From Octopus sinensis (Eukaryota), in NCBI RefSeq assembly GCF_006345805.1, contig NC_043009.1, forward strand, positions 10,416,001 through 10,480,000: DNA of 64,000 nucleotides, given 5' to 3'. Position numbers and translations under genes: made by a program. Each line of letters opens with the position of its first letter. Within the stretch, counting starts at the first letter, position 1. The notes under the pieces were generated by a model. The model worked only from the letters and a program-made list of their open reading frames with translations. It was not told where the DNA came from and did not search any database. Below, piece by piece: positions 1 to 64,000 of the stretch.

Positions 1-167
1 ACTATCTTTTTATTAGCATTCAAGCTCACCCTTTCCAATATATTCACACACACACTCATATATACATGCACATATATGTATATATATATGCATGCATATA
101 TATATGTATATAATATATATATATATATATATATTTATGTGTGTGTATGTATATATATTGTTTTATA

Positions 168-199
<32 letters not shown>

Positions 200-477
200 A
201 TAATATATATTATATAATATAAATAATATATAAATATATGCATATATACATACATATATGTACATACCTACATATATATGTATATATTCGTGCATATATG
301 GGTACAGGACATAAAAAATCTCTGAACACAATGAGAAACGAAAACATAAAAACAAAAACATAGAAAACGAAAAAAAGCAAACAGAGAAACGAGACATGCA
401 GAATAAAGAATATTTCCCTTCATAAGTCGTCCCAGTTTCATCTACTCCGCGTATCGAAGGCATATCTATATATATAT

Positions 478-1145
478 GGAAAGTGCGAGGAATATTAATG
501 CAGTATATGGATATCGGACAATAAGCGTAAGCCAGTGTCAACGGTGGTTCCAGATATTCCGAGCCGGTAACTACAGCCTAGAAGACGAGCTTCGACCTGG
601 ATGATCTGTAGAGCTTGACGAGGACGTCCTGCACACCCTGGTGGAACAAGATCCCACCGCAACCGTTGAAGAACTAGCAGAGAACCTTAGATTTGGTCAT
701 TCAACCATTCATCGACACCTGCGCTAGATGAAAAACGACTATCTTTGATTTCAAGACGAAAGGTGTTCTTCCATCAGGATAATGCTTAGCCACATACAGC
801 AAGGATGACATTCCAAAGGTAGGAGCTGTTTGAATGGGAAACAATGCCCCACCCACCATATTCGCCGGACATTGCCCCATCTGATTATCATTTATTCCGC
901 AGTCTTCAAAATCATTTTGACGGAAAAAATATGAATTCTGTAGACGAGACCAGACCAATACTAGAGGAGTATTTTTCATCACGGACAAGTGAATTTTGGA
1001 AGAGGGGTCATGCAAGTCTAGCAGATAGGTGGAAGAACATTAAAAAAAAATGAAGGAGAGTATATTTTTGGAGAACTTTGTTTATCTTACTTTTGAAAAC
1101 TAAAAGCAGTATAAAATTGGCAAATAAACTTTACTATCCAGTTGT
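478..1145 (+). mobile_element. Mariner (Tc1/mariner D34D) transposase relic, internally deleted
   Basis: Reads [37 protein letters not shown]...EELAENLRFGHSTIHRHLR (HTH), then jumps at about 725 to KVFFHQDNA*PHTA...HPPYSPDIAPSDYHLFRSLQNHF. It has in-frame stops and lacks the first catalytic Asp region. Confidence 0.92.
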
Positions 1146-1308
1146 TTTTCTCCTTATATATATACACACGCGCTCACGCACATACACACACACATGCACG
1201 CGCGCACACACAAGGACATGCACACATATATGTATATTTACATATATGTGTATATGCATATATATATATATATATATGTGTGTGTATATATATACATATA
1301 TATGTATA

Positions 1309-1363
<55 letters not shown>

Positions 1364-1465
1364 ATATATATAGACAGATAGATAGATATATGTATGTATG
1401 TATATATATATACACATAATACATACATACATATATATATATATATTATATATATATATTATATA

Positions 1466-1510
<45 letters not shown>

Positions 1511-1633
1511 TATACATATATGTATGTATGCATAAATATTTTTGTGCGTCATTTTGCATAAAAATGCAGTCGAACATTCACTGAAGACTCAATATATTTA
1601 AATAGCATCTCATAATTTATTTCCACAGAGAAA

Positions 1634-1675
1634 AGTTTGATAGTGACTTCGAAGCTTCGAAGTCACTATCAAACT
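1634..1675. repeat. Perfect 42-bp palindrome
   Basis: AGTTTGATAGTGACTTCGAAG|CTTCGAAGTCACTATCAAACT. Confidence 0.97.
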
Positions 1676-2111
1676 AGTTACCCCCTTTTCTCTGTATATA
1701 TACCACACATAGATGTAGACCCTCCACCTACACTCACACACATTTGATGAAGAGACCACTGCAGTGAAGTGAAGCTGCGAAACAGTCTAAGGCCTTTATC
1801 TCCTATCTGTTGTAGTTGTATCACAATCCATTCGTTTGTCAATGTGCTTGCAACAGCTGCGCAGTATCATATATTGTGCATCGATTTATTTACTGCCGAT
1901 TAATGTAAATTCTCTAATAAAAGTAAAGAAATGAAATGTCAACTTTGTTGGAAGATACTTTAATTTAGCATAAATGCACGCTGCAATTCGTTAAATCCCG
2001 ATTTGAATGCATGAGTTCATACTAACCTATAATCTACACGTCCAATCTGTATTTGTTATTACGTAGTTTTCATGTCAATCAAGATCTGCGCTGGCTGCCT
2101 ATAAGTAACGT

Positions 2112-2951
2112 GTATGTATGTATGTATGTATGTATGTATGTATGTATGTATGTATGTATGTATGTATGTATGTATGTATGTATGTATGTATGCATGTATG
2201 CATGAATGTATGTATGTATGTATGTATGTATGTATGTATGTATGTATGTATGTATGTATGCATGTATGCATGAATGTATGTATGTAGTATGTATGTATTG
2301 TATGTATGTATGTATGCATGTATGCATGAATGTATGTATGTATGTATGTATGTATGTATGTATGTATGTATGTATGTATGCATGAATGTATGTATGTATG
2401 TATGTATGTATGTGTGTATGCATGTATGTATGTTGTATGTATGTATGTATGTAGTATGTATGTATGTATTATGTATGTATGTATTATGTATGTATGCATG
2501 TGTATGTATGTGTGGTGTATGTATGTATGTATGCATGTATGTATGTATGTATGTATGTATGTGTATGTATGTATGTATGCATGTATGTATGTATGTGTGT
2601 GTGTATGTATGTATGTATGCATGTATGTATGTATGTATGTATGTATGTATGTATGCATGTATGTATGTATGTATGTATGTATGTATGTATGTGTGTATGT
2701 TGTGTGTATACGTATCTATCTATCTATCTATCAATTTATTTGTTTGTTTATCTCGCATGTAATTGTGCATGTAGATGAATATGTACATGTGTATATATAT
2801 ATATATGTGTGTCTGCGTATGTGTGTGTGCGTGTGTGTGTATGTTTGTATATATAAGCTTGTAAGCATATATACGCTTGCACATATTTAAATAATATATA
2901 TGTAAATATGTATAAACGTGTGTATATGTATGTTTATGTATTTATGTATAC

Positions 2952-3017
<66 letters not shown>

Positions 3018-3919
3018 GTATGTATGTTTGTATGGCTATCTGTCTGTCTGTCTATGTATGCATGCATGTATGTATGTATGTATGTATGTATGTATGTATG
3101 TATGTATGTATGTATGTATGTATGTATGTATGGTATGTATGTATGTATGTGTGTATGCATGTATGCATGAATGTATGTATGTATGTATGTATGTATGTAT
3201 GTATGTATGTATGTATGTATGCATGTATGCATGAATGTATGTATGTATGTATGTATGTATGTATGTATGTATGTATGTATGTATGTATGTATGTATGCAT
3301 GTATGCATGAATGTATGTATGTATGTATGTATGTATGTATGTATGTATGTATGTATGTATGCATGAATGTATGTATGTATGTATGTATGTATGTATGTAT
3401 GTATGTATGTATGTATGTATGTATGTATGTATGTATGTATGTATGTATGTATGTATGTATGTATGCATGTATGTATGTATGTGTGTGTGTATGTATGTAT
3501 GTATGCATGTATGTATGTATGTATGTATGTATGTATGTATGTATGTATGTATGCATGTATGTATGTATGTGTGTGTGTATGTATGTATGTATGCATGTAT
3601 GTATGTATGTATGTATGTATGTATGCATGTATGTATGTATGTATGTATGTATGTATGTATGTGTGTATGTTGTGTGTATACGTATCTATCTATCTATCTA
3701 TCAATTTATTTGTTTGTTTATCTCGCATGTAATTGTGCATGTAGATGAATATGTACATGTGTATATATTATATATGTGTGTCTGCGTATGTGTGTGTGCG
3801 TGTGTGTGTATGTTTGTATATATAAGCTTGTAAGCATATATACGCTTGCACATATTTAAATAATATATATGTAAATATGTATAAACGTGTGTATATGTAT
3901 GTTTATGTATTATGTATAC

Positions 3920-3980
<61 letters not shown>

Positions 3981-4200
3981 GTATGTATGTTTGTATGGCT
4001 ATCTGTCTGTCTGTCTATGTATGCATGCATGTATGTATGTATGTATGTATGTATGTATGTATGTATGTATGTATATATCTATCTGTCTGTATGTATGCCT
4101 ATCTGTCTGTCTGTCTATGTATGTATATATGCATGTATGTATGTATGCATGTATGTATGCATGTATGTATGTATGTATGTATGTATCCATCTATCTATCT
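2112..4200. repeat. (TATG)n/(TATC)n compound microsatellite block containing a tandem duplication of about 970 bp
   Basis: The non-repetitive spacer TCAATTTATTTGTTTGTTTATCTCGCATGTAATTGTGC..AAGCTTGTAAGC occurs at about 2730-2950 and 3700-3920. Confidence 0.9.
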
Positions 4201-4569
4201 TTTGTATGTGTATGCGCGTGTGTGTGTGTATGACCCTCTGTATTTGTACACGTGTATGTGTGTATATGTGCATATATGCGTATGTGTACGAATTATTTAT
4301 ATCTCTGTGCGCATTACTGCATTAGTTATGCTTCTACACATGTACACACACATACACACACACGCTCACACACACGCACACACACACACACACACCATAT
4401 GTGCATCTGTGTTGTAAGTGTATGGGTGTGACTATTAGATGCGTGCATATATCTAAGTATACGTATCTCTGTGCATGTATGTTTGCGTATGCATGCATGT
4501 GCGTGTGTGTGGCCGAGTGTACCTGTGTGCGCGTGCGCGTGTTTTTTGCATGTGTGGTTTAAATTGAAA

Positions 4570-5288
4570 AGGGTGGAGAAAGAGGAAAGAAGTTCCACGG
4601 AAGGAGAGAGGGATTGAAAACGAAAGATAGATATATAGATAGATAGATACAGAGATAGATACAAAGAGAGAGACAGAGAGGGGGAGAGAGAAAGAGAGAG
4701 GGTAAAGAGAAGGACCGACAAAGGGGGATTTGGGAGAAAGAGAGAGACAGAATCCTTTGAGAGAAAGTTCTTTGAAGAAGCAGATAAAGAACATAGAGCA
4801 ATTAATGGTGAAAACATTTTGTGAGATGGTGTGAATGTGAATTTGTGAAGGATAGAGGGAGAGGGAGAAGAAGAGATATGAACTGAAAGAGAAAGAGAGA
4901 AAGGGAGAGACATTCAGAGATGGAGAGGAAGAAGGGGAAACAGAGCTAGAAAGAGAATCGGGAGGCAAGAGAAAGTGAGAGAGAGAGAGATAGAAACTGG
5001 AACAGTGGGGAGAGATGAACTGAGAAAAAAGTCATAGAAAAGGGAAATAAGAGAGAGAGAAACAGAGAGGGAGAGAGGGAAGGAGAGAGAGAGGGGAAGA
5101 AAGAGACAAGGAGGGAGAGGGGGATATAGGAGAGGGGGGAGACAAAGAGAGAGAGGAGGATTTAGGAGAGCGGGGGAGACAAGGAGGAGAGAAAATGCGC
5201 GTGCAGAAAATATACCGAGAAAGGAAGCCAATATGAAGAATATATATTTCTAGTGAATGCAGAAAGATATGAAGAAAACGGGAGGGAA

Positions 5289-5352
<64 letters not shown>
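4570..5352 (+). repeat. Purine-rich (GA-type) low-complexity tract
   Basis: Plus strand almost entirely A/G, ending in (AG)n. Confidence 0.85.
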
Positions 5353-5485
5353 GTGAATAATTGTTAGCAGGCCATGACGATTATGTAATAGTCAATTACG
5401 AACACAGCTACACCCACCACACCTACTCTCAGGTGCAGATATATGTGTTATGTACATGCATATATAAAAATATATATATACATAC

Positions 5486-5595
<110 letters not shown>

Positions 5596-5770
5596 GGTTC
5601 TATGCGTACAATCTGCAAGGAAGAGCACTCAGTCGCTGCAGAGTTCATATTTATTGGAAAACTATAAAGATTTAGGCATGTGCGAAACTCTGAGTATTGA
5701 TGAGATACTAAACTCTGAGATAGTGAATCACTATCAGCTCTTTCCCTACATATATGTATGCGTGTATATA

Positions 5771-5828
<58 letters not shown>

Positions 5829-6001
5829 GTTTGCGCGTATGTATGCGTACATGTGTACTTTTTGGGTATGTGTGTGTTTATGTATACACATGTATGTATA
5901 TGTATATGCATCTATCAATCTATCTATCTATCATCAATCTTTCTATGTATAAATATAATAATAATATAATAATAATAATATATATATGCATTTATACATA
6001 G

Positions 6002-6072
<71 letters not shown>

Positions 6073-6122
6073 CTTACATACATAGATGTATACACACACA
6101 CACATATATATATATATATGTA

Positions 6123-6158
<36 letters not shown>

Positions 6159-8310
6159 TATGCAAATACCATGAAGGCAGAGAGTGAGAGAGAGAGAGTG
6201 AAGGAGAGAGAGAAGGGGGTAAGAGCGAGAAAGAGGGGGCAAGAGAGAGAGAGAGTCCGAGACAAGGAGGATGGGGAGTTATGAAGACAAATATCTCACA
6301 TTATTTCCACCTCCACACAAAACCATTTATGCATTCTGTATCTTTAACATCCATTCTACTACTCGACAAGCTGTTCCTCAAAGAGAAATAAATAAAACTA
6401 AAAAAAAAAAGTAAGCCAGAATAAAAAGAACGAAGAAAATAAAGAAGAAGAAGAAGAAGAAGAAGAAGAAGAAGAAGAAGAAGAAGAAGAAGAAGAAGAA
6501 GAAGAAGAAGAAGAAGAAGAAGAAGAAAAGGACTGAAGTCCTGATGTTTCAATTGCTTTGCAAAATGGAGAAATTTAAATACCAGCACTTGGACATTTAT
6601 TTCCTCATATCATATTTCTTATTAGCCACAGTTCTCATAAACCTTTTCACTATTTTCCAATATGGCGACTGCATCAACCAATCATTTGACTGCTTCGTGT
6701 TTTATTAGTTTTACTCCATGTTTTTATTGTTAAATTCTATTTTCTGTTTTCATTTTAGCAATTCATATAAAACTAGTTGTACTTCTGCTGTCAAAAATAA
6801 TGGCTACTTTAAAATATTCTGTAGATGAATTATTTTGTTAACGCTTAAGACATACCAGGGTGTAAAATAGGCTGCATAGTTAAGAAGTTTGGTCTGTAAA
6901 CACCTGATTTCGCAACCGACCCCTTTCTGTGGCATTTCGGATAGAAGACTACTACTGAAATATATATATATATATATTTAAATGGCGGTGCCCCAGCATG
7001 GCCACAGCTCATGAGCTGAAACTAGAATCAATCAATCAATCAATCATAGATATATATGGAGTAACTTTACATTAAAGAGTGAAACGTACAAATTCCTGAA
7101 AGTCAAACTGCTTCATGGTCACTGAAGACAAAATGGAAAAGGGGTTGTCTCGGAGGCTGGTGAGGGTAGATAGGCTGGAACAGCTTCTGGGATTCGCACT
7201 TGCATGAAAACAATTTTTGAAGGAAAGTTTTACTTCTCTGGCCAATGACTTAATCTGTTTTCCACCTGAAATAATTACATCATAAAAGAGTGATGAAAGC
7301 CATTTAAAATACACATATACAATTATATTGAGTTCCTTTTCTTTTCTTTTCGTGATAATATTTGTTAATATAATGTGCGAAATAATTTCATCGTAAATCT
7401 ATTACTGAACTATTAACGCAAATTACATTGCAAGCGTTGAATTTCAGATGTTTTCCATTTTTTATTAACCTTAGGAAAATTTACATTCTTTGTTCCTTAA
7501 AAAAAAAAAAAGGGTATTAGATAAAGTACGAAACAGTTTTGTATTTCTTTATTACATTCTTCTTGACTGTTCTTGTTGACTGTTAATGACTTCTGTATAC
7601 CAGTTTCATATATAAAGTAATTATTTTGTGATGCCTTTGGTGGATTTCCTGGAAAATAGACTGCTAAATTGAGTACATCTTAGGTATGTATATAAAACTA
7701 CGAATACATTCTATTGTTCACTTTTATTTATCTGCGTAGGTGATGTCTTTTTTTTCTGAATTTGTTTTCTGCATAATTGTAGAAACATCTAAAACACGTG
7801 CCAAAAATATATCGACAAATTACAAGTGAAACATCTAATCTCAGAGATCTATTGAAATGAAACCAGTGCAACACAAACGTGAATAAGACGAACCTTCGGT
7901 GTATACTCGGCTGTATCTAGATGTTTAAGTAATTTTCTTAACAATCACATAGTTCCGGGTTCCATCTCACTACGATGCAGCGATGCAGCTTGGGCAAATT
8001 TCTGCTACACTAGCTCGATTGACAAATACTTCGTGAATTGAAAGTGGCAGAGAGAAACTAGGGAAGCCCGTATATGTGTGGGTGAGCGAGCGAAGAGAGA
8101 CAGTGAATACTTGTGTGTATGGATGTGTATGTATATCTTTTCGCACATGGACATCGGTGAGAAATGTAAACCGAAAATTGGTGCTTTAAAAAGAAACCTA
8201 CTGATATATTTGTTCCACACCAAGCAAAATACACTCCCTTCTCATCATCGTCTCCAGAAAAGGAATGAGTCTTCGGGTGGTCTTTTCAAAAGTTACAAGC
8301 AACGATGGTA

Positions 8311-8527
8311 CTAGTTTCAAATTTTGGCACAAGGCCAGCAATTTCGGGGAAGTGGCTAAGTCTATTACACCGACCCCAGTGTTCAACTGGTACTTATTTC
8401 GCTGACGTCGAAAGAACGAAAAGCAAAATCGATCTCGGTGGAATTTGAACTCAGAAAGTGAAGACGTACGAAATGCCGTTAAGTGTTTTGTCCGGCGTGC
8501 AAACGATTCTGCCAGATTGCCGCCTTC
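8311..8527 (-). mobile_element. SINE-A copy (tRNA-derived), diverged
   Basis: Head AAGGCGG..TGGCAGAA, B-box GAGTTCAAATTCC, core GGGGTCG..GTACCAG. Confidence 0.8.
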
Positions 8528-8545
8528 ATAACCAACAATGATATT

Positions 8546-8981
8546 CTTTTCTACTCTAGGTACAAAGCCCGAAATTTGGAGGGGAAGGGGTCCAGTCGAT
8601 TAGATCGACCCCAGTATCCAACTGGTACTTAATTTATCGATCACGAAAGGATGAAAGGCAAAGTCAACCTCGGTGGAATTTGAACTCAGAACGTAAAGAC
8701 AGACGAAATACCGGTCAGCGGTATTTCGCCCGGCGTGCTAACGTTTCTTACTTCTTTATTGCCCGCAAGGGGCTACGCACAGAGGGGACAAACAAGGACA
8801 GACAAACGAATGAAGTCGATTATATCGACCCAGTACGTAACTGGTACTTATTTAATCGACCCCGAAAGGATGAAAGGCAAAGTCGACCTCGGCGGAATTT
8901 GAACTCAGAACGTAACAACATACGAAATGCCGCTAAGCATTTCGCCTGGCGTGCTAACGTTTCTGCCAGCTCGCCGCCTTG
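8546..8981 (-). mobile_element. SINE-A dimer flanked by one TSD
   Basis: Two units. TAACCAACAA(T/A)GATATT at 8529-8545 and 8982-8998 (17 bp, one mismatch). Confidence 0.85.
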
Positions 8982-9137
8982 TAACCAACAAAGATATTGC
9001 CACCAAAATATATAAAGTCAAATAAAAGCAATGGAGCAATCCTATTTCTCAAGCAATCCTATTACCATCACAAACTTTTCTGACTTTTATTTATATCACA
9101 AAGCTTTCGAATACATTACTTGTTACCCACCAATGGC

Positions 9138-10670
9138 TGGCGGCATTTCGTCCGTCTTTACATTCTGAGTTCAAATTCCGCCGAAGTTGACTTTGCCTTT
9201 CAACCTTTCGGGTTCGATAAAGTAAGTACCAGTTGAACACTGGGGTGAATGTAATCAGCTTATCCACTCCCCCAAAATTGCTGGCCATGTACCAAAATTT
9301 GAAATCAATATTAGTGCTAGATAAGACAATGAGCTGACAAGGTCATTAGCACGCCGGATAAAATGCTTTCCGGCTTTTCGTCCGTCTTTACGTTCTGAGT
9401 TCAAATTCCGCTGACGTTGACTTTGCCATTCATTCTTTCGAGATCGATAAAATAAGTACCAGTTAAATACTGGCGTCGGTGTAATGGACTAATCCCTCCC
9501 CCGAACTTGCTGGCATTGTGTCAAAATTTGAAATCAGTATCGGTGCTAGATAAGGCGGCGGGCTGACGGAATCATTAGCATGCCGGGCAAAATGCTTTCT
9601 GGCAATTCGTCCGTCTTTACGTTTTGAGTTGAAATTCCACTGAGATCGATTTTGCCTTTCGTTCTTTCGGAATCGATAGAATAAATACCAGTTGTACACT
9701 GGGGTCGATGTAATTGACTTAGTTCCTGCCCCGAAATTACTACCCTCGTGCCAAAATTTAAAAATAATAATCAGTACTAGATAACCAGTAAATCTTCGTC
9801 TGGGTTTACTGTTTTGCGGTTCTAACGAGGAACGGATTTGATAAAGGGACTTTTCGTCTTATTTTTATGACTTCCTAACTGACAGCGGCAAGCTGGTAGA
9901 ATAATTAGCGCGAAAGATAAAATGTGTAGCGGTATTTCTTCCGGATCTTTATACTCGAGTTCAGATGCCACCGAGGCCGACCTTGTCTTTCATCCTTTTG
10001 TGCTCGGTAAAATAAGTGCCCGTTAAGTATAGAAGTCAATGTAATTGATTTACCATTCCTTTCAAAACTTCTGGCTTGAGCCCGAAATTAGAAAGGCCTA
10101 TTTTCTTATAGAAAAATGGTTAAACATCGAGCCTTAGATTTAATACTAAATCTGCTCGGACTTTACTTCTGAATTAGATAATGTCTTGATAAAAAAACAG
10201 AGATCTATCACAACTAATATAACGGATGGAACAAGGCGGCGAGCTGGCTGAATCGTTACAACGCCGGACAAAACGCTTAGCGGCATCTCGTCCGTCTTTA
10301 CGTTCTGAGTTCAAATTCCGCCGGGGCTGATTTGCCTTTCACCCTTTCAGGGTCGATAAAATATGTACAAGATTTGAGTACTGGGGTCAATGCAATCGAC
10401 TTAATACCCACCACCTCCAAAATTTCTGGCCTTGTACCAAAATTTGAAATCAGTATTGGTACTAGACAAGGAGGCGAGTGGCACAATCCTTAGCACCTGA
10501 ACAACATGCTTGCGGCAGTTTGTCCGTCTTTACATTCTGAGTTCAAATGCCGCCGAGATCGACGTTGCCTTTCCTCCTTTCGAGGTCGTTAAAATAAGCA
10601 TCAGTTAAGCTCCGGGGGAAAGAGTCAGGTAAACTTGCTGGCCTTGGGCCAAGATTTGAAACCAATATCT
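9138..10670 (+). mobile_element. Array of about 6 head-to-tail SINE-A copies
   Basis: Repeated GAGTTCAAATTCCGCC..CTTTGCC..TAAGTACCAG units with a recurring junction GAAATCARTATYRGTRCTAGAYAAG. Confidence 0.8.
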
Positions 10671-10701
10671 TATCATATATTCTAAAGATTCCTCCCCATT
10701 A

Positions 10702-11240
10702 GGGGCAGGAGTGGATGTGTGGTAAGTAGCTTGCTTACCAACCACATGGTTCCATGTTCATTCCCACTGCGTGGCACCTTGGGCAAGTGTCTTCAACTAT
10801 AGCCTTGGGCCGACCAAAACCTCGTGAGTGGATTTGGTAGACGGAAGCTGAAAGAAGCCCGTCGTATATATGTATATATGTATGTGTGTGTATATATGTT
10901 TGTGTGTCTGTGTTTGTCTCCCCAACATCGCTTGACAACCGATGCTGGTGTGTTTACGTCCCCGTAACTTAGCGGTTCGGCAAAAGAGACCGATAGAATA
11001 AGTAATGACCCCAGTACTCAACTCCTGTACACATTTTATCAACTTCGAAAGGGTGAAAGCAAATCAGCCCCGGCGGAATTTGAACTCAGAACGTAAAGAC
11101 GGACGAGATGCCGCTAAGCGTTTTGTCCGGCGTTGTAACGATTCAGCCAGCTCACCGCCTTGTTCCTGGGGTCGATTTGCTCGACTAAAGGCGGTGCTCC
11201 AGCATGGCCACAGTCAAATGACTGAAACAAGTAAAAGAGT
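10702..11240 (+). mobile_element. SINE-B copy interrupted by an inverted SINE-A segment (11006-11166)
   Basis: Head GG.GCAGGAGTGG.TGTGTGGTAAG, body CACCTTGGGCAAGTGTC, internal (TA)n(TG)n, tail CAGCATGGCCACAGTCAAATGACTGAAACAAGTAAAAGAG. Confidence 0.9.
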
Positions 11241-11796
11241 ATTGCTTTGCCGGTGGGCTGAAAGAAAATATAGACGAAAAGAAAAATAATTTTAATATTA
11301 CATGTTTGTTGTCAGATGTTAGAGTTTGTGGCGAACGAAAATCGCTCTGTTCTATGAATAAATAATGTGTTCGCTTAGAAAAGAAACATCATAAAACTGG
11401 TTCTAAATTTTATAACGGTGAATAGAAGTTTACTTATTTTTAGTAAATGAGAGAGACATAAAGAACAAAAAGATCGCAACTGAAATGGAATCGGAGAAAG
11501 AACAGAAGTATCTGAGAAAGAAAAATTGGCATTTGATAGCAGACGTTTTCAGTTATAAATTATTTTTAAATATCAGTAAATGCAAATATATGACCATATG
11601 TGAATAAATAAACGAACGTAAGAGATCTCTATTACTATTCCTTATATTTATGCATGTGAGAAGAAAGAAAGAAAGAATAATAATAAATAGAAATTAAACA
11701 AAAATATTCTTTGTATTTTCGCACTTTTTTTTAATGTTATTTTATAACTGCATACGGATGCATATGTGCACACTGGCGTGCGCAAACTCGCTTGGA

Positions 11797-11799
<3 letters not shown>

Positions 11800-11841
<42 letters not shown>

Positions 11842-11949
11842 ATTATATATATATATAATATATATTATATATATATATATGATATATATGTATATATGTA
11901 TATATATGTATATATATTATATGTGTATATATATGTATATATACGTATA

Positions 11950-12000
<51 letters not shown>

Positions 12001-12033
12001 TATATATGTATATATATATATTATATATATATA

Positions 12034-12065
<32 letters not shown>

Positions 12066-12098
12066 TATATATATATAAATAATGTATATACATATAAA

Positions 12099-12140
<42 letters not shown>

Positions 12141-12292
12141 TATGTATATATGTATATATATATGTATATATGTATATATATATATGTATATATGTATATG
12201 TATATATGTATATGTATATATGTATATGTATATATATATACAGATATGTATATATATATACATATATGTATATATATATATATACATATATG

Positions 12293-12370
<78 letters not shown>
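11800..12370. repeat. (TA)n / (TATATG)n / (CA)n compound microsatellite
   Basis: Directly visible. Confidence 0.95.
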
Positions 12371-12372
<2 letters not shown>

Positions 12373-12791
12373 ATATATATGAATATATCTTACAGTGTTC
12401 AGAGCATGAACGAGAGCACACGCACACATTGGTATATATTTTCATTTATGCTTTGCGTTCCAACTAAACATTAAAAAACATGACATTTCTTTCTTCATTC
12501 TCCCCGCCCCTCTCTCTACTTCCTTCACACTCCTCCATTTCTCTCTGTACATCCAGCCTTAGTAAATGTCACCAGAAAACTGCTGTTGAAACATTAACAT
12601 TTTTTACGTGAATTTCAGGAATTCACAACTTTCGGACTTCGTCAACATAAATAAAAAATATATCATAAGAATAACAATAACAAAACAACGTACAACAATT
12701 ATGAAGTTTATTTACAACTGTGGACAATCATTCAGAAGTTCTCCAAGAGTAGATACCTTCGTCTTTGGATGTCATAACAATTGTTAGCAAA

Positions 12792-12966
12792 GACGTGGCT
12801 GTGTGGTAAGAAGCTTGTTTCCTCACCGCATAGTTCCGGGTTCAGTCCCACAGCATGGCACCTTGGGTTAGTGTTTTCTACACTAGCTTCGGACCGACCA
12901 AAGTCTTGTGGGTGGATTTGGTAGACAGAAACTGAAAGAAGACAATCGTATATCTATGTGTGTGTT

Positions 12967-13007
<41 letters not shown>

Positions 13008-13125
13008 TGTGTGCGTGTGTGGTGTGTGTGTCCCACAGCCGCTTAGCAACCGTTTTTGGTTTTGTTTACGTACCCATGACATAGCGGTACGGCGTAAAAG
13101 ACCGATAGAATAAGTACCAGGCTTC
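12792..13125 (+). mobile_element. SINE-B copy, 3' end missing
   Basis: Same head and body, internal (TG)n, ends after GATAGAATAAGTACCAGGCTT. Confidence 0.85.
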
Positions 13126-13151
13126 AAATTTGGTGGAAGCATATAAGTATA

Positions 13152-13209
<58 letters not shown>

Positions 13210-13233
13210 TATGTATTATATATGTATGTGTGT

Positions 13234-13270
<37 letters not shown>

Positions 13271-13280
13271 TGTATTATAT

Positions 13281-13323
<43 letters not shown>

Positions 13324-13737
13324 TATATAATATATATATATATAAGTATACTTTTATATATATAATACATGAAGTGTTGAAACGGCTGTATTCTTAGAAC
13401 GTCGAATAAAATGCTTTCAAAGCCTATGAAAGCCATTTTTATCGTCCATATTCTTGGAATCGATAAATAAAGTTCCTGCCAAGTACTGGAGTCAATTTAA
13501 ATATAAAGCTTCCCAGAGTCGAATAGAACTATATTAGAAGAATAAGAAACCAACCATTCACTGGTGCTTTATTTTATCGGTCCATAAATGATGGAAGGCC
13601 AATGAAATTCGGCGGAATCTGAACTCAGAATGCAAAAGGTCTCATCACAACTCAACATTTTACAACTTTAAGCCAGACTCCCGTTCCAATGCCAAACTTC
13701 AGGCATGACGAAGTAATCATTAATTAACAGTAGCTAA

Positions 13738-14135
13738 GGCAGCGAGCTGGCAGAAACGTTAGCACGTCGGGCGAAATGCTTAGCAGTATTTCGTCTGCCG
13801 CTACGTTCTGAGTTCAAATTCTGCCAAGGTCGACTTTGCCTTTCATCCTTTCGGGGTCGATTAATTAAGTACCAGTTACGCACTGGGGTCGATGTAATCG
13901 ACTTAATCCGTTTGTATGTCCTTGTTTGTCCTCTCTGTGTTTAGCCCCTTGTGAGTAGTAAAGAAATAGGTGTTTCGTCTAGCACTACGTTCTGAGTTCA
14001 ATTTCCGCTGGGGTCGACTTTGTCTTTCATCCTTTCGGGGTCGATTAAATAAGTACCAGTTACGCTCTGGGGTCGATGTAATCGACTTAATCCTTTCACC
14101 ACAAAATTTGAAGCCTGGTGCTTCCAGTAGAAAGA
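13738..14135 (+). mobile_element. SINE-A dimer
   Basis: A full unit joined through AAGAAATAGG|TGTTTCGTCT to a 5'-truncated second unit. Confidence 0.88.
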
Positions 14136-14417
14136 ATTACTTTATTATTATTTTTAGATTCATATTCTGAAGACCATGCATCTTTTACCTGTTATTTGTT
14201 TCCGACATTTGGCTGCCACCTCTGCATTTCAATGGCATTCCTTTTATCGACCCTAAGTGAGTGAAAGCTGAGGTTGAACTGGACATGATTTGAACTCCGA
14301 ACGTATTAATCCGGAAGAAACTGTGCGATTCATTTTTTTTCTTTTCATATTTTCTTTTGCTCAGCGTGATAATGATTCTGTTAGAACACCGCCTTCATTT
14401 CTACGGCAATAATAACA

Positions 14418-14489
<72 letters not shown>

Positions 14490-14510
14490 GTAATTTTCAA
14501 ATAAATAGGT

Positions 14511-14516
14511 TTTATT
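14511..14516 (-). promoter_or_regulatory. Candidate polyadenylation signal of the GPCR
   Basis: AATAAA on the minus strand about 125 nt after the stop, followed by a U-rich (TTA)n tract. The motif is common in AT-rich DNA. Confidence 0.3.
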
Positions 14517-14640
14517 TTTTTTACAATTTCTCCTAATTTCCACTTTTCGTCTCCATATGCAATCATTGAAGTATAACTGTTTACTGTACCTTTAAAAAAG
14601 CTTCCCTTAAATAATGCTTTTTTTTTTTTTTACTTTCCCT

Positions 14641-15303
14641 TCAGTTGTCACTGAAGTCTATAGGAATGGTCTTTTGTGTTTCTGATTTTTCACTACCTCT
14701 CGTTATTTTCAGAACCATTTCATTGATTTGTTTTGTAATTGCATTCCTAATATCACGATCGATAAACCAAAATGTTGGAATTATTCCGGCGCTGCATAAA
14801 GACAAATAGGAAAATATTTCTATAATCGCCCATAGTAAATTACTCTTGTTTTCAACTGAAGTCCTCATCAGATGCAAATGAAAGCATTTGAGAATAAATA
14901 CAGTTGATGCAAATATGCAGTTTGTAATTATACCTGCAATTAATGAGCTACGAATCAGCTGACGGTCGGCGTTCGTAAGCAGACGATACGACATTAAACC
15001 GCGGGATTGGAGTAAGCAGACGATCACAATCGTCGTACTGGTGGTTGTCATTAAGCTCAACACAAAAGTAAGCCACTGGAAACCTAAATTTGTCTCTTGA
15101 TTAAGGGTGAAGTCACATTCGTAATATATTTGACTGGAGTTGTTGTAAAAACCAAGGAAATATATGGGCATCACGGTGATAACTGTTCCTAACCATGGTA
15201 TGTATAGCAGAAGACTAGAACCAAAGTTATTCACTCTTTGTAAATAACGGTATGGATTGGTCGCCTGAAGAACTCGGTCGATGCTGATCGCAAACATATG
15301 AAA
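14641..15303 (-). CDS. Class A GPCR, coding exon 2 (end of TM3 to C-terminus; 220 aa + stop)
   Basis: Acceptor TTTTCATTCTATTTTCAG| (AG at 15305-15304), phase 0. Encodes FAISIDRV..NPYRY, TM4 IPWLG..VMP, ECL2 Cys (YYECDF), TM5-TM7 hydrophobic segments and helix 8-like DRDIRNAI. After splicing, C100 to R125 is exactly 25 residues (3.25 to 3.50). Confidence 0.9.
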   Translation of the reverse strand, partial: FHMFAISIDRVLQATNPYRYLQRVNNFGSSLLLYIPWLGTVITVMPIYFLGFYNNSSQIYYECDFTLNQETNLGFQWLTFVLSLMTTTSTTIVIVCLLQSRGLMSYRLLTNADRQLIRSSLIAGIITNCIFASTVFILKCFHLHLMRTSVENKSNLLWAIIEIFSYLSLCSAGIIPTFWFIDRDIRNAITKQINEMVLKITRGSEKSETQKTIPIDFSDN

Positions 15304-17139
15304 CTGAAAATAGAATGAAAACAAGAAAATGTAAAGATCAAAGAATTAAATTAAATGCTTTCTTCCGATTTAAATTTATTTCAACAGAAAGTACAAGACT
15401 ATCGATATGATAAATTATACATTAGTACAATATTCAATACGAAACAAGCATTATGCATTCATATATGCATACTTCTTTCTCCATTCTTTCCAAATTCCTA
15501 AACAAAGAAATACAGTCGGCCTATGACTAAAGACAAAAGCCACTTTCGAGGAAATTTTGACATCGTTGAACTAACAGACTTTATATGCTAAACTCTTTGC
15601 ATATATTCCCTTTTCCATTTTTGGAGTAAAACTACCGTTCCAGCCGCTATTCCTCTTTCATATATCTATATATATATATATATATATATATGCATGCACA
15701 ATCACGCGGGGACACACACACACACACGGACGCTCACATATGCAATCTTTCATTTACATACGGACTGATATATCAAAATGCTTATGACTTATCGTGGGAT
15801 ATATTGTCATGGATATAAATCTGAATATAACTGATCTTCATTCATTCGGCTTACGTTGTGAGATATCAGTTCAACCACCGTCTATCTGTTTTTTTATTAG
15901 TCCACCTTTCTAGCTATTGATGTATCTTTCCTTCCATCAGCTAATATAATATCTACAAAAAAAAAAAGCATATATCCAAATATATATAACAAATTATCTA
16001 CATATGAAGAGTATACGCCGACATTTAGAAGCAAAATAGTTATGGGCTTTATCTGTTGTACATCCGCCTGTGCTTCATAACTCAAATTTGATCTCGGATC
16101 CTTTGCTCATCCTGAAAGGCCATCCTCTGCTACTGGTTTTCTAATTAACGACACAAAATAAACCTCATCTCCAAAATTCTTACCTAAATTGTTACTGTAA
16201 TTTGGATTATTAATTTTCATACAAATTTATGTGAGAATTGTAAAGAGACATATAGATATGAAATGCAATCTAGTTTGCATTGAATATCTATGTAGTCACT
16301 TCTAAAATTGCGTGAAGTATGAAGGTCAAGAGGAAAATAAAATAAAATGTAGGAGACAAACAACAATAGACACAGAAAAGTGAGAATTCTGTACGAGCTT
16401 GAAACAGATGAGGTTCTTTAGAAATGAATTCCTTAGAAATTCGTGTCTGAAGATGGCTATGGTCGCATGCTGAGAACAATGAAGGTGTTTATCAGTTTCC
16501 AAGTTATGTCTATCTTCTGTTAAACATATCTGGAAATTCTGAATTCCGAATTCTAGCAAATGCCACACAATTCCTTTCTGTACTGGTGTTGCATGAATAT
16601 ATTTACTTGAACGAAATACAGAGCGGCGATTGCTTCCTTCACTTCAAGGAAAGAACTGAGATGTGATAACAATCTGTTGGGATCTGGAAACAGAATGCAT
16701 TAGATTTATACCACGGTGTTGGTAGGAGAAAGGAAATATTGCAAGGGTGAGGAAAAATATGAATATCTTGATTGTTGAAAAAAGATGGCACTTATAGAAG
16801 TTTCTCGGTTTCAGAAATTACAAGCAAGGCCTTTAGTAGAACCATTTAAGAGAACTAGTTACATTCAGACAATTCCAAATACTTAGCTGCTCAAAGTATA
16901 ACAATTCCAAGCCACAATCAACGTATCCCAGGAATGCTTCAGACGACCCCTCATTATTGATGATGATTTGGATAACTCTCAGATATGGATGCATGTAACT
17001 GCTACATCGTTTCCAGACCAAAATTAAGAAAAAATAGTCTTCCCTGAGTCACTCTGTGCTAAATAATAATATACATACATACATACATACATACATACAT
17101 ACATACATACATACATACATACATACATACATACACACA

Positions 17140-18200
17140 TGCAATACATGCATAACACTTACCTAGTCCCACTTGCGGCCCACACATCTCTTTCATCAGT
17201 GTTACAGTGTTTGGATACCATTGGTAAAGAAGCTTTCCTACTGTTAATCAAAAAGTCATCAATAGCAGATCTGACGTCATCATTACTGCGATACTGGTTT
17301 CCAGCCAAGTGTTTTTTCATATTGGGGAACAGATGATACTCAGATGGGGCCAAATCAGGAGAATAAGGAGGGGGTGATCAACCAGTTTAAATCCACAGTC
17401 ACGCACAGCAGCCGTTGAAAGCAAAGACTTGGTCTTCATAGACTTTCGTAACTGCCTCAGCAAGCTGGCAAAATACTCTCTATTGATGGTGTGGCCCTTT
17501 TGAAGTTATTCAATAAACGCAATGCCTTTTGCATCCAAAGAAACCGAGGCCGTCACCTTCCCTTGGCCTTCTTTGGAACAAGTGAGGAGGGATGTTTCCA
17601 CAGCATGGATTGTTTCTTTTTCTCTAGCACAAAGTGATGAAGTCAAGTCACGTCCTGGGTTAGGAAATGTTCATGGAAACTAGCTGGATCAGACTCAAAC
17701 AATGTCAGGATTTTTTCGTAATATGATCAGACTGGTGCGCTTTTGATCAGGTGTCAAAAGACGTGGCAGCCACTGAACAGAAACCTTCATGAAGCCAAAT
17801 TCCTTGTGCAGAATATCCTCAAATCTCTCACAGGATATTCTAATAGCATTGACTATCTGATTTATAGTCGATCGCCTGTCATCCATCACCATGTGGGAAA
17901 CACCAGTAATGCTTTTCTCGGTGGTGGCAGTTGCAGGATTTTCCTTTCTCCTCCTAAATTCAGCTGCTCACTTTTGCACTGTCGATAAAGCTGGAGTTTC
18001 ATCCTCTAATGTAGTAACCATGTCAGCATGAATATCCTTAGTGGCTAACCCCTTTCACTGCAGGTGCTTCACGACACCAAATTTTGTCGATTTTCAAGAG
18101 AAGTTGCTACTAGTTACTTCTGAAGTCTTCTTTGAACAGTCAGATATACTAGCATCATTCCTTCATAGTCGGCCAATGAACTTTTCAGCCCACCCTTGTA
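17140..18200 (-). mobile_element. Second mariner relic (irritans-like), one TIR retained
   Basis: Fragments VMDDRRSTINQIV..MKVSVQWLPRLLTPDQK, GKVTASVSLDAKGI..QKGHTINREY and APSEYHLFPNMKKHLAG. TIR-like TACAAGGGTGGGCTGAAAAGTTC starts at TA 18200-18199. The other end is lost next to a (TACA)n tract. Confidence 0.88.
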
Positions 18201-18249
18201 TACGCACACATTAACACATAAACATACATACACATCTATATCTATCTTT

Positions 18250-18780
18250 TATCTTTTACTTGTTTCAGTTATTAGACTGCGGTCATACTGGGGTACGCAC
18301 CACCTTGGGGGAATTTTAATCGAACTTCATTTTTAATCTTGATACCTATTCTATCAGTCGCTTTGGCTGAACTGCTAAATTACAGGGACGTAAGCACACT
18401 AACATAAGCGGAAAGTGTAACCTCTCGAAAGAGCTGTTCTTCACTCCTGCTCCAGGGTGTTGGCTGCGGGGTCACTCCGAAAAGCTCTATCTGCGACGAT
18501 TTCATCTCAATCGAAGGAGAGGGGCTTTCTCCGTCCGGGTTGCGGATCCGTGGAATAAACTGCCGGACGAGATAGTGAAGATGCCGACGACCGCTCGGTT
18601 CAAAGTCTCCCTTGACCACAAGTGGCCTGAACTCTTTACATAAACACCACCCTGTACATAACTCCATGTCCCCCTACATGGCCTTGCTTTTTGCTTTTTG
18701 AGCCAAAAAATTAACTAACTAACACCGATTGTCACATGGTGTGGGGGGAGAAACAGAGACACAAAGACTCACACACATAA

Positions 18781-18800
<20 letters not shown>
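18250..18800 (-). mobile_element. SINE-B 3' half, split by the CR1-like insertion
   Basis: TTTTACTTGTTTCAGT..CTATTCTATCAGTC..GGGACGTAA resumes after the insertion as CACCGATTGTCA..GAAACAGAGACAC. Confidence 0.75.
18405..18717 (+). mobile_element. 5'-truncated CR1-like LINE 3' end inserted into a SINE-B copy
   Basis: The plus frame (no ATG, so absent from the ORF track) reads ..LRGHSEKLYLRRFHLNRRRGAFSVRVADPWNKLPDEIVKMPTTARFKVSLD..* (stop 18641-18643). It has a (CTAA)n tail and a TSD ACTAACA at 18398-18404 and 18718-18724. Confidence 0.8.
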
Positions 18801-18816
<16 letters not shown>

Positions 18817-19359
18817 ATATGTAATTTCATTGGTAAATTTGACCTACGGTAGTATTTTCGGTACCTTGGCACATGAAGCCAGTGGAAGGGTTTTAATGTC
18901 ATTTTAACATTTAAATATTCTATATCGTTGAGGGCACAGACCTAGTGGTTAGGGTGTTGCGGTACGTTGTGTTTTTGCGCAAAACACTTCATTTCTCGTT
19001 CCTCTGAGATCACTTCGACACCTGGGGCGGGGTACACCTGGGCACGTACATCGTCTTCGATGGGAATGTCCATCATTAAACAATATTGGATCCTTTGGGT
19101 TTGGCTGCCAGCATCAATTTCTGTTCAAACTGATTTCATATTCAGTGTAATGATACACTTTTATAGGATAATGGATGGCGCGAAAATCATTTTCGCTATA
19201 AGTCAATAGATAAAGAGTTATTAGCAATTATAGCTTGAAATTTTTTGGTAATTTTAGCCAATCGTAAGCCACAGACACATTCATGCCTATTTCCATAGTA
19301 ACAAGCGGGAGCATGAGAACTCTTTTGTCTGCGAGAAAGCACGTGTTGACAAATATATT

Positions 19360-19476
19360 CCTTTCTACTCTAGGCACAAACCCGAAATTTTGGGGGAGGG
19401 GCCAGTACTTAATTTATGGACCCCGAAAGGATGAAAGGCAAAATTGACCTCGGCGGAATTTGAACTCGGAACGTAA
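19360..19476 (-). mobile_element. Truncated SINE-A with 16-bp TSD
   Basis: TGTTGACAAATATATT at 19344-19359 and 19477-19492. Confidence 0.8.
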
Positions 19477-19589
19477 TGTTGACAAATATATTGAAACCAG
19501 TTTTTAAAAAATGTTTCGACTGGAAATTTTACTGTTTGATTACGGCAGCAAGTACTGGTAACCTTGTTTCTATGATGGAGACACTAAGA

Positions 19590-20085
19590 ACAGAGTTTGC
19601 TAAAAATAACAGCTAAATAACCTTTTGGATAAATCGTTCAAGTTCGTACTATCACATTAAATGCATATTGAAAGCTTAAAACTACAAAATAATTTGTTTA
19701 ATCGTTTCTTTTTGTCATTGAGGTGGTTCTAAAAATAACAACTAAAAACGTTTTTGGATAAATCTTTTAAGTTCGTGCTATCACAATGCTTAAAATTACA
19801 AAAAACAACTTGCTTACACTTTCTTGACAACACGTGCTATTTTCCGGATATTGACGACAAAATGTGCGGCCACACACAAAATGACAGCTTCCAAATCCTG
19901 TTTTCTGACTGTGTGAAAATGATCAAACTTTAAACCTCTATAACTTTTTAAACAAATTTTTCTGGAAAAAGTGAAATAACTGCAGCAATTCAGCTTGGAA
20001 AAGTATATTAATGTTCCAAATTAAAAAATTTTCGATAAACTTTTTTGAAGTGCTACCAATCAAACCAAAAAGATCCACAATATTT
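19590..20085. repeat. Dispersed repeat family; related copies at about 25450-25750 and 27390-27720
   Basis: Shared CAGCTTCCAAATCCTG.TTTCTG (all three copies) and GATCAAACTTTAAACCTCT.TAAC (two copies); internal duplication of about 130 bp at about 19601 and 19731. Confidence 0.65.
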
Positions 20086-20089
20086 TATG

Positions 20090-20640
20090 AGGATGCATGG
20101 CCTAGTGGTTAGGATGTTGCACTCACAATTGCGAGATCGCGGTTTCAATTCTTAGACGGAGCAGTGTGTTGTTTCCTTGAGCAAAACACCTCATCTCATA
20201 TTATTCTGCCATCACATCGACACCTGATGTGTGGTACACTGTGCACCTGTCCAGGCAACGTTGATTTGATGGAGTGAGCTAGCTAATGTACAGCACATAC
20301 CTATTTCTTTATTACCCACAAGGGGACACAGAGAGGACAGACAAACGGATTAAGTCGATTATATCGACCCCAGTGCGTAACTGGTACTTAACGACCCCGA
20401 AAGGATGAAAGGCAAAGTCGACCTCGGCCGAATTTGAACGTAACGGCAGACGAAATACGGCTACGCATTTCGCCTGGCGTGCTAACCTTTCTGCCAGCTC
20501 GCCGCCTTTGTACAAAAAAGTATGTACAGCACATACCTTTGATCACTATAAACAAATCATTTGTGTAGGTCGTTCGGAAAAAAGTTGAACGCTCATACAT
20601 TCTCTTCGAAGTGGGAGTCCGCCATTTAGCAATTAAAATA
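20090..20640 (+). mobile_element. SINE-D (tRNA head TGGCCTAGTGGTTAGG..TCCTTGAGCAAAACAC) with a nested minus-strand SINE-A (20303-20521)
   Basis: 17-bp TSD ATGTACAGCACATACCT at 20286-20302 and 20522-20538. A second, degraded SINE-D lies at about 18945-19110. Confidence 0.75.
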
Positions 20641-20874
20641 GCAATTTATCTTGATCACTCATCGTCCATCTCCCCAAACTCATAATCGTACCTGATGGCT
20701 ACGTCTTAAAATGTAAAACATATAACACAGCTCATTTACATAATAGTATGCAGCTGAAGGCCATCCCAGCAATAATTAATGGACTATCGAGTATATAGGT
20801 GTGGATATACGAATGTATTGGTGGCTTTCGTTATTTGAAATGAATTAATCGACAGAAATGACCTTTGCCGTGTT

Positions 20875-21044
20875 GGAGTGGCTGTGTGGCAAGTAGCTTG
20901 CTCACCAGCCACATGGTTCCGGGTTCAGTCCCACTGCGTGGCACCTTGGGCAAGTGTCTTCTATTATAGCCTCGGGCCGACCAAAGCCTTGGATTTGGTA
21001 GACGGAAACTGAAAGAAGCCCGTCGTATATATGTATATATATAT

Positions 21045-21112
<68 letters not shown>

Positions 21113-21330
21113 GTGTGGTGTGTGTGTGTGTTTGCGTTTCTCCCAACATCGCTTGACAACCATTGCTGGTGTGTTTATGTCCCCGTAAATTAGCGGTTCA
21201 GCAAAAGAGACCGATAGAATAAGTACTAGGCTTACAAAGAATAAGTCCTGGGGTCGATTTGCTTGACTAAAGGTAGTGCTCCAGCATGGCCACAGTCAAA
21301 ATGACTGAAACAAGTAAAAGAATAAAAGAG
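20875..21330 (+). mobile_element. SINE-B, near full length
   Basis: Head, body, internal microsatellite and AAAAGAG tail are all present. Confidence 0.9.
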
Positions 21331-21785
21331 CAAGTGTTAGCTAAACATTATTTTATTGCACAAGTAAGGGAGACTACTTCGAATGTTTAAAGCCAATAAT
21401 CACTGTTTGCAATAGAAACGGTTATTGTGATTGGCCAGGTCTTTGCAACATGAGTTCAAATCTTGCCGAAGTCAACTTTGCTTTTTATATTTCTGATGTT
21501 AAACTAAAAGACTAGTGTGATTTAATCGACTACATTTTCCCCTCAAATTCCTTCTCGTGACTATACAAGAAATTATTGTTAGCAAATACAACAGCCAGCG
21601 TCCTCTTGTTTATATTGGAATTTTTGATGAATTTCAACCTAAATCTTATTTAAGATCTTCTCCTATGTTTTGTTTATTGGGAAGTAATTATTTATAAAAT
21701 TACAAGAAATATTATGCCGTATAATAATTCATTTTCTAAGCTTGTGTATTTTTTTTTTGGCATTAATAGCAGTAGTAGTAGTAGC

Positions 21786-21823
<38 letters not shown>

Positions 21824-22872
21824 CTGTTATTGTTGTATAGTTGCTGGCTGAACCGTAAGCAGTAGGAGTAACACGATGTATGTACGCATGTCTGAGTGGA
21901 AGACAGCATTCAGATAAGTTTTTGACACCAGGTCAAAGAGTACAAATTTATCAAACTACATCGCGCAACGCTCTGTTGTGAGATGTTTGGCCTCCTGAGT
22001 GAGAGTGGTTGTGGTGGTGGTGGTGGCGGTGGTGGTGGAGGTTGTAGAGTGAAAAAGAGAAAAGGAGACGGGGTGGGTTAGAAAGAACTGATCGTCCATG
22101 CGTGAAGTTAACATTCAAGAAATTTATGATTCCTTTTTGTGATGAAGGTCGGTAGAAGAAGAGAAATGGCGAAGAGTATAAAGAGAATAAAGAATGCGTT
22201 ATTAGGAGATAGAAGGGGAATGTGTGTTAGAGAGACTGAAGAAAAAGTTTAAGATGTAACCTTGGTTGCTAATTGTCACACACACACACACACATTCCAT
22301 GTCCACTTATGCTGTGGAAGAATTTCTATAGCACGTCAATGGCACACGTCATCACTGTCGTATGTGCGCTGATAATTGCGACAAGGTAAATTGGAATTTG
22401 TGTTATAAACAAGTAATGTATTAATTATTTCTCATACTTGTGTCGATCACTGGACTGTAGCCATCCTGGGGCACCACTTTGAAAAGTTTAGTCGAATAAA
22501 TCGACTCCGGTACGTTTTGTTTTTTTTTTTGCTTTTTGTTATTTTTTAAAGTCTGGTACCTATTCTATAAATCACTTTTTATATAACCACTCAGTTACGG
22601 GGATATAAACAAACCAACACCAGTTGTCAAGCGATCGTTGGGGACAAACACGTACACAAAACACAGAGAAACACACACGCGCACACAGCCACATAAAGAC
22701 ACACGTGCTTTTCTTAGACTTTTTCCTCTTTCCTTTCTCTCACGAGAGGTCATGCTCGAAATGTCACACCCTCTTTTCTCCATCATAAACTTTATCTGAG
22801 CATCAATCTAATACATTCATCGTGTACGTCCCTTTCCCTTTTGTTCTTTTCCTGTTTTCGTTTTCTATTTGC

Positions 22873-22908
<36 letters not shown>

Positions 22909-22914
<6 letters not shown>

Positions 22915-23033
22915 ATCACGTGCTCGCTTGGCCAGCGGGGTGGCGTCATTTGAAGGCTAAAACAATGCAAAGCGCATTGTGACCAGCGATGTGTAGCAAC
23001 ATCTGATGGCCTGGTCTGTCACGTGACCGCGTG
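22909..23033 (+). mobile_element. 3' part of SINE-C flanked on both sides by CACGTGATCACGTG-type repeats
   Basis: Matches about 36335-36446 (CTCGCTT.GCCAGCGGGGTGGCGTCATTTGAAGGC..ACATCTGATGGCCTGG). Confidence 0.8.
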
Positions 23034-23093
23034 TGTACCGTTGGCGATTTTTTTCCCTCCGTCTTCCCTTCTCTGGATCTTTCCTTTTCCTAT

Positions 23094-23128
23094 GTTTCTG
23101 ACGAAGAGCTCCACTCGAAACGTAAAAC
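23094..23128 (+). ncRNA. Minimal type I hammerhead ribozyme motif (Penelope-like, dimer-dependent type)
   Basis: GTTT-CTGACGA-A-GAG(CTCCA)CTC-GAAA-C-GTA-AAAC: core boxes present, stem II GAG/CTC, palindromic ACGT stem III, stem I GTTT/AAAC. Confidence 0.7.
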
Positions 23129-23231
23129 CCTCCTTCTTTCCTTCCTTCCTGAGCGTCCAATAATACTATATTTGTTCCACGTCCTCGCGTTGTGTTTTCT
23201 CTTTGTGTTTTCATGTTTGGATTAACTTTAC

Positions 23232-23560
23232 ATATATATATAATACAAAATGGGACAAGAACGCAAAACATCCAGATAGACGATACAAAAAAAACACGGA
23301 CGGGTCATTCGAAGCCTTTAATCTTCAGTCAAGAACCGGATCATCCTCGCAATTTCGGCTGATTAATCTTGAGATTGCTCCAATCTGGCCAGCCCCAAGG
23401 AAAAACTAAGCTAAGAGCATTAGATTCCTCGGAAAAAGGATCGAATGTGTACGAAACAAGGACAGAAGAACGGACGATGTTACACGAATATAAATACAAA
23501 AAAAAATAATAATACGAATATAAATGCAAAAAACAATAATAATAACAGGACACAACAACA
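23232..23560. repeat. Dispersed repeat; second copy at about 41500-41690
   Basis: Shared CAAAATGGG..GAACGCAAAACATCC..GATAGACGATACAA..CTTCAGTCAAG..CTTGAGATTGCTCCAATCTGGCCAG. Family not identified. Confidence 0.75.
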
Positions 23561-23692
23561 GGCGTCTTTCGACCAGAGACAAATTGAACTCAGCTGGTGT
23601 ATTGAGTGAGAATTAAGCCTTACTGCAGACGAAAACAACGATGTTAACGAGCCCGTAGTCCGACGCAAAAGGGCTACTAGTCGGCCAGCGGG

Positions 23693-24262
23693 CGCATGCA
23701 TGTTAATACTCTTAAGTTATTACACCTGGAAAAGTACAACACAAGATTTCTACAGCAGAATTTGTCTAATTTGTCACCTCTAAAGGAAACTAAAAAGTTC
23801 TTACAATTAAAATTCTACTCCACAAAAATATTGCAGCCGAGAATAGCATTTTAAAAATTTACAATGTTTTATTAAAACAAAAATTCTAAAAACATTACTG
23901 AGTTTTTCCCAAAATAAGCCCCTCCGATTTTAAGCCTATGGGCTTATATTCAGAAACTCTTTTCATATATAGCCCCAGTAAGTTATATTAATTTCAGAAA
24001 AAAAAATTTAATCAGAATTATTTAAGTCTGTATTTAAAACTATAGGCTTAGTTTTGGAAAAAACAGTATTTTAAAAATTAAATAAAATAAAATTAATTTT
24101 TTAAAAATACAGTATAATTCGCCTAATTCGTCATTCCTAGGAAAAAATTGAAAGTGACGAATTAAGTGAAGTAACGAATTAACCAAACAGATAATTTTTT
24201 TATGTGGAAGAATTGACTGAGCATATGGTTGATTTGAAACCATCTAATGATCGTTCTACTGC

Positions 24263-24307
<45 letters not shown>

Positions 24308-24734
24308 GATTATTATTTTGTAATGGGATTTCAACTCAAGTGAAAAAAAAAATCTTGTGCAATATTATTTACAATTTCATATTTTATTGTTTGTACTTGA
24401 TACAGCTAAATAAAATAACTACTTTAATTGTATATTTCAGAAGATATGATTAAAAAATTATTTTTGTGTTTAAATTTATTTTTGATTTATTTTTTACCAT
24501 GTTTTAAATGATTTACTTGTTTTTAGATTCTCACAATAAATAAAATAAATTATCTCAAATTTACCTAATATATTTCAATTTTTAAAATGCTATTCTCAGC
24601 TGCAATGGTTTAAGTATAGTAGAATTTTAATTCTAAGTACTTTTTAGAGGTGACGAATTAGGCAAATTCTTTTGTAGAAATCTTCTTCTGTACTTTTCCA
24701 GGTGTAATAACTTAAGAATATTAACATGCATGCG
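23693..24734. mobile_element. Foldback element / long inverted repeat (about 170-bp arms)
   Basis: CGCATGCATGTTAATA.TCTTAAGTTATTACACCTGGAAAAGTAC...GAGAATAGCATTTTAAAAATT at about 23693-23860 and its reverse complement at about 24575-24734. The interior is very AT-rich; no TSD was found. Confidence 0.8.
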
Positions 24735-26606
24735 TCTGCATTTTTCATTGTTATTCAAAATTTTTTTTCCTGGCAATGCAATAAAACTAATAAATATTTG
24801 AATAAAATGAAACCTGCCTGTATATTTATTTAGAATTAATAATGTTTTTAGAATAATGAGAAATGTAATTATGACATTTTTATATCGAAACAAAGTGCAT
24901 AATAGGAACGCGCCATAAATGAAAGAGCAAAAATTCATTATGAAAAATAATTTTCTATATAATAATGAATATTAATGCAATGCTAATTTTATGATAAAAT
25001 CAAGAAATAAATTAGCTATATCTATACATAGTAAGAAGAGCTAGCTATAAGAGGCATGAGTATATATAAAAATCCAAAGAGAGCCAATGCATCCACCGTA
25101 AGGCAAGAGGGGCCACCTGCCCTTGTTATGGCAAAGTTAGTCGAAATTCATGTAAAAGGAAAATAATGCCTGCAATTCTGTTATTGTTCTTGTCAACTTG
25201 CCTAAAAATTAAAAAAAATTTGAATCCTGCGACTCTGAAAATCCAATCATACTATCTGAAAGCAAAAATCTTGTTAATTTACCCTAAGAAATTATAATCT
25301 AAATTCTGATACTCTTAATATTTAAATTTCATTTTTCTGGATTTGGTTTGCAAGATTCTTTATATGAGTTCGTGTGTTGAAGCATATTCTGTTGTGTCTG
25401 GGGAGAGTCATTTTCTTTTTGTGCCTTTTAATGTAACACACTCACCGGTAAAGTTTCCACTTATTATTTTTATTTTCCTAAAATTTTCGTTGCGTCTTGC
25501 AACCTTTTCAATAGTTTTGACCCTGTCCGTTATTTACCCTCTTAATATTTAATATTTAAAAGCAAACAAAAAACGTATTAAAAGTTCAGAAGCTCTTACA
25601 ACTTTGGTCGTCGTTATGCTTTGCTTTCGTTTGTTTAGTAAAAGTTCCCCCTCATATAATGATTTTGCTTTCATTTTGTGATAGACAACTGTCATGCAGA
25701 AAATGCCAGCTTCCAAATCCTGTTTTCTGATTCGATGAACCTCAGTAACATTTTTCTGCAATAAGTATGTATCTGTGTGTGACTGTTTATTTACGATGGA
25801 CAGCAAAAAAGAGTCCACTTGTCATCAATTGTTGTCAACGTACCCCTCTCTTCTTAAAGCTACATGTTCGTCACACTCACCTTTGTTGCTCTTCATGGGC
25901 CTTTTAAAAGTTACTTACGTGCATGTGTGTGCGTGTGTGTGTATTTACGGAAGTATGCATGCAGCGTCGCGTGTATATCCCTGAATTCGATTTCAGGCGT
26001 TATTCTCCTCTTTTTGACCTTACATACTTGAAATCTCAACTTTTTCTCTACTGAACTAAATTTCAAACTGTTGGGCTCAAAATTTAGCTTAGGAGGTGAC
26101 CGATCTAAAAAATGTATAAGCATGTATAATTTGATAAAAATGTATAATTTGATAACTGAATTAGCGACAAAGTCTAGAAGTGGACGCGAGTGAGTGACTT
26201 TAAGAATATTATTCACACACTTCCGTGTGTGAATGATTTTTATTGCAATACAGTGTATTCTATGAATATGAGGTATGTCTTTACAAGATGCCTAAATACT
26301 GAATCGAATCAAATATTTTGCAATGTTGCTTTCCAATTCTGGCAGAAGACCATCAGATCCGGAGAGGAGGGAAGTCGATTATATCGACTTCAGTGCTCAG
26401 CTGATACTCATTTTATCGAGTACCGAAAAGCTAAAAGCAAAGTAGCATTGCGCATAAATGCAAACTTGTTACCAGTTCAAATATGCTTGGGGCATATTCG
26501 AACCTGTAAAAATACCCATTACTGTATTTTGTCATGGAGAACATTTCCCGCTGTAGACAAATAAGGTGTAAACACATTCAATCAGTTCGAAGTGCCCCTT
26601 AACTAG

Positions 26607-26644
<38 letters not shown>

Positions 26645-26655
<11 letters not shown>

Positions 26656-27108
26656 ACGCTTCCTTCAGTTTCTGTCGAGCAAATCCATTCACAAAACTTT
26701 GGTCAACTCTAGACCATAAAAGAAGACCCTTGCCCCAATGTGTCGCGCAGTTGGACCGAAAATGGAACATGTAGTTTGGGAAGCCAGTTTATTTTTTTAT
26801 CACACAGCCACGCCTACGCCTAAAAATGGATAGTTGGTTAGCCGCGACGACAAGCATAACATTCAGTGATTTGACCAACTGAGTAACTCCTCAGAATTCC
26901 ACAGACATATCACCCTTAAATTATATAACAATTCAGATAGAAAAAAATAATAATTTCAGTAAGGCGTAGGAGTGGCTGTGTGGTTCCGGGTTCAGTCCCA
27001 CTGCGTGGCCCCTTGAGCAAGTGTCTTCTACTATAGCCTCAGGCTGAACAATGCCTTGTGAGTGGATTTGGTAGACGGAAACTGAAAGAAGCCTGTCGTA
27101 TATATATG

Positions 27109-27154
<46 letters not shown>

Positions 27155-27340
27155 TCCCCCCAAAATCACTTGACAACCGATGCTGGTGTATTTACGTCCT
27201 CGTAACTTAGCAGTTCGGTAAAAGAGACCGATAGAATAAGTACTGGGCTTAAAAAGAAAAAGTCCTGATGTCGATTTGCTCGACTAAATGCGGTGCTCCA
27301 GCATGGCCACAGTCAAATGACTGAAACAAGTAAAAGAGTA
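26645..27340. mobile_element. Head-to-head pair of SINE-B copies (minus 26645-26820, plus 26963-27340)
   Basis: Opposite orientations about 140 bp apart. Confidence 0.75.
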
Positions 27341-28251
27341 AAGTGTACTCCCAGATTTTTTTTCTTTTGGTTTTTGCATAATCGTATGAATTCGCGTGTG
27401 TGGAATACAAATTAACAAAAATTTTCTGCAAATTCCATAAAATAAAATTCTGCCAATATTTTATTTGTTTACAGACAACACGTGGTGTCACGTGCAAAAC
27501 GACAGCTTCCAAATCCTGCTTTCTGTCTGGGTAAAACCGATCAAACTTTAAACCTCTGTAACTTTTTTTTTAAAAAATTCTGGGTAAAGCTAAACATCCT
27601 CCGAGATTCAGCGTGGAAAATTATATCAATACGCCGAATTTTAAAATTTTCACTAAACTTTAAAATTTCTACAAGTGCAACCAAACAGAAAAGAAATGCA
27701 CAACACTTTCTGGATACCCAGATATTAGAATATGTCATAGTAGTAGTAGAAGTAGCACTGAATATAAATACAACTCGTGTTTTTGTTGTAAACATTAAAT
27801 GTTCTTCCCTGATGTAAGACTAATTCCCATGGGTTTATTTTTGTTCTTCATTTCATCAGATGATAGCTTCTATTTGTGAATTATTGTATTCTTTCTCATG
27901 GTTATAGAACTCAATCTTACATGTTTTATTCTTGCTGCGACAAGCATATATATTGTTTCAGCTGAAAATAAATCTCATCATTGTATGTTTTCCGTTATAC
28001 AGACAGGGATTAGACGGAGCTTATTTTGCCATTAGGCTGTCGAATTACTTGATCAATCATTCATTCTAACTTTCCTACGTGACAAAAAGAATCGCTCTTT
28101 ATCGACCATAGTGTAAAGAATGGTAAATTTGTACTTTATCAATAAATTGTATATATTAAGTGAAAGGTTTTGTTGTCGTTAACTCTGCCCGCTACTCTAC
28201 TTGAATTTTGGTCTGCTCCAGCCAATTGGTGGTCATTTGACAATAGAAATG

Positions 28252-30448
28252 AGTTGTGAAACGAAAAGCGTAGGGCAAAATACCTAGTACTATTTGTTCC
28301 TACTGTCTGCTCTATAAACTCAAATCCCACTGAGATCGAAGTCACCTTTCAGGTCGGTGGTAAACTTAGAGAGTAGACTTACTCAGTCACCTTGTTTCAA
28401 CATTAATAGCTGGTCCGCTTGTACTTTTAGCGAAGTTCGTTTTGTTCGTTTTGATTTCATTTCTATTGTCGAATATAATTTATACCCACCCCTGTAGGTG
28501 TATATACATGTATGTGTAGACGACTCAGTTGCGATGTTTAAATATAAAACTGAATAACCATGTAGGCGCAGGCGTGGTTGGGTGGTAAGAAGGTTGCTTC
28601 CCAGCTACATGATTCCGGGTTCAGTCCTTCTACGAGGCACCTTCTTCTATAGCTTTGGGCCGGCCAAAGCTTTGCGAGCAGATCTGATAGACGGAAACTG
28701 AACGAAGTCCATTGTATATCGATGTGTGTGTGTGTCTTTGAGTCTGTGTTTGTCACACCAGCCCACCGCTTAACAACCGGTATAGGTGTGTTTATGTCCC
28801 CGTAACTTAGCGGTTCGGCAAAGAGAGCGATAGAATAAGCACCAGGTTGCAGAAAAAAACAAAACAAAAAGCACTGGGGCCAATTCATTCGACTAAAAAT
28901 TCTTCAAGGCGGTGCCCCTGCATGGCCGTAGTTAAATGACTTAAAACAAGTGAAAGACTAGTTTCGATCTACTCATCTTCGGGCTCAGCATGCTTCCACT
29001 GTACCACTCAGCATTCTTCCACTCAGAGAGTTTTTAAATAAATGTATAATTGAGTCAATAATATTGAAAAGGTTGCAAGACGCAACGAAAATTTTAGGGA
29101 AAGAAAATTAAGGAATAAGTGGAAATTTTACCGGTGATTGTGTTAAATTATAAGGCACAAAGAGAAAATGACTCTCCTCGGACTCTCAAACAGAATATGC
29201 TTCAACACACGAACTCACATAAAGAATCTTGCAAAGAAAATCCAAAAGCGAAATATAATGGATTATTTCCTTTATTGTCTGTTTTTGGTCTCATTGTCTG
29301 TTTTTGGTCTATTACATCATCCATCTTATGTTATTTCTTTATTTCTATGCTTTGGACTCTTTCAAATGAACGAAGCATAGCAACAACACAATGCATGTAA
29401 CACTGCGAGGTTAATTAACTTGCTGAAAGGCAGCATTTCACTCTGCCAATATTCTGAGAGTCACATTTGACAAAATCACATACATAGATCTATGAGTTTC
29501 AAATGTGTTTTGGGCGTCTACTCATTTGTCATTTTCAGATCAACCAGGAGCCAATCAATTGTATAAATGTCTCCCCAGTGTAGCACAGCAAACGAGCTTG
29601 CTAGTCTTGTTACTATATGGCATGTCACCTGTTACTGTTTTGACTGTAGATGTGTTCATAATAATTTACATTGACAAATCATTTCAAATTTTGAAAATAA
29701 TGTTTAGCAGTCTTAAAACATATCATTACGAAATATATTTCACAGAACTTTCCCCAAACTAGAAACCTTTAATTAACTAATATCCTGGCCTAAAAAAATT
29801 ATCCAGGAAGAATCATTTTAGTAATATCAATATATGCAATCACCATAAACGTCTACACATGAACCTTAAAACATGTTCATCCTTACGAGATAGAAAAGCA
29901 ACTCAACATACATTTCCATCTTCAGCTGCCTAATGGGTGTCACTTGTATTAGGTCAGGAAGAGAAAGCAATTCCCATGATCCTTCATAGTTTTAGCGTCT
30001 CGGGCGAAATGCGTTGCCGTATTTCGTCTGTCGTTACATTCTGAGTTCAAATTCCGCCGAGATCGACTTTGCCTTTCATCCTTTCGGGGTCGATAAATTA
30101 AGTACCAGTTATGCACTGGGGTCGATGTAATCGACTTAATCCGTTTGTTTGTCCCCTCTATGTTTAGCCCCTTGTGGGTAATAAAGAAACATGTATTGAT
30201 GGGAAGAAGTGTGGAAAGTTATTCTAAATCCAGAGATCCGTCCAGATGCTATCAACAAAACGAACTTCGCTAAAAGTACGAGCGGACCAGCCGTTAATGT
30301 TGAAACAAGGTGACTGAGTAAGTCTACTCTCCAAATTTACCACTGACCTGAAAAGTGATTTCGATCTCAATGGGATTTGAGTTTATAGAGCTGACAGTAG
30401 GAACAAATAGTACTAGGTATTTTGCCCTACGCTTTTCGTTTCACAACT
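28252..30448. mobile_element. Foldback element / long inverted repeat (about 195-bp arms) carrying nested SINEs
   Basis: 28252-28446 is a highly similar reverse complement of 30254-30448. The interior contains a SINE-B (28565-28955) and a SINE-A (29993-30190); no transposase was seen. Confidence 0.85.
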
Positions 30449-32887
30449 ACATTGTTCAAGTTTCGTTCCCGCTGCTCAGCACTTCGGGCAAGTATCCCAT
30501 ACATTGAAAACCTCGATATATCAGATCAGCTGATCAACTATAAGACAGTCATCAGGTGGGCCATGTTCCTATTACAACCGACTCCATTCTAAACGACAGT
30601 TAATTGGCAAAATGCAGTTATTACTGTTCATTTAACCCCAAATCTTGGCAACCGTGAGAACCACGTCTTTATCCATGATTTTATTTAGGGCATAATGCAT
30701 CTTATACTGCATTATTCAATGCGCTTTTCCCGTTGTTCATGCGCTATTGTTGTTTTGTAACATGAGTAAAATTATAATTAAAAAACGTTCCAACTGTGGA
30801 CATTCCATCCTTTACTCAAACTGGGTGTCAGAGAGTACATTATATAATGCATTATTCCTCCATTCTTTAAGGCGTTGATATTATTTGAAGGGTATTTGGA
30901 TGCTTCAGCTTCTTGTAGCAAGTTGATAGACCATCTAAAACCTCCTTCATTGGTTTAAAACGTTAGCATTTGGATTTGAGAGAAATTTCGCGGCTGTTTT
31001 CAGTAGGCCGAGCTACTACGCAAGGTATTCCATCCACGTGGTCTCAGATTCCAAAAGACAGGACGCAATTCCGTGGTAACACGCCAAGGCGCTTTAATTC
31101 AGTGTATAAGTTTGGGTTCCGTAAAAGCTATTAAATACTTTATCAAGAATCGTATTAATGGCATTGACACAGAATATTCGAAGACGATGGAGGAAAACGA
31201 TGGATTCGTAGAATCGTTAAAATGTCCAACAAATATCTGACGATAGCTATTCCGACCCTTTGTGTCCTGTGCTCAAGTACTGTCGAAACCAAGTTTACCT
31301 TTTACCTCTCTAGGGGGTCCGTAAATAAAGTACTAGTCAAATATTGTTGTTGGGTGGGGCAGTAAATATTTTATCACTTTCTCAGAGAGTCGGGGAGCGT
31401 CATTCCCGATGCCAACTTTCTCCAAGAAATCGAGGAGAGTTAACTGATAATAATTAGGTTTTATGTATTTAGAATTGTGTCAAATAGATTAATATTTAGT
31501 AAGAATGGGAGAGGAAGACATTCATTAAATTGATTTAAATACTGGTGTGTGGTATACAAATTATTAATTTAGTTGAGAAGGAATCATATTTGTTGTTGTG
31601 GAGGACCAGGTCAGCTCTAGTGAAATTGATCTGTAAAATGCAGGTAGTCGACCGAAAACTAAGTTTTATAAAAAGATATAGTTTAGATATATGGAAGCAA
31701 AGTCCAATGACCACACATGTAATATATCGTAAGGGATGCAGTGACAGTCTGCACCTGTTCTCTCTTCACAGGCATTAGTAGATTCTACCAGTAACCAATG
31801 CGAAGTTGGATAAAGTAGACAGAAACAGAACACCGTAGGTGACGTTCCTCTACATTTCTCATTGGTGGTGTGCATATCAGCATAATATTTTGCACTAATG
31901 CATCTACAGATGCACTTATTTTATTTTACTTTATTTTATTTTTGCTTGCTCGGATTAAGAGGGACAAACAAATTGGTGTGATTACAGTGTATTGGGATGA
32001 ACGCACATGTAGCGACAGGGAGTCAGAGCATCCTTCCTCAGCAGTGGTAATGAAAAGAAAGGAAGAAATCATTGTTTTTAACTATGAGATGACTTTACAG
32101 CGGCAATCCGAACAAATTCACAAATTTTGTTGGTTAAACACTAATATTGTAGTACCGCCTGAATAAATCGGAACTTGGTACTATCATTCGAATTTATTCG
32201 AGATGATGCCAATGCAATTTGCTTAATAGCATTTTCGCATGGAATGAAGCCAGATCATGCATTTTCTTCACTGAAAGCTCATCGTTAATGGTATAAGGAT
32301 CTCCTCACAAACTGTTCAACATTTATATCACAAATAATAAATTGGGATGCTCAAACATCTCCTAAGTCAAATAATGTCAAGAAGTATTCTATCACAGAAT
32401 AACTCACAACTTCAAAAGCATACCAGCAATTCTAACGATTCCAATAAGACCGATAACAGAGATAACAAGCAGACTGTAGATTCTGTCATATCATATGTTT
32501 AACTTAAGGTTGGCTGTATGTTTAACTATGTATGTTGCTGCATGTTGCGTTAGTTCGTCTAGCCACTATATATTTTCTGGTTGAACTTCCACTTTGCAGC
32601 GACTTGGGCAGGTGACTTCCACCAGTCACGAAGCAATGTGAGTGAAAGTTGGTGGGTAGTAATGCTGCTTCGATTTAGGTGCACAATTCCTGTTCTTGGA
32701 TGGCAGACACAATCTGTCGTGGTGTTTAATCCTTTACCGTGGTTCCTTGGAGACCTTTAACAGAGTCCACACTGCGCAGCCATTAAAATGAATAAACCAT
32801 TAAAAATGAGTAAGCCATTAAAAATGAAACAAAAAATAAATAAATATAAGTAAAGCATCAATGGTTGACTTGTTCACACGGCAATAG

Positions 32888-33150
32888 ATATGTATGTGGT
32901 TAAGAAGCTCGCTTTGCAACGGCATGGTTTCAGGTTCAGTCCTTCTGCGTAGCACCTTGGACAATGTCTCCTACTATTGCCCTTGGCCTTCATTTGACAA
33001 CAAGTGATGGTTTCTTTACTTAACAGTTCGGCAAGAGATACCGATAGAATGAGTACCAGGCTAAAAATAAGCACTAGGGTTCGATTTGTTCGACTAAACC
33101 CTTTAAGCGGTGCGCTAGCATGACCGCAGTCCAGTGACTGAAACAAAAAA
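32888..33150 (+). mobile_element. Internally deleted SINE-B followed by a 300-bp (TG)n tract
   Basis: Head GTGGTTAAGAAGCT.. and tail CTAGCATGACCGCAGTCCAGTGACTGAAACAA. Confidence 0.75.
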
Positions 33151-33253
33151 AATATACATACATACATACATGTGTGTGTGTGTGTGTGGTGTGTGTGTGT
33201 GTGCGTGTGTGTGTGTGTGTGTGTGTGCGTGTGTGTGTGTGTGCGTGCGTGTG

Positions 33254-33298
<45 letters not shown>

Positions 33299-33495
33299 TG
33301 TGTGTGCGTGTGTGTGTGTGCGTGTGTGGTGTGCGTGTGTGTGTGTGCGTGTGTGTGTGTGCGTGTGTGTGCGCGCGTGCGTGTGTGTGTGTGCGTGTGT
33401 GTGTGTGTGTGCGTGTGTGTGTGTGCGTGTGTGTGTGCGTGTGTGTGCGTGTGTGTGTGTGTGTGTGTGTAAAATCATATAAAACCGTTACTTAC

Positions 33496-33840
33496 CTGAA
33501 ATGCGATATCAAAGCCGACCAGTACAGTGTAATAAACCTTACAGAAAGCAACTCCGATGTTCCACCGGAAGTAATAGAGATGAGCAAACACCAAGTGTCC
33601 GAATATACCCCAGAGAGAACTACTGATGCAGATGTTCAATAACAGTTTATCTAAGGGTCTAGTGTCTCCCTTCTTTATCTTTCGAAGCAGTACAACGACG
33701 AGGAGTAGGTTGGGCAACAGCACTGTAAGGCTAATAGTAATGTATAGTAAGTAATAGTAGAGTTCTTGCTGGTATTTCGATGATTTGTAGGTTCGGTAGA
33801 AATTGCGTAGTCCGTAGATGGTGTAGTCGTACAATTCCAT
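33496..33840 (-). CDS. Class A GPCR, coding exon 1 (N-terminus, TM1, TM2, ECL1, first part of TM3; 115 aa)
   Basis: ATG at 33840 has an in-frame TAA two codons upstream. TM1 is [23 protein letters not shown] (N1.50), TM2 is [21 protein letters not shown]1/TM3 is WNIGVAFC (C3.25). The exon ends at a strong donor CAG|GTAAGT (GT at 33495-33494), phase 0. Confidence 0.9.
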
Positions 33841-33849
33841 GATTTAGTA

Positions 33850-33876
33850 CTTTGGAAAGAGAAAGAAAGAAAATAT
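33850..33876 (-). promoter_or_regulatory. Probable splice acceptor 9 nt upstream of the GPCR ATG, implying a non-coding 5' exon further upstream
   Basis: Minus strand reads TATTTTCTTTCTTTCTCTTTCCAAAG|TACTAAATC ATG: a long polypyrimidine tract followed by AG. Confidence 0.6.
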
Positions 33877-33939
33877 AGGTAAGACAATAATACACAGGTG
33901 TAAAATAAAACAACGACAAAGAAACGAACATAAGTAATA

Positions 33940-34159
33940 GTGATTTCGAATTTTGGCACAAGACAAGCAGTTCCAGGGGAGGATGTAAGTCGATTTCATC
34001 GACCCCCAGCACCCAATTGGCACTTATTTTATCGACCCCGAAAGAATGAAAGGCAAAGTCCACCTCGACGGAATCTGAAGTCAGAACGTAAAGACAGACG
34101 AAATCCCAAGGAGCATTTTGCCCGGCGCGGTAACGATTCCGCCAGCTCTCACCGCCTTA
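33940..34159 (-). mobile_element. SINE-A with 14-bp TSD, about 90 bp upstream of the GPCR exon-1 acceptor
   Basis: GAACATAAGTAATA at 33926-33939 and 34160-34173. Confidence 0.85.
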
Positions 34160-34537
34160 GAACATAAGTAATAATGGGTAACATATACATACAGTCATTA
34201 TGTGCTGAACGCTGTTGTCGTTTGGTTACTAAAACCGATATTGCAGATTGTTGTGCTTTGATTTAATTAGATATTTCAAACCAACCAGCTCAGCACCAGC
34301 ATATTGCGGAGAGCTATCACTTCTTACAAAATTGAGTGACATTTCTCGTAGATTATGTATAAACCAGCGTTCAGTGTACAAACCATTATAGAGAATTCAG
34401 TCCCTAGGCCTTTATTCTAATTATTCAGACCCTTAGTGTTACCCTCTTCCTGGGTTATTTCTCTTAGCTTTGTTTTATCATGAATCATTCAAATGAATAT
34501 TGGCCTAATATATTTGTATTATTCCTTATACAATTCT

Positions 34538-34589
34538 GATTGCTAAGTTGACGAGGTCTTGCAGACCGAAACTTGTGTACATAGTTATC
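34538..34589 (+). ncRNA. Degenerate type I hammerhead ribozyme-like motif
   Basis: GATTGCTAAG-TTGACGA-GGTC(TTGCA)GACC-GAAA-C(TTGT)GTA-CATAGTTATC: perfect 4-bp stem II, C3 replaced by U, stem I 8 of 10 pairs including one wobble. Confidence 0.45.
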
Positions 34590-34754
34590 TCCCGCTTATA
34601 ACGAAGATCAAACTGTCTTTTCATCACAACTTACTAAGGAATTTATGAAAATTATCTCCCCTTCTCTTTGGAATTGCTAACACGAGTTCTCTATTTTCCG
34701 ACTCCCCCAAGAAAGAAAAGCCTAAGAACTTCAGAATTTATTATGTAAAGTCAT

Positions 34755-35455
34755 ACCATACCTACCTACCTACCTACCTACCTACCTACCTGTTTATATC
34801 TGTCTGTCTATATCTACCTATCTACCTACGTACGTACCTACGTACCTACCTGCCTACGTACCTACCTACATACCTGTCTATATCTGTCTGTCTATATCTA
34901 CCTATCTACCTACCTACCTACCAAACTACCTGTCTATATCTGTCTGTCTATATCTACCTATCTACCTACGTACGTACGTACCTACCTACCTACCTACCTA
35001 CCAACCTACCTACCTACCTACCTACCTATCTACCTACCTACCTACCTACCTGTTATATCTGTCTGTCTATATCTACCTATCTGCCTACGTACGTACCTAC
35101 GTACCTACCTACCTACGTACCTACCTACATACCTGTCTATATCTGTCTGTCTATATCTGCCTATCTACCTACCTACCTACCTACCTGTTTATATCTGTCT
35201 GTCTATATCTACCTATCTACCTACGTACGTACCTACGTACCTACCTACCTACGTACCTACCTACATACCTGTCTATATCTGTCTGTCTATATCTACCTAT
35301 CTACCTACCTACCTACCTACCTACCTACCTGTCTATATCTGTCTGTCTATATCTACCTATCTGCCTACGTACGTACGTACGTACCTACCTACCTACCTAC
35401 CAACCTACCTGTCTATATCTGTCTGTCTATATCTACCTACCTACCTACCTACCTA
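34755..35455. repeat. (CTAC)n-based compound minisatellite with higher-order units of about 135 bp
   Basis: Recurrent module CTGT(T/C)TATATCTGTCTGTCTATATCT; units start at about 34790, 35050 and 35185. Confidence 0.9.
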
Positions 35456-35619
35456 ACCAGAAATACGTGATCCTAGGTTAATTCCCACTGTGCGGTACTT
35501 CAGTGACTGCTGCTTTAGCTCCGAGTGGACAAATACCTTGCGTATGAAACTCACGTGATGGAAACTATACGGAAGCCCATCATATATGGGCGTATATGTG
35601 CACATATTCGATAGGACAT

Positions 35620-35653
<34 letters not shown>

Positions 35654-36158
35654 GCACGCACACACACACGATTTTAACCAAGTATGAGCAAAGAAATACC
35701 TCAATGAAGAATTACTTCAGGACAATGAACCTTTCAGGTGAGATGTGTGGCACCTTGCTGTACTCAAGAAGACCTGTACTCCACAGTGGTATGTATTTCA
35801 ACAATATAGACAAATACAGGTGTATTATACACACTGTAAAAAATTCTCGATTTACTACCATTGTTTCTCCCACTAGAGAATGTGACACAGTTGCTAAATA
35901 GCAATTTAGAACAGATTCATACGAGAAAGTGAGACAATAACTATCAAAAATTCTCTGAAGCTCACATGTCATTCAGCAAAAGAACATTTTATTGTCTAGA
36001 GATAAGATGACAGTCGGGGACACGCGTTTCTGCCTTAATAAGCTCAGTTAGCATGATAATTATTCCACCTTATCTTTAGCCGCCTAGGTACCTAGATAAT
36101 ATACAAAAAGACATGAACTTGCATATATCTTATATATTACCTTATATAAGATATATGT

Positions 36159-36446
36159 GTGGAGGCGCAATGGCTCAGTGTTTGGGGCAGCGGACTTGCG
36201 GTCGTAGGATCGCGGTTTCGATTCCCAGACCGGGCCTTGTGAGTGTTTATTGAGCGAAAACCCGGTAGGGTGTAGTGGTGGTCCCTGCTGTACTCTTTCA
36301 CCACACTTTTCTCTCACTCTTTCTTCTGTTGGCCTGCTCGCTTAGCCAGCGGGGTGGCGTCATTTGAAGGCTAAACAATGCGAAGCGCATTGTGACCAGC
36401 GATGTGTAGCAACATCTGATGGCCTGGTCGGTCACGTGATCACGTG
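36159..36446 (+). mobile_element. SINE-C, full length, CACGTGAT tail, 13-bp TSD
   Basis: tRNA-like head GGAGGCGCAATGGC.CAGTG..GGTTTCGATTCCC. TSD ATAAGATATATGT at 36146-36158 and 36447-36459. Confidence 0.85.
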
Positions 36447-37104
36447 ATAAGATATATGTAAGATAATTATATATATCTTAATGTTGGTTTACATTGTTAT
36501 TCCTAATATGATCCGCTCGTCGCTGTTGTGTACGTTATAAAAGAAACCTTTACAACGACAGTAAGTTCGTAACATACACGACTCACTGGTGCAAAGGATT
36601 CTGGGACACTGGTGTTTGCTTATCAGTGCTGTAGTAGAAATATTTAGCAATCGCAAAATTTAGAATCGAACCCAGATCACTATATCCGATGCAAAACCGC
36701 CCACAAAACTTAAGAATTCGGTCGCAATTCGCTAAGATATAAGCAAAATTACCAAAAAGTCTAACTATTGAAGATTACGTGTGGAACCGGATCTAACAAC
36801 AATTTCATCTTTGGTGCATTTTTTTTAAAAAACCAAGACCATCACAAAATATTCAGCGTATTTTAGCCGCTACAACCAGACAGCTGACAGCAAAACGGAC
36901 ACAACACAAGGCTGTCACCAGACAGTAGCAGAATCAGAAGTATGCTAGACCGCTGTCAAAACACAAAAACAATGGACACCGGCGGCTGCAACTCACCGTG
37001 ACAAGCTACAATCAAGAAGCTCACGATGGCGACTATCAAACGTAGTCCAAGGACAATAAGCTTCAAACTGTCTAGCTGTTTGTCGTTGGCAGTAATGACA
37101 ACGA

Positions 37105-37510
37105 GCTGGCAGAAACGTTAGCGCGCCGGGCGAAATGCTTAGCGGTATTTCGTCTGCCGCTACGTTCTGAGTTCAAATTCCGCCGAGGTCGACTCTGCCT
37201 TTCATCCTTTTGGGATCGATTAAATAAGTACCAGTTACGCACTGGGGTCGATGTAACCGACTTAATCTGTTTGTCTGTCCTTGTTTGTCCCCTCTGTGTT
37301 TAGCCCCTTGTGGGTAGTAAAGAAATAGGTATTTCGTCTGTTGCTACGTTCTGAGTTCAAATTCCGCCGTGGTCGACTTTGCCTTTCATCCTTTCGGGTT
37401 CGATAAATAAAGTACCAGTTACGCACTGGGGTCGATGTAATTGACTTAATCACGTTGTCCTTGTTTGTCCCCTCTATGTTTAGCCCCCTTGTGGGCAATA
37501 AAGAAATATA
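37105..37510 (+). mobile_element. SINE-A dimer
   Basis: Junction AAGAAATAGG|TATTTCGTCTG at about 37330. Confidence 0.88.
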
Positions 37511-38294
37511 TTTACAATAAAAATAAGTGTTTTTTTGTTTAAAAGAAAAACTCAAACAAAATAGTACTGATATCTGCTAATCGATAAAACAAAGAAACAT
37601 TTCAGATCTTGCTGCTCACTGCGCAAATAACGATTTTATATCGGTCGGTAGATACAAGCACTGATTAGAAAAAAAGCTTGTTCACTGAAATTATAAACAA
37701 AACCACTAGATTGTTTAGGCGCAAAGGTTCGGATGCTTCTGGCTAATGGTATACGACATGCCGAAACACCCATATCACAGAATCCCTTGTACCAATGTAG
37801 TGAATGTGTTATGAACACATTTTCGCCGTAAAAGGGAAGAGTTGTTCTCCTGAAACGTACACAACAGCAACTAACATATTTACAGTCGAGTCTGCCGTAT
37901 GTGTACAGTGCAATTAACATAACTGTTACTGGTTCAAAGGTGACAGAGATTATTCGTCACCCAGTTTAACACCACTATCCAGTTCGAGGGTACCTTTAGT
38001 GATGTCCACTATGTTGCAAGCCCTTGGGTCAGGAAAGTGACCTAGGTATAACTTTTCCACTTTTGACGATGCCATTAAGAAATGTAAAATTCCATATTGG
38101 TCATATATAGGATGACGATGACTTGGCAAGCATTTGAGAATGCCGCTCATTTACTTTCGTTGTTTTGAGGTCTGAGTTCAAATCCTACTGAAATGAAGCG
38201 AGTCTCCTGTATGTTTCCAACTTCTTTCCCGCACTCCTTGTAGGCATTTTACTTCTAGGACCTAAGATAGACTGTCTGCGTAAAATAAGGATAT

Positions 38295-38701
38295 TACTCT
38301 TTTTACTCTTTTACTTGTTTCAGTCATTTTGACTGCGGTCATGCTGGAGCACTGCCTTTAGTCGAGCAAATCAACCCCAGGACTTATTCTTTGTAAGCCT
38401 AGTAATTATTCTATTGGTCTCTTTTGCCGAACCGCTAAGTTACGGGGACGTAAACACACCAGCATCGGTTGTCAAGCAATGTTGGGGGCAAAAAACACAG
38501 ACACACAAACACACACATAAATATATATATATATATACGACCGGCTTCTTTCAGTTTCCGTCTACCAAATCCACTCACAAGGCTTTGGTCGGCCCAAGGC
38601 TATAGTAGAAGACACTTGCCTAAGGTGCCACGCAGTGGGACTGAACTCGGAAACATGTGGTTCACAAGCAAGCTACTTACCACACAGCCACTCCTACGCC
38701 T
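38295..38701 (-). mobile_element. SINE-B, full length
   Basis: Complete from the AGGCGTAGGAGTGGCTG head to the AAAAGAGTAAAAGAGTA tail. Confidence 0.9.
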
Positions 38702-39449
38702 ATATCTTATCTTGTTATTACTGTTTTGTTAATAATAATGATTTCTTCTGCTTAAAATAATGCACACGCACGCATACATCCTAGACTGTATCACGAAAGT
38801 AACCACAGAGCAAGTAAACCTTCCGATCGGAGAGGTATTGGGTTATTTAAGCTGTAGGGAAGATATGCAGATGTGTGAATATGTTTCGATGTAAAGATAA
38901 TCACCATTTCGTGAATCTTTCTGTGAGTGCTTGCATGTGTGTGGATATACGAGTGTTTAGCTGCATACATCTCTCTTTCTTAATCTCAAACGTAATTAAC
39001 ACACGTACGTACATATTTTGCTTGGTGTACGGATATACGTGGCTGTAACGGAAAATAAAAGCCAAACCTGTTGAAGTCAAATATACATTAAATACTAAGG
39101 AATAGAATAATTGTTCCTGTATGAATTTCCGTATGGAAGTGATTTAAACAGCGAATTGTGCCAACAAGGAAGTGGAAATAACATTGTACCATCCCCATAA
39201 ATAATTAGTTTAATTATCTCAACTCAATCATTTACTCTTCTAAAACGGTTAAAGGTTAAATCTAAGAATCACTGCCGGAAGTAACATAATCCATTACACA
39301 TTTAAATGTTCACTCGACATCCAAACAATTTAATGCTATGGCAACTTTACGGACATAAATAATATTTCAAGAGAAGACCGTTGAATGAAACCAAATATGG
39401 AATATATAAATGCGATATGATCGTGAAATAAAACATCTTCGACTGCCCC

Positions 39450-40145
39450 CAGAAATGGGTTACCTCTATCTTTTCCACCGTTGCTATAATGGCTTCTGCT
39501 CCTTGGAGGCGATTGGACTCCTGTCACATTCGTCTCTCTTCCTCACATTGTCGCTTATGATATCAAACACCGGCCAGGCCCCGGACTGGTCAAACTACGT
39601 CTCTCTGTCGTTGAACGTCGCCACTCTCGTACTTCTTCCCAGTTCGTATCTTTCTCACAAGTACAAACTTGGGATCTTTTCGGTTTGAACGGCAGTTTTT
39701 AACATAATTTCTAGGTAACTAAAAAATTTTAAACTTCGTATACTGGTAGAATGTATTTATAAAACATCTTTTTCTCTTGGCTTTATTGAGAAAATTCTAT
39801 AGTTTGTAAGATATTTGTTGTTTTTTTTTCTTCAATTTCTGCAATTTCAACAAATCACTGATGTCTATTGAGGTAAAAAAAAACATTCTGTGCCGTATGA
39901 ATATGTCCCTCGTTTAAGAAACAGATTGGGTTTATTTACATTTGTAAAGAAAAAAAGATATCCTTCTCCCCACCCCTAACCCTAACCAACCATAACTAAC
40001 CCTAAACCCTAAAAGAGATTGAAATGCAATAGATCGATACTAGGGTCATAATTATGGGTGACAATTTCATATGACACCGCTAGAAAAAACTGCCGTTCAA
40101 ACCGAAAAGATCCCAAACTTGCAAACGTTCAAAAAGAACATGGAA
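39450..40145 (+). mobile_element. Old L2/Crack/Daphne-like LINE ORF2 C-terminal relic, interrupted by a MITE
   Basis: LYLFHRCYNGFCS ... TL..LPSS..Y resembles the LFYRYYNGFCS..LWNSLP..YNL..FK type of C-terminus. After removing the MITE the frame continues NLQTFKKN (one-base shift). Confidence 0.5.
39672..40113. mobile_element. MITE / non-autonomous DNA transposon, Merlin-like termini
   Basis: Perfect 29-bp TIR GGATCTTTTCGGTTTGAACGGCAGTTTTT (39672-39700 and 40085-40113), GG..CC ends, and an 8-bp TSD CAAACTTG (39664-39671 and 40114-40121). 442 bp, non-coding. Confidence 0.85.
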
Positions 40146-40361
40146 GAAGAGTAGTGACATCAATCTCACCGGCTTCGGTGAGCGGGAGTTGTGAGACCCA
40201 TGGGCACCGAGCCTTTGTCCAGATACAGAAAATTAAGATAGAGAAACAATCTGCTTACCTTACTACTACTTGTAGTAATTGTATTAGTACCAGAGCTGGT
40301 GATGGAATGGTATTGTAATAACAATTACAATACGTATGTAAGTGTGCGTATAGGCGCAGGC

Positions 40362-40957
40362 GAAGGCGGCGAGCTGGCACAAACGTTAGAACGCCGGGCG
40401 AAATGCTTAGCGCTATTTCGTCTGTCTTTACGTTCTGAGTTCAAATTCCGCCGAGGTTGACTTTGCCTTTCATCCTTTCGGGGTCGATAAATTAAGTACC
40501 AGTTACGCATTGGGGTCGATGTAATCGACTTAATCCGTTTGTCTGTCCTTGTTTGTCCCCTCTGTATGTAGCCCTTTCTGGGCAATAAAGAAATAAGAAA
40601 CATTATCACTTCGGGCGAAATACTTAGCGGTATTTCGTCTGCGTTACGTTGTGAGTTCAAATTCCGCCGAGGTCGACTTTGCCTTTCATCCTTTCGGGGT
40701 CGATAAATTAAGTACCAGTTACGCACTGGGGTCGATGTAATCGACTTAATACCTATGTCTGTCCTTGTTTGTCCCCTCTGTGTTTAGCCCCTTGTGGGTA
40801 ATAAAGAAATAGGTATTTCGTCTACCTCTAAGTTCTAAGTTTAAATTCCGCCGAGGTCGACTTTGCATTTCATCCTTTCGGAGTCGATACTGGTGTTGAT
40901 CTAATCGGCTGGTCCCTCCCACAAAATTTCTGGTCTTGTGCCTAGAGTAGAAAAGTA
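40362..40957 (+). mobile_element. SINE-A trimer inserted at the head of a SINE-B (40961-41360)
   Basis: Single 13-bp TSD TATAGGCGCAGGC at 40349-40361 and 40958-40970. Confidence 0.88.
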
Positions 40958-41406
40958 TATAGGCGCAGGCATAGCTCTATGGTAAGAAGCTTGCTTTCCA
41001 GCAGCATGGTTCCGGGTTCAGTCCCACTGCGTGGCACCTTGTGCAAGAGGCTACTATAGCCTCGGGCTGACCGAAGCCTTGTGAGTGGATTTGGTAAACG
41101 GAAACTGAAAGAAGCCCGTCGTGTATATATATATATATATTTATGTGTGTGTGTCTTTGTCTGTGTTTGTCAGGCCACCATCGCTTCACAACCGATGTTG
41201 GTGTGTTTATATCCTCGAAACTTATCGGTTTGGCAAAAGAAAACCGATAGAATAAATACTAGGCTTGCAAAGAATAAGTCCTGGGGTCAATTTCTCCGAC
41301 TAAAGGCGATGCTCCAGTATGGCCACAGTCAAATGACTGAAACACGTAAAAGGTTAAAGGGCTAAAAACAAGCATTTATGCATGCGTACACAGATATTTA
41401 AGCGCG

Positions 41407-41502
<96 letters not shown>

Positions 41503-42107
41503 GCAAAATGGGAGAAGAACGCAAAACATCCGGACAGCTAGGTGATACAAAAATGGGACAACAAAACATCCAGATAGACGATACAATGAAAACAAGGACG
41601 GGCCATTCAAGTTTTCTTTCTTCAGTCAAGCACCAGAATATCCTCGCGATTTCGGCTGATTATACTTGAGATTGCTCCAATCTGGCCAGTGTGTGTGTGT
41701 TTGTGTTTCTTTTAATGATCAACAATAATAACTGTTTTGCATTAATCTGATGGGTACTCTCTACTTCTGTAGAGTATGAATTTATTATTCTTCAGCAAAA
41801 ATATTATTGATAGTGACTTCGCAGTTTCTGCCAGTTAAGTCAGTGTCCGATTGCAAGACACATACGCACGCACACACACATATCTATCTACCTATATATA
41901 TATATCTATCTTCCTACATATATATATATAAGGTTGTAATGGACGCAGGTTCGTGTGTCATATAGCTAGCTAGAGGCGATGGAATCTTGGAGCTAATCAG
42001 CGACAGCTTTAGTCTTATATTTATAGACTGCCATATTAGTATGGCGATAACTATTAATATCCAGTAACGCTGCCGTAATCTCCTTTAGAGAGACTTAGTA
42101 ATTTTAA

Positions 42108-42178
<71 letters not shown>

Positions 42179-43321
42179 GATGCAACTTAAAGTATCTTGA
42201 GTAAGTTATCAGTAGTTAAAAAAGACAAAAGGAGAAAAAATAACATTATCGAACAAGCTGTATTATAAAATTCACATCTCGATACTCGCAAAAGACATAT
42301 ACATGCAGTAAAAATGAAATATGATATATGTGCGTATATGTGTGTTTATATGTGTATGACCGTGTGCGAGCGGGTGGATACATGTGTCTGTTTATGAGTG
42401 CATCCAATTTATGTGTGCGTATATGATTGGTGAGTTTTAGTGGTTGAATGTATAACAAAATTTCTCTTACTTTATGGACAGTTTTCCGTTCCGATAAAGG
42501 TTGTGTGATGCTCTCCTCCTTCTAAAATAATATATTTTTATCCAATATCCGGGAAGTTCTTTATAAATCATTTGTATTGTCTTCGTCTGTTTGCAAAACA
42601 AAACAAAATTTGAGGCATTTCTTTTGGAATATATTCATCATAAATATAAACAGAGTACTGATTTATAAAAAAAATGTATATTAATGTCAGTAGAATAAGT
42701 GTATAATTATTCCATGGAGTTATTTTTATATTCGACTAACGCTTTTCTTTAACATTAAACTAGAATTTTGCAAACATTCCTTTGTGAGAAAGAATAGCAT
42801 GTTTTCCTTTCCTTTTTATCGCATTCGATTTTAAAAGTGTAGAATTTCGGATCAAATTCCTTGCAATATTTGATAACATTTCTTTACGTTTTCAGCTCAA
42901 ACCTTTCCCTGGTCAACGTTTATTTTTAATCTCCAGTAGATGGACATAGTTAAGATGTCGTTATATAAAGAGACCGAATTAATCGACTGTATCTTATTGG
43001 CCAAATGTTCTAGTCTGGTCCAAATGGTAGTTAACTAAATCAATTATAACGGAATGCAGTGTCAATGACCGAGAGACTAAAATGCCGGGGCTATCATTTT
43101 AAATACATCATCAACCTTGATAACCTAATTATGGGCATGTTCGAATCCTACCAGGCTGGACATTTTATAGTTTCCAATAAAATTGTGAATATTGATGAAA
43201 TAAGCAATCCATATAATACTGAGGTTCCGTCAATCAGTCAGTTGCATTTCGGTCACAAAATACATCCATTGAACGACACTCATTATTTCAAACAAAAACA
43301 GAATACCAAGATACACATATA

Positions 43322-43357
<36 letters not shown>

Positions 43358-45083
43358 ATCACATTTTTAAATGTTTTGCTGTTGTCTTTATTTATTCATT
43401 GTAGAGATATCAATAATATTTCTGTTGTTTCAATACCATACTTCGCCCAGTTCAATTTCTGTCTCGCCCATCAACATTAAAAATCGTTGAAAAATCGTTG
43501 AAAATACGCAACAATAATTTATACACCGCTTTCTTTGAAATAAAATTTTAAAATCCTTATGCAATTTCTAAACTCTCACTGCCTGATGCTATCATAACAG
43601 AACTATTTTTTTCTCAGTCGTTGTGTAAATATGAAAATATTGCGAAGCTTATGAAGTTTTCTTTCGCTAGATTTTTGTTTATATGTTTATATGTTTGTTA
43701 AGAATTTCCTCTTTGAGTTTTGGTTTCGAAGCCGTGACAAAATCAAAATAAAATAATTAAATAATTCTTTTCTTTTTTTTCTTTCTTTTTTTTTTTTTTT
43801 TGCAAATATATGAACGTACTGTCAAAGTTCTATACTTTCCTGCTTGTTTTTAGCCTCTTATTTCATAATCCACAATTACAGACTTTAAAACAAAACTGAA
43901 ATTCATTCTTTACACTGACGCAATGCCTGTTAAGTCACCAAATACAAGCTATACTATTTTTAACGTCTTGGTTATTGCTGTAGCTGTTGATATTATTGCC
44001 GATTTTAGTAGTAGTAGTAGTAGTAGCGTTACTGGTACTCTCCAAAGGAATTTTGGATGAGGTGAGTCAAAGATTAGAAGAAAATAAAAAAAAAGGAGAA
44101 AGTTAATAGTGTAAAGATAAAATTAAATGCATGAAATGAGTATGTGTGTATATGTTTTTGTTATTTATTATTGTTGTTGTTGTTGTTGTCGTTGGTATTG
44201 CTGTGTTTGCATGAGGTGTTAGAGAGCAAGGAAGCAGTCAACGTGGCTAGAAAAATTCTACCTTAGTTATTATGTGACGACATTCTCCAAGAAAAGAAAC
44301 AAAGCACAACAATCAAAACAACAACAGCAACAACAGCAGCAGCAGCAACAACAACAACAATAGCAACAACAACAGTAAGAACACGTTTATAGCGAGGCAC
44401 ATAACATTAGTCTCGATGAAGAGGGACAGCAATAGGCAATCAATGTTTCTAGGAGCTATAATTAGATATCAGAGCATGAGTATATATTGTCCTCCCTCTG
44501 TGTTGTGTACACACACACATACACACACATGCACACATGTATATGTATATATACTATATACGAATATGTATGTATGTATATATATATAAATATATATATA
44601 TGTAAATATATATTTACATATATATATATACATATATCTGCGTATATGTATATATATATACATATATCTGTGTGTGTTATATATACACATATATCTGTGT
44701 GTGTGCGTATATATATATATATATATATATAACACATATATATACGTATACATATATACATATATATGTGTATATGTATATATACTATATACGAATATGT
44801 ATGTATGTATATATATATATATTATATATAACATACATACATACATATACACACACACATACATACACATACACATCCACACATATATATATATATATAC
44901 GTATGCACGTACGCACACACAAACAGTAGATAAACAGGCAGATATAGAGATAAAGAGAGAAGAGGAAAAGACAGAGAGAGAGAGGAGGATGAAGAGAGAG
45001 AAAGAGACATTAGAGCAACACTTTGAAAACAGCAACAACAACAAAAGCAAGAAGAAAACAAACCAAAAGGTTGAAACATGAGA

Positions 45084-45136
<53 letters not shown>

Positions 45137-45487
45137 TTGAGTGAACAGTGGGTTGTGGGACGGGAAGGGTTCACAATTTCTGCGGTCAGGCAAATCACTT
45201 TGAAATTGTGTGATGAAGTAAATAAACACAGCAATTGCTTACAATGTCACCAGACTACCACCCAATTGTAGACGTATGGGCAGCGGTAGAAGGGGTGTAG
45301 CGGCGAATTAGTACATCGAGTCGGTCACAGCACATACCGTTGTTGTTGTTGTTGTTGTTGTTAGTGTTACTGTTGTTGACATTTCGACATACGTATGTCA
45401 GTTCTGATCAAATAGTCATACGATCAATGACTTCCAACCGTGACCATCCTTTATGTCCTTTTAGGCGCTTGTTTAATATTATTTATT

Positions 45488-45652
45488 AGACGTAGACATG
45501 GTTGTGTGGTTAAGAAGTTCGCTCCACAACCATGTTGTCTCGGGTTCAGTCCCAGTGTGAGGTTCCTGGGGCAAGTGTCTACAATTATAGCATCCAACCA
45601 ACCAATGCCTTTGAAGTGAATTTTGTAGACAATTCTCAAGAAGCCCGTTCTG

Positions 45653-45723
<71 letters not shown>

Positions 45724-45730
45724 GTCTATC

Positions 45731-45792
<62 letters not shown>

Positions 45793-46260
45793 ATAATGTG
45801 TATAATTTCAGGAAACTTTTTTATTTTTTCATTTTTTGCTTGTTTCAATCATTGAACTGCGGCCATGCTGGGTCTTGAAAAATTTTATTCGAACAAATCC
45901 ATCCCATTACATACTTTTTGAAAGCACTGGTACTTACTCCATGGTGCTCTTTTTCTTAGCCGCTAAGTTACGGGGACGTAAACAAACTAACACCGGTTGT
46001 CAAGGGCGTGTGGATGGAGGCCAACACTGACACAGAGACACACTCGCTCACACACACATACGCATACATATGACGGGTTTCCACACGGTTTCCATCTACC
46101 AAATTCTTTTACGAGGCACTAGTCGACCTGGGGAGCTGGCAATAATGCCAAAAAAAAAAAAGAAAAGAAAAAAAATTGTTCAAAGCACTGCACAGCGGAA
46201 CTGAACTCAAAACCAGGTAGCAGCTAAGCGAGCTTCTTAATCGCATAGTCATACCTGGCT
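45488..46260. mobile_element. Two degraded SINE-B copies in opposite orientation around a (TATC)n tract
   Basis: Plus-strand head at about 45490-45650; minus-strand copy at about 45835-46260. Confidence 0.6.
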
Positions 46261-46559
46261 ACTATTTCTAGCATACTGTACATCCACATTGAAACCTTCC
46301 TCACTGACACGTGTTTTCTCAAGGTGCTTTATCTAAATAGTGCTTACTGCAATTTTAGAGACTGACACAGTTGAGTAATGGAGGCACAGGTGTAATGATA
46401 CACCTGAGTAATGACCGAGTAATGTAACCAGAAATTAACACGAAGGTTACTTGAATCTGTCAGAGCAGACAGCTTATTTAATATTGGACAATAGCTACCT
46501 ACCTTCGCTGCTGGAGTTCACCTGCTTGTTTTGACGACTAAATTAACGTTAGACTTTCT

Positions 46560-46598
46560 GTTGTGTGTGTGTGTGGTGTGTGTGTGTGTGTGTGTGTG

Positions 46599-46636
<38 letters not shown>

Positions 46637-46886
46637 ATGTATGTATGTATGTATGTATGTATGTATGCATGTATGCATATATGTATATATGTATGTATGT
46701 ATGTGAGTGTGTGTGTACGTACATACGTATGTATGTATGTATGTATGTATGTATGTGTATATGTATGTATGTGCGTATGTATGTGTGAATGAATGTGTGT
46801 ATTATGTATGTGTGTATGTATGCACGTACGTATGTATGTATGTATATATGTATGTATGCATGTATGTATGTATGTATGTATGTATG

Positions 46887-46917
<31 letters not shown>

Positions 46918-47050
46918 TGTGAGTGTGTGTGTACGTACATACGTATGTATGTATGTGCATATGTATGTGTGTATGAATGTGTGTATGAATGTGTGTATTA
47001 TGCATGTGTGTATGTATGTACGTATGGAAATATGCGTGTTCCTATGTCTA
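46560..47050. repeat. (TG)n/(TATG)n block with an internal duplication of about 216 bp
   Basis: GAGTGTGTGTGTACGTACATACGTATG at about 46705 and 46921. Confidence 0.9.
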
Positions 47051-47291
47051 TGTATGTGTGCATATGTGCGGTAAAATTGTGAGAACAAACAGGTATTTGA
47101 AAGAGAAAGGAAGAGAGGGAGAGAGAGAGAGAGAGAACAGAGAGAGATAGTAGGGTAGAGAAAGACATAGAAACACAGACTTAGTATGTGTGTATATGTT
47201 TAAATAATGAAATGTATAGAGAAAATGAGTAATGAAGAGTTAGATACTGAAAGAGTAACTGAAACCAGGAAACATAGATAGGTAGATAGGT

Positions 47292-47404
<113 letters not shown>

Positions 47405-47643
47405 TCAATTAAAGGGTACAAAAAATTCAATAGAAATTTTTTTCGCCACCAGCGGTCCAGTGAGAAAGAGAAAATAGTCACAGACTATATATATATAATT
47501 TCAACAATATAAAGGAATGGCCCTGAGACGAATGGCCTACCAGGGCCATTCCATTATATTGTTGAAAAAAAAAAAAAATATTATATATATATATATTATA
47601 TATATAGGAGAGAGAGAGAGAGAGAGAGATAGATAGATAGATT

Positions 47644-47700
<57 letters not shown>

Positions 47701-47744
47701 GAGACAGATATACATACAGAGTTGAGAGTTAACAGCGATGCATA

Positions 47745-47812
<68 letters not shown>

Positions 47813-48764
47813 AAAGAAAGAAAGAAACACAGAAAAAGAGGGAACGTACGAAAAGTTGTTCAGGAAATAAGTTTATAATAGAGGAAGTGAATGAAGTTTT
47901 CGATGATTTGATAGCTCAAACCTGTTTCAAAACCATCATGGTGTCTGTGTTCTTGAATTTAGCCGAAAGACCTTATATATTTCAGAAAGCTACGATTGTG
48001 CCAGAGCTTATGTAACTCTAATTTTGTAACAAGTCCACAGCAGCCCGTTTATTACGCTGATCTACCATTCAAGCCCAATACTATTGTGATGATGGATAAG
48101 AGACGATCATGTTGAGCAATACATAGTGTACATCTTTCATTGCTGCATATTATGTTCAAGCTTTTATTCTTTATTTTTCGAAATTCCATTGCATTTTTTT
48201 TTTGTATTTCTACCAGACCACAAGAGGGAAACCGCGCTTTATGCTATGAATAAGTTACAAGCTAATTTCACAATCAATGCAGGTAATTTGTAAACACCCT
48301 AAACCTTTCGGTAACGGACCTAATTTCTGAACCCATGTGAATTTACAAAGTTGGAGTACTCGAGAATTCGCATAAGGATTAAAGAAGGAGTGATAGTAGT
48401 GAACTGTCTAACCCCGTTAGCTTTTCCCTATCCTTTCTCAACAGCATTTTGCTATTAAATTCTTGTTCCCATTTACAGATTTCAGATGCGTGTTATACCC
48501 TTTTAATCCCCACCGCCCCAGAAAAAAATTCTCCTTGCCTTAATTAGTGTTAATGTTTTTAATGCTAGGGTCAATGAGTTTGGAAAGAGATTTACATTGT
48601 CTTCTGTTAGCATTGTGTTTTTGCTTTGATTTATATTCTAGCATAGCGCCCTGATGAAGGACATAAACATTTCGCTTAAGGAAACTGCAAGAGCTTCGGC
48701 GTTGGTTGCAAACGATCGAATTAAAATTAACTACTTTCCATTCAATCAATTGTGACCCTGATAC

Positions 48765-49680
48765 ATAATACATACATACATACATACATACACACATACA
48801 TACATACATACATACATACATACATACATACATACATGCATACATACATACATACATACATACATACATACATACATGCATACATACATACATAAATACA
48901 TACATACATACATACATACATACATGCATACATACATACATACATACATGCATACATGCATACATACATACATAAATACATACATACATACATACATACA
49001 TACATACATACATGCATACATAAATACATACATACATACATACATACATACATACATACATACATACATGCATACATACATACATACATACATGCATACA
49101 TACATACATAAATACATACATACATACATACATACATACATACATGCATACATGCATACATACATAAATACATACATACATACATACATACATGCATGCA
49201 TGCATGCATACATACATACATGCATACATGCATACATACATTCATATACATGCATACATACATACATACATACATACATACATACATACATACATGCATA
49301 CATACATACATACATACATACATAACATACATACATGCATGCATACATACATACATAGATACATAGATACATCATAACATACATTATGCATGCATACATA
49401 CATACATACATGTATGCATGCATGCATACATACATACATGCATACATACATACATGCATACATACATACATACATACATGCATACATACATACATGCATA
49501 CATACATACATGCATACATACATGTATGCATGCATACATACATGCATACATACATACATACATACATGTATGCATACATACATACATACATACATACATG
49601 CATGCATACATACATACATACATAAATACATGCATATGCATGCATACATACATACATACATACATACATGCATACGTACA
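48765..49680. repeat. (CATA)n microsatellite, about 900 bp
   Basis: Directly visible, with CATG and AATA variants. Confidence 0.97.
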
Positions 49681-50604
49681 TATATATGAGTGTGTATGTA
49701 TGGATGTTTGTATGTCTGTATATATATGGATTTATATACATGTGTATACATACAATACACAATATATATATAGGATATAACTGCATACTCACACAGACAT
49801 ACACACCACCACCACCACCACACATTAAAGTAAGAGAAAGAAAAAGCAACACATTTGACACCACTCGAAATAAACATTTAATTTAGATAGAGGATATAAA
49901 TATTGAGAGCCTCTTACAACTATTTCTGGAATGGCCAAGCATGTGGATCATGATATTGAGTGAAGATTCCAGAAGCTGGGGATACCGTCACCAGCGAGGG
50001 AGGAGTCAGAGAGATATAAAAATGAAGACATATCTCCAGTCGAGGATAATAGTTTATTTCAGGTTGTCGAAAATGAGGGAAGGATCAGAGTAAGATAGGT
50101 ATAGAGTGATGTAGGTATACGTACATGATCGAATGAGTAATTCAATTTCAGGTAAGGTCCATTCGTAGTTTCGAATGAGAATGGTTAGAAAAAGAAGCAG
50201 AAAGGGACGACGGAAGAATTTATATAAAAAGCACAACGGACGCAAATATGCTCAGCTCCTGATCGAATATCACAGTTTCTATTCATTCCGACAATATTCA
50301 ATTTGGTGGTGTCAGCGACGTAAGTTGATGAGGCATAAATGAGTGGACAGACGAACTTATACATAACAGACGAACAAATACAAAGACAAATATAAAAAAC
50401 GGGCCAAAGATCGTAAGAGAATAATGTGTAGAATGGACTATACATAAATAAAGTCGGTTTATAAGGAAAATAGGAAGAAGAAATGAAACGAAAAACTTAG
50501 GAAAGAACAGTAACAGAAAAAAAAGAAGGCTCGAACGACACAAATAAGTATACTCGTATAAAACTTGAGTGTGCTCCTTGTTTGAGATTAAGAAAGCGGG
50601 GAAA

Positions 50605-50800
50605 CTCTTACTCTTTTACTTGTGTCAGTCATTTAACGGCGGCCATACTGGAGCACCACCTTTAGTCGAGGAAATCGACCCCAGGAATTATTCTCTGTAA
50701 GCCTAGTACTTATTCTATCGATCCCTTTTGCCGAACCGCTAAGTTACGGGGACGTAAACACACCAGCATAGGTTGTCAAGCGATGTTGTGGAGGGAGAAA
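50605..50800 (-). mobile_element. SINE-B 3' half
   Basis: TACTCTTTTACTTG..GGAGCACCACCTTTAGTCGAG..CCGCTAAGTTACGGGGACG. Confidence 0.85.
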
Positions 50801-51013
50801 CACAGACACACAAACACACAAACACGCACACAGAGATTACACAAAGATTATGTTACATGCATATATACACGTATACGCACATATACACGATTCACACACA
50901 GACATCAGAAGAAAAAGAAACAGATACTAATAAAGACTAACACAAACGTAAACAGGCAAAAGCATATACACACACAGGCACGCACATAGACTTACCCATA
51001 TAAAGATACATAG

Positions 51014-51061
<48 letters not shown>

Positions 51062-51656
51062 ACACACACATACACACCCACACATGCGCGCGCACAAGCA
51101 ATTTCAAAAGCTGGAAAATTGTCATCATGAATTATAACGTTGAATATTTTAATTGTATTGGAAATGTTGTCCTGGATGTCATCAGGAATGCAAAAGATGC
51201 TTCCATTCTTCGCACTGCCAAAGAACATTTCCATAATTCAAGACAATTCTTACTTTCAACTGTTCCGAGTCAATGAGGGAAGCTCTTCGGGAGCGCTCGA
51301 TCAATGTACCAAAAAATAGCAGCCAAATCTCTCACGAGTTATATTATTGTCTTAAAAACTGATGAATATAAAGGACCGTATAACCTGATGCACAAAATGG
51401 AAGGATGGTCATGACTAGCACGCCTTTCATTATAGGTCTGCATGGACCAAACGCTCTATTAGCCACTGAACATACTCTAGTATATCTATAAATGTATATA
51501 TTGGTATATGCAAAATAAATGTGTACATCTCTACACTTGAAGGTGGAACAACACGCACTGTTGGATTTTGTCTTTGATAATAATTTCTCTAAAGAAATTT
51601 CGTGTTTTTTCAAAATGCATGCTCTAAATGATGTCAGCAAACTATCAGACAGCAGT

Positions 51657-51948
51657 TTTTTTGTTTGTTCCTTCTCGAGGCATGCCTGACTCATAAGGGC
51701 TGGTTTCACGGTTTCCTTGCGTATAGGTTCCCCACCTGGACGGGACGCCGGTTCGTCGCAGGTGAGCTGCTAGATGCAGGAGGAAAGAGTGAGAGAAAGT
51801 TGTGGCTAAAGAGTCAGCAGAAGTTCGCCATTACCTTCTGCCGGAGCCGTGTTTCGCTCATAAACACACACATCGTCCGGTCTGAGATTTGAACCCGCGA
51901 TCCCTCGACCGCGAGTCCGCTGATCTAACCACTAGGCCATGTGCCTTC
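51657..51948 (-). mobile_element. SINE with a SINE-C-type head but a different 3' half, 11-bp TSD
   Basis: Head GGAAGGCACATGGCCTAGTGGTTAGATCAGCGGACTCGCGGTCG; A-rich tail; TSD CAGACAGCAGT at 51646-51656 and 51949-51959. Confidence 0.82.
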
Positions 51949-52355
51949 CAGACAGCAGTATTACTGCTTAATTTCTCCTCTTCATTAAGATACACCCTTT
52001 GAAGCCGGAAAGGAATTTCTATTCTGATTTAACAATCTGAAAAGAATAAAAGTCTGTGCACACACAATAGCAAAGACAATAATAAAAATGTGTACAACAA
52101 TTTATAATGAAGAGATCTTATCGCTGACAAGTTGAAATTAATCCGTAATACAGGCGCATGATAGTCTTTAGGAAAAATATATTGTTCTCTGGGATAAAAG
52201 CTAGCAACGAGTCCCATCCCACATTCGTGTGTATACGGGTATGTTACAAATAGATATACACTCATAGACATACATAGATATATGCACACTTAGATACTAC
52301 ACACACATATGACACTGTGTGTGTATGTGTACCTCTACACACACACACAAACACA

Positions 52356-52391
<36 letters not shown>

Positions 52392-52507
52392 TATATATAG
52401 AATAATAAATGAGGGAGATAAATTAATATTAATTTAATATCAATTTAAAACCAGTAGTCACGCATACAAAAACTGAGAAGTCAGAGAAAATCTAATATAT
52501 GTGTATA

Positions 52508-52877
52508 TTGGCAGGGCAAGACTGCTGGTAGTCGTCCGTATGCTAGAAATAGATCATCAACGATCAAAACTACAAAGAGAGTTCTCTAGAGGAAAAATTC
52601 AGCGAACACCAGAACCAAATTTGGCGGGCAGGACAGATGAAAATTTATATAAAAAACAGAATTAAATGCATACCTCGGTTTCGGCCTTTAACAAAAGAAT
52701 TACTTACATAATTCAAATGTCCGTGGCTTCATCAGTGCAATCGTTCAGAATTAAATGCATACTTCGGTTTCGGCCTTTAACAAAAGGCCTTTAACTACAA
52801 CCTTTCTTTGTAGTTTTTGATCGTTGATGATCTATTTCTAGCATACGGCCGACTACCTAGCAGTCTTGCCCTGCCAA
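52508..52877. mobile_element. MITE with about 70-bp TIRs and TA flanks (Tc1/mariner-type)
   Basis: TTGGCAGGGCAAGACTGCT..CTACAAAGA at the left end with a near-perfect reverse complement at the right end; TA on both sides; an internal 41-bp direct repeat (about 52657 and 52746). Confidence 0.8.
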
Positions 52878-53091
52878 TATATATTATATATATTATATAT
52901 ATATATATAAAAGTATATATAATATATATTATGTAGATAGGGTAAAATTCAAGCTGTGTCCCCTTGAAAGATGATTCCTATTAGCAAATGAAGCATATGT
53001 AATGGTGAATAAATAATACCAAAACTTCTTTAGCTTCCTCTTTTGTCATGTTATACACACACACACACACACATATGCTTATATACATACA

Positions 53092-53123
<32 letters not shown>

Positions 53124-54105
53124 CATACATACATACATATGTGTGTGTTTTAATATGTGTAAGGTGTAATTGTTAAAAATGATAAATCAGTACGAATAAA
53201 GAGACATTCCCAATCGCCACACTGAAAAAACATCATCTTTGTTTGCTCCACTACCAATAAACTTAGGTAGTTAGCCATATTTTTTCATGGCATATTAAAA
53301 TCGATATCCGTTTAAAAGATATAAGGTAATTTAATATAAGTAGAAAAACCCCGTCACATTGTTATGGATGGGTAAGTTAACTAAATCGTGTCTATTTTTG
53401 ATGATTATGAAAGAATAAAAGATTGAATCGACATTGGTGAGGTTCTTACGCAGAAAGGACATAACCAAATGTTGATGGTTGCTCTATATATCATTTTTGT
53501 TGTTCGTATATTGGAAAATATACAAACTATTTAATTGATTTTCCGCAGGCACCAGGTCGCAGAAGTACTACGAAACACTTCATATAAGACTTTTGTTCTT
53601 TGAGTTAAAACAAGAAAAATTCACATTGGTTGAAGGCCGCCTGCGATATATTCAGCCAAATTGCTTAGCTAAATAATTCGCAAGAAGCAAAAACTGGAGT
53701 CCAAGCCAAATCTGATATTTATGATAAATCTGACTCTTCTGCAAGTACTGAACCCTTTATTTAACCGTTCTTTACCCCTTTATATTTTAGCTTTAAGATT
53801 AATATGTATGCGTGTTTTCAGCTATTCAAATTCTTCTTCTGAAGATACAAAGCTCCATTTTTGGAATATAGATAACGAAAACAATGTTACATCGTGAACC
53901 TGACAAATGTCTTGCATAGTTTTACTGTTCCGTATTTGTAATATGCAAATCAGCTGGTTGATTTCTTTTTCTGAAGATGCTAGCTTATCCCTGTATGTAT
54001 GTATGATTTTATGTATATATGTATGAATGTATGTATGTATGTGTGTAGATATGTATGTATATATGTATGTATGTATATATGTATGAATACATGTGTGTAT
54101 ATGTC

Positions 54106-54650
54106 AGGTCGCTTTCGTGTGCTACTGGTAACATGTAGCCCAGTACAACCTGTTGCATGGTCGGGTCGGCGGCGACTAAACCGGCAACCCCACCAAGCTT
54201 GCTTGGTGAGGAGGGTGTTTATTGGACACCCTGCGGGATGAAAAACAAAACCCGTCAAAGGGCAGAGGAACTCTTACGAGTGAACGGCCATCCAATAAAT
54301 GTCTTACGGCTGTATCATGCGCGGGAACATAGAAATAATCGGACTGAATACCCGATCGCGCGGTTAAACCATTGGGAGTGTGGGACTCCTAGCCTTTGTT
54401 AGGGCATCTTCTAGGAGAAAGTAACTCAGGTAACTGGGATAACTCCGACATAAAACCTGCAGCTCAGTGGTTACCGATGATGTTGACTTGTTCTTCTTTT
54501 CGGATTATGGCTGCTGTTGCTTAGTGAGTGGGATTGACTCAGTGCACAGCCTTTCCTCACTTTAAAAAAAATCTTCTTGCACGCATTGCATGATAACAAC
54601 ATAGATTAAGCTTCGCGCAATGGCCATACTCGATAACAAGGGGGCAGCCA
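54106..54650 (+). other. GC-richer, hairpin-rich island; possible LINE (RTE-type) 5' UTR
   Basis: Several perfect short stems. TCTAGGAGAAAGTAACTC..ATAAAACCT resembles RTE 5' regions as recalled from memory; not verified. Confidence 0.4.
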
Positions 54651-55254
54651 CCATACATGTGTGTATATATGGATATGTATGTGTGTGTGTTTGTGTGTGT
54701 ATGCATGTATATGTATGTTTTGTTTGTGTGAAGGAGTGTGATTTAGTGCTTAGAGTGTTCGGCTCACGATTTTAAATCACGGTGGAGCTTCTGTGATTAG
54801 AACCTGGTGATAGGACGAAGTGAGATGATCAGTAATTGCGTGAAACAACAGGTTTTACATAAAAGTGTCCCTCTCTCAGAAGGATACTGTGACAGCAACT
54901 AAGGGTCCATCATTCTCGATGGTTTTACAACTTTTGGATGGCCGTTGAACAAACATATACACAGACACACAGACACACAGACACACATGTAAATGTCGAA
55001 TGATGAGAATGAGCGCTCAACATCGCATTGGTGGAGAGAATTTTTTTTACTTGTGCATTAAGACTGCCATTGGTTTCATGTTAAGAAAAAGGTCTTAATA
55101 TCTTAACAATTTTTCAAGCCAACTACATGGAGGAATGGTGTTTGTATCCATTTTGAATGTTTTCATCCAGAATGGAGACGAACACCATTTCTCCATGTGA
55201 TCGGTTTGTAAACGATATTTTTCCCTAACATGAAACCAATAATAGCCTTACTGC

Positions 55255-55311
<57 letters not shown>

Positions 55312-55394
55312 CACATCATATTTACACACGCATGCGTGGTGGAGGCATGTAAACAGAGAAGAATAGAGATAGGCAAATGGGAAGAATTATAAAA

Positions 55395-56110
55395 GCCTTG
55401 TTATCCTCCTCTTCTTCTTCCTTCTCCTCCTCCTCCTCTTGCTTCTTCTTCTTCTTCTTCTCCTCCTCCTCCTCTTGCTTCTTCTTCTTCTTCTTCCTTT
55501 TCTCCTCTTTCGTTCTGTCCTTCAGTTTCCATTTTCCTTTCCTTCCCTCGACTCCCAATATTCCTCTCCTTATTCCTACACAAATACACTATTTTACTAA
55601 ACACTCTTTTGCTATAAGCTACAGAAACGAACAATCTCCTTTCCTTTCTTCCTGTCTTTTAATTCTCCCTCTCTATCTCTCCTTCGTCCTCTCACCCCAC
55701 TCCTACTCTCTTCATCTCTACCTTTCTCTTGATCTCCTGTTTCTTTTTCACTCTCTCCACTCTTTCTCCTTGTGTGTCCCTCCTTCATTTTCCATTCCTT
55801 CTCATCTCCCATCAGTCTATATTTCTCTCATTCTCCATCACTCTCTCTCTCTCTCTCTCTCTCTCTCACGTTCTCAGCCCTTCTTTATCCGTTATCTGTT
55901 TCACTCTTTCACCAAGCCTCTTTTATCCTTCACCTCTCTTTCCTTTATCTCTCACTACCATTCCTTCCCTTACTCTCTCCCGCTTTTTAAAATTCAGTCT
56001 GACATTATCTCTCTCTCCCTCTCTGTCCCTGATTTTCTCTTTCATTGCTCCGTCATCCATTATTCCCTCCCCACATATCTCCTACCTCCACTCACTACGC
56101 TATATACAAA
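55395..56110 (+). repeat. Pyrimidine-rich (CT/CTT) low-complexity tract
   Basis: Plus strand mostly C/T. Confidence 0.85.
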
Positions 56111-57114
56111 ATGAAATCTCGCATAAAGACTGTTTTATAGTTTCCACTAACATCTGTGTCCCTGTAGTAATCGATGATTTATATTGCAATTAAAACTATT
56201 TCTCCCTATCAATAGCTTTATTATTACGCGTTGTTTATTGTTGAAAGATTGAAGGAGAGTAATTGTTTCTTTTCTATATGCCTTATCGTTTTGCTATTAC
56301 ATTCGCCTCCTCTCACACTCCGAGCTTTCTCCTTTCATTCTCCCCTTCTCTCCTTCTCTCCTTCTCTCCTTCTCCCCCCCCACCCGCTCGCTTCCTCTCT
56401 AAATCGTAGTACATCGCATTCCAGATTTCATCTAATTCTTATGAAATGATTTGGTGTCAGGTGTTAAAGATTTCATTACCTAAAATATAAGCATTTCACT
56501 TTCGTTTATTGTTCGTAAATCAATATTTGACGAAACAACAACAACAACAACAATAACTGTATATATTATAGTTGTTGCAGTTGTTGTTGTTGTGGTGGTT
56601 GTGGCGGCGGAGGCGGCGGTGGTGGTGGTGGTGATGGCGGTGGTGGTGGTGGTGATGGTGGTGATGGCGGAGGCGGTGGTGGTGGTGGTGGTGATGTTTT
56701 TGGTGACACTGGTTTAGTGTGAATGGAGAACGGACGTTATTTACAGACCGCTCCGAGAAAATTGGATTAGTACCAAGTTTTGCTAAGCGAAGTTTGTTTT
56801 GTTTTTGGATTATTTTGCAGACGGTTGACTTTGAAACGGGTAACGTCTATATCAATACCCGTGGTAAACAAGGCTAATTTGCGTTTCATGATATTATATC
56901 TATATATTTTCTGAAGAAAATGACATTCTGTTTATGTAGTTTCTTATACTGGACGTGCAAGAAGAGAAGAATACAGCAAAGACGTTTCTACAGGAAACAT
57001 CTCAAAGACGAAATAAGTTCTGAATGCACGAAAACTAATTGAAAGGTGGGCAAGAGACTTCAAAAGCGATAACTAAAATACATTAGAATGACACAAATAT
57101 ATACACTTAGGAAT

Positions 57115-57697
57115 ATTAGTTTCAGATTTTGGAACAAGATCGGTAATTTCGGGTGAGGGGTAAGTCGATTACATCGACCCCATTACTCAGCTGGTACTTA
57201 TTTTATCGAGCCCGAAAGAATGAAAGACAAAGTCGACTTCGGCGGAATTTGAACGCAGAATGTAAAGACGGACGAAATGCCTATTTCTTTAAATACACAA
57301 GGGGCTAAACACAGAGAGGACAAACAAGGACAGACAAACGGATTGGGTCGATTATATCGACCCCAGTGCGTATCTGGTATTTATTTAATCGACCCCGAAA
57401 GGATGAAAGGCAAAGTCGACATCGGCGGAATTTGAACTCAGAACGTAACGGCAGACGAAATACCTATTTCTTTATTACCCACAAGGGGCTAAACATAGAG
57501 GGGACAAACAAGGACAGACATAGGTATTAAGTCGATTACATCGACCCCAGAGTGTAACTGGTACTTAATTTATCGACCCCGAAAGGATGAAAGGCAAAGT
57601 CGACGTCGGCGGAATTTGAACTCAGAACGTAGCAACAGACGAAATACCGCTAAGCATTTCACTCGGCGTGCTAACGATTCTGCCAGCTGGCCGCCTT
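57115..57697 (-). mobile_element. SINE-A trimer
   Basis: Two internal junctions GACGAAAT(G/A)CCTATTTCTTT at about 57280 and 57460. Confidence 0.88.
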
Positions 57698-58070
57698 TGC
57701 ACTTTACAAATATTGTCGTAATTTCACAAGCGAAACGAAAGTATTCGCGTCGTAGATATAAGTATTAATAACGGCAATATGAATGCATGTGTGTGCAATT
57801 TAAATAAAAGTAATAACAATTCCTTTTCTCGTATTGCAAGCCCAAGAGAAGTTTTAAAAATGGGGGGAATCCACTGAAAAAAAAGTTGAGGTGTATTTAT
57901 GAAGACAATATGTTGTCTTGCTTGAGAAGTAACTTTTTGAATTTTGGTGTTTACTCTGATAGCTTCTTGGGAAGAAGTAAACAAGCCAACGCAGGTTGTG
58001 AATCGGTGCGTGGAGGAGAAGACAAGCACAAAGACGCACATACACTCTCTCCCTTTCTCTCTCTCTCTCG

Positions 58071-58102
<32 letters not shown>

Positions 58103-58139
58103 CACACGTGCGACAAATTTTCACGCCATTTCTGTTTAT

Positions 58140-58440
58140 CAAGCCCACTTTTAAGTCATTGGCCTGCCCAGTGCTTTAGTAAAAGACACCTGTCCAAGGT
58201 GCCGCGATGTGGAACCAAACTTCAAACGACATGGTGAAGTGAACTTATTTACCACAGACCTGCTTGTTCGATAAAAATATTACATATTCTGAACTTACTC
58301 TTTTACTCTTTTACTTGTTTCAGTCATTTGATTGTGGCTATGCTGGAGCATCGCCTTTAGTCGCCTTCTTTAGTCGCCTTCTTTGTAAGCCTAGTGCTTA
58401 TTCTATCGGTCTCTTTTGCCGAACCGCTAAGTTACGGGGA
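58140..58440 (-). mobile_element. SINE-B fragments abutting the 3' break of the R4/Dong relic
   Basis: GACACCTGTCCAAGGTGCC and CCGAACCGCTAAGTTACGGGGAC segments. Confidence 0.7.
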
Positions 58441-60490
58441 CTCCGATATATTTTACCCGCACTTCCATAGACTTCCGTAATTCAATGGCTCGGTCCTGGG
58501 ACTATGCTATATATTCTATACATCTCATATTGATTTCTTCTTCCTTTGGAACTGTAAAGTCAATTATCTGGCACTTATTATTCCCTTTATCCACTACTAC
58601 TAAATCAGGCCTTCTAGCTTTTATTACTCTGTCAGTCTGAAAGTTGAAGTCCCACAACATCTTGTATTTCTTACTTTCTAATACTTTACTAGGTTTATGT
58701 TCATACCATTTATCAGTATGTTCAAATCCTAGCTTTCTACATAACTCCCAGTGAATTACTCTCCCTAGGTTGTCATGTCTTTTCTTATATTCTTTCTGTG
58801 TCAGCATCCTACATTTACTTACTATGTGAGGAACGCTTTCCTCTTTTGATTTGCAAAACCTACATTGGGAATCTACTTGCTTTTTGTATATCTTGGTTTT
58901 TATCCAATTAGTCTTTAATGTTTGATCTTATGCAGCTACTAACAAACTTTCTATCTCCCTTTTCAGCTTTCCTTTCTACAACCATAACTATGGCTCACTA
59001 CTACTATTTGCTGTAACTATCTTCGGGAATATACCACCCAATATCTTCTCCTGCCAGTCAGGTAATTTCTGTTCTTTTTTCCTGGTTTTTAAGTTTGTTT
59101 TGATTTTTGGTTTCCCTATATCTTGCTGTGACTCTAGCAGCTTTTAATAAACTTTCTTCACTATTACCAACATAGGTGTCTATATCTATTCTAGCTAACT
59201 CCATGCAGTCTTCTACTGATATTAACCCTCTTCCTTCTTCCTTTCTAGGTAATTATAATCCTGCCCTTGGGCGGAGTTCTCCATTCGTTTTTAATTCCTT
59301 CCTAGTTCTTCTGTTTAGCTTTGCTAATTAAGTTTCTGTCCAATCTACAAAAGCTGTTGAGTATCTAAGTAATGATACTGCCCAAGTATTTACAGTCTTC
59401 ACCAGATTCAGACCATTTGGTTTTGACATCATTAGCTTCCTCACCCTTCTGATGTACTCCTTCTCAATTTTCGTTTTCATTTCTATAGTTAGTACCCTGC
59501 CAGATTCTAATACTCCAAGATGCTTATAACTCTCTTCTCCTTTCAATGATTTTAATATCTGACCATCTGGTAATTGGATGTCTTCACTGTTAACTACTTG
59601 TCCCCTTTTCTTGACTAATATTGCACACTTATCCATGCCAAATTCCATGCCTATATCTTTGCCGAAGAGTCTTACAGTCTGTATTACGGAATCTATCTCT
59701 TTTTCATTCTTACAAAAAAAGCTTCAGATCATCCATGTAGCAGGAATGGTTAATTTTTCTCTTAACTATTTCCGAAATGACACCCTGCTTTTGCCTTCCT
59801 TAATACTAAACTGAAGGGGGATCAAACATAAACAAATATTAAAGGGCTCAACGAGTCCTCCTGGAAAATTCCTCTTTTGAAATTAACTTTCCTTGAGAGG
59901 TGTCACCCGAGTAGAAATCTACTTTCCATTTCTTCATGCTAAAGGTAATTAATTCTCTTATGAGGTCGGCTATACTGAATATATTCAAGCATTTACTTAT
60001 CCATGAGTGTGGAATCATGTCACAGGCTTTCCTATAATCTATCTATGCTATTGTTAGAGTTTTCTTTCTAGATTTTACTTCATTTGAACTGCTTTGTCTA
60101 TGTATAATAGATAATGCATTCCTCTAGCCTTCTTCCTGCAACCTTTTTGTTCTTCTGGTAGCAAATTCTGGTTGTCGTAAATGCTTTCTGAAAGTATTCC
60201 TGTTAACAACTTCCACACTAATGGTAAGCAAGTGATTGCTCTTATCTTTCATAATGAGTATTGTCCTCCCTCTAGTCATACAATCTGGTATTATTTCGCC
60301 ATTAAGGTAATCCTGAAGTTGTTCCCTCAGCCTCTCATGTAGACTACTGAATTTTTTTAGCCAGTACCCTTGAACTAAATCTGGTCCTAAGTCCTTCCAA
60401 TTCGGCATTTTTTCTAACACTCTCTTCATTAATGCCCTAGCGAATCTTAGATCTGGCTGCTTCTCACTCACTATCTTCCCTAACATTCTT
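58441..60490 (-). mobile_element. Non-LTR retrotransposon relic with restriction-like endonuclease (R4/Dong clade)
   Basis: RT motifs MPNWKDLGPD..GYWLKKF, YMDD (59739-59728) and MEFGMDKCA..YKHLGVLE; CCHC knuckle CRFC-x8-H-x4-C; RHD; RLE motif RRPDLVVVD..IIDFTVP. Contains frameshifts and stops and is truncated at both ends. Confidence 0.9.
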
Positions 60491-60689
60491 TTAACCCCAG
60501 GAAGATGTGGGATTAAAATTTCAGCATCATCGTCTCCTATGTTAAAGAGAGGATACACACTACATTTTGGTTCGTATATTGCTTGTATCTCGAACAGAAA
60601 TTTTCTAACGGACTTGTTTCCTAGAAAAAAAAAATGATTCTTTTGAAAATTCTTATTTCAATGATGAATTATGGGTAAGAGTAAATATA

Positions 60690-60905
60690 CCTTTCTACTA
60701 TAGGCACAAGGCCTGAAATTTGGGGGAGGAGAATAGTCGATTACATCGACCCCAGTACTCAACTGGTACTTAATTTATCGACCCCGAAAGGAGTTTAAAG
60801 GCAAAGACGTCCTCGGCGGAATCCGAAATCTGAACGTAAAGACAGACGAAATGCTTCTAAGCATCTTGTCCGGCGCACTAATGATTCTGCCAGCTCGCCG
60901 CCTTG
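60690..60905 (-). mobile_element. SINE-A copy
   Basis: Core ATCGACCCCAGTACTCAACTGGTAC and head GCCAGCTCGCCGCCTT. Confidence 0.85.
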
Positions 60906-61639
60906 GTAAATGCAAATATAATGCCGGTAGATACAAAAAGAATGTTTCCAAGTCCAGTACATCTGAAAAAGTTAGGTGTGCTGAACTACATTTATACGTT
61001 GTTGTTTGGTCCTAGGTGAAACTGATAGAGCTATAATATGTTAGAAATCGTACCATCCCTGTGTCATAGCTAAAGTGTGTACTGCTCGGGTCAGCCCTTA
61101 AGTTTCCCACTACACATCCCTGGACCAATAAAGCCTATACAGACACATTCAATAGGCCCCAAAAGTCTGGTCCTATAATAGCGTTACCCGGAGCGATTTC
61201 CTCCCCCTCCAATTAGGCTACGCTTCCAGTCGTGACTATTTTCTTTGATGTTTTCACCAGAAATCGTGAATGTAAGATTACCAAATTGTGATTTCTTCTT
61301 TTTTTTCCATTCATTTATTCTTTCTTTTTAGAACTGTGAATTAAGACTTGAGGTACAGTCCGTCCGACGGGTTTTCACACACAGATTCCGTCTCCCTAAT
61401 TTAACTAACAAGCCACGGTAAAAGACATTTCCTCAAGATGCCACAAAGTAGGATCGAAACCGAGGTCTCGTCACGGTGATTTAAACTTTTAAACTATTTA
61501 AACATGTTGCGTCCATATAGGACAACAATATCCAAAACACTTCAATTTTTGCAAAAACAAAACGGTAGAATCTGGTTTAAGAGACATTTGAATCTTATTT
61601 CTAACCAGTCGAGCGATCTCGTGGAGACATCCATACACT

Positions 61640-62041
61640 TCTTCTTGTTCGACCGTGGTCGAGACAATGGAATTTACTATGCTACGCCAGAATTCACGGT
61701 CCATCATAGCATTACGGAGGTGCTGTTGCTGGATGCCTGTATCCCTGGAAATTACATCAGCGTAGGAGAGTGTGCGCCTTCTGGTATCGCGAGCAGATGG
61801 CTTCCAGAGGAGAAGAGTAGAAATTACCTCGTTTTCAGCTTTACAACAATGTCCAGCAAACTGGACTCTTCTACCTTTCACAAGAGATGATACAGGTGGT
61901 AATTTCCCATCTATTTATACTTTGGTTGGATGACGCTTCCACGAGAGATTTTGAGCTCTCATAAGGAGGCGAGTGTAAGTTCCATCCAACCGCCCCTCAA
62001 GCTTCTTTGATAACGTCCAGGTTTCTGAGCCATTTAGTAGA
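61640..62041 (-). mobile_element. 5'-truncated RTE-superfamily (RTE/RTE-X-like) LINE 3' end
   Basis: Reads ILLNGSETWTLSKKLEGRLDGTYTRLLMRAQNLSWKRHP..*..VKGRRVQFAGHC..ISTLLLWKP..TLSYADVISRDTG..MMDREFWR, with a short (GAA)n tail. Possible TSD ATACACT at 61633-61639 and 62042-62048. Confidence 0.8.
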
Positions 62042-62775
62042 ATACACTAGCAAGGTATTAGTAACAAGTCTTCTTAATTGAAACTTGTCTTTTTTTTTAC
62101 AACAATTATGAATAATTTGTAATCCTTACATGGTGGATAGTACAATGGACTTCTTTGATGCTCTGTCAAACATTTTAAGTTAAACAGAAGACATCAAATA
62201 CACTGTACTCTCAATCCGCGTTCCACTCCCTGAAGACTCACTAATACGCATAAGCTTCACAGATGTATGTATAAATTACACTTTCATAATCATGGGAATA
62301 AAATCATGCATGCAAAAATAAATTTAACACGTAATTGAACGATATTGTAATACGTGTGTATAAACGATGCGTGCTTCTGTTTGCGTATGCTTGTGTGTGT
62401 GTACGTGTGTATGCATGTGCGTGTGTGCGTACGTGTTTATGTACAAATCGATAGCTCTATATGGATAAAAATACAGAAATTCTAATAAGCTATATTGAAG
62501 CTAATCTTTAGTCTCGTAATTAAAATGTTTTCATAGTTGCGTTCTTTCTTGAAACACGCATACACGCAAATACACACACACACACACACACACCACATAC
62601 ATACAAGCATACATATAATACACACTTATAAGTATGGATACATACATATACATACATATACATACATACATACATACATACACTAGCGTATACTTTGCAT
62701 ATTTATGCAGGCATATATTTGCATAAAGATGTTTGCATGTATGTTTACGTGTGCATATGTGTATTTGAAACGGTG

Positions 62776-62831
<56 letters not shown>

Positions 62832-63115
62832 TGAGAATGAAGGATAGCGAGAACGAGAGGGGGAGAGAAAGAAAGAGGTGAAAGAACAGAGAGATAAAAT
62901 AAGAGAATGAGAAAAGGGTGAGAAAATACAGAATATATATGTGTGTGTGTGTATTCCTATATATGTATGTATGTATGTACACACATATACACACACATAC
63001 ACACGTCTGTATATATATGCATATATATGTGTGCGTGTGAGTGAATGTATGTATGTGTGTATGTGTGTATGTGTGTGTGTGTGCAGTCATGACTTTTTTA
63101 AGTGTGAACTGCATG

Positions 63116-63146
<31 letters not shown>

Positions 63147-63699
63147 CTGTGTGTGTGTGCACACTCGCGCGCACACCCCTACGGTCAAACGCACATGTAT
63201 AGCAACTATACAAATAAACACACACACCGACACGATGTCCCCGTAGCAGGACTGTTATTTATTTAGCCTGTCTTGGAGTTTGTCCATCAATCTGTCTCTC
63301 TGCCTTCCTGCCTGTCTGTCTGTCTGTCTGTTAGTCAGTTGCTCCATTATTTTCGCAATGTTTCCACTTCGGTACATTGGTTTTTGCTCGTTTGCAGGCC
63401 ACAGCTGTTGTGTCATGCGCAGTGAAGTCTTATGATCTTGCCATGTCGTCTGGTCAAGATGTCTGCTATTTGTCGCCATTGAAAACACATGCTGCGCGTC
63501 ACTGCAAGCCTCGTCCCATCAGGATTTCCTTACTTTAATAATATCCCATACAGACACAAATGTACATACGATCCCTCTTCTCTCCCCCACAACACAATAA
63601 ACTCATGCAGTTATTTTTTTTGTTTATATTTTATGCTAATTACATTAATTTTATTGTATTTTATTTCATTTTTGCAGTATTCATCCACTTTTTCATTCG

Positions 63700-63847
63700 T
63701 CTGCTCTTCTTCTTCTTCTTCTTCTTCTTCTTCTTCTTCTTCTTCTTCTTCTTCTTCTTCTTCTTCTTCTTCTTCTTTCTTCTTCTTCTTCTTCATTCTC
63801 ATTATACTCTTGCTCGTTCTACATTCTTTATGACCTCATCTATTCTC

Positions 63848-63889
<42 letters not shown>

Positions 63890-63951
63890 TAATAATAATA
63901 ATAATAATGATAATAATAATAATAATAATAATGATAATAATAATAATAATG

Positions 63952-63987
<36 letters not shown>

Positions 63988-64000
63988 TTAATTATAATAA
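63700..64000. repeat. (TTC)n followed by (TAA)n microsatellites
   Basis: Directly visible. Similar pure tracts lie at 6441-6526 (AAG), 14420-14487 (TAA) and 21770-21822 (AGT). Confidence 0.97.

Follow-up and report, generated by a model that had tools for sequence, protein, structure and literature searches.

A candidate orphan class A receptor of coleoid cephalopods with an unusual microswitch set, encoded by a two-exon gene of Octopus sinensis

The microswitches D2.50, P5.50, Y5.58, CWxP and NPxxY are typical of, as opposed to obligatory for, membership in class A of the rhodopsin-type receptors. Amine receptors use Asp 3.32 as counter-ion and the catecholamine receptors have Ser at 5.42/5.43/5.46; in melatonin receptors of the MT1/MT2 type NRY replaces DRY and NAxxY is found in TM7. 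Some chemoreceptor families typically lose class A motifs. Where an orphan receptor has lost the class A switches, it mostly belongs to a group of chemoreceptors that evolve fast and exist in many copies. The gene described here is the opposite: a single gene nearly unchanged since the split between octopods and decapods, a few hundred million years ago, in which the intracellular loops are the most conserved parts. It would thus be a clear-cut case in nature for gauging to what extent a working rhodopsin-type receptor can do without the canonical activation network, and may be a component of a coleoid-specific signalling system.

Relatives and distribution of the receptor

The nearest full-length relative is P0023, “histamine H2 receptor-like” of Argonauta hians (72 bits, 23–25% identity), the O. 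sinensis counterpart of which is an intronless ORF of 382 aa. Common to both proteins are the ICL3/TM6 motif G(L/I)xSYxL(L/V)xxxDxxxIR, DRDIRNA in helix 8 and W at 7.53, whereas P0023 retains D2.50, N7.49 (as NPLAW) and, within RFPW, a Pro at 6.50, is devoid of the TM3 intron and has longer N- and C-termini. A second paralogue, P0044, present in decapods only (Logan RNA-seq contigs, ENA assembly ERZ21867824), resembles our gene in having a phase-0 intron after the aligned TM3 Gln and in the ICL1/TM2 motif (K/R)P(M/L)(H/D)KL(V/L)L, but is more degenerate, with 296 aa, SIG instead of DRY and a 7tm_1 score of 22.7 bits, below the cut-off; it is transcribed, and in the O. sinensis genome it matches exon 1 of the present gene only.

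A weakly resolved tree neighbourhood consists of uncharacterised lophotrochozoan class A receptors with NPxxW, e.g., Owenia fusiformis CAH1797106.1, Liolophura sinensis XP_064608801.1 and Mactra antiquata KAL4227731.1. These have the TM3–ECL2 Cys pair, DR(L/F/V), W7.53 and the helix-8 element D/N-x-x-(I/V)-R in common with the octopus protein, but their identity to it is 16–21% and most of them retain D2.50, D3.32, P5.50, WxP and N7.49. The stem of the coleoid family in the tree amounts to ~1.7 substitutions per site, and the family may have originated from lophotrochozoan orphan receptors of this kind (most with NPxxW) along a long branch, becoming frozen afterwards.

As to receptors of solved structure, TAAR1, 5-HT2A/2B, H2R, β1AR and SSTR2 share the class A fold (foldseek probability 1.0, with a target-normalised TM-score of 0.47–0.79 among the matches listed) and a TM1–TM5 sequence similarity of ~37 bits; on the other hand, identity to them is 13–18%, no one family stands out, and the amine-binding Asp 3.32 and the microswitch motifs are absent here. 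No one-to-one orthologue, which by the original prediction would remove the novelty, was found among characterised receptors, the best matches to solved structures (~37 bits) being spread over 5-HT2, H2, TAAR and SSTR2.

When 1.84 billion proteins were searched exhaustively with HMMER, the orthologues scored above 350 bits, followed by the cephalopod paralogue at 72 bits and by the remaining matches at 54 bits or less, no non-cephalopod protein exceeding the latter value. The lineage-specific cephalopod nature proposed at the outset is supported and, within the data searched, the family appears, provisionally, to be confined to the coleoid cephalopods (octopuses and cuttlefish).

Gene structure, conservation and transcription

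The window, i.e., the whole stretch of 64,000 nucleotides analysed, contains on its minus strand two stop-free frames, at 33475–33843 (122 aa) and 14641–15345 (234 aa). At this base composition ~0.0005 runs of at least 234 codons and ~1.5 runs of at least 122 codons are expected by chance per window, so that exon 1 is convincing solely through homology. Coding exon 1 (33496–33840, minus strand, phase 0; 115 codons, 345 nt) encodes the N-terminus, TM1, TM2, ECL1 and the first half of TM3, ending at Q115 (3.40). Its start codon ATG (33840–33838) has A at −3 and G at +4 and is fixed within the exon by an in-frame TAA read two codons upstream (33844–33846, minus strand); the aligned Met is also the start of the Sepia and Argonauta proteins. 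The O. vulgaris exon is open and 98% identical at the nucleotide level, and counterparts exist in the O. bimaculoides and Argonauta genomes.

The splice donor GTAAGT (33490–33495, minus strand) follows the CAG of Q115, the last base of exon 1 being 33496, and the form CAG/GTRAGT is common to O. bimaculoides, O. vulgaris, Argonauta and a decapod genome. The phase-0 intron (15304–33495, minus strand; 18,192 nt) contains microsatellite and SINE-like repeats throughout, among them a (TG)n tract at 33171–33470 that starts ~25 nt past the donor; the intron and its O. bimaculoides counterpart are colinear, with 83–93% nucleotide identity. Within it lies the remnant of an alternative first exon (25579–25674, minus strand) that an isoform model of O. 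bimaculoides includes; here the exon has no donor GT (ATACGT). The polypyrimidine tract and acceptor (15304–15330, minus strand), kept in the orthologues, end in TTTTCAG/TTT, 15303 being the first base of coding exon 2 (14641–15303, minus strand; 220 codons plus TGA, 663 nt). The latter exon encodes the remainder of TM3 with DRV, TM4 to TM7 and helix 8, ends with the stop TGA at 14643–14641, and is 99.85% identical at the nucleotide level to that of O. vulgaris (which is open) and 87.5% identical to that of another octopod.

The two exons join in phase 0 to give 335 aa without an internal stop. The spliced protein scores 49.3 bits against Pfam PF00001 7tm_1 (gathering threshold 30.5) in one stretch that crosses the junction (residues 44–285, profile positions 2–254 of 260), compared with 29.4 bits for exon 2 and no hit for exon 1, so that the join improves the match. 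Thus, the splice 33496/15303 originally proposed is upheld by the reading of the sequence, by this junction-spanning match and by orthologues having the same intron; likewise, the 3.25 to 3.50 spacing said to be restored by the join is found as exactly 25 residues between C100 and R125.

Intact orthologues with the same Q/F phase-0 intron are present in O. bimaculoides, O. vulgaris, Argonauta hians and a decapod genome, the intron lengths being 13.2 kb, 21.1 kb, 1.5 kb and ~65 kb, respectively, and the gene is intact in at least five octopod and three decapod sequence sets; the O. sinensis genome has one copy. The dN/dS values are 0.093 for O. sinensis versus O. bimaculoides, 0.075 versus Argonauta, 0.069 for Sepia versus the other decapod and 0.12 for exon 2 versus another octopod. 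This range of 0.07–0.12 indicates strong purifying selection, as had been surmised from the intact frame, and the disabling mutations looked for in the orthologues were found in none of the genomes examined.

Transcript evidence for the gene comes from cuttlefish mRNA only. RNA-seq contigs of 4.5–5 kb contain an uninterrupted ORF of 363 aa and align separately to the two genomic exons, as is the case for a spliced mRNA; the index places the transcript in 55 blocks of the collection, and those read were the 24 whose contigs are longest. By the inferred assignment of the runs, it is present in whole-larva libraries and not in sensory tissue alone.

The surroundings are repeat-rich and AT-rich, runs of the length of exon 1 are expected by chance, and the annotated O. 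vulgaris model is a short one of 201 aa, all of which might suggest a fortuitous pair of ORFs or a decaying pseudogene. However, the O. vulgaris copy in the genome is intact, like the orthologues in every other genome examined, and the short model is an annotation artefact; together with the 7tm_1 match bridging the junction, the spliced cuttlefish mRNA and a dN/dS far below 1, this refutes such an explanation, to which we attach practically no probability.

Class membership and database names

In an alignment of 33 sequences, in which all the motifs originally called as kept or lost were reproduced, the protein is seen to keep N44 (1.50), W93xxG96, C100/C178, D124-R125-V126, W152 (4.50) and P291 (7.50), the class A anchors N44, R125, W152, P291 and C100/C178 being invariant in all four orthologues. 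Altered are positions 2.50 (S74) and 5.50 (S198), CWxP, replaced by T249-V250-F251-I252, and NPxxY, replaced by I290-P-T-F-W294; Y5.58, which was not on the initial list, is lost as well. The corresponding class A microswitches are absent across the orthologues, which have S/G at 2.50, S/C at 5.50, T/F at 5.58, V/I/M at 6.48, I/V at 6.50, I at 7.49 and W at 7.53. An AF2 model (pLDDT 82.2, pTM 0.80) consists of seven TM helices (22–56, 62–90, 97–130, 141–165, 184–214, 226–263 and 270–296) and H8 (298–321); foldseek returned 976 PDB matches at E ≤ 0.001, and each of the 50 matches listed is a class A receptor. Judged by its profile match, modelled fold and anchor residues, the O. sinensis protein is a rhodopsin-type class A receptor.

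The gene had been described as hidden, but an identical 335-aa product (100% identity over the full length) is already in RefSeq under the name “melatonin receptor type 1B-like” (XP_029644310.1/XP_036364046.1), and annotated orthologues exist for O. bimaculoides (XP_014785749.1, “dopamine receptor 3”, 97%), Argonauta hians (GAB1601707.1, 81%) and Sepia pharaonis (CAE1306458.1, ~45%). No paper citing the two O. sinensis accessions or those of the orthologues was found in the literature searched.

That the receptor should genuinely bind melatonin, dopamine or another biogenic amine is suggested by these automatic names and by its top PDB sequence matches, which are aminergic receptors and MT2. 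Nevertheless, one and the same orthologue is named differently in different species, identity to any solved receptor is 13–18%, and the MT2 match (E = 8.5e-6) covers TM1–TM5 and is no better than those to 5-HT2 or TAAR1. Furthermore, position 3.32 is L107 (M in Sepia) instead of Asp, and 5.42–5.46 reads F190-Q-W-L-T194, without the TM5 serines; the Leu at 3.32 makes both the amine and the melatonin names wrong, and DRV and IIPTFW, as opposed to NRY and NAxxY, likewise reject a melatonin receptor. These defining residues contradict the public names, which were assigned automatically from best hits, and an amine or melatonin receptor is very improbable. The names may mislead transcriptome studies that count the gene within those pathways.

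Proposed function

Between octopus and Sepia, ICL2 and ICL3 are the best conserved segments of the receptor (90% and 91% identity, respectively), compared with 40–59% in the helices and 0–33% in ECL2, ECL3 and the C-terminus. The ICL2 motif NPYRYLQRVN and the ICL3/TM6 motif SRGLxSYRLLTxxDRxxIRSSL are almost invariant, and the alignment shows that the atypical motif residues and the polar pocket positions are invariant or conserved across the coleoids.

The interpretation that we favor, with a probability of roughly 60%, is that of an orphan class A receptor that is functional, is restricted to coleoids, and has a conserved partner inside the cell and an unconventional set of microswitches. The receptor would respond to a conserved, probably endogenous, non-amine ligand, for which a putative pocket may be formed by the invariant polar residues D111 (3.36), K254 (6.52), H257 (6.55), H259, H82, H87 and Y281 (numbering derived from the alignment). 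The signal would then pass to the partner through R125 (3.50) and the near-invariant ICL2 and ICL3/TM6 surfaces, the usual class A switches, namely the Na+-site D2.50, P5.50, Y5.58, the CWxP toggle, N7.49 and Y7.53, being dispensed with.

A receptor for external cues, acting in suckers, skin or olfactory organ, is a doubtful alternative. Motif loss of this kind is typical of some chemoreceptor families and P0023 has a weak match (24.4 bits) to the Srsx profile of nematode chemoreceptors, but the gene is a single copy outside any tandem array, has one-to-one orthologues in octopods and decapods, evolves under the low dN/dS given above with invariant pocket positions, and its cuttlefish transcript extends, by the run assignment inferred, beyond sensory tissue. 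The chemosensory class A expansions of Lophotrochozoa, on the other hand, are described as being lineage-specific, without one-to-one orthologues, with a highly variable binding pocket and reduced in cephalopods (PMC11886862). Numerous recent paralogues, frequently in tandem, and relaxed or positive selection are further marks of such expansions. An expansion of this type is therefore rejected, and the link with fast-evolving chemosensory receptors initially drawn does not hold for a slowly evolving gene with invariant odd motifs.

Somewhat less improbable, though still an unlikely reading, is a receptor that does not signal or that works independently of a ligand. It might act as a decoy or scavenger, assist another membrane protein as its scaffold or chaperone, or be constitutively active, the output then being set by the receptor level and not by a ligand. 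Nearly the entire activation network is absent, consistently across the coleoids, and P0044 has degenerated further and yet is transcribed. Against these roles stand the retention of D3.49-R3.50, the exceptional conservation of the transducer-contacting loops ICL2 and ICL3, the invariant polar residues at the classical ligand-contact positions 3.36, 6.52 and 6.55, and the frequent occurrence of W7.53 in nearest relatives with otherwise normal motifs.

A point against the preferred interpretation of a working receptor is that the joint loss of D2.50, Y5.58, W6.48/P6.50, N7.49 and Y7.53 could mean that classical G-protein activation is gone. It is conceivable, albeit speculative, that the receptor is a coleoid innovation that signals by a non-canonical relay, maybe organized around the invariant and presumably buried pair D111 (3.36)/K254 (6.52) and a ring of histidines, and senses protons, metal ions or small anions as opposed to peptides or amines. 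The four invariant histidines, H82, H87, H257 and H259, lie close to where TM2 and TM6 end on the extracellular side.

Gene model, splice junction and transcripts

Two stop-free frames on the minus strand of the window (33475-33843 and 14641-15345) contain the exons of the receptor gene. Exon 1 (33840-33496) begins with an ATG at 33840, flanked by A at -3 and G at +4 and preceded two codons 5' by an in-frame TAA; it ends at a consensus donor, CAG/GTAAGT (the slash marks the junction), following base 33496, and its length of 345 nt places the intron in phase 0. Exon 2 (15303-14641) is introduced by a pyrimidine tract and TTTTCAG/ immediately preceding base 15303 and closes with a TGA stop codon at 14643-14641, the joined coding sequence consisting of 1,008 nt and specifying 335 amino acids without interruption. 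The spliced protein matches the Pfam profile 7tm_1 with 49.3 bits (gathering score 30.5) over residues 44-285 and profile positions 2-254 of 260, the match being unbroken across the junction; on its own, exon 2 obtains 29.4 bits and exon 1 falls short of 7tm_1 in a Pfam search. The distance between C100 and R125 is 25 residues, as expected for positions 3.25 and 3.50, so that the gene model, phase-0 splice and restored spacing put forward in the original prediction proved right in every detail.

For the base composition of the window, a 234-codon open frame is expected by chance ~0.0005 times and a 122-codon frame ~1.5 times; the credibility of exon 1 rests therefore on homology, which is abundant. 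In all five genomes examined the junction follows the corresponding Gln codon and is of phase 0, with CAG/GTRAGT at the donor and YAG/ at the acceptor, the intron measuring 18.2 kb in O. sinensis, 13.2 kb in O. bimaculoides, 21.1 kb in O. vulgaris, 1.5 kb in Argonauta hians and ~65 kb in the decapod assembly ERZ21867824, in which both exons are found on a single 117,875-bp contig. Of the 55 collection blocks in which the cuttlefish protein was indexed, those 24 whose contigs are longest were read: the 363-aa receptor ORF is unbroken on contigs of 4.5-5 kb, with 549-983 bases 5' of the ORF (six loci) and ~3 kb 3' of it, and these contigs represent spliced mRNAs, since the two genomic exons align to them as separate blocks. 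One of the runs, SRR23936177, falls within the accession range of PRJNA947123 (Sepia esculenta larval RNA-seq), and we infer that it belongs to this project, whose papers do not name the run itself.

No octopus transcript of the receptor was found, the sole short Logan contigs with an octopod copy being two (L005 and L006) that derive from another octopod and are colinear with the intron and the 3' flank at 87.5% identity; they are genomic and therefore uninformative on splicing. The possibility that the O. vulgaris copy is disabled was considered and rejected, because both genomic exons (OX597826.1; positions 1501-1845 and 22952-23614 of locus L022) are full length and open, with 98.0% and 99.85% nucleotide identity to those of O. 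sinensis; the 201-aa O. vulgaris protein CAI9731585.1 ("dopamine receptor 3-like") owes its shortness to a spurious intron in exon 2 that deletes W152 to S286. Altogether, there is very little doubt that the receptor is a real, functional protein-coding gene.

Database identity and relatives

The gene is not hidden, as had been supposed, because RefSeq already contains the full-length 335-aa protein at 100% identity, annotated as "melatonin receptor type 1B-like [Octopus sinensis]" (XP_029644310.1 / XP_036364046.1). Its O. bimaculoides counterpart, XP_014785749.1, is 97% identical, belongs to the same cluster and is called "dopamine receptor 3"; GAB1601707.1 of Argonauta hians is 81% identical, and CAE1306458.1 of Sepia pharaonis and unnamed cuttlefish proteins are ~45% identical. 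A search of a literature library found no paper citing the accessions of the receptor or its orthologues and nothing relevant for octopus and "melatonin receptor", and the gene is not singled out in the GPCR surveys of Ritschard 2019 and Nath 2025; the protein is an uncharacterised class A receptor.

When 1.84 billion representative proteins were searched exhaustively with a HMMER profile, three matches exceeded 350 bits, all of them cephalopod orthologues; an Argonauta paralogue (P0023) came next at 72 bits, and then generic class A receptors, none above 54 bits, in a flat tail whose named members are uncharacterised lophotrochozoan receptors (Owenia, Liolophura, Mactra, Arion). Word-indexed searches with the protein, the orthologue profile and the Sepia orthologue returned the same five cephalopod clusters and no squid, Nautilus or non-cephalopod orthologue, so that the view of a cephalopod orphan is upheld as far as these data go. 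Among solved structures compared by sequence, 5-HT2B, H2R, 5-HT2A, TAAR and SSTR2 all obtain ~32-38 bits and none stands out.

The paralogue P0023 is named "histamine H2 receptor-like" and has as its O. sinensis counterpart an intronless 382-aa ORF, the nearest paralogue in that genome (contig C4 of assembly G000, 132424876-132428700, ORF 1297-2445 of this locus, minus strand). This paralogue resembles the receptor in ICL3 (motif SYxL..D...IR) and in helix 8 (motif DRDIRNA) but, unlike it, has kept D2.50 and NPLAW. Maximum-likelihood analysis unites the four orthologues in a clade with 100% support and a stem of ~1.7 substitutions per site, placed within a poorly resolved group of lophotrochozoan receptors, a weak neighbourhood being all that the tree resolves. 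The apparent sister of this clade, on a long branch, is a decapod-only, more degenerate paralogue of 296 aa (P0044), in which SIG replaces DRY and which obtains 22.7 bits with 7tm_1, under the cut-off; its genomic copy lies at 9971-10609 of locus L017 (ENA ERZ21867824, ctg114842l), and three Logan RNA-seq contigs (L018-L020) indicate that it is transcribed. Given the long branch, its kinship was judged by the intron position and by a reciprocal genome search: the acceptor TTTTGCAG/GGA lies exactly at the aligned site, following the aligned Gln, the phase-0 TM3 intron position being common to both genes, and P0044 matches exon 1 of the receptor and nothing else in the O. sinensis genome, no octopus orthologue of P0044 having been found. 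The common intron is a stronger indication of kinship than the long-branch tree.

Constraint, motif loss and function

Generic numbering was taken from an alignment of 33 sequences that includes the nearest relatives. Kept and invariant are N44 (1.50), W93xxG96, C100 (3.25), D124-R125 (3.49-3.50), W152 (4.50), C178 in ECL2, F195 (5.47), F246 (6.44) and P291 (7.50). The canonical residues are replaced at 2.50 by S74 (G in Sepia), at 3.32 by L107 (M in Sepia) and, with different residues in the other orthologues, at 5.50 by S198 (C), at 5.58 by T206 (F), at 6.48 by V250 (I/M) and at 6.50 by I252 (V); the replacements V126 (3.51), I290 (7.49) and W294 (7.53) are invariant among orthologues. All motif calls made initially, from the lack of D2.50, CWxP and NPxxY to DRV in place of DRY, are correct in this alignment; Y5.58 is a further loss, and W7.53 is inherited and represents no special loss, NPxxW being the majority state in the nearest relatives. 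These atypical residues are conserved between octopus and cuttlefish and represent a fixed state with no ongoing decay.

That the intact frame implies selection, as originally argued, was borne out by Nei-Gojobori dN/dS on codon alignments, with values of 0.069-0.12 over four comparisons: 0.093 for O. sinensis and O. bimaculoides (dS 0.12), 0.075 for O. sinensis and Argonauta (dS 1.5, near saturation), 0.12 for exon 2 of O. sinensis and the other octopod (L005/L006) and 0.069 for the Sepia mRNA and another decapod, whose genomic CDS was built for this comparison one codon short (the final Gln of exon 1 was dropped), with an effect that should be small. In the O. sinensis assembly G000, which spans 2.72 Gb in 13,516 contigs and whose contig C13 includes the window at 10416001-10480000, the protein matches its own two exons and two distant intronless receptors (25% identity) and nothing else, so that the receptor is single copy and part of no array. 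Single copy, low dN/dS and fixed atypical residues contradict the proposed link to fast-evolving chemosensory receptors. The gene is of moderate interest owing to this strong long-term constraint, combined with a near-complete loss of class A activation motifs, and to its misleading public names.

Identity between octopus and Sepia is 90% in ICL2 (NPYRYLQRVN) and 91% in ICL3 (SRGLxSYRLLT), compared with 40-59% in the transmembrane helices, 33% in ECL2 (where Sepia has a 26-residue insertion), 0% in ECL3, 21% in helix 8 and 7% in the C-terminus. Class A intracellular loops contact G proteins, kinases and arrestins; that ICL2 and ICL3 are the most constrained segments and that R3.50 is kept points to a conserved partner inside the cell. 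The main rival reading, an atypical receptor that is either non-signalling or constitutive, is considered unlikely. The preferred reading, with a probability of roughly 0.6, is that of a ligand-responsive receptor having a conserved intracellular transducer and working without the canonical switch set.

As to the ligand, the invariant polar helix residues H82 (2.58), H87 (2.63), D111 (3.36), K254 (6.52), H257 (6.55), H259 (6.57) and Y281 (7.40) sit where other class A receptors line the ligand pocket; a classical amine site is ruled out, since Asp 3.32 and the TM5 serines are both lacking. The conservation of this putative pocket and the one-to-one orthology fit better with an endogenous or otherwise invariant ligand than with variable environmental chemicals. 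An N-terminal motif, Y-x-x-Y-G-L-R-N-x-Y (residues 6-15; window ~33796-33825, minus strand), is invariant in octopus, Argonauta and Sepia and has an AF2 pLDDT <50. The AF2 model from the 33-sequence alignment is of high confidence (pLDDT 82.2, pTM 0.80) and displays seven helices and helix 8, this alignment having remedied an unusable model from the four orthologues alone (pLDDT 45.7); contacts such as D111-K254 may be offered as hypotheses. Among its listed Foldseek matches no family predominates, these being distributed over aminergic, peptide, opioid and adenosine receptors with 13-18% identity.

Other features of the window

Within the intron, at 25579-25674 (minus strand), a 32-codon ORF, MKAKSLYEGELLLNKRKQSITTTKVVRASELL, shows 84% identity with an alternative first exon from A0A0L8IA32, an O. 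bimaculoides isoform model whose protein would lack TM1 to mid-TM3. The donor reads TTA/GTAAGT in O. bimaculoides and TTA/ATACGT in O. sinensis, and the copy in the latter is therefore probably unusable.

Tetranucleotide microsatellites of up to 2 kb, (TGTA)n/(ATAC)n and (TACC)n, occupy 2111-4186, 34754-35455, 46602-47026 and 48761-49686 and yield most of the long "ORFs" (MYVC/HTYI repeats); apart from the receptor frames, the long ORFs of the window are microsatellite translations or repeat remnants, none of which exceeds the threshold of any Pfam family. A tandem or dispersed unit of 180-230 bp with GTTCAAATTCCGC, at 9141-9784, 40395-40811 and 57161-57648, looks like a tRNA-derived SINE, and translated fragments related to it, …NWYLIYRPRKDERQS…, occur repeatedly on the two strands. 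Finally, a series of 130-180-aa ORFs at 58502-61914 (minus strand), with a sub-threshold zf-RVT match of 19.7 bits only (cut-off 27.5), looks like the remnants of a retrotransposon reverse transcriptase.
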